The notes below the pieces were generated by a model. The model did not search any database. It was not told where the DNA came from and saw nothing but the letters and a program-made list of their open reading frames with translations. Shown here piece by piece: positions 1 to 64,000 of a DNA stretch of 64,000 nt. A program made the translations under genes and the position numbers. This stretch comes from Guillardia theta CCMP2712. Lineage: Eukaryota > Protista > Cryptophyta. The DNA is taken from assembly GCF_000315625.1 (NCBI RefSeq), contig NW_005434660.1:420711-484710 (forward strand), given 5' to 3'. Position 1 is the first letter of the stretch. Each line of letters opens with the position of its first letter.

Positions 1-97
1 CAGTGGTCAAGTTTAAGGACAGCCATGATTCATTCTCAGCACTGTTAGTCCGAATATTACAAAGACTGAACAACCGTAGCAGCGACGGTGACGGGAC

Positions 98-2749
98 TCA
101 ATCCGACTTGGCGAGCTGCGTGTCAGCGACAGAAGCAGCAAGGATGCTGAAGCGGCTCGCGCTCTCGCCCTCCTGGTGTAGGCTAGTAGAAGGAACTCGC
201 CCGATTCCGTGCCTATACTTGCTCTCCTGGATCAACGTATTCCGTGTCATGTCTTCCACCATGTTGAACCTGCGCTGAAGGAGCTGGAGCTGAGCTGAGG
301 TCTCTTCCAACACCGAGGAGAGCTTCTGCTTGTGTCGCTCGGGCGACGACGAGTAGAAGGTCTCGTACTCGTACTCCACAAGGAGACGCCCGTTCACCTC
401 GCTGTCCGGGATCATGTGCGCCTCATGCCCAACTAACTTCGACCAGAGCTTCACCTGCCTCTTCCTCGGTGCGTCGCTGATGTCGAGCCGGCAGTACCCC
501 ACCAGCACCAAGCACTTGAGCCCGCTGCTGTCCCACACGAAGAGCTCGACGACCTGATCCTTCTCTGCCAAGGGGAAAGAGACGATCTCATTCCAATGAG
601 GGCTTGTCGAACTCCTCACGCAGCTCGACTTCCTGACTTCTGCTCCAAGCTTGACTTCGATGAAAGTTGTGGGTTGCCCGCTCACGCTCACTCTTCCCAG
701 CCCCTCGGCTCGGAGCAGTCTGACATTGAGAGTGCCAATGATCATTCCCTTCTTCTCGTTGATCACTCGAATCTCATACTCCCTCCTCGCCGCATATTCC
801 GTGTACTCCTTGTTGTTCAGGAGCTTTGCAGTGATCAAATTTCGAGCCTTCAGGCCGATGAAAAATGATTGAACACGATCTGCTGTCCAGGAGTCATCAA
901 TTTCGTTCAAGTTGACGTGCCAAAATATCAAGTTTCTGACCGACTGCAACATAAACTTGCGAAAGCCTTTTCTGTCCAGAAAGATTTGTGACTCGATGAA
1001 GACGCCATTCTTTCGTTCGACCACGTACCTCATCCAGTCCTTCGCTCGGAAGACGATAGGAGGCGATACTGGCAAACGAGCAAGACCGTTCGACAAGGCT
1101 TCAAAGCTTATAGGCTCTCCTCCACCAATCTTTGAAAAACACAAATCGATCGCCATTTCGAGCTCATCTGCATCCCTGCACTTCAACACAAAATATCTCG
1201 CAAGCTCTTTGAGAGGAGATCCAAACGCGACTTCGTGGTACGGCAAGTCAGACAACGAATAGCTTTTAACACGATCAATGTCCGACTGATTGGGAGATGT
1301 GAAGCCATCGAGTAGCACGCAAACCACGACATTGATGAGAGTGAAAGTGATGAGAAGTTGAAAGAGTACAAAGAATAACGCACAGGGAATAGGGCTTGAG
1401 GTGTAAAGGAAAAGATTTCGGACAATGTCTGCCCATCCATCTCCTGTGATGACCTGCCATAATGTGAACATCGAGGCGAAAAACGTCCCGAAGTGAACGG
1501 GATCAATTTGGCCGAAGAAATAGACGCTCTGAATTGCAAATAAGCTCATCAACAACGCCACGATTGCGTAGGCGTTCAACATTCCAGGTAGAGCATTAAA
1601 GAGAGAATGCATGATCTTTCTCATAGAGGGAATTCGTTTGAAAAGGCGAAAAACGCGAAATGCTCTGGTCAGTCTCAGTGTCTTTGCTGCAGGGATGTTT
1701 GGAAGGAACAGCGTCAGAAGACTGATAAGGACAACGAAGAAATCAAAGAAATTCCACGGGTCGGTGAGAAAATCTCTCCACAGGGTTGAGAACATATTGA
1801 TAAAGAGCTCAACAGTGAAGATGACAGTGAAGAAGGTGTCGGCCACAGTCAGAATTTTTGATAAAGCCTGATCTGGATTTCGAACTTGAGATTCAATAAT
1901 GTTCAACATGAAGTTGCAATAGATAAGAGCTGCGACGAGGATCTGACAATTCGCACTCGTATAATGCAACTTCGTCCAAGCTCGAAATCTTGCAAAGTCA
2001 CTTATAACCTTGGGAGTACTTCCAGAACTCTTTTGTCTATTCAATATTTGATTGATTGCCGCTACCCATTGCTGCTTTTCAACGTTATTCTGACACACGA
2101 ACTGCAAACTCCTCCCCCTATGATGGCCCTCATATGTAGTCGATATGGTGAACCCAAACAACATGGCATAACGCTGTGAGGCTTCACATTCTGTGTTCAA
2201 CCCGCTTGGTGGCCTTGTGCATGCTGTTTCAGTAGAAAAGCGTAAATTGCCTTCTTTCAATGTGTCAGAGGTGGCAAAATATGATTTCTCTTCCGAGCTC
2301 TGATGAGAGATGGCTGAAACCACCTCATCAAGCATGACAGTCCTCATAACGCTCAAGCCGAGCCAGTTGTTCGAATCATCGTCAACATACTCCAGCCTGC
2401 TCGTTCTCAGTGTTACCAACTTCCTCCTCCACCCGCCCCTCTCCGAGAGCTTGTATAGTGAGGCCCTTAATATGATCTCATCATCAAAGCTTTGAAGTTC
2501 ATTGAAGTCTACTCTTTTCGGCTCTCCTTCTGACCGCTCCGAGGTCTCATCGATCGTCAATTCACGGCTCATTCTATGCATGTTCAATCCCTCGGAGTGA
2601 ATACTGCCATGCACCGAGGCATGCATGCGTTGTTGGTAAACAGAATGATGACTTGCTGAGATTCGAGCAGAGAACATCCTGGTGAGAGAGTGATATTCCC
2701 GTGTCAAAGATGTTCAGATATTTTGGTGTCACTTGGGTATCATGGGCAT
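98..2749 (-). CDS. Single-domain (6TM) voltage-gated cation channel with N-terminal PH domain and C-terminal C2 domain
   Basis: 869-aa ORF. PH: LYKLSERGGWRRKLVTL...LQFVCQNNVEKQQWVAAINQIL. S2/S3: FTVIFTVELFINM...DPWNFFDFFVV. S4: KTLRLTRAFRVFRLFKR. Pore: FTLWQVITGDGWADIVR. S6: LINVVVCVLLDGF. C2: GTLNVRLLRAEGL...SPHWNEIVSF...VELFVWD. Probable ATG at 2749, with a 54-nt GT-AG intron (2679-2732) joining MPMIPK in frame to MFSAR. Confidence 0.9.
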
Positions 2750-3089
2750 TGCCAGGCCTTGGTTTGAAATACTTCAACAAACTGACAATCTGTGTTCCCC
2801 CGCGAGAGCCTTTTCAGTGCACAAGACATGCTTTTCACTTGCTTCGCCTCTGCTCGTTCGTGTTTGTCTTTCTTTCCTAGTTTTCGCATCCGCCACACTG
2901 TTGCTCCTCTTCATCTTCTCTCCTCATTCAGCCGTCGCCATCCCTGCGCGTCAAACTCAAAACCATTCCGCGAAACACTTGACCTCCACCCACCCCACGA
3001 TGTTCCACACCCCCCCACTGTTCGACACAAATGCACACCACCCACCCTTCCTTGTCCCCTACAAAAACCTTATCTGGCTGGCGATGGTA

Positions 3090-3620
3090 CGGTACCCTCC
3101 TACCCCACCCTCTCCAACACGAAGTTGATCGGCTCCCCTTCAAATAGTAACTTCGGTGCCCCTGATGCATGGGAGGGAGGGGGGTAGGGGGTATCGAACG
3201 CGGAATATTGAGCCCTCCGATTATGATTATCTTCTTATCCAGTACCGTGATCAGTGAACGAGCAAGGGGGGTAGGGTGGCTAGCACAATAGCCTAGCCAG
3301 GCGTGACGGCAGTGTGGTTGCATATAATGACAGGCAGGGCAGAAGGGGGTGGGGTGGGGGTGGGGGGTTGCGGCTGCAGGTCTAAATGGGGTCACACCGT
3401 ACTACTACCTTTACTCAAAGTTAACTTAAAGTGCACTACTACGGTACCCGGGAGTCCCGGAGGGTCGGCCCGGTCAATCGCCGAACACTGAGATCAGTTT
3501 GACACGTCGGTCGTTACCCCACCCTCCCGGTCCTCCAAAAGCACACGAACCACCCCACCGGTTCATTGCAGTCGAAATGGGTCCCAACCTACCGGGTCAT
3601 CTGAGATGATCAGTTATGAC
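3090..3620. promoter_or_regulatory. GC-rich intergenic island between divergent genes; carries TACTCAAAGTTAA (3412-3424)
   Basis: No credible ORF; G/C runs and many short palindromes; shares an exact 13-mer with islands at 16566, 30165 and 33143. Confidence 0.55.
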
Positions 3621-3677
3621 CCCCACCCCCACCCACATCTTAGTTTGAAACACCCCATCCCGCGGGTAAGCCGCGCC

Positions 3678-6600
3678 ATGTCCGGAGTACTCTCAGCGGT
3701 AGTGAGCCATGCGTCGATGCTGCGTGGGAAGGAGGAGCGAGCGCCAGATGTTGTGGCTCAACTTCGTCTGCTCTCCCGCAACTCTTCGAGGTGATGACCA
3801 GCGATCTCGCAGGAATCCCCTGCCACCTCCCCTCTCCTTGCTTGCATAATGAACCAAATTTCCTTGGTGTGCTGGTCAAGGCGAGCTCGATGGACTTGCT
3901 GTGCCCTTCAGTAGAAGCACGAACTTCTTGTCTTTTCTCCTTGCTCTCCCCAGACTGAGATGGTTCTACAGTCAGCCCGTGGCTACTAAGCTCAACCCTC
4001 AATGCCTGCAAACAACGGAGCCTGTGATTGAAATTCGATCTTTCTTCTTTGTGACTCTCCGTCCAGGTCTTTAACCAGCAGTTTCAGCTGGAAGTGGAAA
4101 ATGCATCAACCTCTCAGCTGGAAATTACTCTGTGGTGTGTTTGGAGCGTTGAGCGTGAAGGTTCTCTAATGTTTCAAAATCAAAGGGACGCCAGCGACAA
4201 AAATCCTACGAACAATTCGAATTTCCTTGGAGAGGTTTGAATGCTCTCTGATTTTCAATTTTCTGTCAAGGACTTGGTTGCGACAGGTCATTCTCAATGT
4301 CTCGAAGCTGGAAAACTTCGTTGGAATGGACATAAAGCAGACATTTCAAGTGAAACCTAGCAAGAACATTTCTGTCGACGCTCCCATTACCGGCACTCTC
4401 ACGATGTCCTTGAACTACCAATCTTCGAGCAAGGTATCGTTGACAGCTGCAAGTCAGCCCATGAGTGATAAGAGCGCATTCAGAGCTCCGCCATCTCAAT
4501 GGACTCATGGATCTCAATCGGAGTTACGTTCTGCATCGAAGAAGATTGGGAAGTGATCAAGCCCAAGCACCAGAAGTTTGAAGAAGACGCGAGGAATGAT
4601 CTCCAACGGATGCTCGCGGTCGAGGGGAAACAGCTCGAGGTCTGGGCGGCTCTTCGTCCTCTGCCTTGTCCTGCTGGCTTATGACATCTACCATAGGTTG
4701 TGGGTTCCGAACGATGGCTGGTGAACGGGTGATAGTGTGGGCTGTAGGGTCGCCAAAACTCAGACAGGCAGTGCAGGAATCAGAGCATTGGAACGCTGCT
4801 GCATGTCAATCTCTCTGGGGATGAAGGTACAAACAAACGCTGGACGAAGCTGAATGATACATGGCTTTGACAGATAAGGTGCGAACAGCCAAGTACATCG
4901 AGACCAAGCTTAGGGAGCTCTACAACGTGATCATAGAGTGTGCTTTGGCCCACGTTCCTGACCTTCATTGGAAACAAGGACCCACAGAGCCAGTTCCGCA
5001 GCAGCTCCTCTTTGAGCAAGACCAAGGACATCAAGAGGTAGAGGAACTTTCGTTGATCCGTCCATGACTCTCCTTTCCGTGCAGCCATCATCCTTACAAG
5101 AAGACTCTACCACCCAACGCTGGGACCAACGTCAAGGTGAGCCGTTCGTTTTGCTGCGAATGGACAAAAAGACGATCTCACTCGGCTAACCTGTTGCTTC
5201 CATAGTCGGTGACCGCAATGGCTCCAGTTCAGGCTCCTGTTGGTGACCAGCAGTTGTTTACATCGCTCACTTGACCTTTCAGCAACAAGTGGCAACCCCT
5301 GTGAAGCGAGTTCCTTCAGGATTTCGCTCAACAAACGCCAACGCACCTGCAAACACGACAGCAGTACGATGCGTACTGACCTTGACGCGACTGACAAGTC
5401 CCCATCGAAAGGAACAAGGAGCCCAACAAGTCGATTCGGCACGGATGGAGACTCAGAAAAAGATGGAACAGCAGGAAGAAATTCATAGATTGGAAGAACA
5501 AAGGAAGGAGGCTGAGAGGAAAGAAGCCGAGAGGAGGGAAGCTGAAAGAAAGGAGGCTGAAAGAAAGGAGGCTGAAAGAAAGGAGGCTGAGAGAAAGGAA
5601 GCAGAGAGAAAGGAAGCAGAGAGAAAGGAGGCTGAGAGAAAGGAAGCTGAGAGGAGGGAAGCTGAGAGAAAGGAGGCTGAGAGAAAGGAGGCTGAGAGAA
5701 AGGAGGCTGAGAGAAAGGAGGCTGAGAGAAAGGAAGCTGAGAGGAAAGAAGCTGAAAGGCAGAAACAAATTGCACAGAACGATGCCTTACGACAAGAAGA
5801 AGCAAAGAGGCAGATGCAAGCAAAAGAAGCTCAAGCTCTGCCTGCGGTCGAGACCCGGCCAAATGTGGTTATCGTCCTGTTTCTCTTTCCTTCGAGCGGG
5901 TCTGAGAGGCTGTAAAAGGTGCATGAGACAAGCAAGGAGGCTGATGTCGGGCTGGACGTCGTGTATGAGAATGGAAAGCACACTGTCAAAGCTGTCGCCC
6001 GGAATGGCCCGGCTTTCAAGTGACACTCTTGCACAATTCGTGTATCTATCTGAGCATTGCGTATAGTACGCAATTGATTGCAGTTGGCGATCAGATAGAG
6101 TCCGTGGACGGGCAGGACGTCTCGCGCCTGTCGACTGAGGAGGTTGTCTACATGCTCCTGAGAACTCTCAGATGATTTGGTTGCTCTCTCGATAGGTCAC
6201 CTCCCTCCTAGGAGGAAAGAGTGGAACTTCAGTGACCGTCTCCTACATCCACGGTGAGCAGACGTCGTGTGATGGGGCAGGGGCTGAGACGATTGTCACG
6301 ACAGACAGCGAGAAGAGAAATCTCACGCTACGGCGAGCCATCCCGCCTCACGACACCTCCAAGTGGCAGCTCATAGACGACGCGATGCGCAACGAGTGCG
6401 GCCCAGGAAGAGGAGAGGCCGGCGGCCTGACAGTCTAGCAGGTACCCACATCTCGCGTTCCTGTGGGTCGGAGTCAAGGTCAACGTTTTCTCCCCGCTAG
6501 TGAAAACTTGCCCTCAACCCCATGGCAGGTCACAGACAAGGATGCTGAGTGGAAGGCTGATATCCTCTACGGTCCTCTGTGGGATCCAAGTGTGTCCTTG

Positions 6601-7192
6601 CCGTATCCCCCCTCCCTCCCTCCCTCCCTCCCTCCCTCCTTTCCATTCCTCACCACCTTGACTTGCAGACAACCCTCCTCCCCTTCCGGAGCTCCCTAAG
6701 GTCAACAAGTCACTTCCTCCAGCGCGCCATCATGACCCGAGACTGCGCAGGTCCCGGAGTACCTCTTGCAGCAGATTCGAGCTTCCTCGTCCCTCCTCCA
6801 CGCTCAGGGGAGCAACATCCAGCCCGTTTACGTGATCCAGGATCCGGTCGCATCCTATGGTTTCAATCAGGGTCATGCCCCCTGTCTCTTTGTGTCCTTT
6901 ACCTCGGCTCCTCTTGTCTTCTCCTTCGCCTCCCTCCTCCTCCCCCGGTCTTGTGACTCGAGCTGACTCGGTTGTGCTCAGGGGTTCACTCTGCCAACTT
7001 CGGTATCCCCCAGCAGAGTTTTCCCAACTTGCAGTCGTCCGGGAATTTCTACCTGCCGGCGATCCCCCCGGCGATGCTCCAGCAGCCGATGGATGCCAAT
7101 ATGATGCGAACATCGCAAGAAGGCGTCATGACAGCCTCCCTCATTCATGTGCGTTGATCTACACGCCACGATGGGTGCGAATCTAAAGTTTG

Positions 7193-7234
<42 letters not shown>

Positions 7235-7369
7235 CTCCAATGCAGCTGTATGCCAACACAACGAGCGCCAGGCCTGCCATCACCGGGGCTCCCTCTGCTC
7301 CCTACTTCACCGGTTGAGCACGCGTCCGATCCTGAATCTCTTCTCACGTGTGGAGCAGCTGAATGCTGA
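3678..7369 (+). CDS. Multi-exon C2 domain + charged single-alpha-helix repeat + PDZ domain protein with polyQ tail
   Basis: Spliced by eye. C2-like: FNQQFQLEVENASTSQLEITLW/DASDK..NFLGE/VILNVSKL...TGTLTMSLNY. (EAERK)17 at 5508-5762. PDZ-like: ADVGLDVVYENGKHTVKAVARNGPAF...IESVDGQDVSRLSTEE/VTSLLGGKSGTSVTVSY (about 5920-6340). CAG run about 7195-7233. Probable stop TGA 7367-7369; AATAAA near 7524. Confidence 0.7.
5508..5762 (+). repeat. Coding 15-bp minisatellite, 17 copies, encoding (EAERK/R)n
   Basis: Direct count of GAR GCN GAR AGR ARR units. Confidence 0.95.
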
Positions 7370-7665
7370 GATTGAACCTGACCCTGCCTCCCCTTGTCAA
7401 CTCTGCGGCATCCGTTACAAGTGACGTTGGAAGGGCTGCAGCACGGCGGTGCACAATGACAGTGAGCCGCAATGCCCGACCGTACTCTCACATGTCGAAC
7501 CTTTGAAGTTTAGTTTGCGTTCAATAAACTCAGACGAACTTCGGAGGTTCAAAATCAATTGAAGACTTTGAGTAACGAAAGTTCACCCTCAGTGATCGGA
7601 CCGACTTACGAACTTGCGGCTTGACCCGTGCCAGTGGCTCAGTCAGCTGAACGTGGCAAGACGGT

Positions 7666-8232
7666 ATGAGCGAAGATTCCGTGATGTTGATAAAAAATGT
7701 CAATTTCTTGACCTTTTTTTTCACACTCAGCTGCTCTTGCGTGTTGAAGAAGCTTTGAGAGAGGGGAGCAACAGCGCAGAGACTGAAAGCGAGGAAGAGG
7801 AAGAGAGGATTGACGACCATTGGCATGTACGCTCTTGCCTACTCCTCGATCCTCAAGTCGAGAAAGAACCCCAGCGAAGTGTCTACTTCCAACAGGAAAG
7901 AAAAGGTCGAAGCCAAGGTCATCAAACAAGAGAAAGTCGTCGAAGAGGCTGCTGTGGAGGAGGAGGAGGACGAAGAGAGAGTATCCGATGCTGCATGCGT
8001 CTTCCTGAAAGAGCGATCGGACTACAGACTTGTGAGGATGGTGCTGGAGGAAGCCGGGCTTGAAAGAGCGCATGCATCGGTGTTTGTGAGGGAGAAGATA
8101 GACGACAGGGCGATAGTGCTGCTCACTAGAGACGACATGCTCGACAGACTTCAACTTCCTTTCGCCGACGTCTTTAGGATCTTCAGTGCACTGGAAGCCC
8201 TCGAGCGCAAGAACAGGCCGTCCAACAAATAA
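7666..8232 (+). CDS. Small SAM-domain protein (5' end uncertain)
   Basis: C-terminal LEEAGLERAHASVFVREKIDDRAIVLLTRDDMLDRLQLPFADVFRIFSAL fits the SAM pattern (L..GL...F....ID...L.LT..D...L.L). Confidence 0.6.
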
Positions 8233-8424
8233 TCATGATGGACAACTGCCAGCACATGACAGCAACAACACGTGACGTAAATGCTTCGATAAGTTTTCCT
8301 CCTTGCCAGGGCATCTTTGAAAACAGACTTGTTTGTAAGTTCTCTAAGTTGAGTACAAAAGGCTGTAAGAAGAACCCCAACCACTTTGAGCCGTTATCTT
8401 ACACCTCTCTTGGAATCTTGCGGA

Positions 8425-11244
8425 TCAACAGTGAGAGGACGATGAGGTTGGCGAGAGAGATCGCACCTCTCTTCTCTTCCTTGCTCTTCTTCTCTTCCTT
8501 GCTCTTCTTCTTTCCCCTCGGAGGCAGAACAAATCTGGGAGACCCGCGCCACAAATGTAAGGACGAGGAAGCAACAATGAAGACGAGAACAACAGAAGGG
8601 AGAGGGGGAAGGGGAGGGGGGAGGAGGAAGGAGAGGAAGGCGCTTTACTTGGAGGTGCTCTCTTTCTTGCTCCTCTGAATCTCGACACCTCCATGGCCTC
8701 GTTTGCCTGATAGAAGCGCATGAGTTGCACTCGATAGAGACTAGAAAGACTTGCCGGAGGGAGATATAAGAGCTTTCTTGAAGACGATGCTAATCCTGAG
8801 GGTACAACGTCACCCGAACAAAGAGCAAATCCTGAGCGAGCACGCAGTGAAAGATAGAGCAAGCACTCCGGGAAGAGAGGGGTCGAGGTTGAGAAGGGAA
8901 GGAGGACAGAAGCAGCAGAAGAGGAAGGGGGAGAGGGGGGGAAGGGTAGGATCTCTATTGAGACCTCGGTCCAAGGTTGTGTTCGCCCTCTGCCTTCAGG
9001 ACACAGTGCTGCATCAGCGTCAACATCCATCTTCTTCTTCTCCTCCTCCTCCTCCTCCTCCTCCTCCCACAGGGCCCGGGCCTCCTGGCTCCAGCCTGCT
9101 CCTCACCTCGAACGTATCCTGACAGTCACGAAACATGTGCATGGTATCCCCCTCAAAGACGTGGAAGGAGAACTTCTCCTGCAGAAAGCAGCTTCACCCC
9201 ACATTTTCTCCCCCACCTACAGTACCTCCTCCTCCTCCTCCTGCCTACTCTTGGGCTCTGGTATTCTCCGCAGGTTGAATCTCCTCGTCTCTCCGAAGGA
9301 TGCTACACACGCCTGTAGGGGGTGAGCATGCAGCGGTTTCCGGACTTGTACTCGCCTCCAGCGACCAGAGACGTCCGTGATCGGGATCCGTATGCCTGAG
9401 ATCAGATCAATCGGAGCAGATTCACCATCTTCTCCGGCAAGGCAGGAAGGAAAGGAGTCAGTGGGAGCGATTATGCGGCGACGCAGTGGGAAAAATCTCA
9501 GAGAAGGAGGAAAAGACCAGAGAAACCGGAGACGGGAGGAGCAGCGGATTGAACGAGAGAAGGGGCAGAGAGACGGAGGACATACCACTTGCAAGCTGAG
9601 TCGCCGTCGGGATAGAGATTGATGAGGCAGCAGTCGTACCTGCAAGTGAAGAGAAGAGGAGGAAGGAGCGTCAGGAGCCGAAGACTCCGACCACAGGGCT
9701 CATACCTGACGTTGGTGCGTTCGAAGAGAACGTCGCGCACACGAGTGACAGCGGGAGTGAAGGGGGTCGGCGACATGATCTTGCCGCTGAAGGAAAGCTC
9801 CGTTGGAAGAAGAGAGATGGGAGTTGGGAATTTGGCGAAGAGCAAGGGGGAAGGAGTGATGGTACCTGTAAGCAAGGCCTCCGATCCCTTCCTCTGCCAT
9901 CCAGCAGGTTTCCCTCCTCTCGAGGACTTGCTGTAGGAAGGAGATACTTCAGAAGGGCTAGAGGGAGAAACTGCATGCGCGTCCCACCCGTCCGTCACGG
10001 GTCAGGAGCTTTTCTGCCTTGAAAGGAATCTCTTTCCTCAGCTGCGCAGGCTCAGCCACTTCCGATCGCCAGCCTGTATGCTCACCTCCTCGAAGCTCGC
10101 CACGTCCTCCAGGATTCCTGCCGAGTCACCTTAAGGGGAGAGGGAGAGGGAGAGGGAGAGGCCCGGCAATAGGAGAGCTCACCGATGGAGATGGAGAAAG
10201 GCAGCGCGAGCTCTTTGAACGCCTCGCCGGCCAACCTCTGCACCCTCTCGTCGACATGGAGCCTGCGCAGCAACAAGGACACTGAGGGCTCAGACTCGAG
10301 CCAGCAAGACCTTACCTCCTACACGCCCAGTCAAACGTGGCCTTGTCGCTGCTGGAAAGATTCTCCAGCCTCTGCCAGCAACGGTCACCTCGCTTTGCCG
10401 AACCTCGTTTGCGTTACCTCACAGACTCGACCAGCCAGCGTCTGCACGCAGGAGGACAGAGTGTCTGGCAGAGGAGCGAGAACTAGTACAGCATGTCAGC
10501 GTTGCCCAGTGCTGTGAGACTGACGAGAACCTGCTAGGGCTCGGAGAGCCTGCAATGAAATCCTGGCGTCGTCAACCACCTTCGTTGATTGTTCGCCGAG
10601 TCGGATCGCAGAGATAGAGTGGCAGAGACTTGTCATGGTCGTCATTCAGACAGCAAGAGCTCGCAACCTTCACAATCACCTGTAAAACTTCTCGTCCTGA
10701 AGAATTTCTTGTCGTACCTCCGAGGCTGCATTCCCGGTGAGGGAAAATGAAACCTTTCTGAACACAACAATCAAAGACGTTCAAGGCATCAGAGTGCTGG
10801 AGCTACACGAGCGCATTGACACAAGCTCGCAGTCGCTTCGCCTCAGTTTCTCGGCGCTGAGAAGAACTGCCTTCTTGCTCCATGAGCGGCGCGACGGAAA
10901 GGACATGAACGATTTCTTCTATTGACTCCGTCTTTAGAGGACCATGTCTGCTGATCCTGCTCATCATGTACACGTCATCAACATCTTTCAGGTATTGTCA
11001 GATCCTTTACCTTGGCTCGCTCAGGGAGGTCGTCTTGAAGTTTGCAGCAGACATCTCTGGCCTCCTCCGGTTCGTTGGTTGATTGGCTCGATAACCGAGC
11101 AGAGGCGGCGAGACGAAGGACTGAGAAGCAGGGGACAGGGGACAATGGAGGATTTGGGTGCAAAGGAAGGAGGATGTTTGGTGGGGATGCGAGATCAGCG
11201 CTATGGCAATGCAGATCGCTCGCATCCGTCGCTCCCTTAGCCAT
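8425..11244 (-). CDS. Hypothetical multi-exon protein
   Basis: ATG at 11244 (MAKGATDASD); chain of minus-strand exons separated by pyrimidine-rich GT-AG introns; no domain recognised; ends approximate. Confidence 0.4.
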
Positions 11245-12420
11245 GGCGGCATGTGCCGGGGGCCCGGGGCAAGTGAATTTTGGCAGGCCTGCCTCAGATC
11301 TTTTCGCCAGGGGCCCCTCCGACGCACTGCGGCGGCCAGGCCGCCGGGCCGGGTGCCGGTGATGGGCTCGGACTGGCGGGCCTGAACTTCGGAACGCGGC
11401 GCTTCATACTAAACTTAGTAATGCCATGGCAGTGATTGTCCTCGTAGTACCGTGATTTTTAAATGGACTTGGGGCAGGCGTGACGCGGGCCGGTACTCCG
11501 TCAATCCCGGAGTCTTTATCTCAATCCGTCAGTCACCACCATCCGTGACAGTGCCAGGGCGCCCGGCGGCGCCTCTGACTGTACGGTCGCCGGGCTGGCC
11601 CGCCGGTGGAGGCCCCCGGCGGCCTCGTGGCCCCCGCCGTAGCACGGTGACGCGGCCTGGACGTATCTCCGCGGCCGCCCGCCGCTGAGTGATTGAGAGT
11701 CCATTCTGATACCAATTACGCCTCCCATCGTCACCCAGCCGCAAGTGGGTCACCTGACGGAGCCACAGGCGTCCCTTCGAGCCCACGGGGAGTCTCATGG
11801 CCCTAGGAGCAGGTAACGGCCAGTCAGCGGGACTCCGCGACTCCCGACCCCAGCCCTTCCGAGGACCAGAACGTTCCGATCAACGTCCGATGGTCCTGGC
11901 ACCCCCCTGTTTGACTGACTCTACCCACCCATTGGTTGATACTACCCACACATGATACGTGCATGAGGGGCACGAGTCGAACCATCCACCCCCCTGCCAG
12001 GGGCCCCCTAACGCCGGAAGCATTGCTCTTATCTTGCTAGTCGGAGCTGGCCATGGCAGAGTCTATGTTGCGTGACGACACTACCGGTGGCTATGAGGTG
12101 TATAGAGGTCAAACCAAGTGGGAGGGGTGGTGTTCGAACTACTGCTTCTACCCGGGTGTAATGGGGGGTGACCTCGTGACGCACTCCGACTACATTGAAA
12201 AGACACACTTTGGTGTAGAGAGACGAAACGCTGTGAAATTTTATGAAATTTGTTCCAAACAGCCTGCTAATACAACGATTGGTGGGAACTAGGGGATCAT
12301 TTTTGACCTTCCGAAAAATCAAAAACGTTTTAAACAATTTTTAGCTTGTAAAGAATTGACCTAAAAAGAGACTTTTTTTCTGCGATCTGTCTGGCCTGAG
12401 CTCCCTCGCTTTTACCACCC
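11245..12420. promoter_or_regulatory. GC-rich, palindrome-rich intergenic island between divergent genes
   Basis: Non-coding. On the minus strand it contains TCACGGTACTACG (11443-11455; same as + strand 33372-33384) and TACGAGGACAA (11436-11446; same as + strand 16590-16600). Confidence 0.5.
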
Positions 12421-12732
12421 CTTGTTCGACTGCCCGTCGAGGAGAAGAGGGGGGTACCTTTGTCCTCTTCATCGTTTGCCCCTCGTCTCTGCCTTTCACT
12501 TGCGCCCGTCCTCTTCCCTTATCACCCCCATCCTCCAACGCAGCAAAGCTGTATCAGCCCTTTGTCACGCGCTTGCTTCTCCACCCATACATCTACCTCC
12601 CCTTTCTAAACCTTGATCGGATTGTTCTCTACTTCTTCGCTCTTTGCCCACAGTACACTTCGAATCCACAATACAGGAGATCATTGCTGTACAATCTCCT
12701 TGAAAGAAAGCAGAATCGCTTGCTGGTACAGC

Positions 12733-13188
12733 ATGTACCCAACTAAATTGGCCCACATTTACCCTAGAAAGAAGCAAGGCGAGATTCAACGAAAAACACA
12801 TCATGTTGCCTTCACTTTAGAAGAAATTTCAGCTCTTTTCCATCTGAAACAAACAGTTGCGGCGCAGAGAATGGTAGGCTTGTGCTTTAGCTTTTGCCTT
12901 GTGTGACGTGAATTCGTTCTGCAGGGAATATCTCTTACTGCATTTAAGAGCGCATGCCGGAGGGTGGGGCTATCAAGATGGCCATACCTAAGGAAGCACG
13001 ACTCGGTTGAAAAGATGTCCACCAGTTCCTCCTCCTCCCCTGCCTCCGTGTGCATGGTGGAGCAGGCAGAAGACATGGGCCAGACAACTTTCGACGAAGC
13101 GATTTATTGTGCCGTCGGCTCAAAGCAAGTTCCCAACCCGTCGCTGTTCAATGACGCTTTCTTACACGTAGCCGGTGAATGGTTCTAA
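12733..13188 (+). CDS. RWP-RK domain transcription factor
   Basis: Two exons (intron 12874-12924): FTLEEISALFHLKQTVAAQRM/GISLTAFKSACRRVGLSRWPYLRK is the RWP-RK signature. Confidence 0.9.
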
Positions 13189-13311
13189 ATAACCTCACAA
13201 AAGTCGTCGTTGCCCATTCTGCGAGCTATGTGCTTTTGTTGTATTATACTGTGCATTGTATGGAGCATAAACTCTTGATAAGCTTGGCGAAACCATCTAA
13301 TTTACATAAAG

Positions 13312-16300
13312 TTATCTAAATACAACCTCGTACGAATCTCCTAGCGCTTCTTGACTGATCGCGGACTCCAAAGGAGGCACTTGGACAGCAGACTGGACAT
13401 GGAACGGGAAGAATGTCGGCAGAGCTTCTCGCTTGATGAGGAGGGCTTGTAGGAGCGGCTCGCTGTCGAAATACGCATCCAACGCCCTGATCTCTGGCTG
13501 GGTTTGCATCTCATGAGAAGGCAGATCGGTTCGGGGTATATCTGACCGGGTGTGAGAAAACACCATCAAGTTCACCCAGTAGACGATTCTTTACCTGCGC
13601 GAGGGAAAAACCACGTGATTTGAGGGAAAATAACGTTCCTGAGCCTCCACCTGGTCACAAGAGACGCATCAGGACACTCGGCTACGCAAGGAAACAGCAT
13701 CGACCTCGAATAATACCTGTACCACACCGACAGCTCGCCGCTCTGCACCTTGGGCGAGAGGGGGGAAGTGACCGGGGGGGATTCGTAACGAGCATTTTTG
13801 AAAGATTTTTCAAAGTTTCTGATGTGATTCCAAATGTTGTCCGATGGGTTTGAACCACAGAGATTCTTTCCTGTCAGGGCAACTCTGAGGGCAGACACCA
13901 AGGGCGACGCCTTAGTTACCTTGCTGAGCGTTGCAAAACCTCTCCTGCTGGCAGTTGAACCGAAAGTTGCAGAACCTGAACAATCGGGGATGTCAGGGCG
14001 GGAGAAGAACAGGCTAGGAAGAAGGAAAGATCAGTGGAAGGTCAGTTAGGGAGATGCACCTTCCGATATAAACCTCGTCGGCCAGGAACTCCAACAACTT
14101 GTCGTTGAACTCAAATGCAGCTGGGAACTGGACTAGCAGTTGCCAGACAGCATCCAGGAACTGGATGAAAACAGGAGACTCTTCGCGCTTGCTCTCTTCT
14201 CTCCCATACCTCTGATCGAATTTGTGGCCGAAGGATACCCATGAGCTGTATGCCGCCGTCAGTCTCGTGCATGTTATTCATCGTCGGCATACCGCTCGAT
14301 GAGGGCGCAGAAGCCCTCTACCGTCCTTGAGCTTGCATCCAATATGATCGCAGTCAGCGACGCGATTTGAGGAGTGCGATCCCATCCGTCCGAACTGTCT
14401 CACTCCGAATCAATAACCCTACACAACAAGGCCACTTGACCCCATACATCAATTCATCATCTTCATCTTTATCATCCCTATCATCATCTCCATCATCATC
14501 ATCATTTCCATCATCATCATCATCTCCATCATCATCATCATCATCTCCATCATCATCTCCATCATCATCATCTCCATCATCATCTCCATCACCATCTCCA
14601 TCATCATCTCCATCATCATCTCCATCATCATCTCCATCATCATCATCTAACGTCACCGTCTTGAGTAACAAATACAGAGTATCGCATGAGTCATACGGAC
14701 AGACTTGTGCACAGAGAGTTTAAGTACCAGTGAAGCAAAATTGAATTCCCGGCCGCAACCTTTTCACTGCACTGATTTCACACAAGTCAACATACCTGAG
14801 ATGACTGAGAGACCTGTACCTGCTTGGCTCCTGAGATGAGAGAAGACACAGACGACATCCACACGGACGACAGGGACAGCTCCTCCTTCAAGAAATCACT
14901 CAACGCGCTCCTGACCGCATGAATGTTCTCGATCCCCAGGAAGGAGACTTCGATGTTGGAGTATCGCTCCACCCCTCCTCCCTTCGCGTAGTTGGCGTAC
15001 GCACTCATGGGAGGCCGAGCGTCAAACACCACAAGAGAATGCCGAGTCTCTCCCACTCTCGACAAACTTTCCAACAGCTTCAAGTCTTCCTTGTTCTGGC
15101 GTAAGCTCAGCCCCACCTGAACCAGACGGCCCGCCAGGTCGATGGTGTCATGCGAGCTCAGGCAAGGGAGAGAGAACAAACAGCTCTCACCTTAGGCTGG
15201 GAGGCCCTTGAGATGGATGCTCCGTTGATGTAGACAAACTCCACCACAGGGAAGCGATTCTTAGACCTGAACGCTGCTGCTCTCCCGATCTCCTCATCCG
15301 TCACAGAGGATGGGACCAGGAGTGTCCTCGGATACGACTTGCAGGTCTGATACATCCAGTTCACATGTGTCACCCTCCAATCTCCCGCGAGTGCTGCTGG
15401 GACCACAGGGATGGACGCCATGCTCGTATCGGTGATGAAGGACCATGGAGGTCTTGCAGCGATCCATTCCTCAGCCTTGCAACAAGTCAGCCAACCTCTC
15501 AAGCTCTCTGGAATTGACAGCATACGCTGATGTTTCCTTTGAGGTCTTCCGAGAAACTCGTGGCTCCACCAACACCAACCTTGAGCCCTCTGCGGCAAAG
15601 TGAGTCGCCACCTAGAGCAACAAACGTGTTCACCTGTCGTATGTCAGGAGAGCGAAGACTCGCTTCGCCGAGGCCATGTCGGGAAAGAACACAGCAACCT
15701 CCCTCAGGTCGTGACATCGTATGATCAACTTCCCCCCGACTGGGAAGAGGCACATAAGTGATATCGAGTAATTCATTGTCAGGTAGAAGGTACCTTGGAC
15801 AGTCTTCCGGGTGTGCGAAGAGCCTTGTCCATCTGAGATGCCTCCATTGATCAAGACAATGTCGTCGATCATCCCGCGGGGAATGACGTTCCAGATTCCT
15901 CCCATCCCGCCCCTGCACTCGACTTCTTCGTAGCCGGGGTAACTCGTCGGATCCGTTGGGGCTCTCCGGTAGAAGTTGAAGATCAGTCTCTGCGTCGTTA
16001 CAATGACGGATCCCGATCGTTCACTCCTCTCGCTCTTGACGAACTGAGTGCTGTAAAAAGAGTCAACGAATGTTCCGGGCCCCTTCAAACACAGATTTTA
16101 TGGGAAAGGCAAGTTCGTGGTGGTGTACTCAAGACAACAACAAGATGTAAAGTGAAGCTCTTGAACATCAAAATCAAATTTTATCCAAAGCTTCCCGTGA
16201 TGGGCTTGCAAGAGACATGCTTCGATATCTTGCTTCCTGACAGCCCTCGAGACCACAGCACAGATGGTTTCTACCGGATCCAAAGCGACTCGCAGTCACG

Positions 16301-16443
16301 GGCAAATGTCCTCACCTTCCTGGGCTAGCGACATAGGCGTGGAAGAACATTTCGAGTTCGTTCAGCGAGCATGGAGGCCCCTCGGGTCTCCCCGTCACCT
16401 CCACCTCCTCTATCTCCTCCTCCACAAGCGCATCGTCGTCCAT
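13312..16443 (-). CDS. Myotubularin-family phosphoinositide 3-phosphatase (PH-GRAM + catalytically intact PTP domain)
   Basis: YQTCKSYPRTLLVPSSVTD..AAAFRSKNRFPV; VFDARP..A.ANYAKGGG.E; IENIHAVR. Spliced active site ILLHC/SDGWDRTPQI. WVSFGHKF..R; ESPVFIQFLDAVWQLLVQFPAAFEFN. Confidence 0.93.
14447..14647. repeat. Compound (TCA/TCC)n trinucleotide microsatellite inside a myotubularin intron
   Basis: Visible directly; lies within intron 14395-14727. Confidence 0.95.
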
Positions 16444-16459
16444 TGTCTTCACAAAATAT

Positions 16460-17300
16460 TAGATGGACCCTACCCCCTATTTTGAGTGTCTCCGTACCCT
16501 ACCCTTTCTGGTTGTATTGGCCCGAATATTAGCTATTTTAATTTTATTATGGGTAGTTCTGTGTTTACTCAAAGTTAAGTTAAAAATAGTACGAGGACAA
16601 CCTTCATCAGTGTTGCCGACTGCTGTTCAGTAGCCCGGCTGGTATGATCGGATCCGGGACTCCGGGACCCGCCCGCCGCCGTACCCAGGCTTCGGAAGCT
16701 GCGACTGGGCCTGTGCGACTCGGACATGACAGAGTGTTCTGAGGGTCAAACTTGGGCCTCCTCTTTAGTTAAAAATCAGTAGTACTGCCGTAGGACTCTC
16801 ACAATGATCAGGAGAGTAGAGGAGGCTTGACCTTGACACTGTACGGCCGCACAGGCCATACGGCGGCTACAGTCGGGTACACCGACCGGGAACCGACTCT
16901 CCTGATTGTCCTAGCCTAACTTTCAGTAAAAGGAAGCCTGAAGCTCCTCAGCACGGCCGGCGGTAGGCGGCCGCAGTAGCCTGGCCTGAGGGATCCAGTG
17001 ACATGAGGGTCTGATCGGACCGGGCTCCGAGTCGGAGGTTCACCAGAGGAGCCGCCCATCCGCTTCGACCCTACTGCTATGATGATCGTCACCGTCACGC
17101 CGGCCTCACCGTGGCAGGCATCGGCAAGAGGCCGCTGAGAGTCCCAAGTTGCCAGGCGGCGAGGTCAGGCACTACTGATCGGAAGATTCCTTAGCAGTGA
17201 CGCTGCCTCGGGCCTCCAGGCTGCGAGTCTCTACTAGCTCACTGGACAGAGTCAAAGTCGAAGTTCCGGAGCTCACAAGTCGGAGCTCACAAGATAGGGA
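16460..17300. promoter_or_regulatory. Intergenic island with TACTCAAAGTTAA (16566-16578) and TTAAAAATAGTACGAGGACAA
   Basis: Non-coding, palindrome-rich, shares motifs with the other islands; ends with tandem CGGAGCTCACAAG x2 (17267-17293). Confidence 0.55.
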
Positions 17301-17362
17301 AGCACGGTGACAATGGACCCTCATCAAGCATGCGGAGTGAGAACATCAAACTGCCTGGAATC

Positions 17363-17440
17363 AATCATTGCAGCACATATAATGATTCAATCATTGCAGC
17401 ACATATAATGATTCAATCATTGCAGCACATATAATGATTC
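17363..17440. repeat. 3 x 26-bp perfect tandem repeat, each unit an inverted repeat (AATCATT-N11-AATGATT-C)
   Basis: Units start at 17363, 17389 and 17415 and are identical. Confidence 0.95.
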
Positions 17441-17942
17441 CTTCATCGAGTCGCCGGCGACTGTCGGGCGTGATTCTCCGTATGATGTAGCCTTCCAGCT
17501 GCACCCACCCGAGGTGCTAGTTCCTCATGATGGTCCAGATGAATTGAGAATGCACCAGTGACAGTGCGATCACTCTTGCTTCTTCATACACCTCACCATG
17601 CTCAACTGCCACAAGAGAACGGCATCAGAGATCGAATGTGACAAACAACGATGCTGTTTGAAGCTAAAGTGTGTAATTGAAAGCAGTTGGCACAAAATTG
17701 AGGAGGATCTCTTGAGAGGATCCTTCACTGTATGATTCCTTCCACGTGGAAACCATGAGCCAGTCTCATCGAGATGATTCTGCATTTAAAAATCACTCAG
17801 TCACATCACAGCAGACGGAATCAGAATGTTAGCTCCAGATTTAAGAAGCCAGGCAGACTCGAACTGCCTGTTACAGCACCAGCAGCTTCAGGTTTGGTGT
17901 CGAATAACACCAGTTGATAGTGTTTGTATTTGATCGAGCTGT

Positions 17943-18320
17943 TTACGAGGACGAAGTGTACTTGGTCACAGCCTTGGTTCCCTCGGACACAGCGTGCTTG
18001 GCGAGCTCTCCAGGAAGGATGAGACGCACAGCAGTCTGGATCTCGCGAGCAGACAACGTTCCCTTCTTGTTGTACCTCACAAGCTTGCCGGCCTCGTTCG
18101 AGATCTTGTCGAAGATGTCCGAGATGAACGAGTTCATGATCGACATGGCCTTGGTGGAGATACCGGTGTCAGGGTGAACCTGCTTCAACACCTTGTAGAT
18201 GTAGATGGAGTAGCTCTCGCTCCTCCTCTTCTTCTTCTTCTTCTTGTCGCCCTCAGCCTTGGGCTTCTTCTCCTTCTTGGGCTTCTTCTCCTTCTTGGGC
18301 GGCATGCCTCCGAAACCCAT
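17943..18320 (-). CDS. H2B: Histone H2B
   Basis: Intronless; [31 protein letters not shown]...[30 protein letters not shown]. Confidence 0.99.
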
Positions 18321-18814
18321 GCTGCTTGGTTTGTGCTGGTCGCAGCTGCCGCCTTGTAGTTAAAGGGCTCGAGCCCCCCGCCCCCTCTCCTCCCTCACCC
18401 TCGCCCCGTTGGCTCCCGCCTCCTTTTTGTATTCCAACAATGACCGTACCCCCCATTTGAAATGGTATTTGAGGGGTGAGTTGTTGATCTGTGTTCCGCC
18501 TGTGTTCGAAGTTGGAACAGGTGATGATGGACGACCAGAAGTGTATCTTCTGAGGCGAGCGTACAGACTGTGGATATAGTGCTGACGTACATGTGTGTAT
18601 GTTGTCTGCTGTCTTTTCATTTTTCTATTGTTATCTCTGAGGTTGGCCTGATACACTACTTTTCAAGGCTGTGAAACGAAATTTGCTGCGGTTGGTTGGC
18701 CATGCGGCGGATAGGGGAAGAATGTGCAACGGCCATGGTGAGAGGAAGAGAGCGAGATATAACAGGAATGGTCTAGCGTGAGAGACTTGCAAGAACAACT
18801 GGCTGTCGGAGAAC

Positions 18815-20247
18815 ATGGAGGTTTTGGAAGCCAAGGCGGAAAGCAGCGGCATCACACAGTCACTGTTGGTTCGAGTGGTAGAGTTGGAGGATGAAAACAG
18901 AAAGTTGAAGAACGAGGTGGCCATTCTTCACTCGTCCTATCAGTCAGCGCAATCAAAGAACAGATTGCTACAGGTTGCTTATACTTGATTCCTGACTCTT
19001 CTGAGGCTCTTCTCGCTTGTGTCAGGCCAAGCTGCTCGAGCTTCAGGCCAGGTTGGATTTCGCGTCGAAGATGAGGAATGGTCCTGTTTCAAGGTTCCGC
19101 TCTCCTTTTGTGACAGGAGGTAACGGAAGCCTGAGCTACCGCTTCGAGAGGTCTGCCCGTCCTGCTAACTCTGCTAACAAGCTGGCTCTGAGCGTTCCCC
19201 ATAGACCTCCCGCTACCAGCCGACCCAGCACAGCCAGATCACACGTGGAGGACAAGAACGCGATGAGGTCAAGTGCTGTAGGGCTGGCAACACCGAGGGA
19301 CAGACCCTTGAGTGGTACACCAAGGACAGAGCCCGTGACTCGGAAGGAGAAGAAGAACAAGGCTCTCCGGCCAAGCGGACAACAGGTATGCCACTAGATG
19401 TGAAGGATGTGGTTTTTTGACATGCTTGCAACAGGAAGGAGCATCGTCTAGTCATCCACTTCAGCAGAAGGTGGTTACGAGAACGTCTTGAAGACTGCAA
19501 GAACGTCACTTTCATGCCAGCTTTCTGACTTGTTGTTGGCTTCAGAGGAGGAGGAGTCGAACCATGGATGGTTTGAAGATATTGGAGGACGACATCAGGA
19601 GCGGGAGCTTCACGAGGTCGTCGACCATAACGATAGAAGTCGCTTACTTTGCTCAGTCATCTCCGGTATGGCACGTGCTCTCAAGCACGTCCACGTGACC
19701 TCGGCGTGCAGGTTGGCAAGGCCGTCGATGTAGACCAGCAAGAGCTCTTCGCCGAGCATGTCGAGCAAATCCGCGGAGCTGTGGAGATTGCGCTGAAAGG
19801 ATGGGACGTGCAAGTTATCGTCAACGATGGGAAGGTGATGGTGCAGAGAGGCCGCGAAGGACGATGGGGCAGCTGACGGATGGAGCAGGAGGCGGGGTCC
19901 GAGGGGTCAAGTCGCAAGCTCGATGCCGGTTGTTTCGAGCTCTGGCTCAAGTGGCAATGCCCGGTCCTTCGCTCTGTGCTGCTCTACAGGAGAGGCAACT
20001 CTTCGGATGCCATGCCCGACATCTTCACGCTCTTCTCCGAGATCCTGCAGGTGGGATGCGAGTTGCAGGCAAGTTGAGGTGAGATGCTTCTTAGGTGTTG
20101 GAGACTCCGTTGGAGGAATGCGCTGAGCAGCCAGACGAGGGAGAGGAGAGGAAGGAGAAGGGGAAGGAGAAGGAGGCAGACAAAGCGGAGGACAACGAGG
20201 GGGGGAACGTGAATGCGGATGGCGAGCTCAAGTCGCAGGATCTCTGA
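18815..20247 (+). CDS. Hypothetical protein with N-terminal coiled coil
   Basis: MEVLEAK...RVVELEDENRKLKNEVAIL.../AKLLELQARL; consistent GT-AG splicing; probable stop 20245-20247. Confidence 0.55.
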
Positions 20248-20316
20248 CATCTTTGACACCCATGTCTCAAGGTTTCATTATAATGTCAAAACATATACAT
20301 CAACAAGGGCGCCACG

Positions 20317-24589
<4,273 letters not shown>

Positions 24590-24645
24590 CGCAAGCCCGA
24601 TTTTTCTTTATTTAAATTACTCAAGTGGAAAAGACAAACAAGAGG

Positions 24646-24732
24646 GGAGGTAGCGAGGGCAGCAAACTTTGGGAGTCTGTTCACGAAGGAGCTAGTGAGG
24701 GGCAGCAAACTTCAGTGGGAGTCTGTTCACGA
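24646..24732. repeat. Imperfect tandem duplication (about 42 bp) in a ~310-bp bidirectional promoter
   Basis: GGGCAGCAAACTT(cag)TGGGAGTCTGTTCACGA occurs twice between ATG 24589(-) and ATG 24898(+). Confidence 0.85.
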
Positions 24733-24897
24733 TGCCGGGCGGCCCGACTGTGAGCGACAAGCGGTCGAAGGGGGGGGACGATGCGAGGAAGGGGCCCTCC
24801 AAGGGATGCAGATACCAGCTCGACCCTCTCCCCCTTGCCGCCGCTTCTCTGACGACTAGATGAAAACGCAGAGAGGTTGAGAGTCAAGTGGGACAAG

Positions 24898-27800
24898 ATG
24901 GTTGACTCTCCTCCCTATCGGTTCGCTCATAGGCAGCAGTCTTCCGTCTCCTCCATGATGTCGCCGTCGAATCGCAAGATGTCCAAGAGGATGTCTCTGC
25001 TCAGCGAGCACTCCTCCACGGGCCCGCACTCCTTCTCCCGCAAGATCTCAAACGTGAGCAGCAACGAGCCATCGCTCGATCGCTCGCTCTCGAAGCTGTC
25101 CATCCTCTCGCGCGAGTTCATTGAGAGTCTGGCGATCCCGCAGCTCAAGAATCACCTCCGCTCATCGGGGGTATCGGAGGCTGAGATAGCAGCCTGCATA
25201 GAGCGATCGCAGCTTATAGACCTGTTGAACGAGCAGAACGATATAGAGTTCTGGGCTGTCCGGAAGATACAAGCAGCATGGAGGGCCAAACTCGATGCAA
25301 GGAGGGCTAATAAAGTTCGAGAGAAGCTGATCAAAGAAGGAATCCTCCAAGAGTTGCAGAGACCTGGTCGAAACAAGGTAGAGTCGTCGCTACTGGATAT
25401 CTTCTCCATGTTTTCCGTACAAGAGATCGAATTTTATCGCGAAGTATTCGACGAGTGCGACAAGGAAGGCATTGGTGAACTACTCCCTGAGTCTGTAGAA
25501 ACGCTGTTCCAAGATCGCGATACAGATCTGCAAATTCAAAAACTGCGGAAAAGCATCAAGAAAGAACAGAGAGATGGGAAAATAAGCTTCAACGCCTTCC
25601 TGACGATCATCCAGATGGACCCGAGGTTGCGCAGGATTTTAGCACAGCACGCGATTCATCTCCTACCCAAGGTGAAGATAAATCAGCTACACAAGATGTT
25701 CGATGTCTTAGACGAAGACGGAAATGGTACGATAGACATGTCAGAGCTTTCGCACGTCATCGAATCTCTGGGCAGAAAACACTCTGTAGAAGAAATACGC
25801 GCGCTGCTCAAAGAGATCGGCAAACAAGGTGACGACATGGTGGTCACGTTTGAGGAGTTTGTTTCGATCATGAGCTCCCCTAATCTTCGGCTTGCAAAAG
25901 TGTTTGAAGCTCGCATGGAGAGCCTCCAATATGAGCTGAGAACCAACGTCGAGCGACTGAGGTCATGGCGTCAGTTTTCTGCCGAAATCAACCCAAGTAT
26001 GAGGCCAGCCCGGCTCAACGACTCGTCGAGGCTGTTCCGAATGCGAGCGGGTTGCGTCCCGACGAGAACCATCTATGTCGAGAAGTCCTTCTTCGAGACG
26101 AGGATGGGCGAGAGCGCCTCCGACGTGCTCAAGGTCGAGAGAAAGGTACGCTGATAGCGCGCTGTGCTCAAGGAGCTGGCATGGCAGATGACCTGCGTCT
26201 CGGGCAGGTGAAATGCAGGGAAGTCCAGGTGTTGCTGGTGACTTCCTTGACGTATCCGGATCTATGGATCCTTCCAGCAGGTTGGCAGCACATCCCTCGG
26301 TCTGAAAGCGGCGGAGTGAACTTCGATGGTACCTCCTCTCCCTCTCCCTCTCCTCCTCTCATGACCCCCTCTAGATGTTCAGAGCCCCGAGGATGCTGCC
26401 AAGATGCACGGGGCAGAGGAAGCAGGGGTGGTCGGGACAGTCTCCAAGTACTTGGGAGGAATCAAAGACTTCTGGAAACCGAACTTCACGAGATGGTACC
26501 TGCTAGAAGACTGCAAGACTGAGAACGAGAATCGACAGCCGCTGGATGTTTGGCGAGAGAAAGAGTTGAGAAAGAGGTGTAATCTTTCGTCGCCCTCACG
26601 ATTTCTTGTTCTCGCCGTTTACAGAATGACAGGAAATGGTTTCCTTTGATTACCGAGGAGCTAAGACAGGACGGGGAACCTCCTCCAAGAGGACATTTAG
26701 GCACCAAGTTCGAGGTTGTTCTCACTTGAAGAAAATCAATCTCTTCGTTGAGAAAGTGCGAAACAGAAAGTCGGATCTGCTGCTGAGTTTTTGTTGTGGC
26801 GAAGATCGTTGTATCAAGTCTTCAACATTGGTGATAATGTTTCAGAACTGATCTGCTTTTGCTCAGGCGCTTATGATGTTTGTCGATGGAGGCGTTTCCA
26901 GTCAATCGCCGAGCATTCTTCATCTCTACTCTCATTGGAGCAGTGAGTGCGACGCGTTGGTATTCGTGGGTTGTGTAACGTCAATGTCAGAGTCTTTGCG
27001 TGGAAGCCCTACAAAGGCTGCTCGTTCTTGGTTTTGCCTGGATGCAGCATCCAACAGTCTAGTATTGGGAGTGGAGGTATCTACTCGACCAAGGGTACCT
27101 GTGAGGTGACTCTTGTCTTCAAGGCTAGCTTCAACAACGACCCACGGCCTCTTGTTTCTTCCGGTCCCTTCGACGAGCTGGCTCTGCATGAAGCCTTCAC
27201 TCTCTTCATATCCGACCAGGTTTGAAGGCGACTTCATGTGTCGATGCTGATTATTTGAATCTTAATCGTCAGCCATACACAAACGATCAGTCTCCTAGCA
27301 AGCTGTTGAAGGTAACGACGTGAGCGCACACGATGCATCTGAAAGGTTCTGGAAGATTGTTGTGGGTCCTTATAGCCACCACCGCGTCGAGCTCGTCGAA
27401 GGAACAAATGTTGTGAAGGTAACATGGATCGTTTGCTTTTGTGCTTCTTATTTTGCAAAATCAGAAAACTTCCTTAGATCATCAAATGATGTCAAAGAAT
27501 CGATGGTATCGAGAGCTCAGAAAGAGTGATCAGAAGAAGCTTCTCGCACACATCTTGTATTCATCTCTCAGTTTGTTATCAACAAGTTGATCATTCTTCT
27601 GTGTGAAGGTATCTGAAATCTGCGGTCAGTTTTGACAAGACCAAGTACTTTGTTGCGAATTTCCTTTGAGTTTTGTATGACTTGGACAAGGTGGATAGCC
27701 ACACTTGTGTTGCCAAAAGATTTCTTTCCTTTTGGTAGCAATTGCTTCGTCGCGGGGTTTTTGTCCTTTGGAACTGGAATGAACAGACAAGTAATCACCG

Positions 27801-28204
27801 CATGGAATGTAAGCAAAACCATCTTCTCGCTGACAATACGTAGCATATTGCTGCATATCCTATCGGCTCTCACTCGGCGGATGATCCCCCTGGTAATTTT
27901 TCATACAACATTTAAGAATTCCGCTTGACAACCAAATCAGCAGAGATTTCGTACGGGATGATGTCAAAGATTGAGATGAAGTCACTGCTGTCACTGGTCT
28001 TCTTCCCTCACCTTTCTGTATGACAGGGAAGTTCAGATTCCTTCTTTGCCTCACCTCAACAACTTTACAATGGACGAGGGTATGGATCGTGTGATCTTCG
28101 CTTCTTGTTTGAGGACTCTTATCAAAGATTCTCTTGTGGCTTTCGGCGCAAAGACCGTTGCGAATGAGCGTGCAAAACTTTATGAGACAAGCGGCAGAGA
28201 TTGA
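24898..28204 (+). CDS. IQ + EF-hand protein fused to a DIPP/Aps1-like Nudix domain, with a probable uncharacterised C-terminal region
   Basis: SAP/ARMET-like LKNHL..GV....CIERSQLIDL; IQ AVRKIQAAWR; EF-hands DECDKEGIGEL and DEDGNGTIDMSE; Nudix RAGCVP...VLLVTS...WILPAG...AAKMHGAEEAGVVG...W.E...RKR/KWF. Plus-strand splice sites continue to a stop at 28204; the part after about 26730 is less certain. Confidence 0.72.
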
Positions 28205-28210
28205 TTCTTG

Positions 28211-29732
28211 CTACTCGATGACTGCTTGCAACCAAAAAGCAAGATCCTCGTAACCTTGCTCTCTTGCAAGATTGCTCGGATATTTACCCTAGAATGTCAA
28301 ACCATATGTTTTAAAACAGCCATGTCATAGCCGATGTGCATACCTCACTATCCGGAAGCAAAGAACCTTTGGTGATACCAAGTTTCTCAATCAGATATTC
28401 ACATAGAGCTCTGTTGCATCGTATTAGCTGGAACTCTTCACCGCTTTCCAGCATAAACGAAGACCTGTGCCCATGCTGTGCAGCTTTGTGTAAACAGGTG
28501 TGTCCAACCTCGTTCTGGGTCGTGAGCGAGAAACCTTTCCCCAGCAGCCAAGTAGCACAATTCTGGATTCAGATTATTGCAATCCCCAAGAATCAGTAAC
28601 ATTCAAATAAAGTCTACTACTACTACCTGTTGTCCCCCCATACCCAACCAATGTGAGCAATCGCAACCATATCCATTTTTCTGCCATTGAGTGAGAAGGT
28701 TAACAAGCCAGAAACATCGTACGTGAGAAAGATCTATGTCATAGTTGGAGAGGAAGTCACAAACTTGAATGTGTCCCTTCCATATTGCCAGCTTGAAAAG
28801 TATGCATCAACAACCCCGTGAAAACTCTCACTTTACAATCACGTGTATTGGTGTTGTTCCGTCATGCGTTTGTATGCCAGGGTCAACTCCGCAATCATGG
28901 ATGAAGTACTTGCACACTTCCAGATGCCCATTCCGAGCTGCGTAGTGCTAGAGACGATGTCATTGCAGGAGATCGTTTGAAACGCTAGTGACCATGGGAG
29001 TCCTTCCCTTTCCTCCTCCCCGAAAGAGACGTGCCAGAGGATCTGCTTTCATCTGCAACAAAAGCTGAACAGTGTTCTTAGCAGAGTGTTGAGGCGAGAA
29101 CGAAGGCACTGCATCACCTTGCACGCATCTAATCGCCCCATCCCAGCTGCCCAATGTCTATGGTAGCATGCGTAAGAACTTCATGACATTCTCAAACAAA
29201 CTAAACTGTTACAGAGGAGTTCCACCATACTTGTCACAAAGTTCAGGTTTCCACAGACTGGGAATTAGTGAGTGCTGTCAAATGTCAAGGGAGGTACAGA
29301 CCCCTGTGAAGCTATGGCCTTCAAAGTTTCAAGGTCTCCGTCTTTAGCAGCTGACATTGATAAGTCAACGATTTCTTTTTCCTGATCATTCCCTGTATTG
29401 ACTTGTTTGTGCTTTCCTTGCTTTCCTTCATACCACCATCTCAGGCCATTCTTTCCTACCACTAGTTGGTTGTCTTTACATGCCATGTCTTGCGTTTGAA
29501 TCTGACCTGAAGAGCAGAATGTGAGCTGCTATCAGTTCAATATCATTTATTTCTCACCTTCATCTAAGATTTTTATTTCACTTTCATCCCCCTCGTCCTG
29601 AATCTCCTGGATGGTTGGAGTAGTTTGGCTCATCCTTCGCCAATGCATGTAGATGCTCGCTCCAGCCACCATCCCTCCCGCAATAAGAGCATATTTCATC
29701 TTCCGGTCATCAAACATCCTTTGAAACCACAT
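28211..29732 (-). CDS. Ankyrin-repeat protein with N-terminal membrane anchor
   Basis: YALIAGGMVAGASIY hydrophobic segment; AAKDGDLETLK; GGTPL/HWAAGMG; GRTPM/HYAARNGHLEVCKYF; GHTCLHKAAQHGH; ends GKYPSNLAREQGYEDLAFWLQAVIE* (TAG 28211-28213). Confidence 0.85.
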
Positions 29733-30029
29733 CCCTTTTCGATGGAATGTTCCTGAGAAGCGATGTCAATTCTTTCTAAGTCTATCACTTCACTTCTTCT
29801 GGTTGACATTAGATCGCTCTGATCTTCCTGTTCAACGTAGTCGCCTCGATCAATCTTCAATCCCTTTTTCGCTCTCCCTTCAAGTCTTTTCTGTTCTACC
29901 TTCTGCGATTCAACCTCGACATCCTATCAATCGAGCGGCAAACAGTTCTTCAGATGTTTTGGTCTGCTTGCTGTCTCCCGTTCTCTCTCCTCATTCCCGA
30001 CCACTTCCTCCCCTTCCAGATACGCTGCG

Positions 30030-30185
30030 CATTGTGGCGCAAGGCAGGCGGAGGCCACGGGTCAAAATGGTCAAAACTTCCGGTCGGGTATTTTAATAGA
30101 TACCGGCCCGGCCCGGACTAATAAAAATTTAAAAGGAAGTAGTATCTGTGGTACCAACTGTCTTTACTCAAAGTTAAGTCAATAT
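30030..30185. promoter_or_regulatory. Short intergenic island with TACTCAAAGTTAA (30165-30177)
   Basis: Exact 13-mer upstream of the minus-strand ankyrin gene. Confidence 0.5.
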
Positions 30186-30211
30186 TGCACGCTTTTCAAG
30201 TAGCCCTTTTC

Positions 30212-30880
30212 TCATTGCTCACAAGCCCCCTGTCCCTGGACTAGCAAGAGGCGATGAACTGGGTCTCCCTGACTCGCGAGGATGAACCTTGATATCGAGA
30301 GACTTCGAATCCAACCCAACTGAGATAGGAATGAGATGAAGATCTCATATCACACCTGTAAGAGATGATCGAGCTTCTTTCTCAACTCTGCTGGAATATG
30401 CACCCATGGTTCAAACAATCCGCGAGTGTACTTGCAAATATTCTTTGAAGACAAGATGAAATTTTCATGAACAGGCAAGCCTAACTTATAATGGATGCAC
30501 CATTCAACAGAATCAACTATGATTGACCCTTCTTTCAAATTGCCGTGGGTTGCATGTTGCGCTCAAATGCATGATTTGTGAGAAATTGGTATCCAGCTGT
30601 ATCTTAAGTGCTCTCATGTCATCACTCACTTTCAATTCTTCTAGTCTTACGGTCAGGATTCATGCACTTCACTTTTCTATAGAGGCAAGGCTTTGAACTC
30701 AACCGTTCAATTCTTGAAAATCGGATGAAAAATTCTTGATGAACCACTCGACTTGCTTGTCGTCATTCGATAGTGCTGTGGATCATCGTTGTTTCAAGCA
30801 ATCGAGCAGCTCACTGCTAAAATGCACTGTATTTCTTGCGAATCTATCAGACATCGTCGTGAAGACATGTGTTCTTGAGC
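30212..30880 (-). CDS. Possible small hypothetical gene
   Basis: Exon-like KEGSIIVDSVEWCIHY...LRKKLDHLLQ followed by a GT donor; no domain recognised; ends uncertain. Confidence 0.25.
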
Positions 30881-30933
30881 TCACTGGTGACTATACAGCT
30901 TTTGAACAATCCAGTCACCATCTGATGATAATT

Positions 30934-30997
30934 TTGAAGTTCAAACGAACGGAGTACCAGCTGCTTTCAAGTTGAAACGAACGGAGTACCAGATGCT
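30934..30997. repeat. 2 x 32-bp tandem repeat
   Basis: TTGAAGTTCAAACGAACGGAGTACCAGCTGCT / TTCAAGTTGAAACGAACGGAGTACCAGATGCT. Confidence 0.9.
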
Positions 30998-31096
30998 CCT
31001 GTCCCTTCCACTTACAAGTAAAACCCAGGCTCAAATTTTTTGTCATCCAAACAAATTTCGTTTGACACGCTAGTGCGACCCTCGTCTAATAAGTTT

Positions 31097-32960
31097 CTAA
31101 GTGGAATTTTGTGTTTCTGCGGCCGCAAGGCTGCCAGTGCCAGTAGCCTCTGTAGGCAGACCGACAGCTGACGACCCAAATTCCTCGTTCCAGGACAAGA
31201 GATCCTGCGCACGCAAACCAAGTTATCCGAGTCCGATGGCCGCACGGGAGTCTCACACAATGAGCCTCCGACTAAAGCTTGCGTAAGGAAGGGATGATCA
31301 CCTGAAGGAACTTCTTGGACACACTTGGACGGGTTCGTTTGAATGCATATTCAAAGTCGCAAGCAGTGATGGCTCGTGCTTCCTCTCTCAACGCCTGCAA
31401 GATTGTCAAGACAAGAGGGCACGACTCACACGGCTGCTCGAGAGGTGCCGCGAGCTGGAGATTTCATCAACGACCTGCTCAGAGCCCCGCGCAAACAGAT
31501 CTCTGATCGGCCCCATCGCTGCCTCCTTGCACAGCACCGTGACGTCACTGCCGGTGTACCCTTCCATCTTCTCTGCTACTTGTTGGAGGTTTGTCTCTTT
31601 CAGGTCCACCTCCAAATCCTGCCCCACGACTTCAGCCTTCTCTCTTGCCGCTTTTCACCTCGGATAACCTGCAGCGATCTGTTCATGATCTCCAAGCGAG
31701 CCTCCATGTCTGGTAGCGGGATATAAAACCTCCTAGTGAAGCGACGGATGGCAGCCTCGTCAAGCTCCTGCATGTCCATCGTCAGTGATCCCGGCTGTGC
31801 AGCAGCAGGTTAATACACGTCTGTCACTTATTACCTGTGGTCGGTTTGTAGCTGCGATCACAAGCAACCGACCGTCGTGGTTCTGCACGCTTCAAGGTCA
31901 ATGAACAACCCTCACAAATCTGATTTCACTGTTTCCAATCCATCCATCCGAGTGAGTAATTCACTTTGCAGGCTTCTGTCTTTGCCTGTGAGGAAGAACA
32001 CAGACTGAAAGAGGCCTTCCACCTGACCCACGATGCATCATTTTCCCTTCTTGCCAGGAAGATACCATCTACTTCGTCAAAGAATATGACGGAAGGCTGC
32101 CTGCCAATCAGTCTCTGTCCTTCATGTCTATTGTTTGTACTCAACTTACCTGCATGTGCTCTGCCAGCGTAAAAACGGTTCTAACAACCTTCTCCGAATC
32201 TCCAACATACTGAGGATATAAACTCATCAGACAAGCTTTATCAGTCACAAGGCCCTCGCGTCCCACTTCAGCATCTTTGTCAACAACTTCATCGCTTTGG
32301 GTATTTGCAGCAACACGTCTGCTGAGACAAGCAATAGTAGGCAGTGGCACATCATGGTTTTCTTAATGACCTTCTGTTCTCACCTTCTGTCGAATCAAGG
32401 AGGTGGACAGGTGAAAGAATGTACAGTTCATTTCACTGGCAACAGCCTTGGCCTGTTACAAAACAACCCCCCAGTCAAACATGCAACGGAGGAGAAGCTG
32501 AGTATGTCAACCAGCAACGTCTTCCCATTCCCGGGAGGGCCGAAGAGAAGAACCCCTGCAATGCACAGCCGCCGTAAATGTCTCAACGTGATGCGCGACA
32601 CAGTTTGAGGTCCCTTGGTGCCGCACCTCTTGGAGGAGCTCGGATGCCCTTGAAGAGATCCGGTCGAAGGGAAGGAAAGACCAATGCTTCCTGAAGAACT
32701 TGCTTGGTGCCCTCCAACCCTGCAATCTGTTTGAAGCTCGTTCCAGCTCTTCGGTCAACCACCTCGTCGAGAACCTTCTCCGCCTGGTACATGCCTCTTA
32801 GTTGCCTCCTGGTGACCGATCTACGTACCCATTCGTGATCGATCCCTTTGATCTTTCCTCGATCAATATTGATCAAAATCTCCTCTCGCGTCATCGGCGG
32901 CTTAGCCTCAGGTAGAGCGTGCGCAGACTGCGTTTGCAGTGAAGAATCGCTCAAGGACAT
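31097..32960 (-). CDS. Meiotic-clade AAA ATPase (spastin/fidgetin/katanin family), no MIT domain visible
   Basis: IAGLEGTKQVLQEALVFPSLRPDLFKGIRAPPR/GVLLFGPPGNGKTLL/AKAVA; YVGDSEK; Walker B IFFDEVD; IAATNRPQ/ELDEAAIRRF; GYTGSDV..LCKEAAMGPIR; RPSVS...WNEEFGS. Start uncertain. Confidence 0.92.
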
Positions 32961-33139
32961 TTCGGCAGCTTCAAAGAGGATACTACCAGAGGATCTCCGC
33001 GGCTTCCGCGGAGGTGCTGGTACTAAACTTTCACTCAATCGCCTGCGGCGAATCCTACTGGTCGGAGCCTCAGTGGCACGCTGGGACAGTCTGTGGCAAC
33101 TTACCGTTACATCAGTTGACTAATAGCGACTCATCTTCT

Positions 33140-33600
33140 CAGTACTCAAAGTTAAATTAATGATACCTTCACTGGGGGGGTGGGACCGTACTGACTCGAG
33201 TTTCGGGGGCCCCCTGCTGTTATTCAAATTGGACACCGTGTCCCGGGGCGCGGCTAGCCGCGGGGTTCAACGGTTTGCCGTCGCCGGGGGCCCGGGCCGG
33301 GCAGTCCGATCCGCGTACGGTACAGGACCGCGCCCGGTCTCACCGAGAGTCCGTACTGCTGTTTTCAAGCCTCACGGTACTACGGTACTACCGTACTACC
33401 GTACGGTAGTACGTCGGTCGGTCGTCAGTGACCGCCGGACGTTGGGCCCCCGCCAACTCAGTTGGCTTCCGCGCGCCGGGCAAGCCTCTGCCGAGTGTTC
33501 AACGGTTGGCAAGGCTCCGAGGCGGATTGGTTGCCTACCTAACTAAAATACCAGCTGCTCCCTCTTTCCACTTAACTAAAACTCAGGCTCAAAATCATGG
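33140..33600. promoter_or_regulatory. GC-rich intergenic island between divergent genes, with TACTCAAAGTTAA (33143-33155) and a GTACTAC(C/G) micro-array
   Basis: Exact 13-mer; CACGGTACTACGGTACTACCGTACTACCGTACGGTAGTAC at 33373-33412. Confidence 0.55.
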
Positions 33601-33812
33601 CGAATGTTTATGTTTTCGTTCGTTTTAAAAGTGATGATGTGACGAGAAGACGAGAGGTCTACAAGCAGTGATTGGGCATACTCTTGTCGCTTTTTATGAT
33701 GATCAGAAACAAGAACATGAATAATTCCAATGTAACTAACTACACAACTTTTGATCCAACCATCTCGATTCTTCCTACTGACTGAATTAATCCCGATCAG
33801 TGGCTTTGATTG

Positions 33813-35023
33813 ATGATGTTCACATCGGAACGAGTTATTCCGGTTGCCATCGTCGTGTTTGCTATGTTTCTTCAGGCAAGCATTCACAAGATCCATGAAG
33901 GCCACGTCGGAGTCTACTACATTGGTGGAAGGTTGTTGGATGTAATCATTCTAAACAATAACATGGTGGTCTGTGATTAGAGGTGGATGACAGGCGTACA
34001 CGGAAGCTGGATACAATGTCATGTTCCCATTTTTCACACGAGTGCATGAAATGCAAATAACAATTCAGGCAAGATGTATTCGCACATTATTACCCTCGTT
34101 CTGATATCTGTTGTTCCAGACTGACGAAGTCACAAATATTCCTTGTGGAACGCGTGGTGGAGTCATGGTATGTCAAAACAACCAACATCTTTCATGCGTT
34201 TTTTGAATTGATTCTTGACCAAGATAACCTTCGAGAAGGTCGAAGTTGTTAACATCCTCGACAAAAATCGAGTGATACAGACTGTGAGAAATTATGGGAT
34301 CGACTACGACAAAATTTGGATTTTTGACAAGATTCACCATGAAATTAATCAGTTCTGTTCACAGCACACTCTGCAAGACGTCTACATAGAAAAGTTCGAC
34401 ACTGTGGATGATAGAATCAAAGAGGCATTGCAGCGAGACTGCAACACTTATGATACTGGCATAAGAATCATTGCAGTACGCGTTACAAAACCAAAAATCC
34501 CCGAGATTGTTCGACGCAATTACGAGGAGATGGAAGCACAGAAAACTCAATACATGATCGCAGTTGAACATCAGAAGGTAGTAGAGAAGCAAGCAGAAAC
34601 AGAGAGGAGAAGGCTGCAAATCGAAGCTGAGACTGCTGCTTCTGTTGCAAGCATTCGGAAGCAGCAAGAAATTATGGAGCAAGAAGCCGCAAAGAATGTC
34701 TCTCGTATCAAGGATGAGATGCACATCGCAAGGGAAAAGGCTTATGCAGATGCTGAACATTACAAACTGCAACAGGAAGCGATTGCAAATAGTAAGTTGC
34801 TGACTAAAGAGTATTTGGAGGTTGGTTCATTTGTATGTTGATATGTTCAAAGGCTGATGTAGCTTCGGCAGCTCAAACGGGTTCAAGCCATCAGCAATCT
34901 CTCCAAGATATATTTTGGAAATTCGATACCCGCCATGTTCAGGTGATTCTATCCTGTTTCTATTTTCTTTTCCTGAACATTCCTAGTCCATTGGATTTGT
35001 CGAACACAAATAATAAGAAGTAA
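33813..35023 (+). CDS. ERLIN: Erlin (SPFH/band-7 ER lipid raft protein)
   Basis: SIHKIHEGHVGVYYIGG..., IQ/TDEVTNIPCGTRGGVM/ITFEKVEVVN, IFDKIHHEINQFCS.HTLQDVYI, VRVTKPKIPE.VRRNYE.ME, SKIYFGNSIP.MF. Confidence 0.95.
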
Positions 35024-35889
35024 ACCAACGCCTGCCAGGTAGGGGTCAGAGTTAGGAATTCGTTCAACTCTGTGCAATTTAATATCAGCAACAAAAGTGA
35101 TTTTTACACAACAAACATGACAATCTGTGCACAATAATGTCGGCGGCAAGTGTGATTTACATCAGAATATTGATAATGCACGAAGAAAGGCACTTTCCCC
35201 ATGACCTAGAAATCTACACGTCCCTTTTTTACTTGCATTTTCCAATCATTGACGCTTTGAACATGAATTCCCTTGTGCAGTCACACCTTGAATCTCTCTC
35301 GTCTCTCTTCTTTCTCTACCTTCATCGTCCATGATCCTCGAAGGCAGCGACATTGATGATACCCCTTATTTTGTCGGACTTGAGGTGACCGGGTACATTG
35401 ATGTATTTTCAGACTCCCCACCCACCCCACCCCCTGCGACCCTGTGAAGTGCTTCCGAAGTTTCCCGCGCTCCCACATGCCACTCCACATGGCACGCAAA
35501 CCTAAGAGCCTGAGAGCGTCGCCATGCGGCACCTATGAGCTCAGATGCTGATGTGCTCTTCATTGTCATGCCTACCAGCTACTGTTGCCTGCTTACCTCT
35601 GTCGTTCCTGTCGTTTCTCTCGCTCTTTCTCATTGGACCCCCTCCCGTCTCCGTCTCCGTCTCCGTCTCCGTCTCCGTCTCCCCCCTCCCCCTCCCTCCC
35701 TCTTCCTTTGCCTCTCCCTCTCTTTAGCTATCTTTATACCGTCATGTATACGAACCTTTCACGAGCACCGAAAGCGATGTTTCTTACCTTCTTTCAGTCA
35801 ATCAAGTGCTGTTCACCCGTTTTACCTATTAAGCGCGGTGACGGCCTTTGACTCTTGCGCAGGACTCCTTCACAAGTTCGGCTAGTCTG

Positions 35890-38800
35890 ATGGGGGGCTG
35901 TTACACCGGTATAGACGAAAAAACTGGAAAGTTCATAGCAAGAAGACGCACATTCGATAAGGTATGTTCCAAATGTTGACAATTGATCGCCTGAGCTTGT
36001 TTGCTAAGGTTCGAGAGCCATTGTACGAGCTGCAACAGGTTCAAGCATGCTCCAAAGATTTGGCAGGATCTGTGATTGTAAAGCCCCCCACCCGCGCATG
36101 CTGGATTCATTATCTTGGAGAAATGATTCAGCTATGCAATGAGGCTGCAAGGCGCTCGTTAAAAAAGCATCGCCTTGAGACATACAAAGAAATGGATGGA
36201 ATTCAGTCCAAACCCCTTGGATTGGAGTACATGGCCGACAGATTAGATACCGACGACCCTCTTTGGGGCTACCTAGTGCGATCCGAAAAGGAGGGCTTTT
36301 TGCAGGGCTTCATTACAGCAACGACCTTCACGACATGGCATAAAGATTTTGAGTGGAATTCGATAGCACGCGAGGCGAACATAAGTGAAGAAGAAAAGAG
36401 GTAGGAATTTGGTGCTAACTCTCATATTAGGTTGATTGTCTGATGACTCATTGGCTTAGATCGTTCCTCTGGGACTCGTCCAATGAACTTTCAAGCGAGT
36501 TGCAAACTCAGCAGCGCGCAGGCGACCCCAACAACGAAGGCATTATCTGGCCCAGGTATACACTATTTCGAGAAGTTTTGATTTTTTAGTTGAACATAAG
36601 ACTTTACCAGAGTTGCCGAAATATCTCTTTTGGGTGGACTGGGCTGTGGAGGACATTTGCTCACTCTTTTGTTGGAAGATCTTGAAAAGTCTCAAGACTA
36701 CGACTATGTTGTTTTGCAAGCCACTGAAAATGCTATCAAATTCTATGAAAGATTTGGTTTCATCAGAGTTGGTGCAATTGCGAAGCCAGATCAGGAAGCA
36801 ATGGCTCAAAAACTGGCGGAAAAGCAACGAGAAAGAGAATTAAAACAGATTGAGAAGGAAAAGTCACGATTGTTGAAAGAGGCAAAAGTGATAGATATGA
36901 ATTCCAAAGACAACCACGTGATCTCCTTGACCAGTTCAGACGATTTTGTGTGGAGATTTGGATGCTCAAGAGTTCTTCAGGATGTGCTAGAAGGATTAAG
37001 CCACGGTGTTCTTTGGAATGCCACTCCAGTGTGTCCGAAACTTTCCGAGTGGCTATCTTGTCAAAAAGTAAATATTCTGCGCCAGGACGAATTTCAGACA
37101 ATTGATGACTTCATGTTGCATTTGAGAAAAATTATATCGTCCGAGCTTGAAACGCAATCGTCAGACAAAGGCCCTGCTTGTTTGGAACTTGTGGAAGAGC
37201 TAAAGAGTTCTTGGTGTGATTTAGAATCAAACACCTCATCCAATCTCTTCATCTACGTTGACGTTGACTGGGAAAAGAAGCAAGGATTTAAAATATTTCA
37301 ATTGATCTCTGAAGGCAAATTGTTTAAAAGCAAGCGACCTGTTGTGAAAGCAATAGAATGGGTAAAAGTGAAGTCAGCCGATGGAAACCTCAACCAAAAT
37401 GATTGTGAAGTATTGTTCCTGGCTCCAAAAGACATGAAACCTATTGATCTCGTTTGGACTCCTCGTCGAACTTTGGATGGAATTTTGCAATCTGATTTTA
37501 TGCGAATTTCTGATATCGACAACATTTGTCAGAAAGCTAAGAATGTTCAAATCTCTGGCGATTTGAGGCTGAGAATCGAGAGACAAGATAGAATCGTAGG
37601 AATTGCATATGCTAGGTTGAACGCCTTGAAAGGTCTGGAAAAATTGAAGATTGACATTCAGAGAATGATCTCAGACCATGTCGACAATGACAAGGCCCAA
37701 TCGCAGTCATCAGGCGAAAAAAATATTTCCGAAATGTCGGAATACGAAAAAATGCGAAAAAGGAGAATTGATGAAAATCAAAGAATAATGCAGTGCAGCG
37801 GCATTTTGCAGCTCAAACAAAATGTCAGCGAATTTTTTGACAAATCGGACTCTGAGGCACCTGCTTGTAAACGACAGAAATTGACGAATTTCACAGAAAG
37901 CACTGACGGAAATGAGATGACCGTCGAATTTGAAAACGCAGATTTGTCTGATATCGAGACGCCAGTCAAAGAAGCACAAAATGCCAAAAAGACCTATCTC
38001 GTGCAAGAGTTCGAAAGTCTTCAATCCATTGCTCAAAAATTCATGTTAGAAACAGACACCCTGATGGAGGCCAATCGATCTTCCTTCGCTCATGTCAATC
38101 CAGATGAGAAGTTGCCCAATGGTTCTATCATTTTTCTTCCAGATAGAGACCCTTCGAAGTCTGTCCAAGCTTTGAGAGAGGGGTGGTCTGCGTATTGTCA
38201 TTGGACTTATCCTGACCAAGAAGTGGACGACATCCATCCAAGCTATATGATGGCTCTGTAAGCTGCCACCTTTCAAGTTTTCTGAATAATTTTTCTTTGT
38301 TAGGAAATTGGATCGTAAAAAGTCTGTGAAGAATTCGAACATTCGTTCCAGGCTTCGAGACAGCCCTCCAACAAGCATGTTGATTTGTGTTGAATGTGCA
38401 AACCAAGTCTGATCGCTTTACAGGCATATTAGCCAGTTTCAAAAGAGTTCATACTCAGACGTGCATGAGTTCTTTTCGTGCACAAATGCGATGTCAGCCG
38501 CAGAAGTTTGTTCCTCTTTAGGCATCGGTGCAACCGAAATGATGGAGCTGAATCGTTCAGAATTTCCCCAAGTATCTTTAAACTACAAATTTGATGCTGG
38601 CACCGTCTTGAAGATCCCGAAATTCCAAAGTGTCAGCTTGATTTCAGACTGGCAAAAAGATTGCCTTTCAATTGTTCAGAGACTTGAACAGTCAAGATAC
38701 TCAGTATATTTTCAAAGCCCATTGGATTGGAAGGCTTGCGGATTATTTGATTACCCCTTCATCGTTTCAAGACCAATGGATCTTGAAACTGTAAAGACCC

Positions 38801-41800
38801 GACTTCTCCAAAATCGGTATGGTAGTCTTTGGGAGGTTGCCAAGGACATCGACCAAATTGTTGAGAATGCCATTACTTACAATCCAGCAGAAGACCCCGT
38901 TTCCGTTGCAGCAATGAAGCTTTCTGAAACATTCAATGCCCTGTGGAAACAATGCAACTTGCACAAGATTTGTTCCATTCCGGAATTTGATCGGTCAATT
39001 CCAAGAAAGAAGAAGACTTTATTCAACAAAGTCGTGTCGGTTCAAGGGCGTCCAAACCATTACTACTTTGTACTGCATTTCATACCTGATATGGAATGGT
39101 GCCATTTAGCACCTTTGAAAAGATGCAGCTGCTTCCCGAATGTCACGAGAAATGGACATCCACATTTGCATGCGGGACGGCCCCAATGGAAACTTGCGCC
39201 TGAAGCAGAGGGTGGGGAAATAGATGTCGGTGCTGATCGATGCAAGATCGTCAAGGCGATCACAGTCAACAAGACGGCTGACGCGGACAAAGAAGCGTGG
39301 GATATTTTGCAAGTATCCGATAAGCTGAATCAGCCTGATATTCAAACTCCATGGATAAAAGAATGCAAGGCTATGTTGACAAAACTGAGCTCAAGACAGA
39401 AAAAGGAATCAAATCTGGCAGACGATTTGAACAAAAAGAATGAAGAGATCTTGCCAATCGCAGTATATATAGAAGCAATCAATACTAACAAATGTACAAA
39501 TGCGGCAGTGCTGATCTTGAAAATCATGCGGAAACTGAAAGATTTTTCAATGAATTCAAACATGCCAAAGTCTATTCAGGCACTGCAAAAAGACCTATTC
39601 CGCATTATAGAAGAAGCATGTGTCTCCTCTCCGGTGCTGCGGACTGCGTACCAGTTTGCAAACCGCAAGCTCAAGGACGAAGAGTCCCAGGCATCAGGAG
39701 AGAGCTGCGGAAGTGGCGAGGACCAGGCCAGCGAGAAACGCGACGAGCCCGACACGTAAGATGCTTGCTGTGTGCTTGTCGCAGGGAGGGGCTGACAATG
39801 CACGCGCTCACAGGGAGGAGCTTCGGAAGATCCGGGAAGAGCAGGCGTTGCTTGTGAGCGGCCCAGGGCGTACGGTAGTCGGCAAGATCACGGCAGGGCT
39901 GCTGAAGAAAGTCTCTGAGCATCAGAGCGGAAGGATCCTCAAGTTTACCGATCTGATAGTACCAAAAGACCTGGAGAAGCTGATCGAGGTAAGCAACAAA
40001 GCGAGAGCACAGACGTGGCGGCTTGGAGGGAGGTGGGGGGCGAGGGGGGAGGAAGCTGATTGTAGAGGTGGCCAGGCCCTCGCAGAGAACCGGTCGACCG
40101 TGAGGCTAGACCTGGAGGGGTGCGGAGTGGGAGACGTAGGGTGCAGCCTGGTGAGGGAGCTGCTGAAGCGGAACAAGCGGATCTCGGAGATCGACCTGCA
40201 GCTGAACCAGGTAGGGACGCCAAGAGGCAGAGAGAGGAAGGGGTACTGGGGGCAGTCTGACGGGGCTTGTAGGTGACGGACGGCGGGGCGAAGGCGCTTG
40301 CTGAAGCGATACCGGGGTCCGGGCTGAGCGCGGTGTTTCTTGGGAAGAACACGGTGACAGCGACGGGAGTGAAGCTTCTGCTTGAGGCAGCGCTGGAGCA
40401 GCGGAAGCTCACAGGAACGGCTGTGGAGCTATGCGGCATACCAGAGGAGACGATGAGGGCAGTGATGTCAGAGCTGGCGGGAAAGGGGAAGGATCAGCTG
40501 GCTGCGGAAGCACAGGAGGACTGGCAGATGGGCGAGGCGCTGAAGGAGGAGCTGATGGAGTTCGAGCGGACTGAGACTTTGGATGTAGAGGAGGGCTCCA
40601 GGGAGCAGGGGGAAGCGCATGCCGCGCGAGAGGGGGGAGAAGGGGAGAGGTAAGGCTGTCTGGTGTGAGGGAGGTAGGAGAGGAATGACGGAGGTGCAAA
40701 TAGGGGGTGCACTACACGGACGTCACAAGCAGACGACGAGAAGGCAGTATGCTTGCAGGATAGCAGGCAAGAGACCAGCACAGCTACGAAGCTATCGGTG
40801 AATACGGCGACTGTGCCATGCTGGAGGAAAGAAGGCAAGGTGTTGGTCAAGCGCCTGATGAATCTACGTTCCAAGTCGTGGCCTTTCCTTGAGCCTGTAG
40901 ACCCTGTGTCTATGAATGCATATGACTACTTTGAGGTCGTGAAGAGGCCGATGGATCTAGGGACGGTAGACAAGAAGCTGGAGAACAATCAATACTCTAC
41001 TTGCGCGTACTTGCTGTACGACGTGTTGAGCACCTTCAAGAACGCGTGCTTGTACAACCCCCCTGAGAATAAGGTCCATCAGCTGGCTCAGGACATGCTG
41101 AAGATCGTAGAGGAGGCCTGTGTCTCCTCTCCGGTGCTGCGGACTGCGTACCAGTTTGCAAACCGCAAGCTCAAGGACGAAGAGTCCCAGGCATCAGGAG
41201 AGAGCTGCGGAAGTGGCGAGGACCAGGCCAGCGAGAAACGCGACGAGCCCGACACGTAAGATGCTTGCTGTGTGCTTGTCGCGGGGAGGGGCTGACAATG
41301 CACGCGCTCACAGGGAGGAGCTTCGGAAGATCCGGGAAGAGCAGGCGTTGCTTGTGAGCGGCCCAGGGCGTACGGTAGTCGGCAAGATCACGGCAGGGCT
41401 GCTGAAGAAAGTCTCTGAGCATCAGAGCGGAAGGATCCTCAAGTTTACCGATCTGATAGTACCAAAAGACCTGGAGAAGCTGATCGAGGTAAGCAACAAA
41501 GCGAGAGCACAGACGTGGCGGCTTGGAGGGAGGTGGGGGGCGAGGGGGGAGGAAGCTGATTGTAGAGGTGGCCAGGCCCTCGCAGAGAACCGGTCGACCG
41601 TGAGGCTAGACCTGGAGGGGTGCGGAGTGGGAGACGTAGGGTGCAGCCTGGTGAGGGAGCTGCTGAAGCGGAACAAGCGGATCTCGGAGATCGACCTGCA
41701 GCTGAACCAGGTAGGGACGCCAAGAGGCAGAGAGAGGAAGGGGTACTGGGGGCAGTCTGACGGGGCTTGTAGGTGACGGACGGCGGGGCGAAGGCGCTTG

Positions 41801-43948
41801 CTGAAGCGATACCGGGGTCCGGGCTGAGCGCGGTGTTTCTTGGGAAGAACACGGTGACAGCGACGGGAGTGAAGCTTCTGCTTGAGGCAGCGCTGGAGCA
41901 GCGGAAGCTCACAGGAACGGCTGTGGAGCTATGCGGCATACCAGAGGAGACGATGAGGGCAGTGATGTCAGAGCTGGCGGGAAAGGGGAAGGATCAGCTG
42001 GCTGCGGAAGCACAGGAGGACTGGCAGATGGGCGAGGCGCTGAAGGAGGAGCTGATGGAGTTCGAGCGGACTGAGACTTTGGATGTAGAGGAGGGCTCCA
42101 GGGAGCAGGGGGAAGCGCATGCCGCGCGAGAGGGGGGAGAAGGGGAGAGGTAAGGCTGTCTGGTGTGAGGGAGGTAGGAGAGGAATGACGGAGGTGCAAA
42201 TAGGGGGTGCACTACACGGACGTCACAAGCAGACGACGAGAAGGCAGTATGCTTGCAGGATAGCAGGCAAGAGACCAGCACAGCTACGAAGCTATCGGTG
42301 AATACGGCGACTGTGCCATGCTGGAGGAAAGAAGGCAAGGTGTTGGTCAAGCGCCTGATGAATCTACGTTCCAAGTCGTGGCCTTTCCTTGAGCCTGTAG
42401 ACCCTGTGTCTATGAATGCATATGACTACTTTGAGGTCGTGAAGAGGCCGATGGATCTAGGGACGGTAGACAAGAAGCTGGAGAACAATCAATACTCTAC
42501 TTGCGCGTACTTGCTGTACGACGTGTTGAGCACCTTCAAGAACGCGTGCTTGTACAACCCCCCTGAGAATAAGGTCCATCAGCTGGCTCAGGACATGCTG
42601 AAGATCGTAGAGGAGGCCTGTGTCTCCTCTCCGGTGCTGCGGACTGCGTACCAGTTTGCAAACCGCAAGCTCAAGGACGAAGAGTCCCAGGCATCAGGAG
42701 AGAGCTGCGGAAGTGGCGAGGACCAGGCCAGCGAGAAACGCGACGAGCCCGACACGTAAGATGCTTGCTGTGTGCTTGTCGCGGGGAGGGGCTGACAATG
42801 CACGCGCTCACAGGGAGGAGCTTCGGAAGATCCGGGAAGAGCAGGCGTTGCTTGTGAGCGGCCCAGGGCGTACGGTAGTCGGCAAGATCACGGCAGGGCT
42901 GCTGAAGAAAGTCTCTGAGCATCAGAGCGGAAGGATCCTCAAGTTTACCGATCTGATAGTACCAAAAGACCTGGAGAAGCTGATCGAGGTAAGCAACAAA
43001 GCGAGAGCACAGACGTGGCGGCTTGGAGGGAGGTGGGGGGCGAGGGGGGAGGAAGCTGATTGTAGAGGTGGCCAGGCCCTCGCAGAGAACCGGTCGACCG
43101 TGAGGCTAGACCTGGAGGGGTGCGGAGTGGGAGACGTAGGGTGCAGCCTGGTGAGGGAGCTGCTGAAGCGGAACAAGCGGATCTCGGAGATCGACCTGCA
43201 GCTGAACCAGGTAGGGTCGCCAAGAGGCAGAGAGAGGAAGGGGTACTGGGGGCAGTCTGACGGGGCTTGTAGGTGACGGACGGCGGGGCGAAGGCGCTTG
43301 CTGAAGCGATACCGGGGTCCGGGCTGAGCGCGGTGTTTCTTGGGAAGAACACGGTGACAGCGACGGGAGTGAAGCTTCTGCTTGAGGCAGCGCTGGAGCA
43401 GCGGAAGCTCACAGGAACGGCTGTGGAGCTATGCGGCATACCAGAGGAGACGATGAGGGCAGTGATGTCAGAGCTGGCGGGAAAGGGGAAGGATCAGCTG
43501 GCTGCGGAAGCACAGGAGGACTGGCAGATGGGCGAGGCGCTGAAGGAGGAGCTGATGGAGTTCGAGCGGACTGAGACTTTGGATGTAGAGGAGGGCTCCA
43601 AGAAGCAGGGGGAAGCGCATGCCGCGCGAGAGGGGGGAGAAGGGGAGAGGTAAGGCTGTCTGGTGTGAGGGAGGTAGGAGAGGAATGACGGAGGTGCAAA
43701 TAGGGGGTGCACTACACGGACGTCACAAGCAGACGACGAGAAGGCAGTATGCTTGCAGGATAGCAGGCAAGAGACCAGCACAGCTACGAAGCTATCGGTG
43801 AATACGGCGACTGTGCCATGCTGGAGGAAAGAAGACAAGGTGTCTGTTACACAGGCGGCAGAAGGCGTAGAGACGATTTGTTTGTGAATTTTTGAGGGAT
43901 TCTTCTTCCTTGCAGATTCCGGAACGGTTTTTTCTGGAGAGTGTTTAA
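35890..43948 (+). CDS. GNAT acetyltransferase - LysM x2 - bromodomain protein with C-terminal tandem (RI-like LRR + bromodomain) units
   Basis: GNAT: AEISLLGGLGCGGHLL...YDYVVLQATENAIKFYERFGF. LysM-like: TYLVQEFESLQSIAQKF...LMEAN...LPNGSIIFLP (about 37989-38141) and about 38467-38619. Bromodomain at 38647-38952 (DY..IVSRPMDL...NAITYN). Repeated units of LRR (LDLEGCGVGDVG, IDLQLNQVTDGGAKALA) + bromodomain (SWPFLEPVD...DYFEVVKRPMDL...NACLYN). The splice junctions I checked keep frame; the start may lie slightly upstream. Confidence 0.82.
39619..43843 (+). repeat. Near-perfect tandem repeat, period exactly 1500 bp, about 2.8 copies (exons and introns)
   Basis: Lines at +1500 offsets are identical except for about 5 substitutions seen (39783, 43217, 43601, 43603, 43835). 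Confidence 0.97.
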
Positions 43949-43980
43949 ATCTTCTTCCTTTTAGTCAATAAAACACTTAG

Positions 43981-46900
43981 CTAAGGGAGGAGTAATACTC
44001 TCAAGTTTCCAAGCTGAGCAATTTCTGGTGGAATTCGCTTGATTGGATTGCCTGGATAGGATTAAGTCCAGTGAAAACGAAACGGACTCTCATCACCTTT
44101 CAGCCAGAGTTCGCTGAGCTGTATACAACCTCCGATACCGCTGAAGCCCTCTGAATCGCACTAGGTCAGACCGAAAACTAGCCCCTCAGTTTCTACCTGG
44201 TAGGGACGTTATGAGGTTGTTTGAGAGCGTCAGGGTGCGGAGAGCTTTGAGTTTGCCTATCATGGAAGGCAAAACCTGACCGAGCAAGTTGTCATGTCGT
44301 GTGCCAGATGTGAGCTAGTTTACCTCAATCTCATTGTCATGGAGCCAAAGTTCTTGCAGGTTGGTGAGCTGTCAGGAGTAGTGTCAGAGAAAGATAGATC
44401 TTCACCATCATCAGCACCTGGCAGATGCTCATCGGCAGTGAGTTCAACTTGTTGTGATCAAGATTCAATTCAGTCAAAGTCACGCAACGCCCAATGGAGG
44501 ATGGTATGCTTTCTAGCGCGTTGTGGTCAACCCAGATTTGCTTGATGGACGGTAAATTCCCTAGTTGTCATCCCCTTCAGGTCAACAGACACGCAGAATG
44601 CAGGAAGCACCTATGGTGGCAGGGAGTTCTTTCAACTGATTGTTGCTCACAGCTAACTGCGTCAGCGCACGGAAGTTTCCAATCTTGACCGGCAAAGTTT
44701 CAAGAGCGTTGTCGGAGATGGTGAGAACCTGCAATGAAGGCGTTAAAGACTTTTGCGGTAGATCTTGACAAACCTGCAGGGTGGTGAGGTCCTCAATCAG
44801 TGGCGGGAGTTCGTAGAGGCGATTCGCACTGAGAGACAAGATCTGGAGGTTGAACAACATGTTCATGGAAGCTGGAAGGATCGCAAGTTGGTTTTCTCGC
44901 AGTGACAACTGAGTCAAACTCTCGAGCGAACCAATGGAGGGAGGGAGTTTGACTAGAGCATTCTGAATCAAGTTGAACTTCATCAGATTCTTCAGATTGC
45001 CAACCCCCGGAGGTAGAGAGGTGAGGCGATTCGTTTGAAGCTCCAGCTCAGTGATAGACGTGCAACCCCCCAGCCCTTGAGGAAGAGAAGACAGGCGGTT
45101 CTGCGCCAGAGACAAGTGAGTGAGCGCACTAAGTTGCTTGATGGTGTCAGGCAGGGTGACGATCTGATTGTTGGCAAGAACTAACACCTCAAGGGTGTAC
45201 ATCTCACAGACGACCGCGGGAAATTGCGTGAATTCATTGTTGTTCAAGATCAATTGCTTCAAGTAGCGAGTGAGTATCTCACCCTCGAACATCATCGGGG
45301 GGAGAGAAGACAGCATGTTGTGAGCCAGGTTCATCGACTTGATGAGAGCGAGCTCTGCTATCCTCTTGTTCGCTTCTGTGAGTGTGTTGTGCTCGAAGTT
45401 CAACTCGGTCAAGTTGCTCATCTCAGCGATATGTGACGGGATGCCGACGATCTCGTTCTTGCTCACGTTGAGGGTTCGCAATGAGATGAGGGCAGTCATC
45501 TTTGGGTCCAGGTTCCTCAGCTGATTCCCGGACAGGTCGAGGGAAGTCAGGTACGTCATGTACTCGATCTCCATAGGAAAGCTCTCCAACCCAAGGTTCG
45601 GCATGTCCAGACTGCGGGTCACCCGAGCTTGCAACAGGCAGTGGAAGAAGCTTATAATCGCCTTGGTGCCCAGCGCGACGGTTTCGATAGGAGGCGAAGT
45701 TGTGTGATTGTCTGTGACATCTAGAGTCTCTAGGTTCGTCAGTTTGCCTACAGTCAGCGGGAGGATCGTGAGCTTGTTGCGGTAGAGGAGCAGCTTCTTG
45801 AGCGCCGTCAAGTTCCCAATAGTGCCAGGCAGCGCCTCGAGGTTGTTCACAGCGAGATCGAGATGAGCGAGCGAAGTCAACTCTCCTATGGAGTCTGGCA
45901 GCTTGAGCAGCCGGTTGTTGTTCATGTTGAGGGATGTGATGCAGGTGAAGAGATTGATCCTCTGCGGCAGCGACTGCATCTGATTGTTGGAGAAGTCGAT
46001 ACTGAGCAGATCAGGAAATGCCGCGGCGTCACGAGGAAAGTTAATCATTCCCAAGTCAGCCAGAGCCAATGTATGGTCGGACCTTGCTTCCAAGAACCCA
46101 CGGAAGTAATGCAGAGTTGACTCTGATCCCTTGGCAATCACTTCGTAAGGTGGGGCCTTGCAAGCTTTGTTCTCTGCCAATGCAAACTGTTTGATGTTGG
46201 GCAGCTTGCCAATCTCTATGGGCACCTGGGTGATTTTGTTTCTGGTGAGCTTGCAATCCACAAGTTGCGTACACCGACATAGGTTTCTAGGAACTGTTGT
46301 CAACTGATTTTCAGATGCATCAAGAATTTTCAGTTTGAGCAAACGACCGATGGACGATGGGATAGCCTGTATCTGATTGTGATGCGTTCTAAACTCTTCC
46401 AGGTTGTCAAGATCGCCGATCTCATTGGGGAGACTGGGCAAGCGATTCTTTCCGACGTTGAGGTAAGTGAGCGACGTCAAATTCTGAATCTCAGAAGGCA
46501 GATCATTCAATCTGTTATTCTCAGCGTCTAAGTAGGACAGGCTGACCAGATTGACGAACAAGTTGTCGGGAAACTTAGGGATGTTCTCATTCTCGTTGAA
46601 TTTGAGTATGCGCAACCGAGTCAGGTAGATCAACGTGTTGGGCAACTCTGACAGCTCGTTGTGTGAGAGATCCAAAGATGTCAACAACGTGCAAAGACCA
46701 ATAGCTGAATCCAATTGCGAGATCAGATTCTGGGAAAAATTGATTTCCTCCAGCTGAATGTTGGCTCCAATATTCTCAGGAATTCTTCGGATTCTGTTTT
46801 CACTGATATCCAGTTTCCTTGCTCCATACGGCCCCTGGTCCCCGTTGGGATTTGGAGGTCGGTCAACCAACAGCTCGATGTCGATAGGATACGTTCCAAT

Positions 46901-49900
46901 ATCCTTCTTGTTGTAGATGAACTCATGTTTGCTCCGAGATTGAAGAACATGCGAGCAGAAGTCTATGATAGCCTGCGTTCCTTTGGTCCAAACGTCCCTT
47001 GGCGGCGCTTGTATCGGGTTCCCGGTCACATTCAATTCCCTCAAGCTCTTCTTCAAGTGACCAACTTCGATAGGAATTCTCTTCAGCTTATTGCTCGACA
47101 GCGTTAACGTGTTGAGGCGAGTTGACTTCCAGATGGTATTCGGTATCTCTTGCAACTGATTTCCATCCAGGTACACCAATTCCAGAGAAACGCAATCAAA
47201 GATTTCATCGGGCAGTACTGAAATTTCACAATCGTTTGCTATAATCTTTTTCAATTTCATCAGCTTACCGATAGTCCTTGGGAAAGATCTCAAAGCATTG
47301 TTCTGTACTTCTATCTCCACGACAGATTCCCATTCACCGATCGTTATAGGCAATTCTCTCAGCGAATTCTCGTCAGCCTTGAAGCGATTAATCTTGGTCC
47401 AATTTCCAATCTCACCAGGTAGATACTGCAGTTCATTCTCGCTGATGTCAACTGTAATAAGCTCAACTAAATTTCCAATCTCTTTCGGCAGTTGGACAAG
47501 CACGTTGTCTTGAAGTTTTAACTTTGTTACTGAAGTCAGTAGACCGATGTCCGGCGGGATGGTTCGCATTTCATTGGAAGCCAGGGTAAGGTCTACCAGC
47601 ATCGTCAGGGTACATATTTCACGTGGAAAGAACGCCAGGCCCATCTCACGCAAGTCGAGTCTCTTATACAGCTCTGCTTCCTTGAGAGTCCTCATGTACA
47701 CCATTATCGACTGCGTACCCTCCGAAACGATTTCTGGCGGCGGAGTCTCTAGTTTGTTTCCTGTCACATTGATCACATTGAGGTTGTCACACTGGCACAG
47801 GGCCAGCGGGAGATATTCTATTTGATTGTATTGCACAGACAGCACCTCCAACGCATCCAGTTTTCCGAGCTCCTCCGGCAGATCTTTCAGTTCGTTCTGG
47901 TCGAAGACAAGTTGCTTCAGGTTGTTCAGCTGCTCGATTTCAGGAGGAATCTGCTGAATCTCGTTGTCCACCATCTTGAGTCGTGTGAGATTAGTAAGGA
48001 GGAAAACCTCCACAGGAATGTGTTTCAGTCCCATCTTATCAAGGACAAGATTTCCCGTTTGACGGGCGGCATGCACTCTCTTGATGTAGTTGAGAACAAC
48101 TCCTTCACCACTCATCGTGATGGCTCTCGGAGGAATTCGCAAGCTCTCCACCTCATCCATGATAAACCGCAACTTGGTCAAGACCGTCAGATCGTATACC
48201 TCGATCGATAGCTTCTTGACCTGCGTCAACCTCATCATGCCCTGCGGGAGTGACACCAACGGGTTGGAGGTGCACATCAGCTCAGTCAGACTTGAAAGTT
48301 TGTACAGCTCGAAGGGTAGCAATTCTATCTGATTGTGCGACAGCCATAATTGTTTCAGAAATCCGAAGGATGAAATCTCCTCTGGGATCGATTCCAACTT
48401 GTTGTAAGATAATTTCAAGACTTCAAGAGCGGTGAGTCGCGTGAAGCCATTGGGCAATCTCGTCAACAAGTTGTCACAGAGGTTCAGGCTGATCAAACTT
48501 TCGAGGTGACCAAATCGGTTAGGAAGCTCGTGCAATTCATTATGTAGCAGTTTCAGACGCGTAAGCCTCGTCATTTCATACACTTCTTCGATCAGATATG
48601 TCAGCGACAGCCCTGTAAGGTCAAGGGCATCATCTATCCAGGCCTGTGAAATTCCATTCAAAAATGCCTTCATAGCTGCTGTGCCTTTCAAAACCACTGG
48701 TGGCGGAGGAACAGCGAGCTCGGCGTTGTCATCAACTTCAAGCTTGTCCAGGCTTTTCATCCGTCCCACTGACCAAGGAATCTTCTGCAAACTGTTTCCT
48801 ATCACGCTCAATTCTTCCAGCCAATTCATTTCCCCAATTTCGTCAGGTAGATCTTCAATCAGATTGTCGATAAGCGACAACTTGGTCAGATTGGTAAGTT
48901 TTGCGATCTCCTTGGGGATATGGCGCAACTTGTTGTGATCCAACTTCAATTCTCGTAATTGCCACATTTCCGAGACTGCTGGAGGCAGAATAAGCAGTCG
49001 ATTTTCAGAGGCATTCAGTTCTGTCAGTTGTGTCATTTGTCTGATTGCCAGGGGCAACATTTTGAGCAAATTGTCAGACACATTCAACTTTGTTAGACCA
49101 GGAACTTGGCAGATTTCAAGCGGGATCTGCTGCAGCGCCATCTTGCTCAAATCGATCTCTCGTGTCGACCTGCCTTGAAACATTTCCTTGAGGTATTCGA
49201 CGATGGCAGCTGCGCCTTCTCGAACGATTTCAGCTGGGGGGTTTCGCAAACTTTGATTTTCCGAGTCAACATGCACCATCTGCAGACTTGTGACACATCC
49301 CAGCTCAGCAGGCAGCTGGCGCAATTCGTTTCCAGTGATAGTGAGCTCTTTCAGCCTTGTGAGCTGTGACACAGAGCCTGGCAGCTCGACAAGATAGTTG
49401 TTTGACAGGCTCAGGTGCGTCAAATTGGTCATATTTCCCACTTCCTTTCTCAAGTTGGGAAGTCCGTTCTCATGCAGGACAAGGGTTTCCAACATATCAA
49501 GCTCACAGACCTCTATGGGAACTGTGACCAACTCTTGCCGAGTCAAATCAAGGTATTTGGTCTTGCGCGCTTCAACAATCCTCAACAGATATTGTACTAT
49601 TCCATAAGTTCCCTTGCTGGCAATCTGTGGAGGCGGAGTTTCAAGTTGGGGGTTGTTGTCGATGTAAAGAGCGTGCAAGCGAGTGAGTAGTCCAACTTCA
49701 ACAGGAATCCTTTGCAAGCGATTATGGCTGAGCAACATCTTTTCGAGGTTCGCAAGATTTCCAATCTCCACTGGCAGTGTTGTCAGTTGATTCCAGGCCA
49801 AGTGGAGCTCTTTTAAGGAAGTCAAAGTGCCAATTTGTTTCGGCAGCTCCTCTATTCTGTTTCCAACAAGCTTGAGCACTTCAATCTGCGTGAAAGCTTC

Positions 49901-52900
49901 GATGACAACAGGCATACTTGTCAATCGATTGTCCGACAACCACAGCTCTTTCAATTTTTCGCATCTTCCAATATTTGCAGGAAGACTATTGATCTGATTT
50001 TTTTCCGCCTTTAATGTCACCAGATTTGCTAATAGACCAATCTCAGGCGGAAACGTTTTTAGCTTGTTCTGAGACAATTTCAAAGCTGTGAGAGAGGTCA
50101 TTTGCCCAAGTTCAGGGCCAAGTACCTCGATATCATTGTCTACCAATGACATCGTGGTGACATTGATCAAGAAACGAACTTCTTTAGGAATTTCTGTAAT
50201 CTTGTTGTTCCAAAGCTGAAGTTCTTGCAAAGAAGGGATGGTTGTAATGATGGCAGGTATGGAAAACAAGCCCATACCACTCAAGTCAAGTCGCCTCGTT
50301 TCGCTTGCCTTGTGTATACTTCGGAGAAATCTCAAGGTTGCAGATGTGCCTAATTCCCAAACCTCTTTCGGGGGAGATTTGAGGTCATTTGTATCGAAGA
50401 TCAGCTCCTGTAAATCTGGAATGTCACCAAGCTGCCAAGGAAGACTTTGTAAGGGATTTCCCTGAAGACGAAAGATATTCAAGCTCTTCATTTGTCCAAT
50501 CTCACCAGCGATAGAGTATATCTTGTTGTCTTTCAAAGACAACAACTGAAGGTTACATAGCTTTGCTATCACCGGCGGCATCACTGTGAAGAGATTCTTG
50601 TCCAAAACGAGCTCGCGCAAACTTGTCAGCAATGCAATCTCCCCGGGTAAAGCGTTCAATTCATTCTGAGCAATCCACAAAACCGAGAGTGAAACCAAAT
50701 TCCCAATGAATGACGGTATGGAAGTGAGCAAATTCCAGCTGAGTGAAAGATGTTCTAGGTACCGAAGCTCTCCTATTTCAGGAGGCACAAGGGTAAGTCC
50801 AAATCCTTCCAGACTGAGCTTTTTGTCGAACCGGGAATGATATATGTTCTTCAGGTAGCCCATGATCGCGGGTGTACCCTTGTTGAGGACCTCTTCTGGG
50901 GGGGTTCTGAGATCATCCATGTCCATTTTCAGCTGTTGCAGGTTTTCAAGGAGCCCGAACTCAGCTGGGAGTGCGACAATTCGATTGCCTGCTGCACTCA
51001 ATTCCGTCAGACTTGCAAGCTTTCCTATTTCTGGTGGGAAATTCATCAACCTATTCTTGTCTAATCGTAAATAAGTCAAACTTGTCACATCAGTAACTTC
51101 TTTGGGCAGGTACGTCAAACCATAATTTGATATATCCAGGACGCCTGTCGACCTGGCATCGTAACATCGTTTCATGTACCTGATGCAGTGCATCGTTCCT
51201 TTCTCAAACACAACACGTGGAGGGGAGACCAGGTCTTTGTTGTGGTCTAACATCAAAGCCTCAAGTTGAGATAGTTTGCCCAGCTCCATTGGAATTCGTT
51301 CAAGAGAATTGTTCTGCAACGTAAGTTCTATCAGATTCTCCAGGTCCCCGATCTCCTTTGGCACAGTCTTCAACAAGTTGAATGGCAGCTTCAATTGAGT
51401 GAGAGAAGTCATTGAGCCCATTTCTGTCGGCAGACTTTCAAGTTGGTTGTTCGACAGTCTCAGGTCCTTGCAGCTCACCAGTTGACCCATAACAGGTGGG
51501 AGCTGCATCAAGTTGTTCTTGTGCAACCACAACTTCTTCAAGTGAACCAGCTTGCCAAATTCAGGGATCAAATGAGTGATACTGTTGTTATCCGCTTTCA
51601 AAGATTCCAACTTTGTCATTTGCCCTATGACCGGAGTCAACTTTGTGAAATCATTGTATGAAATTCTCAATTTCCGCAAGTTCAAAAGCTTTCCCATTTC
51701 TGGGGGCAGCACAGATATCTTGTTATCAATCACTGACAGAGAAGTCAATTTGAGCAGACCTCCAATCGCCGATGGTAAGTTTGTTAAGTTATTCTTGAAC
51801 AACTTCAGTTGAGTCAGATTCGTCATTCGCACAACCTCAATCGGGACAAAAGTCAACCCATTGCAGCTCAAATCCAATTTTGCTGTCCATTTGGCTCTAT
51901 TGAATTTCCTCAAATAATCCAAGATCACCACAGCCCCCTTATCCACCACCTCTCGAGGGGGAACCTCAAGGGAATCATTGTGACTGGCATCAACAAATTC
52001 TAACTTGGTCAGCCAACACATGTCTGAAGGTAATGCTTCTATCTTGTTGTATGCTATGCTGATTTTTTTCAGGTTGTAAAGCTCCAATGCAGGACGTGGA
52101 AATTCCTCGAAGACATTGTTATCAATATCCAATTCTTCTAAGTTTTGCAAGCGAGCAAATTCGGAAGGAAGGCTGTCAAGTTGATTGGCAGTCAAGTACA
52201 AGTATTTGAGACTTGTCAAAGTAGCTAACAGGGGGGGAATTTCTGTAATGTGATTCTCAACCAGGGATAAGCTGGTCAAATCAGTCAGCAAGAAAACAGA
52301 ATATGGAACGCTGCGAAGTAAATAGCCGTCGAGGTTCAAAATATTGCTCCTCTCTGCTTTTCCAATTTTATCTAGATAGACCACTATCTCTTGTGTGTTC
52401 TGTTCTGCGAGCATCAAAATCTCTGACGGTGGATCTTTCAATTCATTTCCATCGAGCGTGAGAGTTACCAACTTCGTCAGATTTCCCATTGAGGAAGGAA
52501 GAAATGTTAAAAGGTTGCGGTCAAGGTGAAGGGCAGTGAGGTTGGTAAATGAGCCAATTACAGCATCAACCTCCGCAAGGAGATTGTCATTCAGTGATAA
52601 TCCAGTTATGTACTGCATGTCAAGGATTTCAGGTGGCAGAAACGACAACTTCATATTATCCATGAACAAAAGCTGGGTCGTTCTTGCCTCCAAAATCCTT
52701 CCCAGGTACTCGATGATCACGTCACAACCTTGATCAAGAATCAACTTCGGTGGTTTCTCCCACGGGTTCGACTCAAGCGCAAGGTCGGTCAGGTTGGTAA
52801 GTCTTCCCATTTCGGGTGGAAGAACTTCGACCTCATTGTGATCGATGAGAATCTGAGATAGATGAGTAGCATTTCCAATCTCATGCGAAATCTTGCATAT

Positions 52901-55900
52901 GGTATTGTAAGAACATTGCAAGGTTGTCAGACTAGACAGACTGCCGACACCAAGTGGAATTGCGGTCAACGAGTTGTGAGATAAGATCAAAGATCTCAAA
53001 GATCTCATGTTGTGCACTGCAGGAATCAAAATTAAACTATTGAACTCAAGATTCAAATACTCCAGAGCTGTCATGTTCATCAAGGACATGGGCAAATTCT
53101 GCAAATTGTTATGGTCTATTTGTAAAATTCTGAGGTTGATTAGTTCTCCAAACTGATTCGGCAGGGACTGTATCATGTTCATGTCTGCTCGCAGCTCAGT
53201 CAGCGATGACAAATGTACGAGCTTGTCGGGGAGGATCTCAATGTTGTTACGGGATATGATGAGCGAGGCTAGATGCTGAAGTTGCCCCAACTCATCTGGC
53301 AAGTCCTTCAAGATGTTATCTGACAAGGCCAACGACGTCAAGGCAGTAACTTTGCTTATCGTTGGCGGCAAATGTTTCAGATTGTTGTTGAACAATTTCA
53401 TTTCGGACACATCGGGCAGGATCGTTGAAATCAAGGGAAAATTGGGATTTCCCATGCTGCTCAAATCAAGACAGTTGTTGTAGCGAGCGTTATGAACATT
53501 TCTGAGAAATCGGAGTATCTGGTCAATGCCTTGTTCAATGACCTCCCGTGGCGGTATTTTCAAGATCTCTTCATCGATTGCCAACTGCTTCAGGTTGGTC
53601 AGCAAACCCATTTCATAAGGCAACATCTGAATGTTGTTCTCCCGGAGGGATAAGAATTCTAGATTTGTCAAGTTTCCGATCTCAGGCAATATCGTTTCAA
53701 TCCCATTTTCATCCAGATCTAAGGACTTCAATGAAGAATAATATTGAATGGTTGACGGTATTGTATTCAACTTGTTTTTCCTCAACGAGATATGAGTCAA
53801 ATTCGTCAAACTCGATGAATCTGCGGGCAGAGATCTTAGCTGATTGCCGTCCAGCAGTATGCTGGATATTCTTGTTATTTGTGTCACCTCATTTGGCAAG
53901 AATGTGAGACCGAAATTTCTAAGATCTAACATCCCCGAATCGTGCGCTTTAAGAAGGGAGCGCAAGTATGCGATGATAACTGTCGGGCCTTGCGCAATCA
54001 CGTCATGCGGAGGGGAGCTGATATCGTGGTTCCCGTCCAGGTTCAACTCTTCCAGTTTTTCCAACAACCCAAGTTCAATGGGCAAACTGGTCAATTCATT
54101 GTAGGATATACTGAAAGACGAAAGATTAGAAAGCTTTCCTATGCTTTTTGGCAAGGTTCTTAGATTGTTGTCAACAAAAGACAATTCTGTCAAATTGCAC
54201 AAGTTAGAAATCTTCTCTTGCACTTCCGTTAGTTGATTGTCGGTGAGTGACAGTCTGGTCAACGATGTAAGATTCAAAACTTCTGGAGGAATACGTTCAA
54301 GACTGAGGCCCATCAAATCCAACGACTTGGTATTCCTTGACTGAAATACTCTTGTAAGATAATCCAAAACCAATTTCGAGCCTTGCTTTATAATATCTGC
54401 TGGAGGTGATTGAATATCGTTGCCGTCAATCAACAGCATTGCAAGACTATTAATGTTTCCCAGTTCCACAGGAAGTACCTTAATCTTGTTATCTGTTAAA
54501 GATAACTCTGATAGATTTGTCAATTGGCCAATCTCAGAGGGCATAAAGCCGATGGCATTCCCTGCAATTCTGAATCGGTTGAGAGTTGTCAGATTTCCAA
54601 TCCCAGGAGTAAGGAATTGGATTTGGTTGTAAGAGAGGTGAAGTTCTGTCAATGAAGTAAGAGACTCAATCTGTTCTGGGAAAAGCTGAAGTTTATTGTA
54701 TGACAAGTTCAGCACTGCCAAGTTAGTCAAGGCTGATATGGACTCAGGAATCATGGAAAGCTGGTTTGAATACAGTTCAAGAACTTGAAGACTTGTCATG
54801 AGCCCAAGGAAACTCGGTGCCTGCTCCATTTGGTTGTTATCAGCCTTGAGATGTTCCAAGTAGATCAAGCTACAGATAGAATTAGGTAATTCACGGATTG
54901 AATTGCCAGAAATATCAAGAAACACCAACTTTGTCAACTGATCAATTTTGGTCGGAACCTCTGTCAAGTTGTTTCTAGCCAGTGAAAGATTGGTAATGTT
55001 GGTCAGAGCAAAAATTTCGGCAGGTACCGATGGGAGTCCCATGCTGCTCATATCCAGATATCCTTCCTTACGACGCATGCTGTCAAGCATTCTTTTCAGA
55101 TAGTCCAAGACTGCAGAGGAGCCCTCAACCTGGATTTCTTTTGGAGGCGAAACCAATTCAGGATTATTCTGGAATGCCAAATTCTCGAGAGTGCTTGCCA
55201 GTAACCCGAGTTGAGGCGGCAAAGCTTTCATCTTGTTGTTTGTGACCGAAAGCTTTGCAAGTGAAGTCAAGTTTCCAATAGTTTGGGGTAGCATTGTTAA
55301 ATTGTTGTTGTCGAGAAGAAGCTTGTTCAAATGAGACAGGTTGCCAAGGCCATTTGGCAAACTTTCGATTCTGTTGTTATGCAACCATAGCTCGTTGAGA
55401 TTGACCATCTTTCCAATGTCTTCAGGTAAACTTCTTAACTTATTCCCTGTCAAAGAGATTTCAGACAAAGAATGCATTTCCAGCACATGTTCAGGAAGTT
55501 CCTTCAGCCCCATGTAGCTCAAATCCAGCTTGTGAGTCATTTCAGACATATCAATCCTCTTCAAGTATTTGAGAATCATTGGTATGCCTCGAAGATTCAC
55601 TTCAGGGGGGGGGATCTTGATGTTTCGGAATTCATCGATTTGTATGTCTGTCAATGTGGTGATGTTTCCTAATGCTGGTTCAAGCTCCGTGATTGGATTG
55701 TTGTCTAGAATCAAACTGGTTAAGTTTGTCAAGTTTCCAATCATTTTGGGCAAAGTCGAAATCTTATTGAATCTCAGATCCAAACACGTTAGATCGGTAT
55801 ACTCCTTGCAAATGTCAAATGGAATCTCTACCAGTTCTAGGTGGGTAAGATCAAAAACTTTCGTCTCGATGCCATTCAAAATTCGTCTCATGTAGGAAAG

Positions 55901-58900
55901 AATACCAGGTGTTCCTTGTCTTAAAATCGTTGGAGGAGGATCATGAATTTCTCGATTACTGGATATGATCAACTTTTCGAGGAATTTCAAGTGCCCCAGC
56001 TGTACTGGAAGGCTTTGCAGCTCGTTGTGCTCCAAAGAAAGGAATAGCAACTTCTCGATCTGACCTATCTCGCGTGGCAGCCCTTGCAGTAGATTGTGAG
56101 ACAGGTTTAGTTTCTCGAGATTGCTCAGGTTGCCAATGGCCGGCAACACAACCCGCAGCTTGTTGTTGGACATATCTAACGAGACAAGCCGACTTAAACT
56201 TCCGATGAAACTGGGCATCTCTTCTAAAGAGTTGTGATCCAACTGAAGGAATCTCAAGTTCTGAAGGTTCGCAAGTTCGTGCGGAGTATCATTCAACTTG
56301 TTGTAAGACAAAGTCAATCTCGTAAGTGAAGTACACAATCCAAGTTCCGACGGGAGATGGTGAATGGCATTGTCCTCGAGATTGAACTCCAGCAACTGTT
56401 GAAGCTTCATTATTTCAGGGGGCAACGTAGGTACCTGGTTGTTAACCATTTGCAAATCGGTCAAATTTGTCAGATTGCAGACTTCCTGAGGAAAGTTCTT
56501 GAATTGGTCGGCATTCAGTTCGAGGCGACAGGTCCTTCGAGATTCGAAAATTTTCTGCAAATAATCAAGAATTTTCGACACCCCTTGAACCATCACGTCC
56601 TCCGGTGGAGAGATTAAAGGATTGTGATCTAAATCCAAAATCTTCAGGGATCTGAGAAATCCCAATTCAGGGTTGAGCAGCGAAATCTGATTATTCCTCA
56701 AACTCATTTGTTTCAGATTTCTGAGCTGGCCGAGTCGTTCAGGAAGGGCGATGAGCTCATTATTGAACAATTGCAACTCTTCCAACTCAAGAAGATCTCC
56801 AACGGAGGGAGGCAAGATGGCTAGTTGATTATCATTTAGAAAAAGCTTTTTCAACCCCTGAAAATTTCCAATACCTGATGGAATCATTTGCAACATGTTT
56901 CCTGCTAGTGACAGCTCAGTTAAGTTCGTCAACAGCAAAACATCAGTTGGAATGGTGTGAAGAGACATGTTGCTCAGATCGAGACGTCCCGTACTTGAAG
57001 CATTATAAATCTGGACCAAGTATTCCAGAACCACTGATGTTCCTCTCTCAATCAATTCCTTGGGGGGAGACTCCAATTCGTTATTTTCAAGTGAGAGGAC
57101 TGTGAGGTTTGTGAGAAGTCCAACTTCTGATCTAACATGTACCAGTTTGTTCTCCGACAATCCTAATACTTCAAGTTGGGTCAAAGAGAGTATTGACTCT
57201 GGCAAGATCTCGAGAAGATTGTCATCCAATAAGAGCTCCTTCAGATGTGTCAAAAGCCTGAGATCATCTGGAATTCTTCCAAGTTTGTTGCTACACAGCG
57301 CCAAGGAAGTCAAATTTGGCATCTCAAAAACTTCTGGAGGTACTCTGCTCAGTCCCATATCAGACAAGTTCAAAGCGGCTGTCTGCTTGCCCATCAGAAA
57401 ACGATACAAATACTCAACAATCTTTTCACACCCTCCATTCAATATTTCTGGCGGGGGCATTGAAATCGGATTCTGCGATACATCCAACTCTCTCAAACTG
57501 GACAAAACACCAAGCTCGTAGGGAAGTTTTCGAATTTGGTTCTTCGCAAGATGTAGAATGTCAAGGGTAGTTAGCTGGCTAATGATTTCTGGAATCGATG
57601 ATAGCTGATTGTTAGAAAATCGCAACTCGGTGAGCTTATACAAATATCCGACTGATTCAGGAAATTTTTCGAAAAGATTCTCTCCCATTCTCAAATCTGT
57701 CAGGCTGCTGAGGTTTCCAAATGAGTCAGGTAGTGTGGAAAAGCTGTTGTGTTCCGCCCAGAATTCCAACAAAGAGCTGAGATTACCAATCGATTCAGGC
57801 AAAAGATGCAGTTTGTTGTTGTCCAAATGTAGATACTCCAAACTCGGCAAGCATGAAAAGTCAATGTCCAGCTTTTGCAAAGAATTGTGGGACAACGAGA
57901 GTGTATGGAGGTCACTGAGTTTCTCAACAGCTCGCGGAATGCTCTCCAGTTCATTCTTGGTAGCCAGCAGCTCCCTCAAACTTGTCAGGTTTTTAATGTC
58001 CTCGGGGATGCACCGGATTTTGTTCTGAAACAGATTCAGTTTCGTTGCATTCACAAGATTTGTAACTTCCATTGGAATGATTGAAAGGTCAAGACAACTC
58101 AGATCAATCACTCCTGTTTGCTTGGCCTCCTTTATTCGCCTGAGATACTCCAGGATCAGCGACATTCCCCTCTCTACAATTTCTTTCGGTGGTGAACGCA
58201 GTTGAAAATTTTGGTCCAAATTTAGCAGTTCCAGATGAATGCAATCTCCCAATTCTACTGGCAGCGTAACTAAGTTGTTACCTGATAGGTTGAGATTATG
58301 AAGGGAGGTCAACTGCCCAATGGTGGCCGGAAGAATTAGGACATGATTGTTTGACACTGACAATTCCTTGAGCATTTTCAAGTTGGACACCGCATCCGGT
58401 ATTGTGTCAATATTGTTATGATCCAAGTTCAAATAAGTCAATGAAGTCATCAAGCACACCTCATTCGGTAGAATGCTAAGTTCAAGTCCACTGAGGTCCA
58501 AGTGTCCCGAGAGAGATCCCTCCCACAAACGTCGCAGGAAGGCAATCACTGACGAGCTTCCCTTGCTCTGGATTGAGAGCGGGGGAGATTCGAGTTGGTT
58601 ATCTTCAAAGACGATGGAGTTGAAGCTTTCCAGGCTTCCAAGAATAGATGGGAGCTCCTTCAGGCGGTTGGACGAGATGTTCAAGTGCTGCAAGCATTTC
58701 AGCATTCCAATGGTGCTCTCGATGTGCTGAATCTTGTTCTCGGCCAGGTGCAATGATTCGATGTGCGTCAGCTCAAAGATTTCTTCAGGAATCTTCATCA
58801 GTCCAAACCTTGACAAATCGAGTGATCGAGTTTCTACTGCGGTGCAGAGCCTCCTAAGATATTCCATGATTACACGATGTCCACGTAGAATAATCTCTGG

Positions 58901-61900
58901 TGGAGGGGCAGAGAGCTGAGGATTGTTTTCGATTGACATCGACCGCAGCGACGAGATGAGACCTAAATCAATTGGCAAACGCTCCAGCTTGTTGTTATGC
59001 AAGGACAGCTCGGTCAAATTCGTTAATCCCTTGAATCCGCCAACAAATGTTGGGAGACTTTCTCCAGAAACTTCTTTGGGGAAATTCAATCCACTAGGAA
59101 GCATTTCGAGTTCATTGAAATGTGCCTGGATCCGTGTGAGAGAAGTCATGTACTCGATCTCATTGGGCAAACGTTTCAACTTATTGTTGGAAAGGTTCAG
59201 ATCGACACACTTCTCGAAACTCGCGAATGATTCTGCAGGCAACATGTCTAATGCATTGTTGGCAAGAGAGATCTTCGTTAAGCTTGTCAGTCCGTTGATC
59301 TGATTAGGCAAATAGTTCAAAGCGTTTTCTTCAATCACCAAAGATTGCAAAGCCTCCATTTTCCCAACAGTCTCTGGAATATATTCCAATTCATTCTCGC
59401 TCAAGTTTACTTCAACCATCTTGAGCAGATTTCCGATGTCTCCAGGCAGCGTCTTAATCCGATTGTTGACTAAATACAATCCCTCCAGATTCGTTAGGAA
59501 GATTATTTCAGGAGGTAGTTCTCTTAACATGTTGAAGGAAAGATCGAGCTTTCGAAGGGAAGAAAGCATAGAAATGCTGTCTTCCAAAACAACAATCTTG
59601 TTCCTGCTCATATCAAGATTTGTAAGATGAGGTATAAGAGCCCCCGGTGGCTCATCGCAGAATTTACCGGTTCCTGATAGGAGCTCGACTGGAATGGATT
59701 CCAATGCATCTCCACTCAGATTCAAAGTGCCATCGTCGTATGCCTGAAAGACAGATACAAGATATCTGAGAATACTCGAGATACCCGAATTGAGAATAGA
59801 TTCAGGGGGTGATTCCAATGGGTTGGATTGAAATTGCAACGAAGTCAAGTTCGTTAAAGTGCCTAACCAGACTGGGATCCTCTGAATTTTGTTTCCGCTG
59901 ATTGACAGATTAGTCAAATTTGTGAGATTAGCCATGCCTGCCGGTAAAGTTTCAAGCAGATTGCCACTTACTGAAAGATTAGAAAGTAAGGTGAGGGTTT
60001 GGATTTCGCCTGGCAACTGTCGTAGCTTGTTGTCATTCAAGTTCAGAGATTGTAAGTTCCACAAATCTGTGATATGCAAAGGAAACGCTAATAGACCATT
60101 ATGTCCTAAGTCATCTCGTGAAAAGTTCAAGCTATTTGTTGTACGAGCATTGAATAGTCTTCTCAAATACCCCAGAATTCTGGGAGTTCCTTCTGCAATG
60201 ATTTCTGGTGGTGGAAATAATAATTTTGGTGCATCAAAGGTCAGTTCCTCTAAACTTGTTAAAATTCCTAGCTCCCAAGGCAAATCAACAATATCGTTGC
60301 TTGCCAAGTACAGTTTCTGCAGATTTGAACAAAATCCAATCTCAGCCGGTAGCCTACCATCAGTCTCTGATCCAATCTTATTTCTTGAGAGATCAAGAGA
60401 AACTAAATTCCCGAGAGATCCGACAAGCGTCGGCAGAAGTTTCAGATTATTGCCAGCAAAGTTCAAGACTTGCAAACGAGTCAAGTCAAAAAAAGCGTCA
60501 CAGACGACTCTAAGATGATTATTTTCTAGAGATAAAGATTCGAGATTTTTGAGCATCACAACTTCTTCAGGAATGGCAGGTATTACATTTCCTGCCAGGT
60601 TTAGGTGTTGGACAAAAGAGCTTTCCAACAACTCCGGAGGAAAATGTGTCAAAGCATAGTTTCTAAGATCCAGCGATTTGCTAACCCTTGCATTGAGATA
60701 CCTTCTCACGTATTGAAGTATTTCTCTTCCAGTCAATTTCATTATTTCAGGTGGAGGCGATCTCCAAGGGTTTCCTGAGACCTCAAAAGTTTCCAGAATT
60801 TCGCAATTTCCGATCTCCACTGGCATCACTTCCAATGAATTATTGGTGACAGTTAGAGTCTCGAGCAAAGTCAGTTGGCAAAGGGCTTTTTCGAAAGACT
60901 GAAGCTTATTGCCATCCAATTTCAAATGCTTTAACCGTGTAACTTTCCCTAAGTTCGGTGGAACTTGTTCTAACTTGTTATTCATCGCAGATAGGTTTGT
61001 TAAGAACTTGATTTTTTCGATTTCTGGGGGAAGCTTGAAAAGTGAATTGTTATTTGCATCAAGATATGTCAGATTTATCCAATTCTGTGCACAAGACCCT
61101 GGAATTTCAGTAAGAGAATTGAAAGATACATCCAGTAATTGCATGCTAGTAAGGGTTTTGGCATTCGGTGGTATTGCCTCAATCAGATTGTTTTGTAAAA
61201 ATATTTTCTCGAGCGTATGCGATTTTACGCCTACAAATTCTGGCCATTCAATCAAACCATAATTGCTTAGATCCAAATTTAAAGATTTGCGTGATATGTA
61301 CAAAGCATGCAAATATCTCATGGAAACTTCACTGCCTTCATTCGTTACTTGCTTGGGGGGAAAGACTAAATTGTTTCCATCCAAAAGTATGTTGAGATTT
61401 GTTAACTTCCCAAGATCAGACGGCAAGGCTTGCAATCTGTTATTTGAAACATCTAGTTCTGTCATATCTGCCAGAAGTCCCAATTCTTGAGGCAGCTTTG
61501 AAATCTTATTACTGTTAAGGAGGAAACTTTGCATTTGTCCCTGAGCTTTGATTGTCGAGGGGATCGTGGCTAGATTATTGTTACAGAAGTTAAGAACTTT
61601 TAGCTCTCCAAGATTGGTCATGTTTGAAGAGTATACACTGATTTCATTGCTGTCCAAATTGAGCATTCTCAAAGATAACAATTCCATGACTTCCTCAGGA
61701 ATTTCTTTCAAACGAAACCTACTTAGATCCAGCTCGTGAGATGACCGTGCACTATACATACGACGCAAATAATCAATTACAACTGCGGGTTCTTGCTTTG
61801 TCACATCTGGAGGAGGCCGTTCTAGTTTGTTATTTGCAAAGTCCAAGTCCGTCAACATCGGAAGTGCACCCAATTCATGCGGCAAATTTTTAATGGCGTT

Positions 61901-64000
61901 GAAGCCTAGTTTGATCTGCTTTAAACGAGAGAACAGTTTGATTTCCTCAGGAATGTCTTTAATTCTGTTGAATTCGAGGTTCAAGGAGGTCAGAAGTGTG
62001 AGATTCCGTATTTCGACAAAGTCTAACTTCTTCAAAAGATTGTTTGAAGCGTCTAACTCTGTTAAGCTTGTAAGAACTTGGTTGATCTCCGATGGAATAG
62101 CGCGGAGATCCATTCCATTCAAATCCAAAAATTTTGTTTCCAAACCAGTTGTGAACTTATCCATGTATTCCAAGATCGCTCCAATGCCCTCCTTAACAAT
62201 CTCTACCGGTGGGTCCTTCAAATCGTTTCCACCAATTTGAAGTCTAGTCAATTGTCGAAGATTCCGAAATGTTAGTGGAAGCCTCCTTATCAGATTCGAA
62301 TCAAATGCCAAGAAACTCAAGTCGTTCAGATCTCCAAGCGAATTTGGTAGTGTAGGTATCCTGGAAAGATCGATAGAATCACCACATCGAGAAGAGGCAA
62401 AAAAGAACGGCTTACCTGTTAAATGAGACATTCAAATGATGCAGTTCAGTACACGCTCCTATTTCTGCCGGAAGTTTGTTGATCGAATTATGACTTACAT
62501 CCATATACGTTAAAGCTTGAAGGTTTCCTATTTCAGCTGGCAGCTTTTTAAGCCGATTTCCCGGTACTCTTAGCAATTTCAAAGATTTGAGTGTAGCAAA
62601 ATGATGTGATAATCGGGTCAACTGATTATCTGCCATGGATAATTCTTCCAGACATCCAATTTTTGCAATTGAATGAGGGAAAGCTTGTAACAAATTCTCG
62701 TCTAAATTGAGTCGTTTCAATCTCATACCTTCCAAGTCATCAGGTAAAAACCTGTCAAAAGAGCAGTAAGATCTTCGTTATGGGTTGGAAGATATACTCA
62801 CTTTAGTTTGTTCTTTTGCATCGACAATTCCTCCAAGCTTGTTAGACGACCCAAGCTGCCTTCGGGAACTTCTTTGATACCATTTCCATCTAGATACAAG
62901 ACTCGAAGGAATTCTAATTCAGAAACTTGGGATGATAATTTATCCAATTGATTGGAATTGAGCATTAGAACTTGAAGCGTGCTCATTTGCCCCAACACCT
63001 GCATGGTGATTTAGAAAACCTTTTAAGAAGGAACAGGCATTTCACCGCTGGAAACTTGTTGAAGCTGTTATTATTCAATTCAAGATGTGTGAGTGCAGTG
63101 AGCTCGGCTGATTGATCTGGCAAAGTTCGTAGGGCATTACCATTGAGAATTAATTTCACAATATACGGAACGTGCCATATTTCACCAGGCATTTCTGAAA
63201 CACCAAGTGCGTTAAAGTTCAAGATTTTGGTTTTCTGTGCATATATAAATTTCTGGAGATACTCCTTAATCATTGATGCTCCTTGCTTCACAACTTCAGG
63301 TGGTGGGGACGAGATTGCATTACCAGCAGCATCGAAATCTTCAAGTCGATCAAGCATTGCCAAGGCAAGTGGAAGCCTACGCAGCTTGTTGTCCGCGATC
63401 GATATTTTGCGAAGATCCTTGAGCTGCCCAATCCAATTTGGAATGTCCATGATTTCGTTTGACGAGATTTGGAGCTCTTGCAAGCAAGTCAGCTCCCGAA
63501 TAACCTCAGGCATTCGGAGAAATTTGTTGCTATTGACGCTCAATCGTTCTAAAGTTGGAGCCCACTGAACCAAGTCTTCAGGGAGAACCTTCAAATTGTT
63601 ATCAGACAGTTTCAGCTCTTCTATGTTTGATAGTTCTAAGCATTCGGCAGGAATCTCACTCAGATTCAGATGTCGAAGGTCGAGAATCTTGTCGTTAACA
63701 GCCCTGTGAAGCCTTTGCAGATACTTGATTGATGCTTGCATCCCTTTAGCACGTATCCAGTCTGGTGGCACTTGTAATTCATTATGATCGATCATCAACT
63801 CTCGAAGCATGGTGCATTGTCCAAGAGAATATGGCAACTTAGTCAAGCGGTTTTCAGACAGAGACAGCACAGACAACTGAGTGCAGTTGCCTATCTCCTC
63901 CGGTAGGTCTTCCAACTCATTGTTTTGGATCCATAAAACTGAAAGTTTCTGCAAATTCGAAATTGACGACGGTATTTCCTTGATGTTATTATTATACAGC
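43981..64000 (-). CDS. Giant modular LRR protein (>6500 aa, 5' end outside the window)
   Basis: 5949-aa ORF plus upstream exons (three short introns near 63000, 62780 and 62361-62415) and several small 3' exons ending ...ELWLKGNPIKRIPPEIAQLGNLRVLLLP* (TAG 43981-43983). 23-aa SHOC2-like LRRs throughout, punctuated by 34 NxLxxPPxE(I/V)xxxGxxxIxxYL motifs. Confidence 0.95.

What the first reader, a model, noticed from the sequence alone, without database searches (positions are those of the whole stretch)
35890..43948. Acetyltransferase-LysM-LysM-bromodomain-LRR fusion: chromatin writer/reader with sensor-type domains
Seen: one spliceable gene gives GNAT (LQATENAIKFYERFGF), two LysM-like domains, a bromodomain, then LRR-bromo-LRR-bromo-LRR. 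The three intact bromodomains keep the acetyl-lysine-binding YN motif, and the repeated ones have a BET-like WPF shelf. Established: GNAT + bromodomain is the GCN5 write/read logic; LysM binds GlcNAc polymers (chitin, peptidoglycan); RI-like LRRs are the sensor domains of NLR-type proteins. Inference: a single-chain ligand-responsive lysine acetyltransferase, or LysM repurposed as an intracellular N-acetyl (O-GlcNAc or acetyl-mark) reader. The GNAT segment (GLEYMADRLDTDDPLWGY..., YCHWTY...PSYMMAL, VLHFIPDMEWCHL) does not look like GCN5.
Basis: partly seen in the sequence, partly recalled or inferred. Interest (0 to 1): 0.78.

Follow-up and report, generated by a model that had tools for sequence, protein, structure and literature searches.

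The report
Algal chromatin acetyltransferase with LRR-bromodomain tail
This is a real, expressed 18-exon gene for a roughly 2,300-residue protein; it belongs to a large unnamed family of algal acetyltransferases that carry chromatin-binding modules and often LysM domains, and it has gained a recently amplified leucine-rich-repeat plus bromodomain tail not found in any other family member or genome searched.

Summary
Window 35890-43887 (+) reads as one 18-exon CDS of 6,882 nt (2,293 aa). Its order is: GNAT core, about 400-aa insert, LysM, last GNAT strands (YCHWTY..PSYMMA), LysM, BET-like bromodomain, a small beta-barrel, then LRR-bromo-LRR-bromo-LRR.

Each spliced unit is 404 aa.

Three introns per unit are proven by spliced RNA contigs. 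The fourth (40650-40730) is only predicted.

Two metagenome contigs from a relative about 95% identical carry the same junction into the repeat and the same 3' end. Their changes in the LysM, bromodomain and LRR parts are mostly synonymous.

The front two thirds belong to a large unnamed GNAT family: 369 clusters at E<=1e-30, from cryptophytes, stramenopiles and a chlorarachniophyte. Of 104 members scanned, 24 have HMG boxes, 16 LysM, 9 bromodomains, 3 chromodomains and none an LRR.

In a confident model of a homologue, the LysM pair is inserted between GNAT strand beta6 and the last strands. The enzyme resembles N-terminal acetyltransferases more than GCN5.

The 'NLR-type sensor' reading is unsupported. 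A ligand role for LysM is untested. Verdict: a new variant of a known writer/reader kind.

The parts
35890..35961 (+). Exon 0: start ATG and the motif GGCYTG.D..TGK..RRR.FD.
   Evidence: This is the first in-frame ATG after a stop. The motif and the E0/E1 junction are conserved in paralogue C81 (80% identity) and in environmental relative P0019.
36009..36400 (+). Exon 1: family N-region (LCNEAA, KPLGLEYMADRLDTDDPLWGY) and the first GNAT strands.
   Evidence: It is 52-63% identical to family members and aligns collinearly in A4.
36460..36555 (+). Exon 2: GNAT loop (GDPNNEGIIWP).
   Evidence: The split codons at both junctions give R, matching the family motif WPRVAE.
36611..36785 (+). Exon 3, first part: GNAT beta4, acetyl-CoA motif A (AEISLLGGLGCG), beta5 (YVVLQAT), alpha4 (FYERFGF) and beta6.
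   Evidence: Pfam PF13673 gives 21.2 bits on this fragment. The columns are nearly invariant across the family.
36786..37985 (+). Exon 3, middle: an insert of about 400 aa inside the GNAT fold with no recognised domain.
   Evidence: There is no Pfam match. It is shared with cryptophyte paralogues and relatives. It evolves fast, at 26 synonymous to 31 non-synonymous changes.
37986..38141 (+). LysM 1.
   Evidence: Pfam gives LysM3_LYK4_5 at E 5.6e-4 and LysM at 15.5 bits. It scores 16.4 bits against a homologue-only LysM profile. The family profile hits solved LysM domains. The 37977-38255 segment (LysM 1 plus YCHWTY..PSYMMA) shows 9 synonymous to 2 non-synonymous changes against the relative.
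38193..38257 (+). YCHWTY ... PSYMMA: the last strands of the GNAT fold, after the insert.
   Evidence: Y, H, W, S and M are nearly invariant in the family. In the homologue model these strands complete the GNAT sheet.
38304..38378 (+). Micro-exon (KLDRKK...).
   Evidence: It has GT..AG on both sides and is in frame. It restores the family motif PSYMMA-x-KL-x-[RK][RK]. It shows 2 synonymous and 0 non-synonymous changes against the relative. There is no RNA proof.
38452..38619 (+). LysM 2 (weakest domain call).
   Evidence: It has no Pfam hit. It scores 12.5 bits against the homologue-only profile. Its language-model neighbours are all LysM at 0.83, which is a lead only. It shows 4 synonymous to 2 non-synonymous changes.
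38623..38979 (+). Bromodomain 1 (YN kept, no WPF).
   Evidence: Pfam PF00439 gives 51 bits. The closest solved chains are BRD2/BRD4 BD2 at about 1e-13. It shows 6 synonymous to 1 non-synonymous change.
38995..39339 (+). Family C-domain (NKVV..HYYFVLHFIPDMEWCHLAPL..GRPQW..ADKEAWDI): a small SH3-like beta-barrel.
   Evidence: The AF2 model has pLDDT 89.8. The best matches are Spt5/NusG KOW at Z 7.2-7.7, then MRG15, SGF29 and PWWP at about 6.5. Foldseek finds nothing at E<=1e-3. In about 70 of 97 members this domain is the C-terminus.
39340..39607 (+). Spacer, possibly a decayed bromodomain.
   Evidence: It has no significant similarity to the repeat bromodomain (E 3.4). It evolves nearly neutrally, at 5 synonymous to 12 non-synonymous changes. 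Paralogue C9 has a WPF bromodomain at this position.
39608..43845 (+). Tandem repeat, period 1,500 bp, 2.83 copies, over 99% identical. Each spliced unit is 1,212 nt (404 aa).
   Evidence: It is unique to this locus in the genome. DNA contig depth is 29.6 in the repeat against 8.5 outside it.
39814..40649 (+). LRR block of unit 1, in three exons: 39814-39988, 40076-40210 and 40273-40649. It has 4-5 RI-type repeats plus an acidic linker. The same block sits at +1500 and +3000.
   Evidence: Spliced RNA contigs prove introns 39756-39813, 39989-40075 and 40211-40272. Pfam LRR_6 gives 16.8 bits. NOD2 LRR matches at 9e-4. Language-model neighbours are LRR_6 at 0.96-0.97.
40650..40730 (+). Predicted intron 4 (81 nt, GT..AG), with a TAA stop at its second to fourth bases. 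The same intron sits at +1500 and +3000.
   Evidence: This is read from the sequence. No RNA joint was seen, and one RNA contig runs 40 nt into it. Removing it is required to keep the bromodomain in frame.
40731..41255 (+). Bromodomain 2 exon (WPF and YN kept). Bromodomain 3 is 42231-42755.
   Evidence: Pfam PF00439 gives 62.4 bits. The closest solved chains are BRD2/3/4 BD1 at about 2e-18. It shows 11 synonymous to 4 non-synonymous changes, none in the fold core.
43731..43887 (+). Last exon: a truncated third bromodomain start and the TGA stop. AATAAA follows at about 43967.
   Evidence: This stretch is 15% diverged in the relative, which stops 20 codons earlier.

Best explanation
**What it is**
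- One nuclear gene of a cryptophyte alga encodes a multidomain acetyltransferase of about 2,293 aa.
- Its front part (to about 39340) is a member of a large, unnamed, algal GNAT family.
- That family is defined by four features: an N-terminal helical region; a GNAT core; variable domains inserted between strand beta6 and the last strands; and a C-terminal SH3-like (KOW/Tudor-type) barrel.
- Family members repeatedly carry DNA or chromatin binders (HMG box, bromodomain, chromodomain, Myb) and LysM pairs.

**How it most likely works (inferred)**
- It is most likely a chromatin-tethered protein acetyltransferase.
- The bromodomains would bind already acetylated histone tails and hold the enzyme there, giving read-write reinforcement.
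- The inserted modules sit beside the acceptor-binding loop, so they could select or gate the substrate.

**What is special here**
- A C-terminal extension of RI-type LRR blocks alternates with BET-like bromodomains.
- It was built by recent tandem duplication or homogenisation of a 1.5-kb unit.
- It would add multivalent acetyl-lysine reading and a protein-docking surface.

**Shown versus inferred**
- Shown: gene structure, family membership, domain identities, the repeat, expression of the repeat, and conservation under purifying selection.
- Inferred: catalytic activity, substrate, nuclear location, and the roles of LysM and LRR.
For: **Gene model**
- All exon junctions are GT..AG and in frame, and the total is 6,882 nt.
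- Three introns per unit are spliced in RNA contigs X1 and X2.
- X1 also covers 36677-36961 and 39246-39402. Its depth is 3-5 there, against 16 over the three-copy repeat, which is a similar depth per copy.

**Family**
- Exons 1-4 are collinear with 14 proteins found by word search.
- A profile search finds 369 clusters at E<=1e-30.
- Named members come from Hanusia, Bigelowiella, Amphora, Chrysophaeum and Triparma.
- Domain tally over 104 members: HMG 24, LysM 16, bromodomain 9, chromodomain 3, Myb 1, LRR 0.

**Fold**
- The homologue model has pLDDT 86.7.
- Whole GNAT chains align at Z 10.5-12.2 across model residues 30-405. This range spans the two inserted beta-alpha-alpha-beta LysM domains.
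- LysM structures are also hit.
- Motif A, the beta4 Glu and the FYE Tyr are nearly invariant in the family and present in the window.

**Independent relative**
- L007 crosses the 39608 junction.
- L006 carries the array end and the 3' flank.
- Exons are 1.5-2.9% diverged against 5-8% for introns.
- Indels are multiples of three.
- Substitutions in the domains are mostly synonymous.
Against: - No RNA record bridges 39607/39608.
- Run X2 covers only the repeat, not the upstream part.
- Intron 40650-40730 is unproven, and one RNA contig reads into it. If it is retained, a TAA stop ends the protein at 1,434 aa, after the first LRR block and before the WPF bromodomains.
- The window's own GNAT, LysM and LRR exon fragments are below Pfam cut-offs.
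- The nearest structures are N-terminal acetyltransferases, so lysine specificity is not established.
- Nothing tested here shows nuclear location or activity.
Confidence: 0.65

Rival explanations
1. There are two products. The GNAT-LysM-bromodomain protein and the LRR-bromodomain repeat are made separately from an internal start, or the main isoform ends at the TAA of the retained 40650-40730 intron. On that reading, the full fusion is rare or absent as a protein.
For: - No RNA record crosses 39607/39608.
- Run X2 has depth only on the repeat.
- The X2 contig reads 40 nt into the predicted intron and starts again 10 nt before its end.
Against: - The open frame is uninterrupted from 38424 to the donor at 39755. 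The relative keeps it, with an in-frame 3-nt indel.
- RNA covers 39246-39402, beyond the usual family C-terminus.
- Depth per copy is similar upstream and in the repeat in X1.
- The bromodomain exon downstream of the doubtful intron is under purifying selection, at 11 synonymous to 4 non-synonymous changes with none in the core. So it is translated in this frame.
Confidence: 0.2
2. The enzyme is a protein N-terminal acetyltransferase, for example of histone N-termini, or it acetylates a non-protein amine. It would then not be a lysine (histone tail) acetyltransferase. The chromatin modules would only position it.
For: - The best structural matches are Ard1/Naa10, RimI, Naa50, Naa30 and Naa60, at Z 10.5-12.2. 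GCN5 is much lower in the Foldseek list.
- A profile search of the Protein Data Bank gives PaiA and Naa30 first.
Against: - Z values across many GNAT classes are tied within 1-2 units, so the fold does not reveal the substrate.
- Bromodomain, HMG and chromodomain partners fit lysine-acetylation circuits. This rests on my own knowledge of GCN5/PCAF and p300.
Confidence: 0.25
3. LysM (binding GlcNAc oligomers or O-GlcNAc) or LRR (as an NLR-like sensor) binds a ligand that switches the acetyltransferase on.
For: - LysM pairs recur in the family and sit between beta6 and the last strands. This loop lines the acceptor site in N-terminal acetyltransferases (loop role from my own knowledge).
- LysM 1 is under strong constraint, at 9 synonymous to 2 non-synonymous changes.
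Against: - No NACHT or NB-ARC domain is present.
- No other scanned family member has an LRR.
- The window's LysM copies lack the usual GDT(L) motif.
- LysM 2 here lies after the GNAT fold, not within it.
- No ligand evidence of any kind was obtained.
Confidence: 0.1
4. The repeat is an assembly artefact: a collapsed or mis-joined duplicate rather than a true tandem array in the gene.
For: - Copies over 99% identical with a period of exactly 1,500 bp are hard to assemble.
- The copy number is non-integer, at 2.83.
Against: - DNA contigs of run X4 hold the copy-to-copy joint, the entry joint and the exit joint. Depth in the repeat is about 3.5 times the flank.
- RNA contigs hold the copy-to-copy joint.
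- An independent metagenome contig of a relative spans 1.15 periods plus the exit joint.
Confidence: 0.04

Closest known systems
GCN5/PCAF (GNAT histone acetyltransferase with a C-terminal bromodomain)
   Same: Both have a GNAT catalytic domain and an acetyl-lysine-binding bromodomain in one chain, which is the writer plus reader logic.
   Different: - The GNAT here is not GCN5-like. GCN5 ranks 43rd in Foldseek, and no sequence match was found.
- It has a family-specific N-region.
- Domains are inserted inside the GNAT fold.
- It has a C-terminal SH3-like barrel.
- It has three bromodomains, LysM domains and LRRs.
N-terminal acetyltransferase catalytic subunits (Ard1/Naa10, RimI, Naa50, Naa30, Naa60/NatF)
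   Same: These are the closest solved folds of the catalytic core, at Z 10.5-12.2 over 136-165 residues. Naa60 is the top enzyme hit in Foldseek, at 1.9e-4.
   Different: - Sequence identity is only 12-20%.
- Those enzymes are about 150-240 aa and have no inserted domains.
- None carries bromodomain, HMG or LysM modules.
BET bromodomain proteins (BRD2/3/4)
   Same: The repeat bromodomains are most like BD1 (about 2e-18) and bromodomain 1 is most like BD2 (about 1e-13). WPF and YN are kept in the repeat copies.
   Different: No ET domain was found in any exon. The bromodomains are separated by LRR blocks and attached to an enzyme.
LysM domains of bacterial cell-wall enzymes, fungal effectors (Ecp6) and plant receptor kinases (CHIP13, LYK)
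   Same: The family LysM profile hits Ecp6 at 3e-6, YaaH at 1e-5 and MltD at 3e-3. The modelled pair matches the CHIP13 and NlpC/P60 LysM structures.
   Different: - This protein has no signal peptide or membrane segment, and its partners are chromatin-type domains.
- The LysM pair is inserted into an enzyme fold.
- The ligand-contact motif has diverged in the window copies.
- Intracellular eukaryotic LysM proteins do exist. Examples are LysMD and NCOA7/OXR1 (from my own knowledge) and the kinetoplastid mitoribosomal uS10m (seen).
Ribonuclease-inhibitor-type LRRs (RNH1, NLR LRR domains such as NOD2)
   Same: The repeats are 28-29 residues long of the LRR_6 type. NOD2 LRR is the best solved match, at 9e-4. 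Language-model neighbours are LRR_6 at 0.96-0.97.
   Different: There are only 4-5 repeats per block. There is no NACHT or NB-ARC domain. The LRR blocks alternate with bromodomains.

Membership tests
Unnamed algal GNAT family (this report; profile A4) | N-region motifs (LCNEAA; KPL.LEY..DR.D.DDPL.GY) followed by a GNAT core (AEISLLGGLGCG; YVVLQAT.....FYE..GF.RVGA). | tested here: met
   Exons 1-3 align collinearly at 50-67% identity to the first row. BLAST E-values range from 1e-58 to 1e-20.
Unnamed algal GNAT family (this report; profile A4) | Y.HWT[FY] ... PSYMMA.KL after a variable insert, and a C-terminal barrel domain (NKVV..Y.FVL.Y.PD..WC.L.P...GRP.W...AD.E.WDI). | tested here: met
   Both are present at 38193-38257 (plus the micro-exon) and 38995-39339. 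The C-domain is found in 109 of about 190 retrieved proteins.
GNAT superfamily | A Pfam GNAT profile above the gathering score. | tested here: inconclusive
   The window exon 3 fragment scores 21.2 against a cut-off of 23.6. Collinear relatives pass: P0050 at 34.3, P0008 at 31.7 and P0001 at 26.6.
GNAT superfamily | The acetyl-CoA motif A loop after beta4, and the mixed-sheet GNAT fold. | tested here: met
   The motif is present in the window and nearly invariant in the family. The fold was tested on homologue P0014, not on the window protein, and gave Z 10.5-12.2 to complete GNAT chains.
GCN5/PCAF subfamily | A catalytic domain closest to the GCN5 HAT domain. | tested here: not met
   GCN5 ranks 43rd at E 3.4e-3, while the top ranks are N-terminal acetyltransferases, ArsN and PaiA. 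The sequence profile gives no GCN5 hit.
LysM (PF01476) | A Pfam profile above the gathering score. | tested here: not met
   LysM 1 scores 15.5 against a cut-off of 20.9, and LysM 2 has no hit. Family relatives pass: 16 of 104 at E<=1e-4, with the best at 3.3e-9.
LysM (PF01476) | Homology of the window segments to bona fide LysM domains, and the beta-alpha-alpha-beta fold. | tested here: inconclusive
   - The window segments score 16.4 and 12.5 bits against a homologue-only profile.
- A profile that includes them hits solved LysM domains at 3e-6 to 3e-3.
- The fold is confirmed only on the homologue's LysM pair.
- LysM 2 neighbours score 0.83, which is a lead only.
LysM (PF01476) | Binding of GlcNAc-containing glycans. 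| not testable with these tools
   The usual GDT(L) contact motif reads ESL in LysM 1 and AMS in LysM 2.
Bromodomain (PF00439) | A profile above the cut-off and the conserved Asn (YN) of the acetyl-lysine pocket. | tested here: met
   Scores are 51 and 62.4 bits against a cut-off of 21.7. YN is present in all three, and WPF in the repeat copies.
BET family | Tandem bromodomains plus an ET domain. | tested here: not met
   No ET domain hit appears in any exon. Only the bromodomains themselves are BET-like.
RI-type LRR (PF13516 LRR_6) | Repeats of 28-29 residues matching the LRR_6 profile. | tested here: inconclusive
   Pfam gives 16.8 bits against a cut-off of 23.4 on a 45-aa exon. NOD2 LRR matches at 9e-4. 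Language-model neighbours are LRR_6 at 0.96-0.97 with at least 170 shared features. The periodicity is visible by eye across the three exons.
NLR / STAND sensors | A central NACHT or NB-ARC NTPase domain. | tested here: not met
   No such Pfam hit was found in any exon or open frame of 35890-43948.

The most novel reading that the evidence does not exclude
In hundreds of algal chromatin acetyltransferases, a LysM pair has been inserted into the loop next to the acceptor site. It would act as an intracellular reader of an N-acetylated ligand, such as GlcNAc oligomers, muropeptides from prey or plastid envelope turnover, or O-GlcNAc. That would couple a sugar signal directly to chromatin acetylation. 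In this cryptophyte, the output would be further wired through an expanding LRR-bromodomain scaffold.
Probability: 0.12. Interest if true: 0.85.

Novelty: new variant of a known kind. Interest (0 to 1): 0.55.

Why it matters
- It defines a large family of putative chromatin acetyltransferases across secondary-plastid algae that I found no description of. There are 369 clusters at E<=1e-30. The literature check was limited to three full-text searches.
- The family's accessory domains are inserted inside the GNAT fold, and it has its own C-terminal barrel.
- LysM recurs in this setting, which gives a concrete and testable case for what intracellular LysM domains do.
- The locus also shows domain accretion in progress. 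A 1.5-kb LRR-bromodomain unit has been added to a conserved gene, kept under purifying selection, and recently amplified or homogenised.
- All functional claims remain untested.

Tried and rejected
**Methods that gave nothing or were not used**
- Tandem Repeats Finder missed the array because its longest period is 500. The repeat was found by a direct repeat search and a shifted self-comparison.
- Single-sequence Protein Data Bank searches were uninformative for LysM. LysM 1 hit LysM chains only at E 0.5-1.5, and LysM 2 gave only spurious designed-repeat hits.
- Mixed-fragment alignment A5 misplaced the LysM and bromodomain pieces, so I did not use it for folding.
- Foldseek found no match for the C-domain at E<=1e-3. 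The wide structural search gave only generic SH3-like barrels at Z<8, so I do not assign it to Tudor, chromo or KOW.

**Ideas tested and not supported**
- A fourth bromodomain at 39340-39607 is not supported by sequence (E 3.4). By eye, the first helix resembles the repeat copies, and paralogue C9 has a bromodomain at that position, so a decayed copy remains possible.
- The repeat or the LRR exon was not copied from elsewhere. There is no other genomic copy. The only database hit is the 96%-identical relative.
- The N-terminal MGGC as a myristoylation signal is doubtful. Relative P0019 starts MTTGGCYTG, so it is the GGCYTG motif that is conserved, not Gly2.

**Other checks**
- Three literature searches found no description of this family.
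- The 1-nt omission at 37717 in DNA run X4 lies in an A7 run, so I treat it as a read error.

- I never joined exons into one protein.
- All searches were exon by exon, by reference.
- Folding used a single-exon segment and a database homologue.

Full report
**Setting**

The window is contig C14:420711-484710 of an 87.1-Mb eukaryotic genome in 669 contigs. The closest named relative of one paralogue is the cryptophyte Hanusia phi.

**Gene model**

Reading the three forward frames and the DNA gives one + strand gene. The exons before the repeat are:
- exon 0, 35890-35961
- exon 1, 36009-36400
- exon 2, 36460-36555
- exon 3, 36611-38257
- a micro-exon, 38304-38378
- exon 4, 38424-39755

Three repeat units follow. 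Each has four exons: 39814-39988, 40076-40210, 40273-40649 and 40731-41255, with the same exons at +1500 and +3000. The last exon is cut short and ends in TGA at 43885-43887.

All junctions are GT..AG. No exon contains a stop. The lengths add to 6,882 nt, which is 2,293 codons plus the stop.

Every search was made exon by exon, by reference.

**The repeat**

Comparing each base with the base 1,500 further on shows near-perfect identity from 39608 to 43845, which is 2.83 copies. The DNA occurs nowhere else in the genome.

Contigs of a DNA run hold the entry joint, the copy-to-copy joint and the exit joint. Their depth is 29.6 in the repeat against 8.5 beside it. So the array is real and may hold slightly more copies than were assembled.

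**RNA**

Two runs give spliced contigs over the repeat. These prove introns 39756-39813, 39989-40075 and 40211-40272, and also the copy-to-copy joint.

One of these runs also covers 36677-36961 and 39246-39402. Its depth there is 3-5, against 16 over the three-copy repeat, which is about the same per copy.

Two gaps remain:
- No record bridges 39607/39608.
- The predicted 81-nt intron 40650-40730 was not seen spliced, and one contig runs 40 nt into it. If it is retained, the TAA at 40651 would end the protein at 1,434 aa.

**An independent relative**

Two metagenome contigs from another study are about 95% identical to the window.
- L007 matches 36778-39865 end to end. It therefore crosses the junction into the repeat, the first intron and the first LRR exon. 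Its indels are 9 and 3 nt.
- L006 matches 42127-44187: bromodomain, LRR block, truncated last unit and 3' flank. Its own overlapping repeat parts are only 92% alike. So the array predates the split, and the near-identity in this genome reflects recent homogenisation or expansion.

Exons differ by 1.5-2.9% and introns by 5-8%. Synonymous to non-synonymous codon changes are:

| Segment | Synonymous : non-synonymous |
|---|---|
| repeat bromodomain exon | 11:4, none in the fold core |
| LRR exons | 2:1, 2:0 and 1:7; six of the seven in the linker after the repeats |
| LysM 1 with the last GNAT strands | 9:2 |
| LysM 2 | 4:2 |
| bromodomain 1 | 6:1 |
| C-domain | 3:2 |
| exon 3 insert | 26:31 |
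| spacer before the repeat | 5:12 |

**Family**

Exons 1-4 are collinear with proteins from Amphora, Chrysophaeum, Triparma and metagenomes.

A profile of the N-region plus GNAT core finds 878 clusters at E<=0.001 among 1.84 billion representatives, 369 of them at E<=1e-30. Members include Hanusia phi and Bigelowiella natans.

The family layout, in order, is:
- an N-region
- a GNAT core
- a variable insert
- Y.HWT[FY]...PSYMMA
- a linker
- a C-terminal domain

The insert is 35-50 aa in minimal members and 150-400 aa in most others. The C-terminal domain ends the protein in about 70 of 97 cases.

A Pfam tally of 104 members at E<=1e-4 gives HMG box 24, LysM 16, bromodomain 9, chromodomain 3, Myb 1 and LRR 0.

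Two paralogues lie in this genome:
- C81 has the same layout up to the C-domain and no tail.
- C9 has a WPF bromodomain after its C-domain. It is the closest relative of the repeat bromodomain, at 61-71% identity in its exons.

This suggests that a terminal bromodomain is ancestral in cryptophytes and that the LRR is the addition.

**Folds**

A model of the Triparma homologue (residues 1-412, 64-row alignment) has pLDDT 86.7 and pTM 0.85.
- It shows a GNAT sheet with two beta-alpha-alpha-beta domains inserted between beta6 and the strands formed by HWTF and SYMMAR.
- Complete GNAT chains align at Z 10.5-12.2 over model residues 30-405. The best are Ard1/Naa10, RimI, Naa50, Naa30 and Naa60.
- Foldseek also returns LysM structures, namely CHIP13, NlpC/P60 and MltD. 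GCN5 appears only at rank 43.

The window's own C-domain folds with pLDDT 89.8 into a small beta-barrel. Its best matches are KOW domains of Spt5 and NusG (Z 7.2-7.7), then chromo-barrel, Tudor and PWWP domains. At these Z values I call it SH3-like and no more.

**Domain calls in the window itself**

- Bromodomains are clear and BET-like.
- LysM 1 is moderately supported.
- LysM 2 is weak.
- The LRR is RI-type by its periodicity, a NOD2 match and language-model neighbours.
- No NACHT, NB-ARC or ET domain is present.

**Reading**

The evidence supports a chromatin-associated acetyltransferase with reader domains. In this lineage it has been elaborated by a repeated LRR-bromodomain tail.

Activity, substrate (lysine or N-terminus), location and any LysM ligand are inferred or unknown.

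Three full-text searches found no description of the family.

Noticed in passing
window 44582-62431 (-): An uninterrupted open frame of 5,949 aa made of short (non-RI type) leucine-rich repeats. It lies tail to tail with this gene, about 700 bp from its stop.
   Followed up: no
window 34215-34841 (+): The upstream open frame looks like an SPFH/erlin-type protein by eye. It was not searched.
   Followed up: no
window 35638-35722: A CCGTCT/CCCTCT hexamer microsatellite of about 14 copies sits just upstream of the start codon.
   Followed up: no
window 40001-44000: The repeat is compositionally distinct. GC is 0.58-0.60 with GC skew +0.32 and AT skew +0.2, against GC 0.42-0.45 in the front of the same gene. 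The likely cause is the purine-rich Glu/Gly/Lys linker coding.
   Followed up: partly
L004 (G000:C81:168000-177999), about 3020-7940: A paralogue with the same layout: GGCYTG start, GNAT, insert, LysM, YxHWT, LysM, bromodomain and C-domain. It has no LRR-bromodomain tail.
   Followed up: partly
L002/L005 (G000:C9:20000-33151, - strand): A second paralogue, orthologous to Hanusia phi P0016. Its C-domain is followed by a WPF bromodomain split over four small exons. This is the closest relative of the repeat bromodomain.
   Followed up: partly
P0131 (Bigelowiella natans, 2,178 aa): A family member in which about 1,700 aa lie between the GNAT beta5 motif and the HWT strand. That stretch holds two HMG boxes and a LysM. 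If the gene model is right, this is an extreme case of insertion into the fold.
   Followed up: no
window 37716-37722: DNA run X4 lacks one A of an A7 run inside exon 3. The window and the relative L007 keep the frame, so this is probably a read error.
   Followed up: yes
L006 1-209 vs 1499-1707: In the metagenomic relative, the repeat period is 1,498 and the two overlapping copies are only 92% alike, against over 99% in this genome. Homogenisation therefore differs between close lineages.
   Followed up: partly

What the first reader, a model, noticed from the sequence alone, without database searches (positions are those of the whole stretch)
43981..64000. Giant LRR-only protein with a hidden 3-module (~510-aa) super-repeat
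Seen: the protein is a chain of LRR modules separated by 34 copies of NxLxxPPxEIxxxGxxxIxxYLxRxxxAxxTxxLDLS. Counting LRRs between linkers by eye, N to C: 6,13 | 5,6,8 | 7,5,11 | 4,5,10 | 5,6,9 | 4,6,10 | 5,6,11 | 4,6,10 | 4,7,10 | 5,7,8 | 5,10,11 | 6,~20. Every third module is the longest for 11 consecutive cycles. Every-third linkers lie at about 62207, 60752, 58905, 57455, 55935, 54405, 52750, 51222, 49632 and 48130, i.e. about 1540 nt (20-21 LRRs) per cycle in the core. The units are highly diverged at DNA level, so the register is old and probably selected. No catalytic domain follows; the chain ends in an LRR. Established: titin and nebulin use super-repeats to match filament periodicity. 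Inference: an LRR-based molecular ruler or filament scaffold for a periodic cell structure (axoneme, flagellar root, periplast), or a multi-epitope receptor array. I know of no described LRR protein with this organisation.
Basis: partly seen in the sequence, partly recalled or inferred. Interest (0 to 1): 0.9.

Follow-up and report, generated by a model that had tools for sequence, protein, structure and literature searches.

The report
Giant LRR chain, three-arc length rhythm
One expressed 20-kb gene of a cryptophyte-type alga encodes a 6,646-residue protein made only of 35 leucine-rich-repeat arcs whose sizes run short-medium-long eleven times. Related species keep those sizes almost to the residue, yet the arcs share no matching sequence rhythm, so the pattern is real and conserved but is not shown to be a molecular ruler.

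Summary
On the minus strand, a 10-exon gene runs from its stop at 43981 to its start 356 nt beyond the window. It is assembled as a single 20.1-kb mRNA contig in runs of two studies. It encodes 6,646 aa: a 65-aa helical head, then 35 LRR arcs of strict 23-residue repeats, joined by 34 Roco-type cap helices.

Arc lengths follow short-medium-long in 11 of 11 triplets (permutation p about 1e-5; autocorrelation 0.6-0.7 at lags 3, 6 and 9).

Arcs i and i+3 are no more alike than any other pair in five different tests, and the tree of joints is a star. Triplet length is not constant (483-660 aa).

Metagenomic orthologues at 55-62% identity keep every measured arc length. There are five one-residue indels in 4,580 aligned residues and no LRR-sized indel. 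Concave-face residues are better conserved than convex ones.

Best reading: a giant cytosolic multivalent LRR scaffold whose three-arc rhythm is the frozen trace of old block duplication, with each arc's size under constraint. A titin/nebulin-like ruler fails two defining features but is not excluded.

The scan had already found a smaller member of this unstudied family elsewhere in this genome.

The parts
63046..64000 (-). Exon 1, the part inside the window. It continues to the ATG at extended coordinate 64356 (G000:C14:485066). It encodes the 65-aa helical head, arcs 1-2 and the start of arc 3.
   Evidence: Frame translation of L001 and the window. The head and first arcs are 60-70% identical in orthologues.
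62999..63045 (-). Intron 1 (47 nt, GT..AG)
   Evidence: Sequence read. The spliced frame restores the LRR register.
62802..62998 (-). Exon 2 (inside arc 3)
62752..62801 (-). Intron 2 (50 nt, GT..AG)
62416..62751 (-). Exon 3 (inside arc 3)
62361..62415 (-). Intron 3 (55 nt, GT..AG)
44774..62360 (-). Giant exon of 17,587 nt: end of arc 3 through most of arc 35, with 32 of the 34 joints
   Evidence: Open frame. RNA contigs run unbroken over 44771-48999, and their total length fits no further intron.
47999..58930 (-). Most regular core: super-repeats 4-10 (arcs 10-30), 483-551 aa each
51089..52777 (-). Super-repeat 8 (arcs 22-24: 107, 157 and 246 aa) with flanking caps; this is the segment that was modelled
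   Evidence: AlphaFold2 gives pLDDT 93.3 and pTM 0.78. Each joint is a short helix plus a 17-residue helix that runs into the first strand of the next arc.
44729..44773 (-). In-frame 45-nt intron hidden inside the long open frame
   Evidence: The joint is seen in contigs of three runs. Its removal restores a regular LRR.
44611..44728 (-). Exon 5
44561..44610 (-). Intron (50 nt)
   Evidence: Predicted; spliced in RNA contigs
44418..44560 (-). Exon 6
44324..44368 (-). Exon 7 (introns 44369-44417 and 44276-44323 flank it)
44197..44275 (-). Exon 8
44097..44150 (-). Exon 9 (introns 44151-44196 and 44052-44096 flank it)
   Evidence: raw RNA reads also cross both joints
43981..44051 (-). Last exon. 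The protein ends ...GNPIKRIPPEIAQLGNLRVLLLP, with stop TAG at 43981-43983.
43944..43980 (-). 3' UTR up to the end of the RNA contigs
   Evidence: table 8

Best explanation
This is one gene for a 6,646-residue protein with no signal peptide or membrane segment visible by eye, so it is probably cytosolic. It consists of a conserved 65-aa helical head and 35 separate LRR arcs of 3 to about 20 turns of a strict 23-residue SHOC2/RSU1/Roco-type repeat.

Each arc is closed by the cap that, in Roco proteins, sits between the LRR domain and the Roc GTPase. Here the 17-residue cap helix runs straight into the first beta-strand of the next arc, so the cap serves as an inter-arc joint.

Shown: the anatomy; single-transcript expression; the short-medium-long order of arc sizes repeated 11 times; near-absolute conservation of every measured arc length in orthologues; and better conservation of arc-specific concave-face residues than of convex ones.

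Inferred: each arc is a distinct, conserved docking surface, and the protein works as a giant multivalent scaffold or adaptor. The three-arc rhythm is the frozen footprint of an old burst of tandem duplication of a three-arc block. Sequence memory of that burst has since been erased. The rhythm survives because gain or loss of whole LRR turns in any arc is selected against, not because the period itself measures anything.
For: One gene:
- RNA contigs of 20,111 and 20,112 nt from runs of two studies carry all six 3' introns. Their length fits the model with a 5' UTR of about 130 nt.

LRR-only:
- Pfam finds only LRR families.
- In the PDB, the cap half of the joint matches the LRR-Roc linker of Chlorobium tepidum Roco (5il7, 6hlu, 3dpu, 8r4b; E about 1e-7 to 1e-6).

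Structure:
- AlphaFold2 gives pLDDT 93 and pTM 0.78 for one super-repeat.
- The whole model superposes on SHOC2 only at rmsd about 21 A. The long arc with its caps fits RSU1 at 2.3 A. So there are three separate arcs, not one horseshoe.

Rhythm:
- 11 of 11 triplets, p about 1e-5.

Constraint:
- The orthologue on a JGI contig aligns to aa 252-2869 at 55% identity with four one-residue gaps, and to aa 2898-4861 at 61.5% with one. Joint spacings match the window's (within 1 aa) for arcs 3-15 and 18-26; the other intervals are blurred by introns or an undetected joint in the orthologue. Colinear exon hits reach aa about 6,471.
- Identity to the orthologue is 74% at core positions, 51% at concave variable positions and 41% at convex variable positions. 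The same variable positions are only about 10% identical between units of the protein.

Burst-like origin:
- The joint tree is a star, with end branches of about 0.9 and no starred inner branch.

Family:
- At least 15 other multi-arc LRR loci in the same genome use the same joint and the same 23-aa size quantum.
- Most of these paralogs have orthologues at 41-50% identity elsewhere, with arc lengths largely kept.
Against: - No sequence trace of block duplication survives, so that origin is inferred from lengths alone.
- If the ancestral short, medium and long arcs had already diverged before the duplications, class-specific residues should remain. None do.
- In paralogs the period-3 order is weak and not individually significant. 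This gene is therefore unusually regular, which could point to selection on the order itself.
- No binding partner, location or phenotype is known.
- Beta-strand positions may be better conserved for structural reasons alone.
- The arrangement of two super-repeats is not confidently predicted (pTM 0.45).
Confidence: 0.55

Rival explanations
1. Geometric ruler or lattice element. The fixed short-medium-long arc sizes build a defined repeating three-dimensional unit that matches a periodic cell structure such as flagellar apparatus, rhizostyle or periplast.
For: - The period-3 length pattern is very non-random.
- Arc lengths are frozen in orthologues at 55-62% identity.
- The seven core super-repeats vary by only 4%.
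- Local joints are predicted as ordered helices, and pTM is 0.78 for one unit.
- The mRNA contig has 5-20 times the word depth of the neighbouring gene's contig, which is a poor measure.
- LRR arcs of this subtype do occur in axonemal cryo-EM models: 8glv_Eb, and LRRD1 in 9ijj and 9fqr.
Against: - There is no position-specific sequence conservation between super-repeats, unlike titin and nebulin.
- Super-repeat length ranges from 483 to 660 aa and is not more constant than shuffled triplets (p = 0.11 in the core, 0.79 overall).
- pTM falls to 0.45 for two units.
- Length stasis is shared by paralogs that lack the rhythm.
- No localisation data exist.
Confidence: 0.13
2. The three arcs of each triplet pack into one compact functional unit, and the order short-medium-long is itself selected. 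The pattern would then be convergent or maintained, and not merely inherited from duplication.
For: - This gene is far more regular than its paralogs.
- No duplication signal is left, although the order is perfect.
- pTM is 0.78 for a three-arc unit but 0.45 for six arcs.
- In paralogs a medium arc is followed by a long one 17 times and by a short one 3 times.
Against: - I could not inspect coordinates for inter-arc contacts.
- The drop in pTM may only reflect chain length and a six-row alignment.
- The first, third and eleventh triplets deviate in size.
- No class-specific residues exist that could form conserved inter-arc interfaces.
Confidence: 0.15
3. An array of pathogen- or ligand-recognition receptors, that is an immune-type LRR repertoire as proposed for brown-algal ROCO genes.
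For: - LRR expansions are typical of immune repertoires.
- The genome holds at least 15 such giants and at least 14 COR-domain (Roco) genes.
- Brown-algal ROCO LRRs are discussed as candidate receptors (PMC11378527, title and abstract listed).
Against: - There is no signalling domain, membrane anchor or NB-ARC/NACHT module.
- LRR number is frozen between species rather than variable.
- Concave-face residues are more conserved than convex ones, the opposite of diversifying selection.
- There are no DNA-level repeats or cassette structure in this gene.
Confidence: 0.07
4. The rhythm is a chance arrangement or a counting artefact.
For: - The pattern was first counted by eye.
- Size classes overlap: short is 107-181 aa, medium 131-246 aa and long 192-314 aa.
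Against: - 0 of 200,000 shuffles reach 11 of 11 in any frame, and lag-3 autocorrelation has p about 5e-5.
- Lengths come from profile-anchored joints, not from eye counts.
- The same lengths recur in two orthologue contigs.
Confidence: 0.02

Closest known systems
SHOC2 / RSU1 / Leptospira LIC-type 'typical' 23-residue LRR proteins
   Same: Same repeat type and fold. Foldseek top hits are SHOC2 (27% identity). RSU1 fits the long arc plus caps at rmsd 2.3 A with Z 26. The Pfam families are LRR_8, LRR_4 and LRR_14.
   Different: Those are single arcs of 7-20 repeats.
Roco proteins (Chlorobium tepidum Roco, LRRK2 family): the LRR C-terminal cap and LRR-Roc linker
   Same: The first half of every joint matches the LRR-Roc linker of CtRoco: 6hlu residues 440-472, the end of the 5il7 LRR construct, and the start of 3dpu.
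   Different: There is no Roc GTPase and no COR domain anywhere in the protein. The cap is followed by another LRR arc, 34 times. COR-domain genes exist, but at other loci.
Titin and nebulin super-repeats (from general knowledge)
   Same: A higher-order period is laid over a simple domain repeat in a giant protein.
   Different: In titin and nebulin the super-repeat is seen as sequence similarity between equivalent positions, and its length is constant and matched to a filament. Here equivalent arcs are no more alike than others, and unit length varies from 483 to 660 aa.
STT super-motifs of TLR7/8/9 and small leucine-rich proteoglycans (Matsushima et al., PMC1899181)
   Same: A period-3 super-repeat inside LRR proteins, read as short-typical-typical.
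   Different: Those units are three single LRRs (about 80 residues) and are visible in sequence dot plots. Here the unit is three whole LRR domains (about 510 residues) and is visible only in domain lengths.
Slit (four tandem LRR domains; from general knowledge)
   Same: Several capped LRR domains in a row within one chain.
   Different: Slit is secreted, has four domains with cysteine-rich LRRNT/LRRCT caps, and also carries EGF and laminin-G modules. This protein has no visible signal peptide, helical Roco-type caps, 35 domains and nothing else.
Unnamed family of giant LRR concatemers in this genome and in marine protists (scan finding s1-430541; P0004, P0144-P0146, and P0149 labelled Hanusia phi)
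   Same: Same joint, same 23-aa quantum, LRR-only, no enzymatic domain.
   Different: This is the largest member seen (35 arcs). It is the only one with a strict period-3 size order. In paralogs the order is partial and not significant.

Membership tests
LRR superfamily, 'typical' 23-residue class | Tandem LxxLxLxxNxL motifs with a period of 23-24 residues that form a beta-strand/helix solenoid | tested here: met
   151 regular units are spaced exactly 23 aa apart. Asn at position 9 is present in 99%. Pfam LRR_8 E = 1e-57 to 1e-67. The AlphaFold2 model has strand/helix periodicity and SHOC2 and RSU1 as best folds.
Roco (ROCO) proteins | Roc GTPase domain followed by a COR domain | tested here: not met
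   Pfam finds only LRR families in the three pieces scanned (the first and last 1,000 residues of the long frame and most of exon 1); the middle was not scanned with Pfam. The rest of the chain is accounted for by 35 arcs and 34 joints. COR-A matches in the genome lie at other loci.
Roco (ROCO) proteins | LRR domain closed by the NPLxxPPxEI...G..AI..YL cap helix | tested here: met
   The profile of 32 joints hits CtRoco chains 3dpu, 6hlu, 8r4b and 5il7 over profile positions 3-35.
Titin/nebulin-type super-repeat rulers | Domains at equivalent super-repeat positions are more similar to each other than to their neighbours | tested here: not met
   - Same-class versus different-class identity: 0.309 vs 0.311 and 0.331 vs 0.330.
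- No lag-3 excess in register.
- Joint tree label changes: 17, against 16.1 when shuffled.
- No signal at orthologue-conserved sites.
Titin/nebulin-type super-repeat rulers | Constant super-repeat length | tested here: inconclusive
   Sums are 483-660 aa (CV 11%). In the core seven units they are 483-551 aa (CV 4%). They are not more constant than class-wise shuffles (p = 0.79 and 0.11).
Titin/nebulin-type super-repeat rulers | Binding along a filament with a matching period | not testable with these tools
   No localisation or interaction data.
Giant LRR concatemer family of cryptophytes and marine protists (unnamed) | LRR-only chain of many arcs, each joined to the next by a Roco-type cap helix plus an LDLS first strand | tested here: met
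   34 joints in this protein. The same joint occurs in at least 15 other loci of the genome and in database proteins P0004, P0001-3, P0005 and P0144-P0153.
Immune-type LRR receptors (NLR, RLK/RLP, algal ROCO candidates) | Signalling or anchoring module, and variable LRR number or hypervariable concave face | tested here: not met
   No such module was found in the pieces scanned. LRR number is unchanged across the 4,580 residues aligned with the orthologue, arcs 3-27. Concave positions are more conserved than convex ones, 51% vs 41%.
Slit-like extracellular multi-LRR proteins | Signal peptide and cysteine-rich LRRNT/LRRCT caps | tested here: not met
   The N-terminus is a polar helical head with no hydrophobic leader. 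Caps are Cys-free helices. Cys makes up 1% of residues. No signal-peptide predictor was run.

The most novel reading that the evidence does not exclude
The sizes of the 35 arcs form a conserved structural code. The short-medium-long triplet would be a building block that folds the 6,646-residue chain into a defined periodic super-structure, used as a ruler or lattice for a cryptophyte-specific periodic organelle (periplast plates, rhizostyle or flagellar apparatus). It would be a ruler that keeps geometry but not sequence.
Probability: 0.13. Interest if true: 0.85.

Novelty: new variant of a known kind. Interest (0 to 1): 0.6.

Why it matters
LRR domains are normally single arcs that read one ligand. 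Here evolution has turned the Roco cap into a joint and chained 35 arcs into one of the largest LRR-only proteins on record. It has also kept every measured arc's size fixed across species while the sequence drifted to 55-62% identity.

A domain-level, length-only super-repeat is not described for LRR proteins in the literature I could search. It gives a clean case for asking whether repeat-protein geometry can be under selection independently of sequence. It also points to an unstudied family of giant scaffolds in cryptophytes and other marine protists.

If the ruler reading proved true, it would be a new principle for cellular length measurement. If not, the gene is still a useful model for how tandem arrays freeze.

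Tried and rejected
**Sequence echo of the super-repeat.** I looked for it in six ways, all negative:
- local alignment scores of whole arcs;
- identity of the first and last 80 aa by class;
- 69-aa window dot-plot maxima;
- in-register versus shifted identity of LRR cores;
- a maximum-likelihood tree of 34 joint-centred segments with label-change counts;
- identity restricted to orthologue-conserved variable sites.

Only a weak effect of equal LRR number on C-terminal similarity appeared (2%, p = 0.003).

**Compensation between arc lengths within triplets.** Not significant.

**Class-specific net charge.** Short arcs are slightly more acidic (p = 0.02), but this is confounded by the share of cap residues in short arcs. 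Orthologue identity does not differ by class.

**Period-3 order in paralogs.** Suggestive runs occur in C176, C8 and C46 but are not significant.

**Hidden in-frame introns at irregular LRRs.** The candidate at 46818-46871 is excluded by unbroken RNA contigs. The one at 59030-59071 is unverified.

**Database searches for a giant orthologue.**
- The search in the 3,254-10,353 aa range found only paralog-level hits.
- The representative-library search also found only paralog-level hits, probably because clustering at 50% identity hides near relatives.
- A search with aa 2900-4890 missed the orthologue's 1,985-aa frame.
- The metagenome scan for the rest of the JGI contig returned unrelated loci. 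I reached the rest of that contig by walking with exact proteins instead.

**ESM Atlas fold search.** It found only single-arc LRR clusters.

**AlphaFold2 of two super-repeats.** It gave no confident global shape (pTM 0.45).

**Literature.** Searches for a described protein of this kind found none.


Full report
**Gene and transcript**

The window's minus strand carries a 5,949-codon open frame at 44582-62431. LRR coding continues upstream and downstream in other frames. I read the junctions and fetched 1.5 kb beyond the window. This gave a model with GT-AG introns of 45-55 nt and a start codon 356 nt past the window end.

RNA data confirm the model. Logan contigs of 20,111 nt and 20,112 nt, from runs of two studies, cover 43944 to beyond 48999 as one molecule. 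All five 3' introns I predicted are spliced exactly. The contigs also reveal one more in-frame 45-nt intron, at 44729-44773, hidden inside the long frame. Contig length fits the model with a 5' UTR of about 130 nt and no further intron.

The product is 6,646 aa. Pfam finds nothing but LRR families in the three pieces scanned, the first and last 1,000 residues of the long frame and most of exon 1. The neighbouring plus-strand gene ends about 100 nt away and is convergent.

The genome is 87.1 Mb in 669 contigs. The nearest named relative of a paralog is Hanusia phi. I therefore infer a Guillardia-type cryptophyte; I did not verify the name.

**Anatomy**

A profile of the joint finds 34 full copies and an N-terminal half copy, giving 35 arcs. 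LRR units are strictly 23 aa, so arc lengths fall on a ladder of about 38 + 23n aa (107, 130, 153 ...).

In the PDB, the first half of the joint matches the LRR-Roc linker of Chlorobium tepidum Roco. The second half matches an ordinary first LRR.

AlphaFold2 models super-repeat 8 with mean pLDDT 93.3 and pTM 0.78. Each joint is a short helix plus a 17-residue helix that leads directly into the first strand of the next arc. The whole model fits SHOC2 only at rmsd about 21 A. The long arc plus caps fits RSU1 at 2.3 A. The chain is therefore a series of separate arcs, not one solenoid. A six-arc model keeps local confidence (pLDDT 88) but not global confidence (pTM 0.45).

**The rhythm**

Arc lengths in aa are 153,154,314 | 132,152,201 | 181,135,301 | 107,131,245 | 130,153,223 | 109,155,247 | 131,153,267 | 107,157,246 | 107,176,246 | 132,177,192 | 130,246,284 | 153,456.

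- The third arc is the longest in 11 of 11 triplets.
- The order short <= medium < long holds in 10 of 11 triplets.
- None of 200,000 shuffles reaches this in any frame.
- Length autocorrelation is 0.61, 0.70 and 0.55 at lags 3, 6 and 9.

With the first arc added, the register starts at the N-terminus. There is no DNA-level repeat.

**No sequence echo**

They do not.

- Same-class and different-class identities are equal: 0.309 vs 0.311 for the first 80 aa and 0.331 vs 0.330 for the last 80 aa.
- There is no lag-3 excess in register.
- The best 69-aa matches, at most 50% identity, show no class preference.
- The maximum-likelihood tree of joints is a star. Class labels change 17 times, against 16.1 +/- 1.6 when shuffled.
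- Restricting to variable sites that are conserved in the orthologue gives the same answer.
- Triplet length is 483-660 aa and is not more constant than shuffled triplets.

**Orthologues**

A search with the N-terminal exon found fragments at 62-70% identity. Their contigs carry the orthologous gene. I walked along a 35-kb JGI contig by exact-protein look-ups.

- The orthologue aligns to window residues 252-2869 at 55% identity with four one-residue gaps.
- It aligns to residues 2898-4861 at 61.5% identity with one one-residue gap.
- Joint spacings match the window's within 1 aa for arcs 3-15 and 18-26. The other intervals are blurred by introns or an undetected joint in the orthologue.
- Irregular arcs such as 201, 181, 135 and 301 aa are matched within one residue, and the orthologue shows a counterpart of the odd truncated LRR in arc 30.
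- Colinear exon hits continue to residue about 6,471.
- Intron positions differ strongly: the orthologue's 3' third is split into many LRR-sized exons. These are therefore different genomes.

By LRR position, identity to the orthologue is 74% at core sites, 51% at concave variable sites and 41% at convex variable sites. It is 63% in the cap helix. The same variable sites are only about 10% identical between units of the protein. Arc-specific concave faces are thus under purifying selection.

**Family**

The joint profile hits at least 150 places in this genome. They cluster in at least 15 other loci with 3-31 joints each and the same size ladder. Most of these paralogs have orthologues at 41-50% identity in public data, with arc lengths largely kept.

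The period-3 order is only partial in the paralogs and not significant. There is a directional bias: a medium arc is followed by a long one 17 times and by a short one 3 times.

The scan had already described an 18-arc member elsewhere in this genome. COR-domain genes exist at other loci.

**Reading**

The data fit a giant multivalent LRR scaffold in which each arc is a conserved, distinct docking surface of fixed size. The rhythm is most simply the fossil of a burst of three-arc block duplications that later froze; the star tree fits a burst.

Known rulers are recognised by position-specific sequence similarity and constant unit length. Neither holds here, so I do not file this protein as a titin/nebulin-like ruler. 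I cannot exclude a geometric role. An immune-receptor reading is disfavoured by frozen LRR numbers and conserved concave faces.

**Literature**

Searches found LRR super-motifs only at the level of three single repeats, namely STT in TLR7-9 and the small proteoglycans (PMC1899181). I found no description of this architecture.

Noticed in passing
window 39620-43439 (+ strand): Three identical sets of ORFs recur at exactly 1,500-nt spacing, in a stretch with GC 0.58-0.60 and GC skew +0.32. RNA contigs of the plus-strand gene show a 'goes back 770' joint there and end near 43843. This is a very recent tandem amplification inside the convergent neighbour gene, also noted by other first-stage readers.
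   Followed up: partly
window 44729-44773: A 45-nt in-frame, stop-free intron is hidden inside the 5,949-codon open frame. It is visible only in RNA contigs. ORF-based models of such genes can carry unspliced 15-aa inserts.
   Followed up: yes
L029:19500-23452 and L030:7800-20363: In the orthologue, the last roughly 1,800 codons are split into dozens of exons of about 20-60 codons (one or two LRRs each). The window gene has a single 17.6-kb exon over the same region. This is a large difference in intron content between orthologues.
   Followed up: partly
extended window 64162-64356 (L001:2663-2857, minus strand): The 65-aa non-LRR head (…LGAMLKASAAQQ…SFLAAARAAKARQEA…) is conserved in orthologues P0290/L028. 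It ends in a helix that mimics the cap helix before arc 1. It could be a targeting or dimerisation element.
   Followed up: partly
PDB chains 8glv_Eb, 9ijj_4X, 9fqr_Xo: LRR arcs of this subtype occur in axonemal cryo-EM models: the Chlamydomonas 96-nm doublet repeat, and LRRD1 in mammalian sperm central apparatus and doublets. The long arc fits 8glv_Eb at rmsd 2.5 A with Z 26.9. This shows a shared fold only; it is a lead, not evidence of location.
   Followed up: no
G000:C176:50700-68100 (L002-L004): A second very large paralog has at least 31 joints and partial 131-153-223 triplets. Like the window gene, it had no orthologue above 35% identity in the searches run.
   Followed up: partly
G000, 14 loci, e.g. 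C86:77277-77699: At least 14 COR-A domain matches above the Pfam cut-off show that the genome also has a sizeable Roco family.
   Followed up: no
window 43601 and 43603: One RNA contig (X1) reads G instead of A at two places 2 nt apart near the 3' end of the neighbour gene. This could be a strain difference, an error or editing.
   Followed up: no
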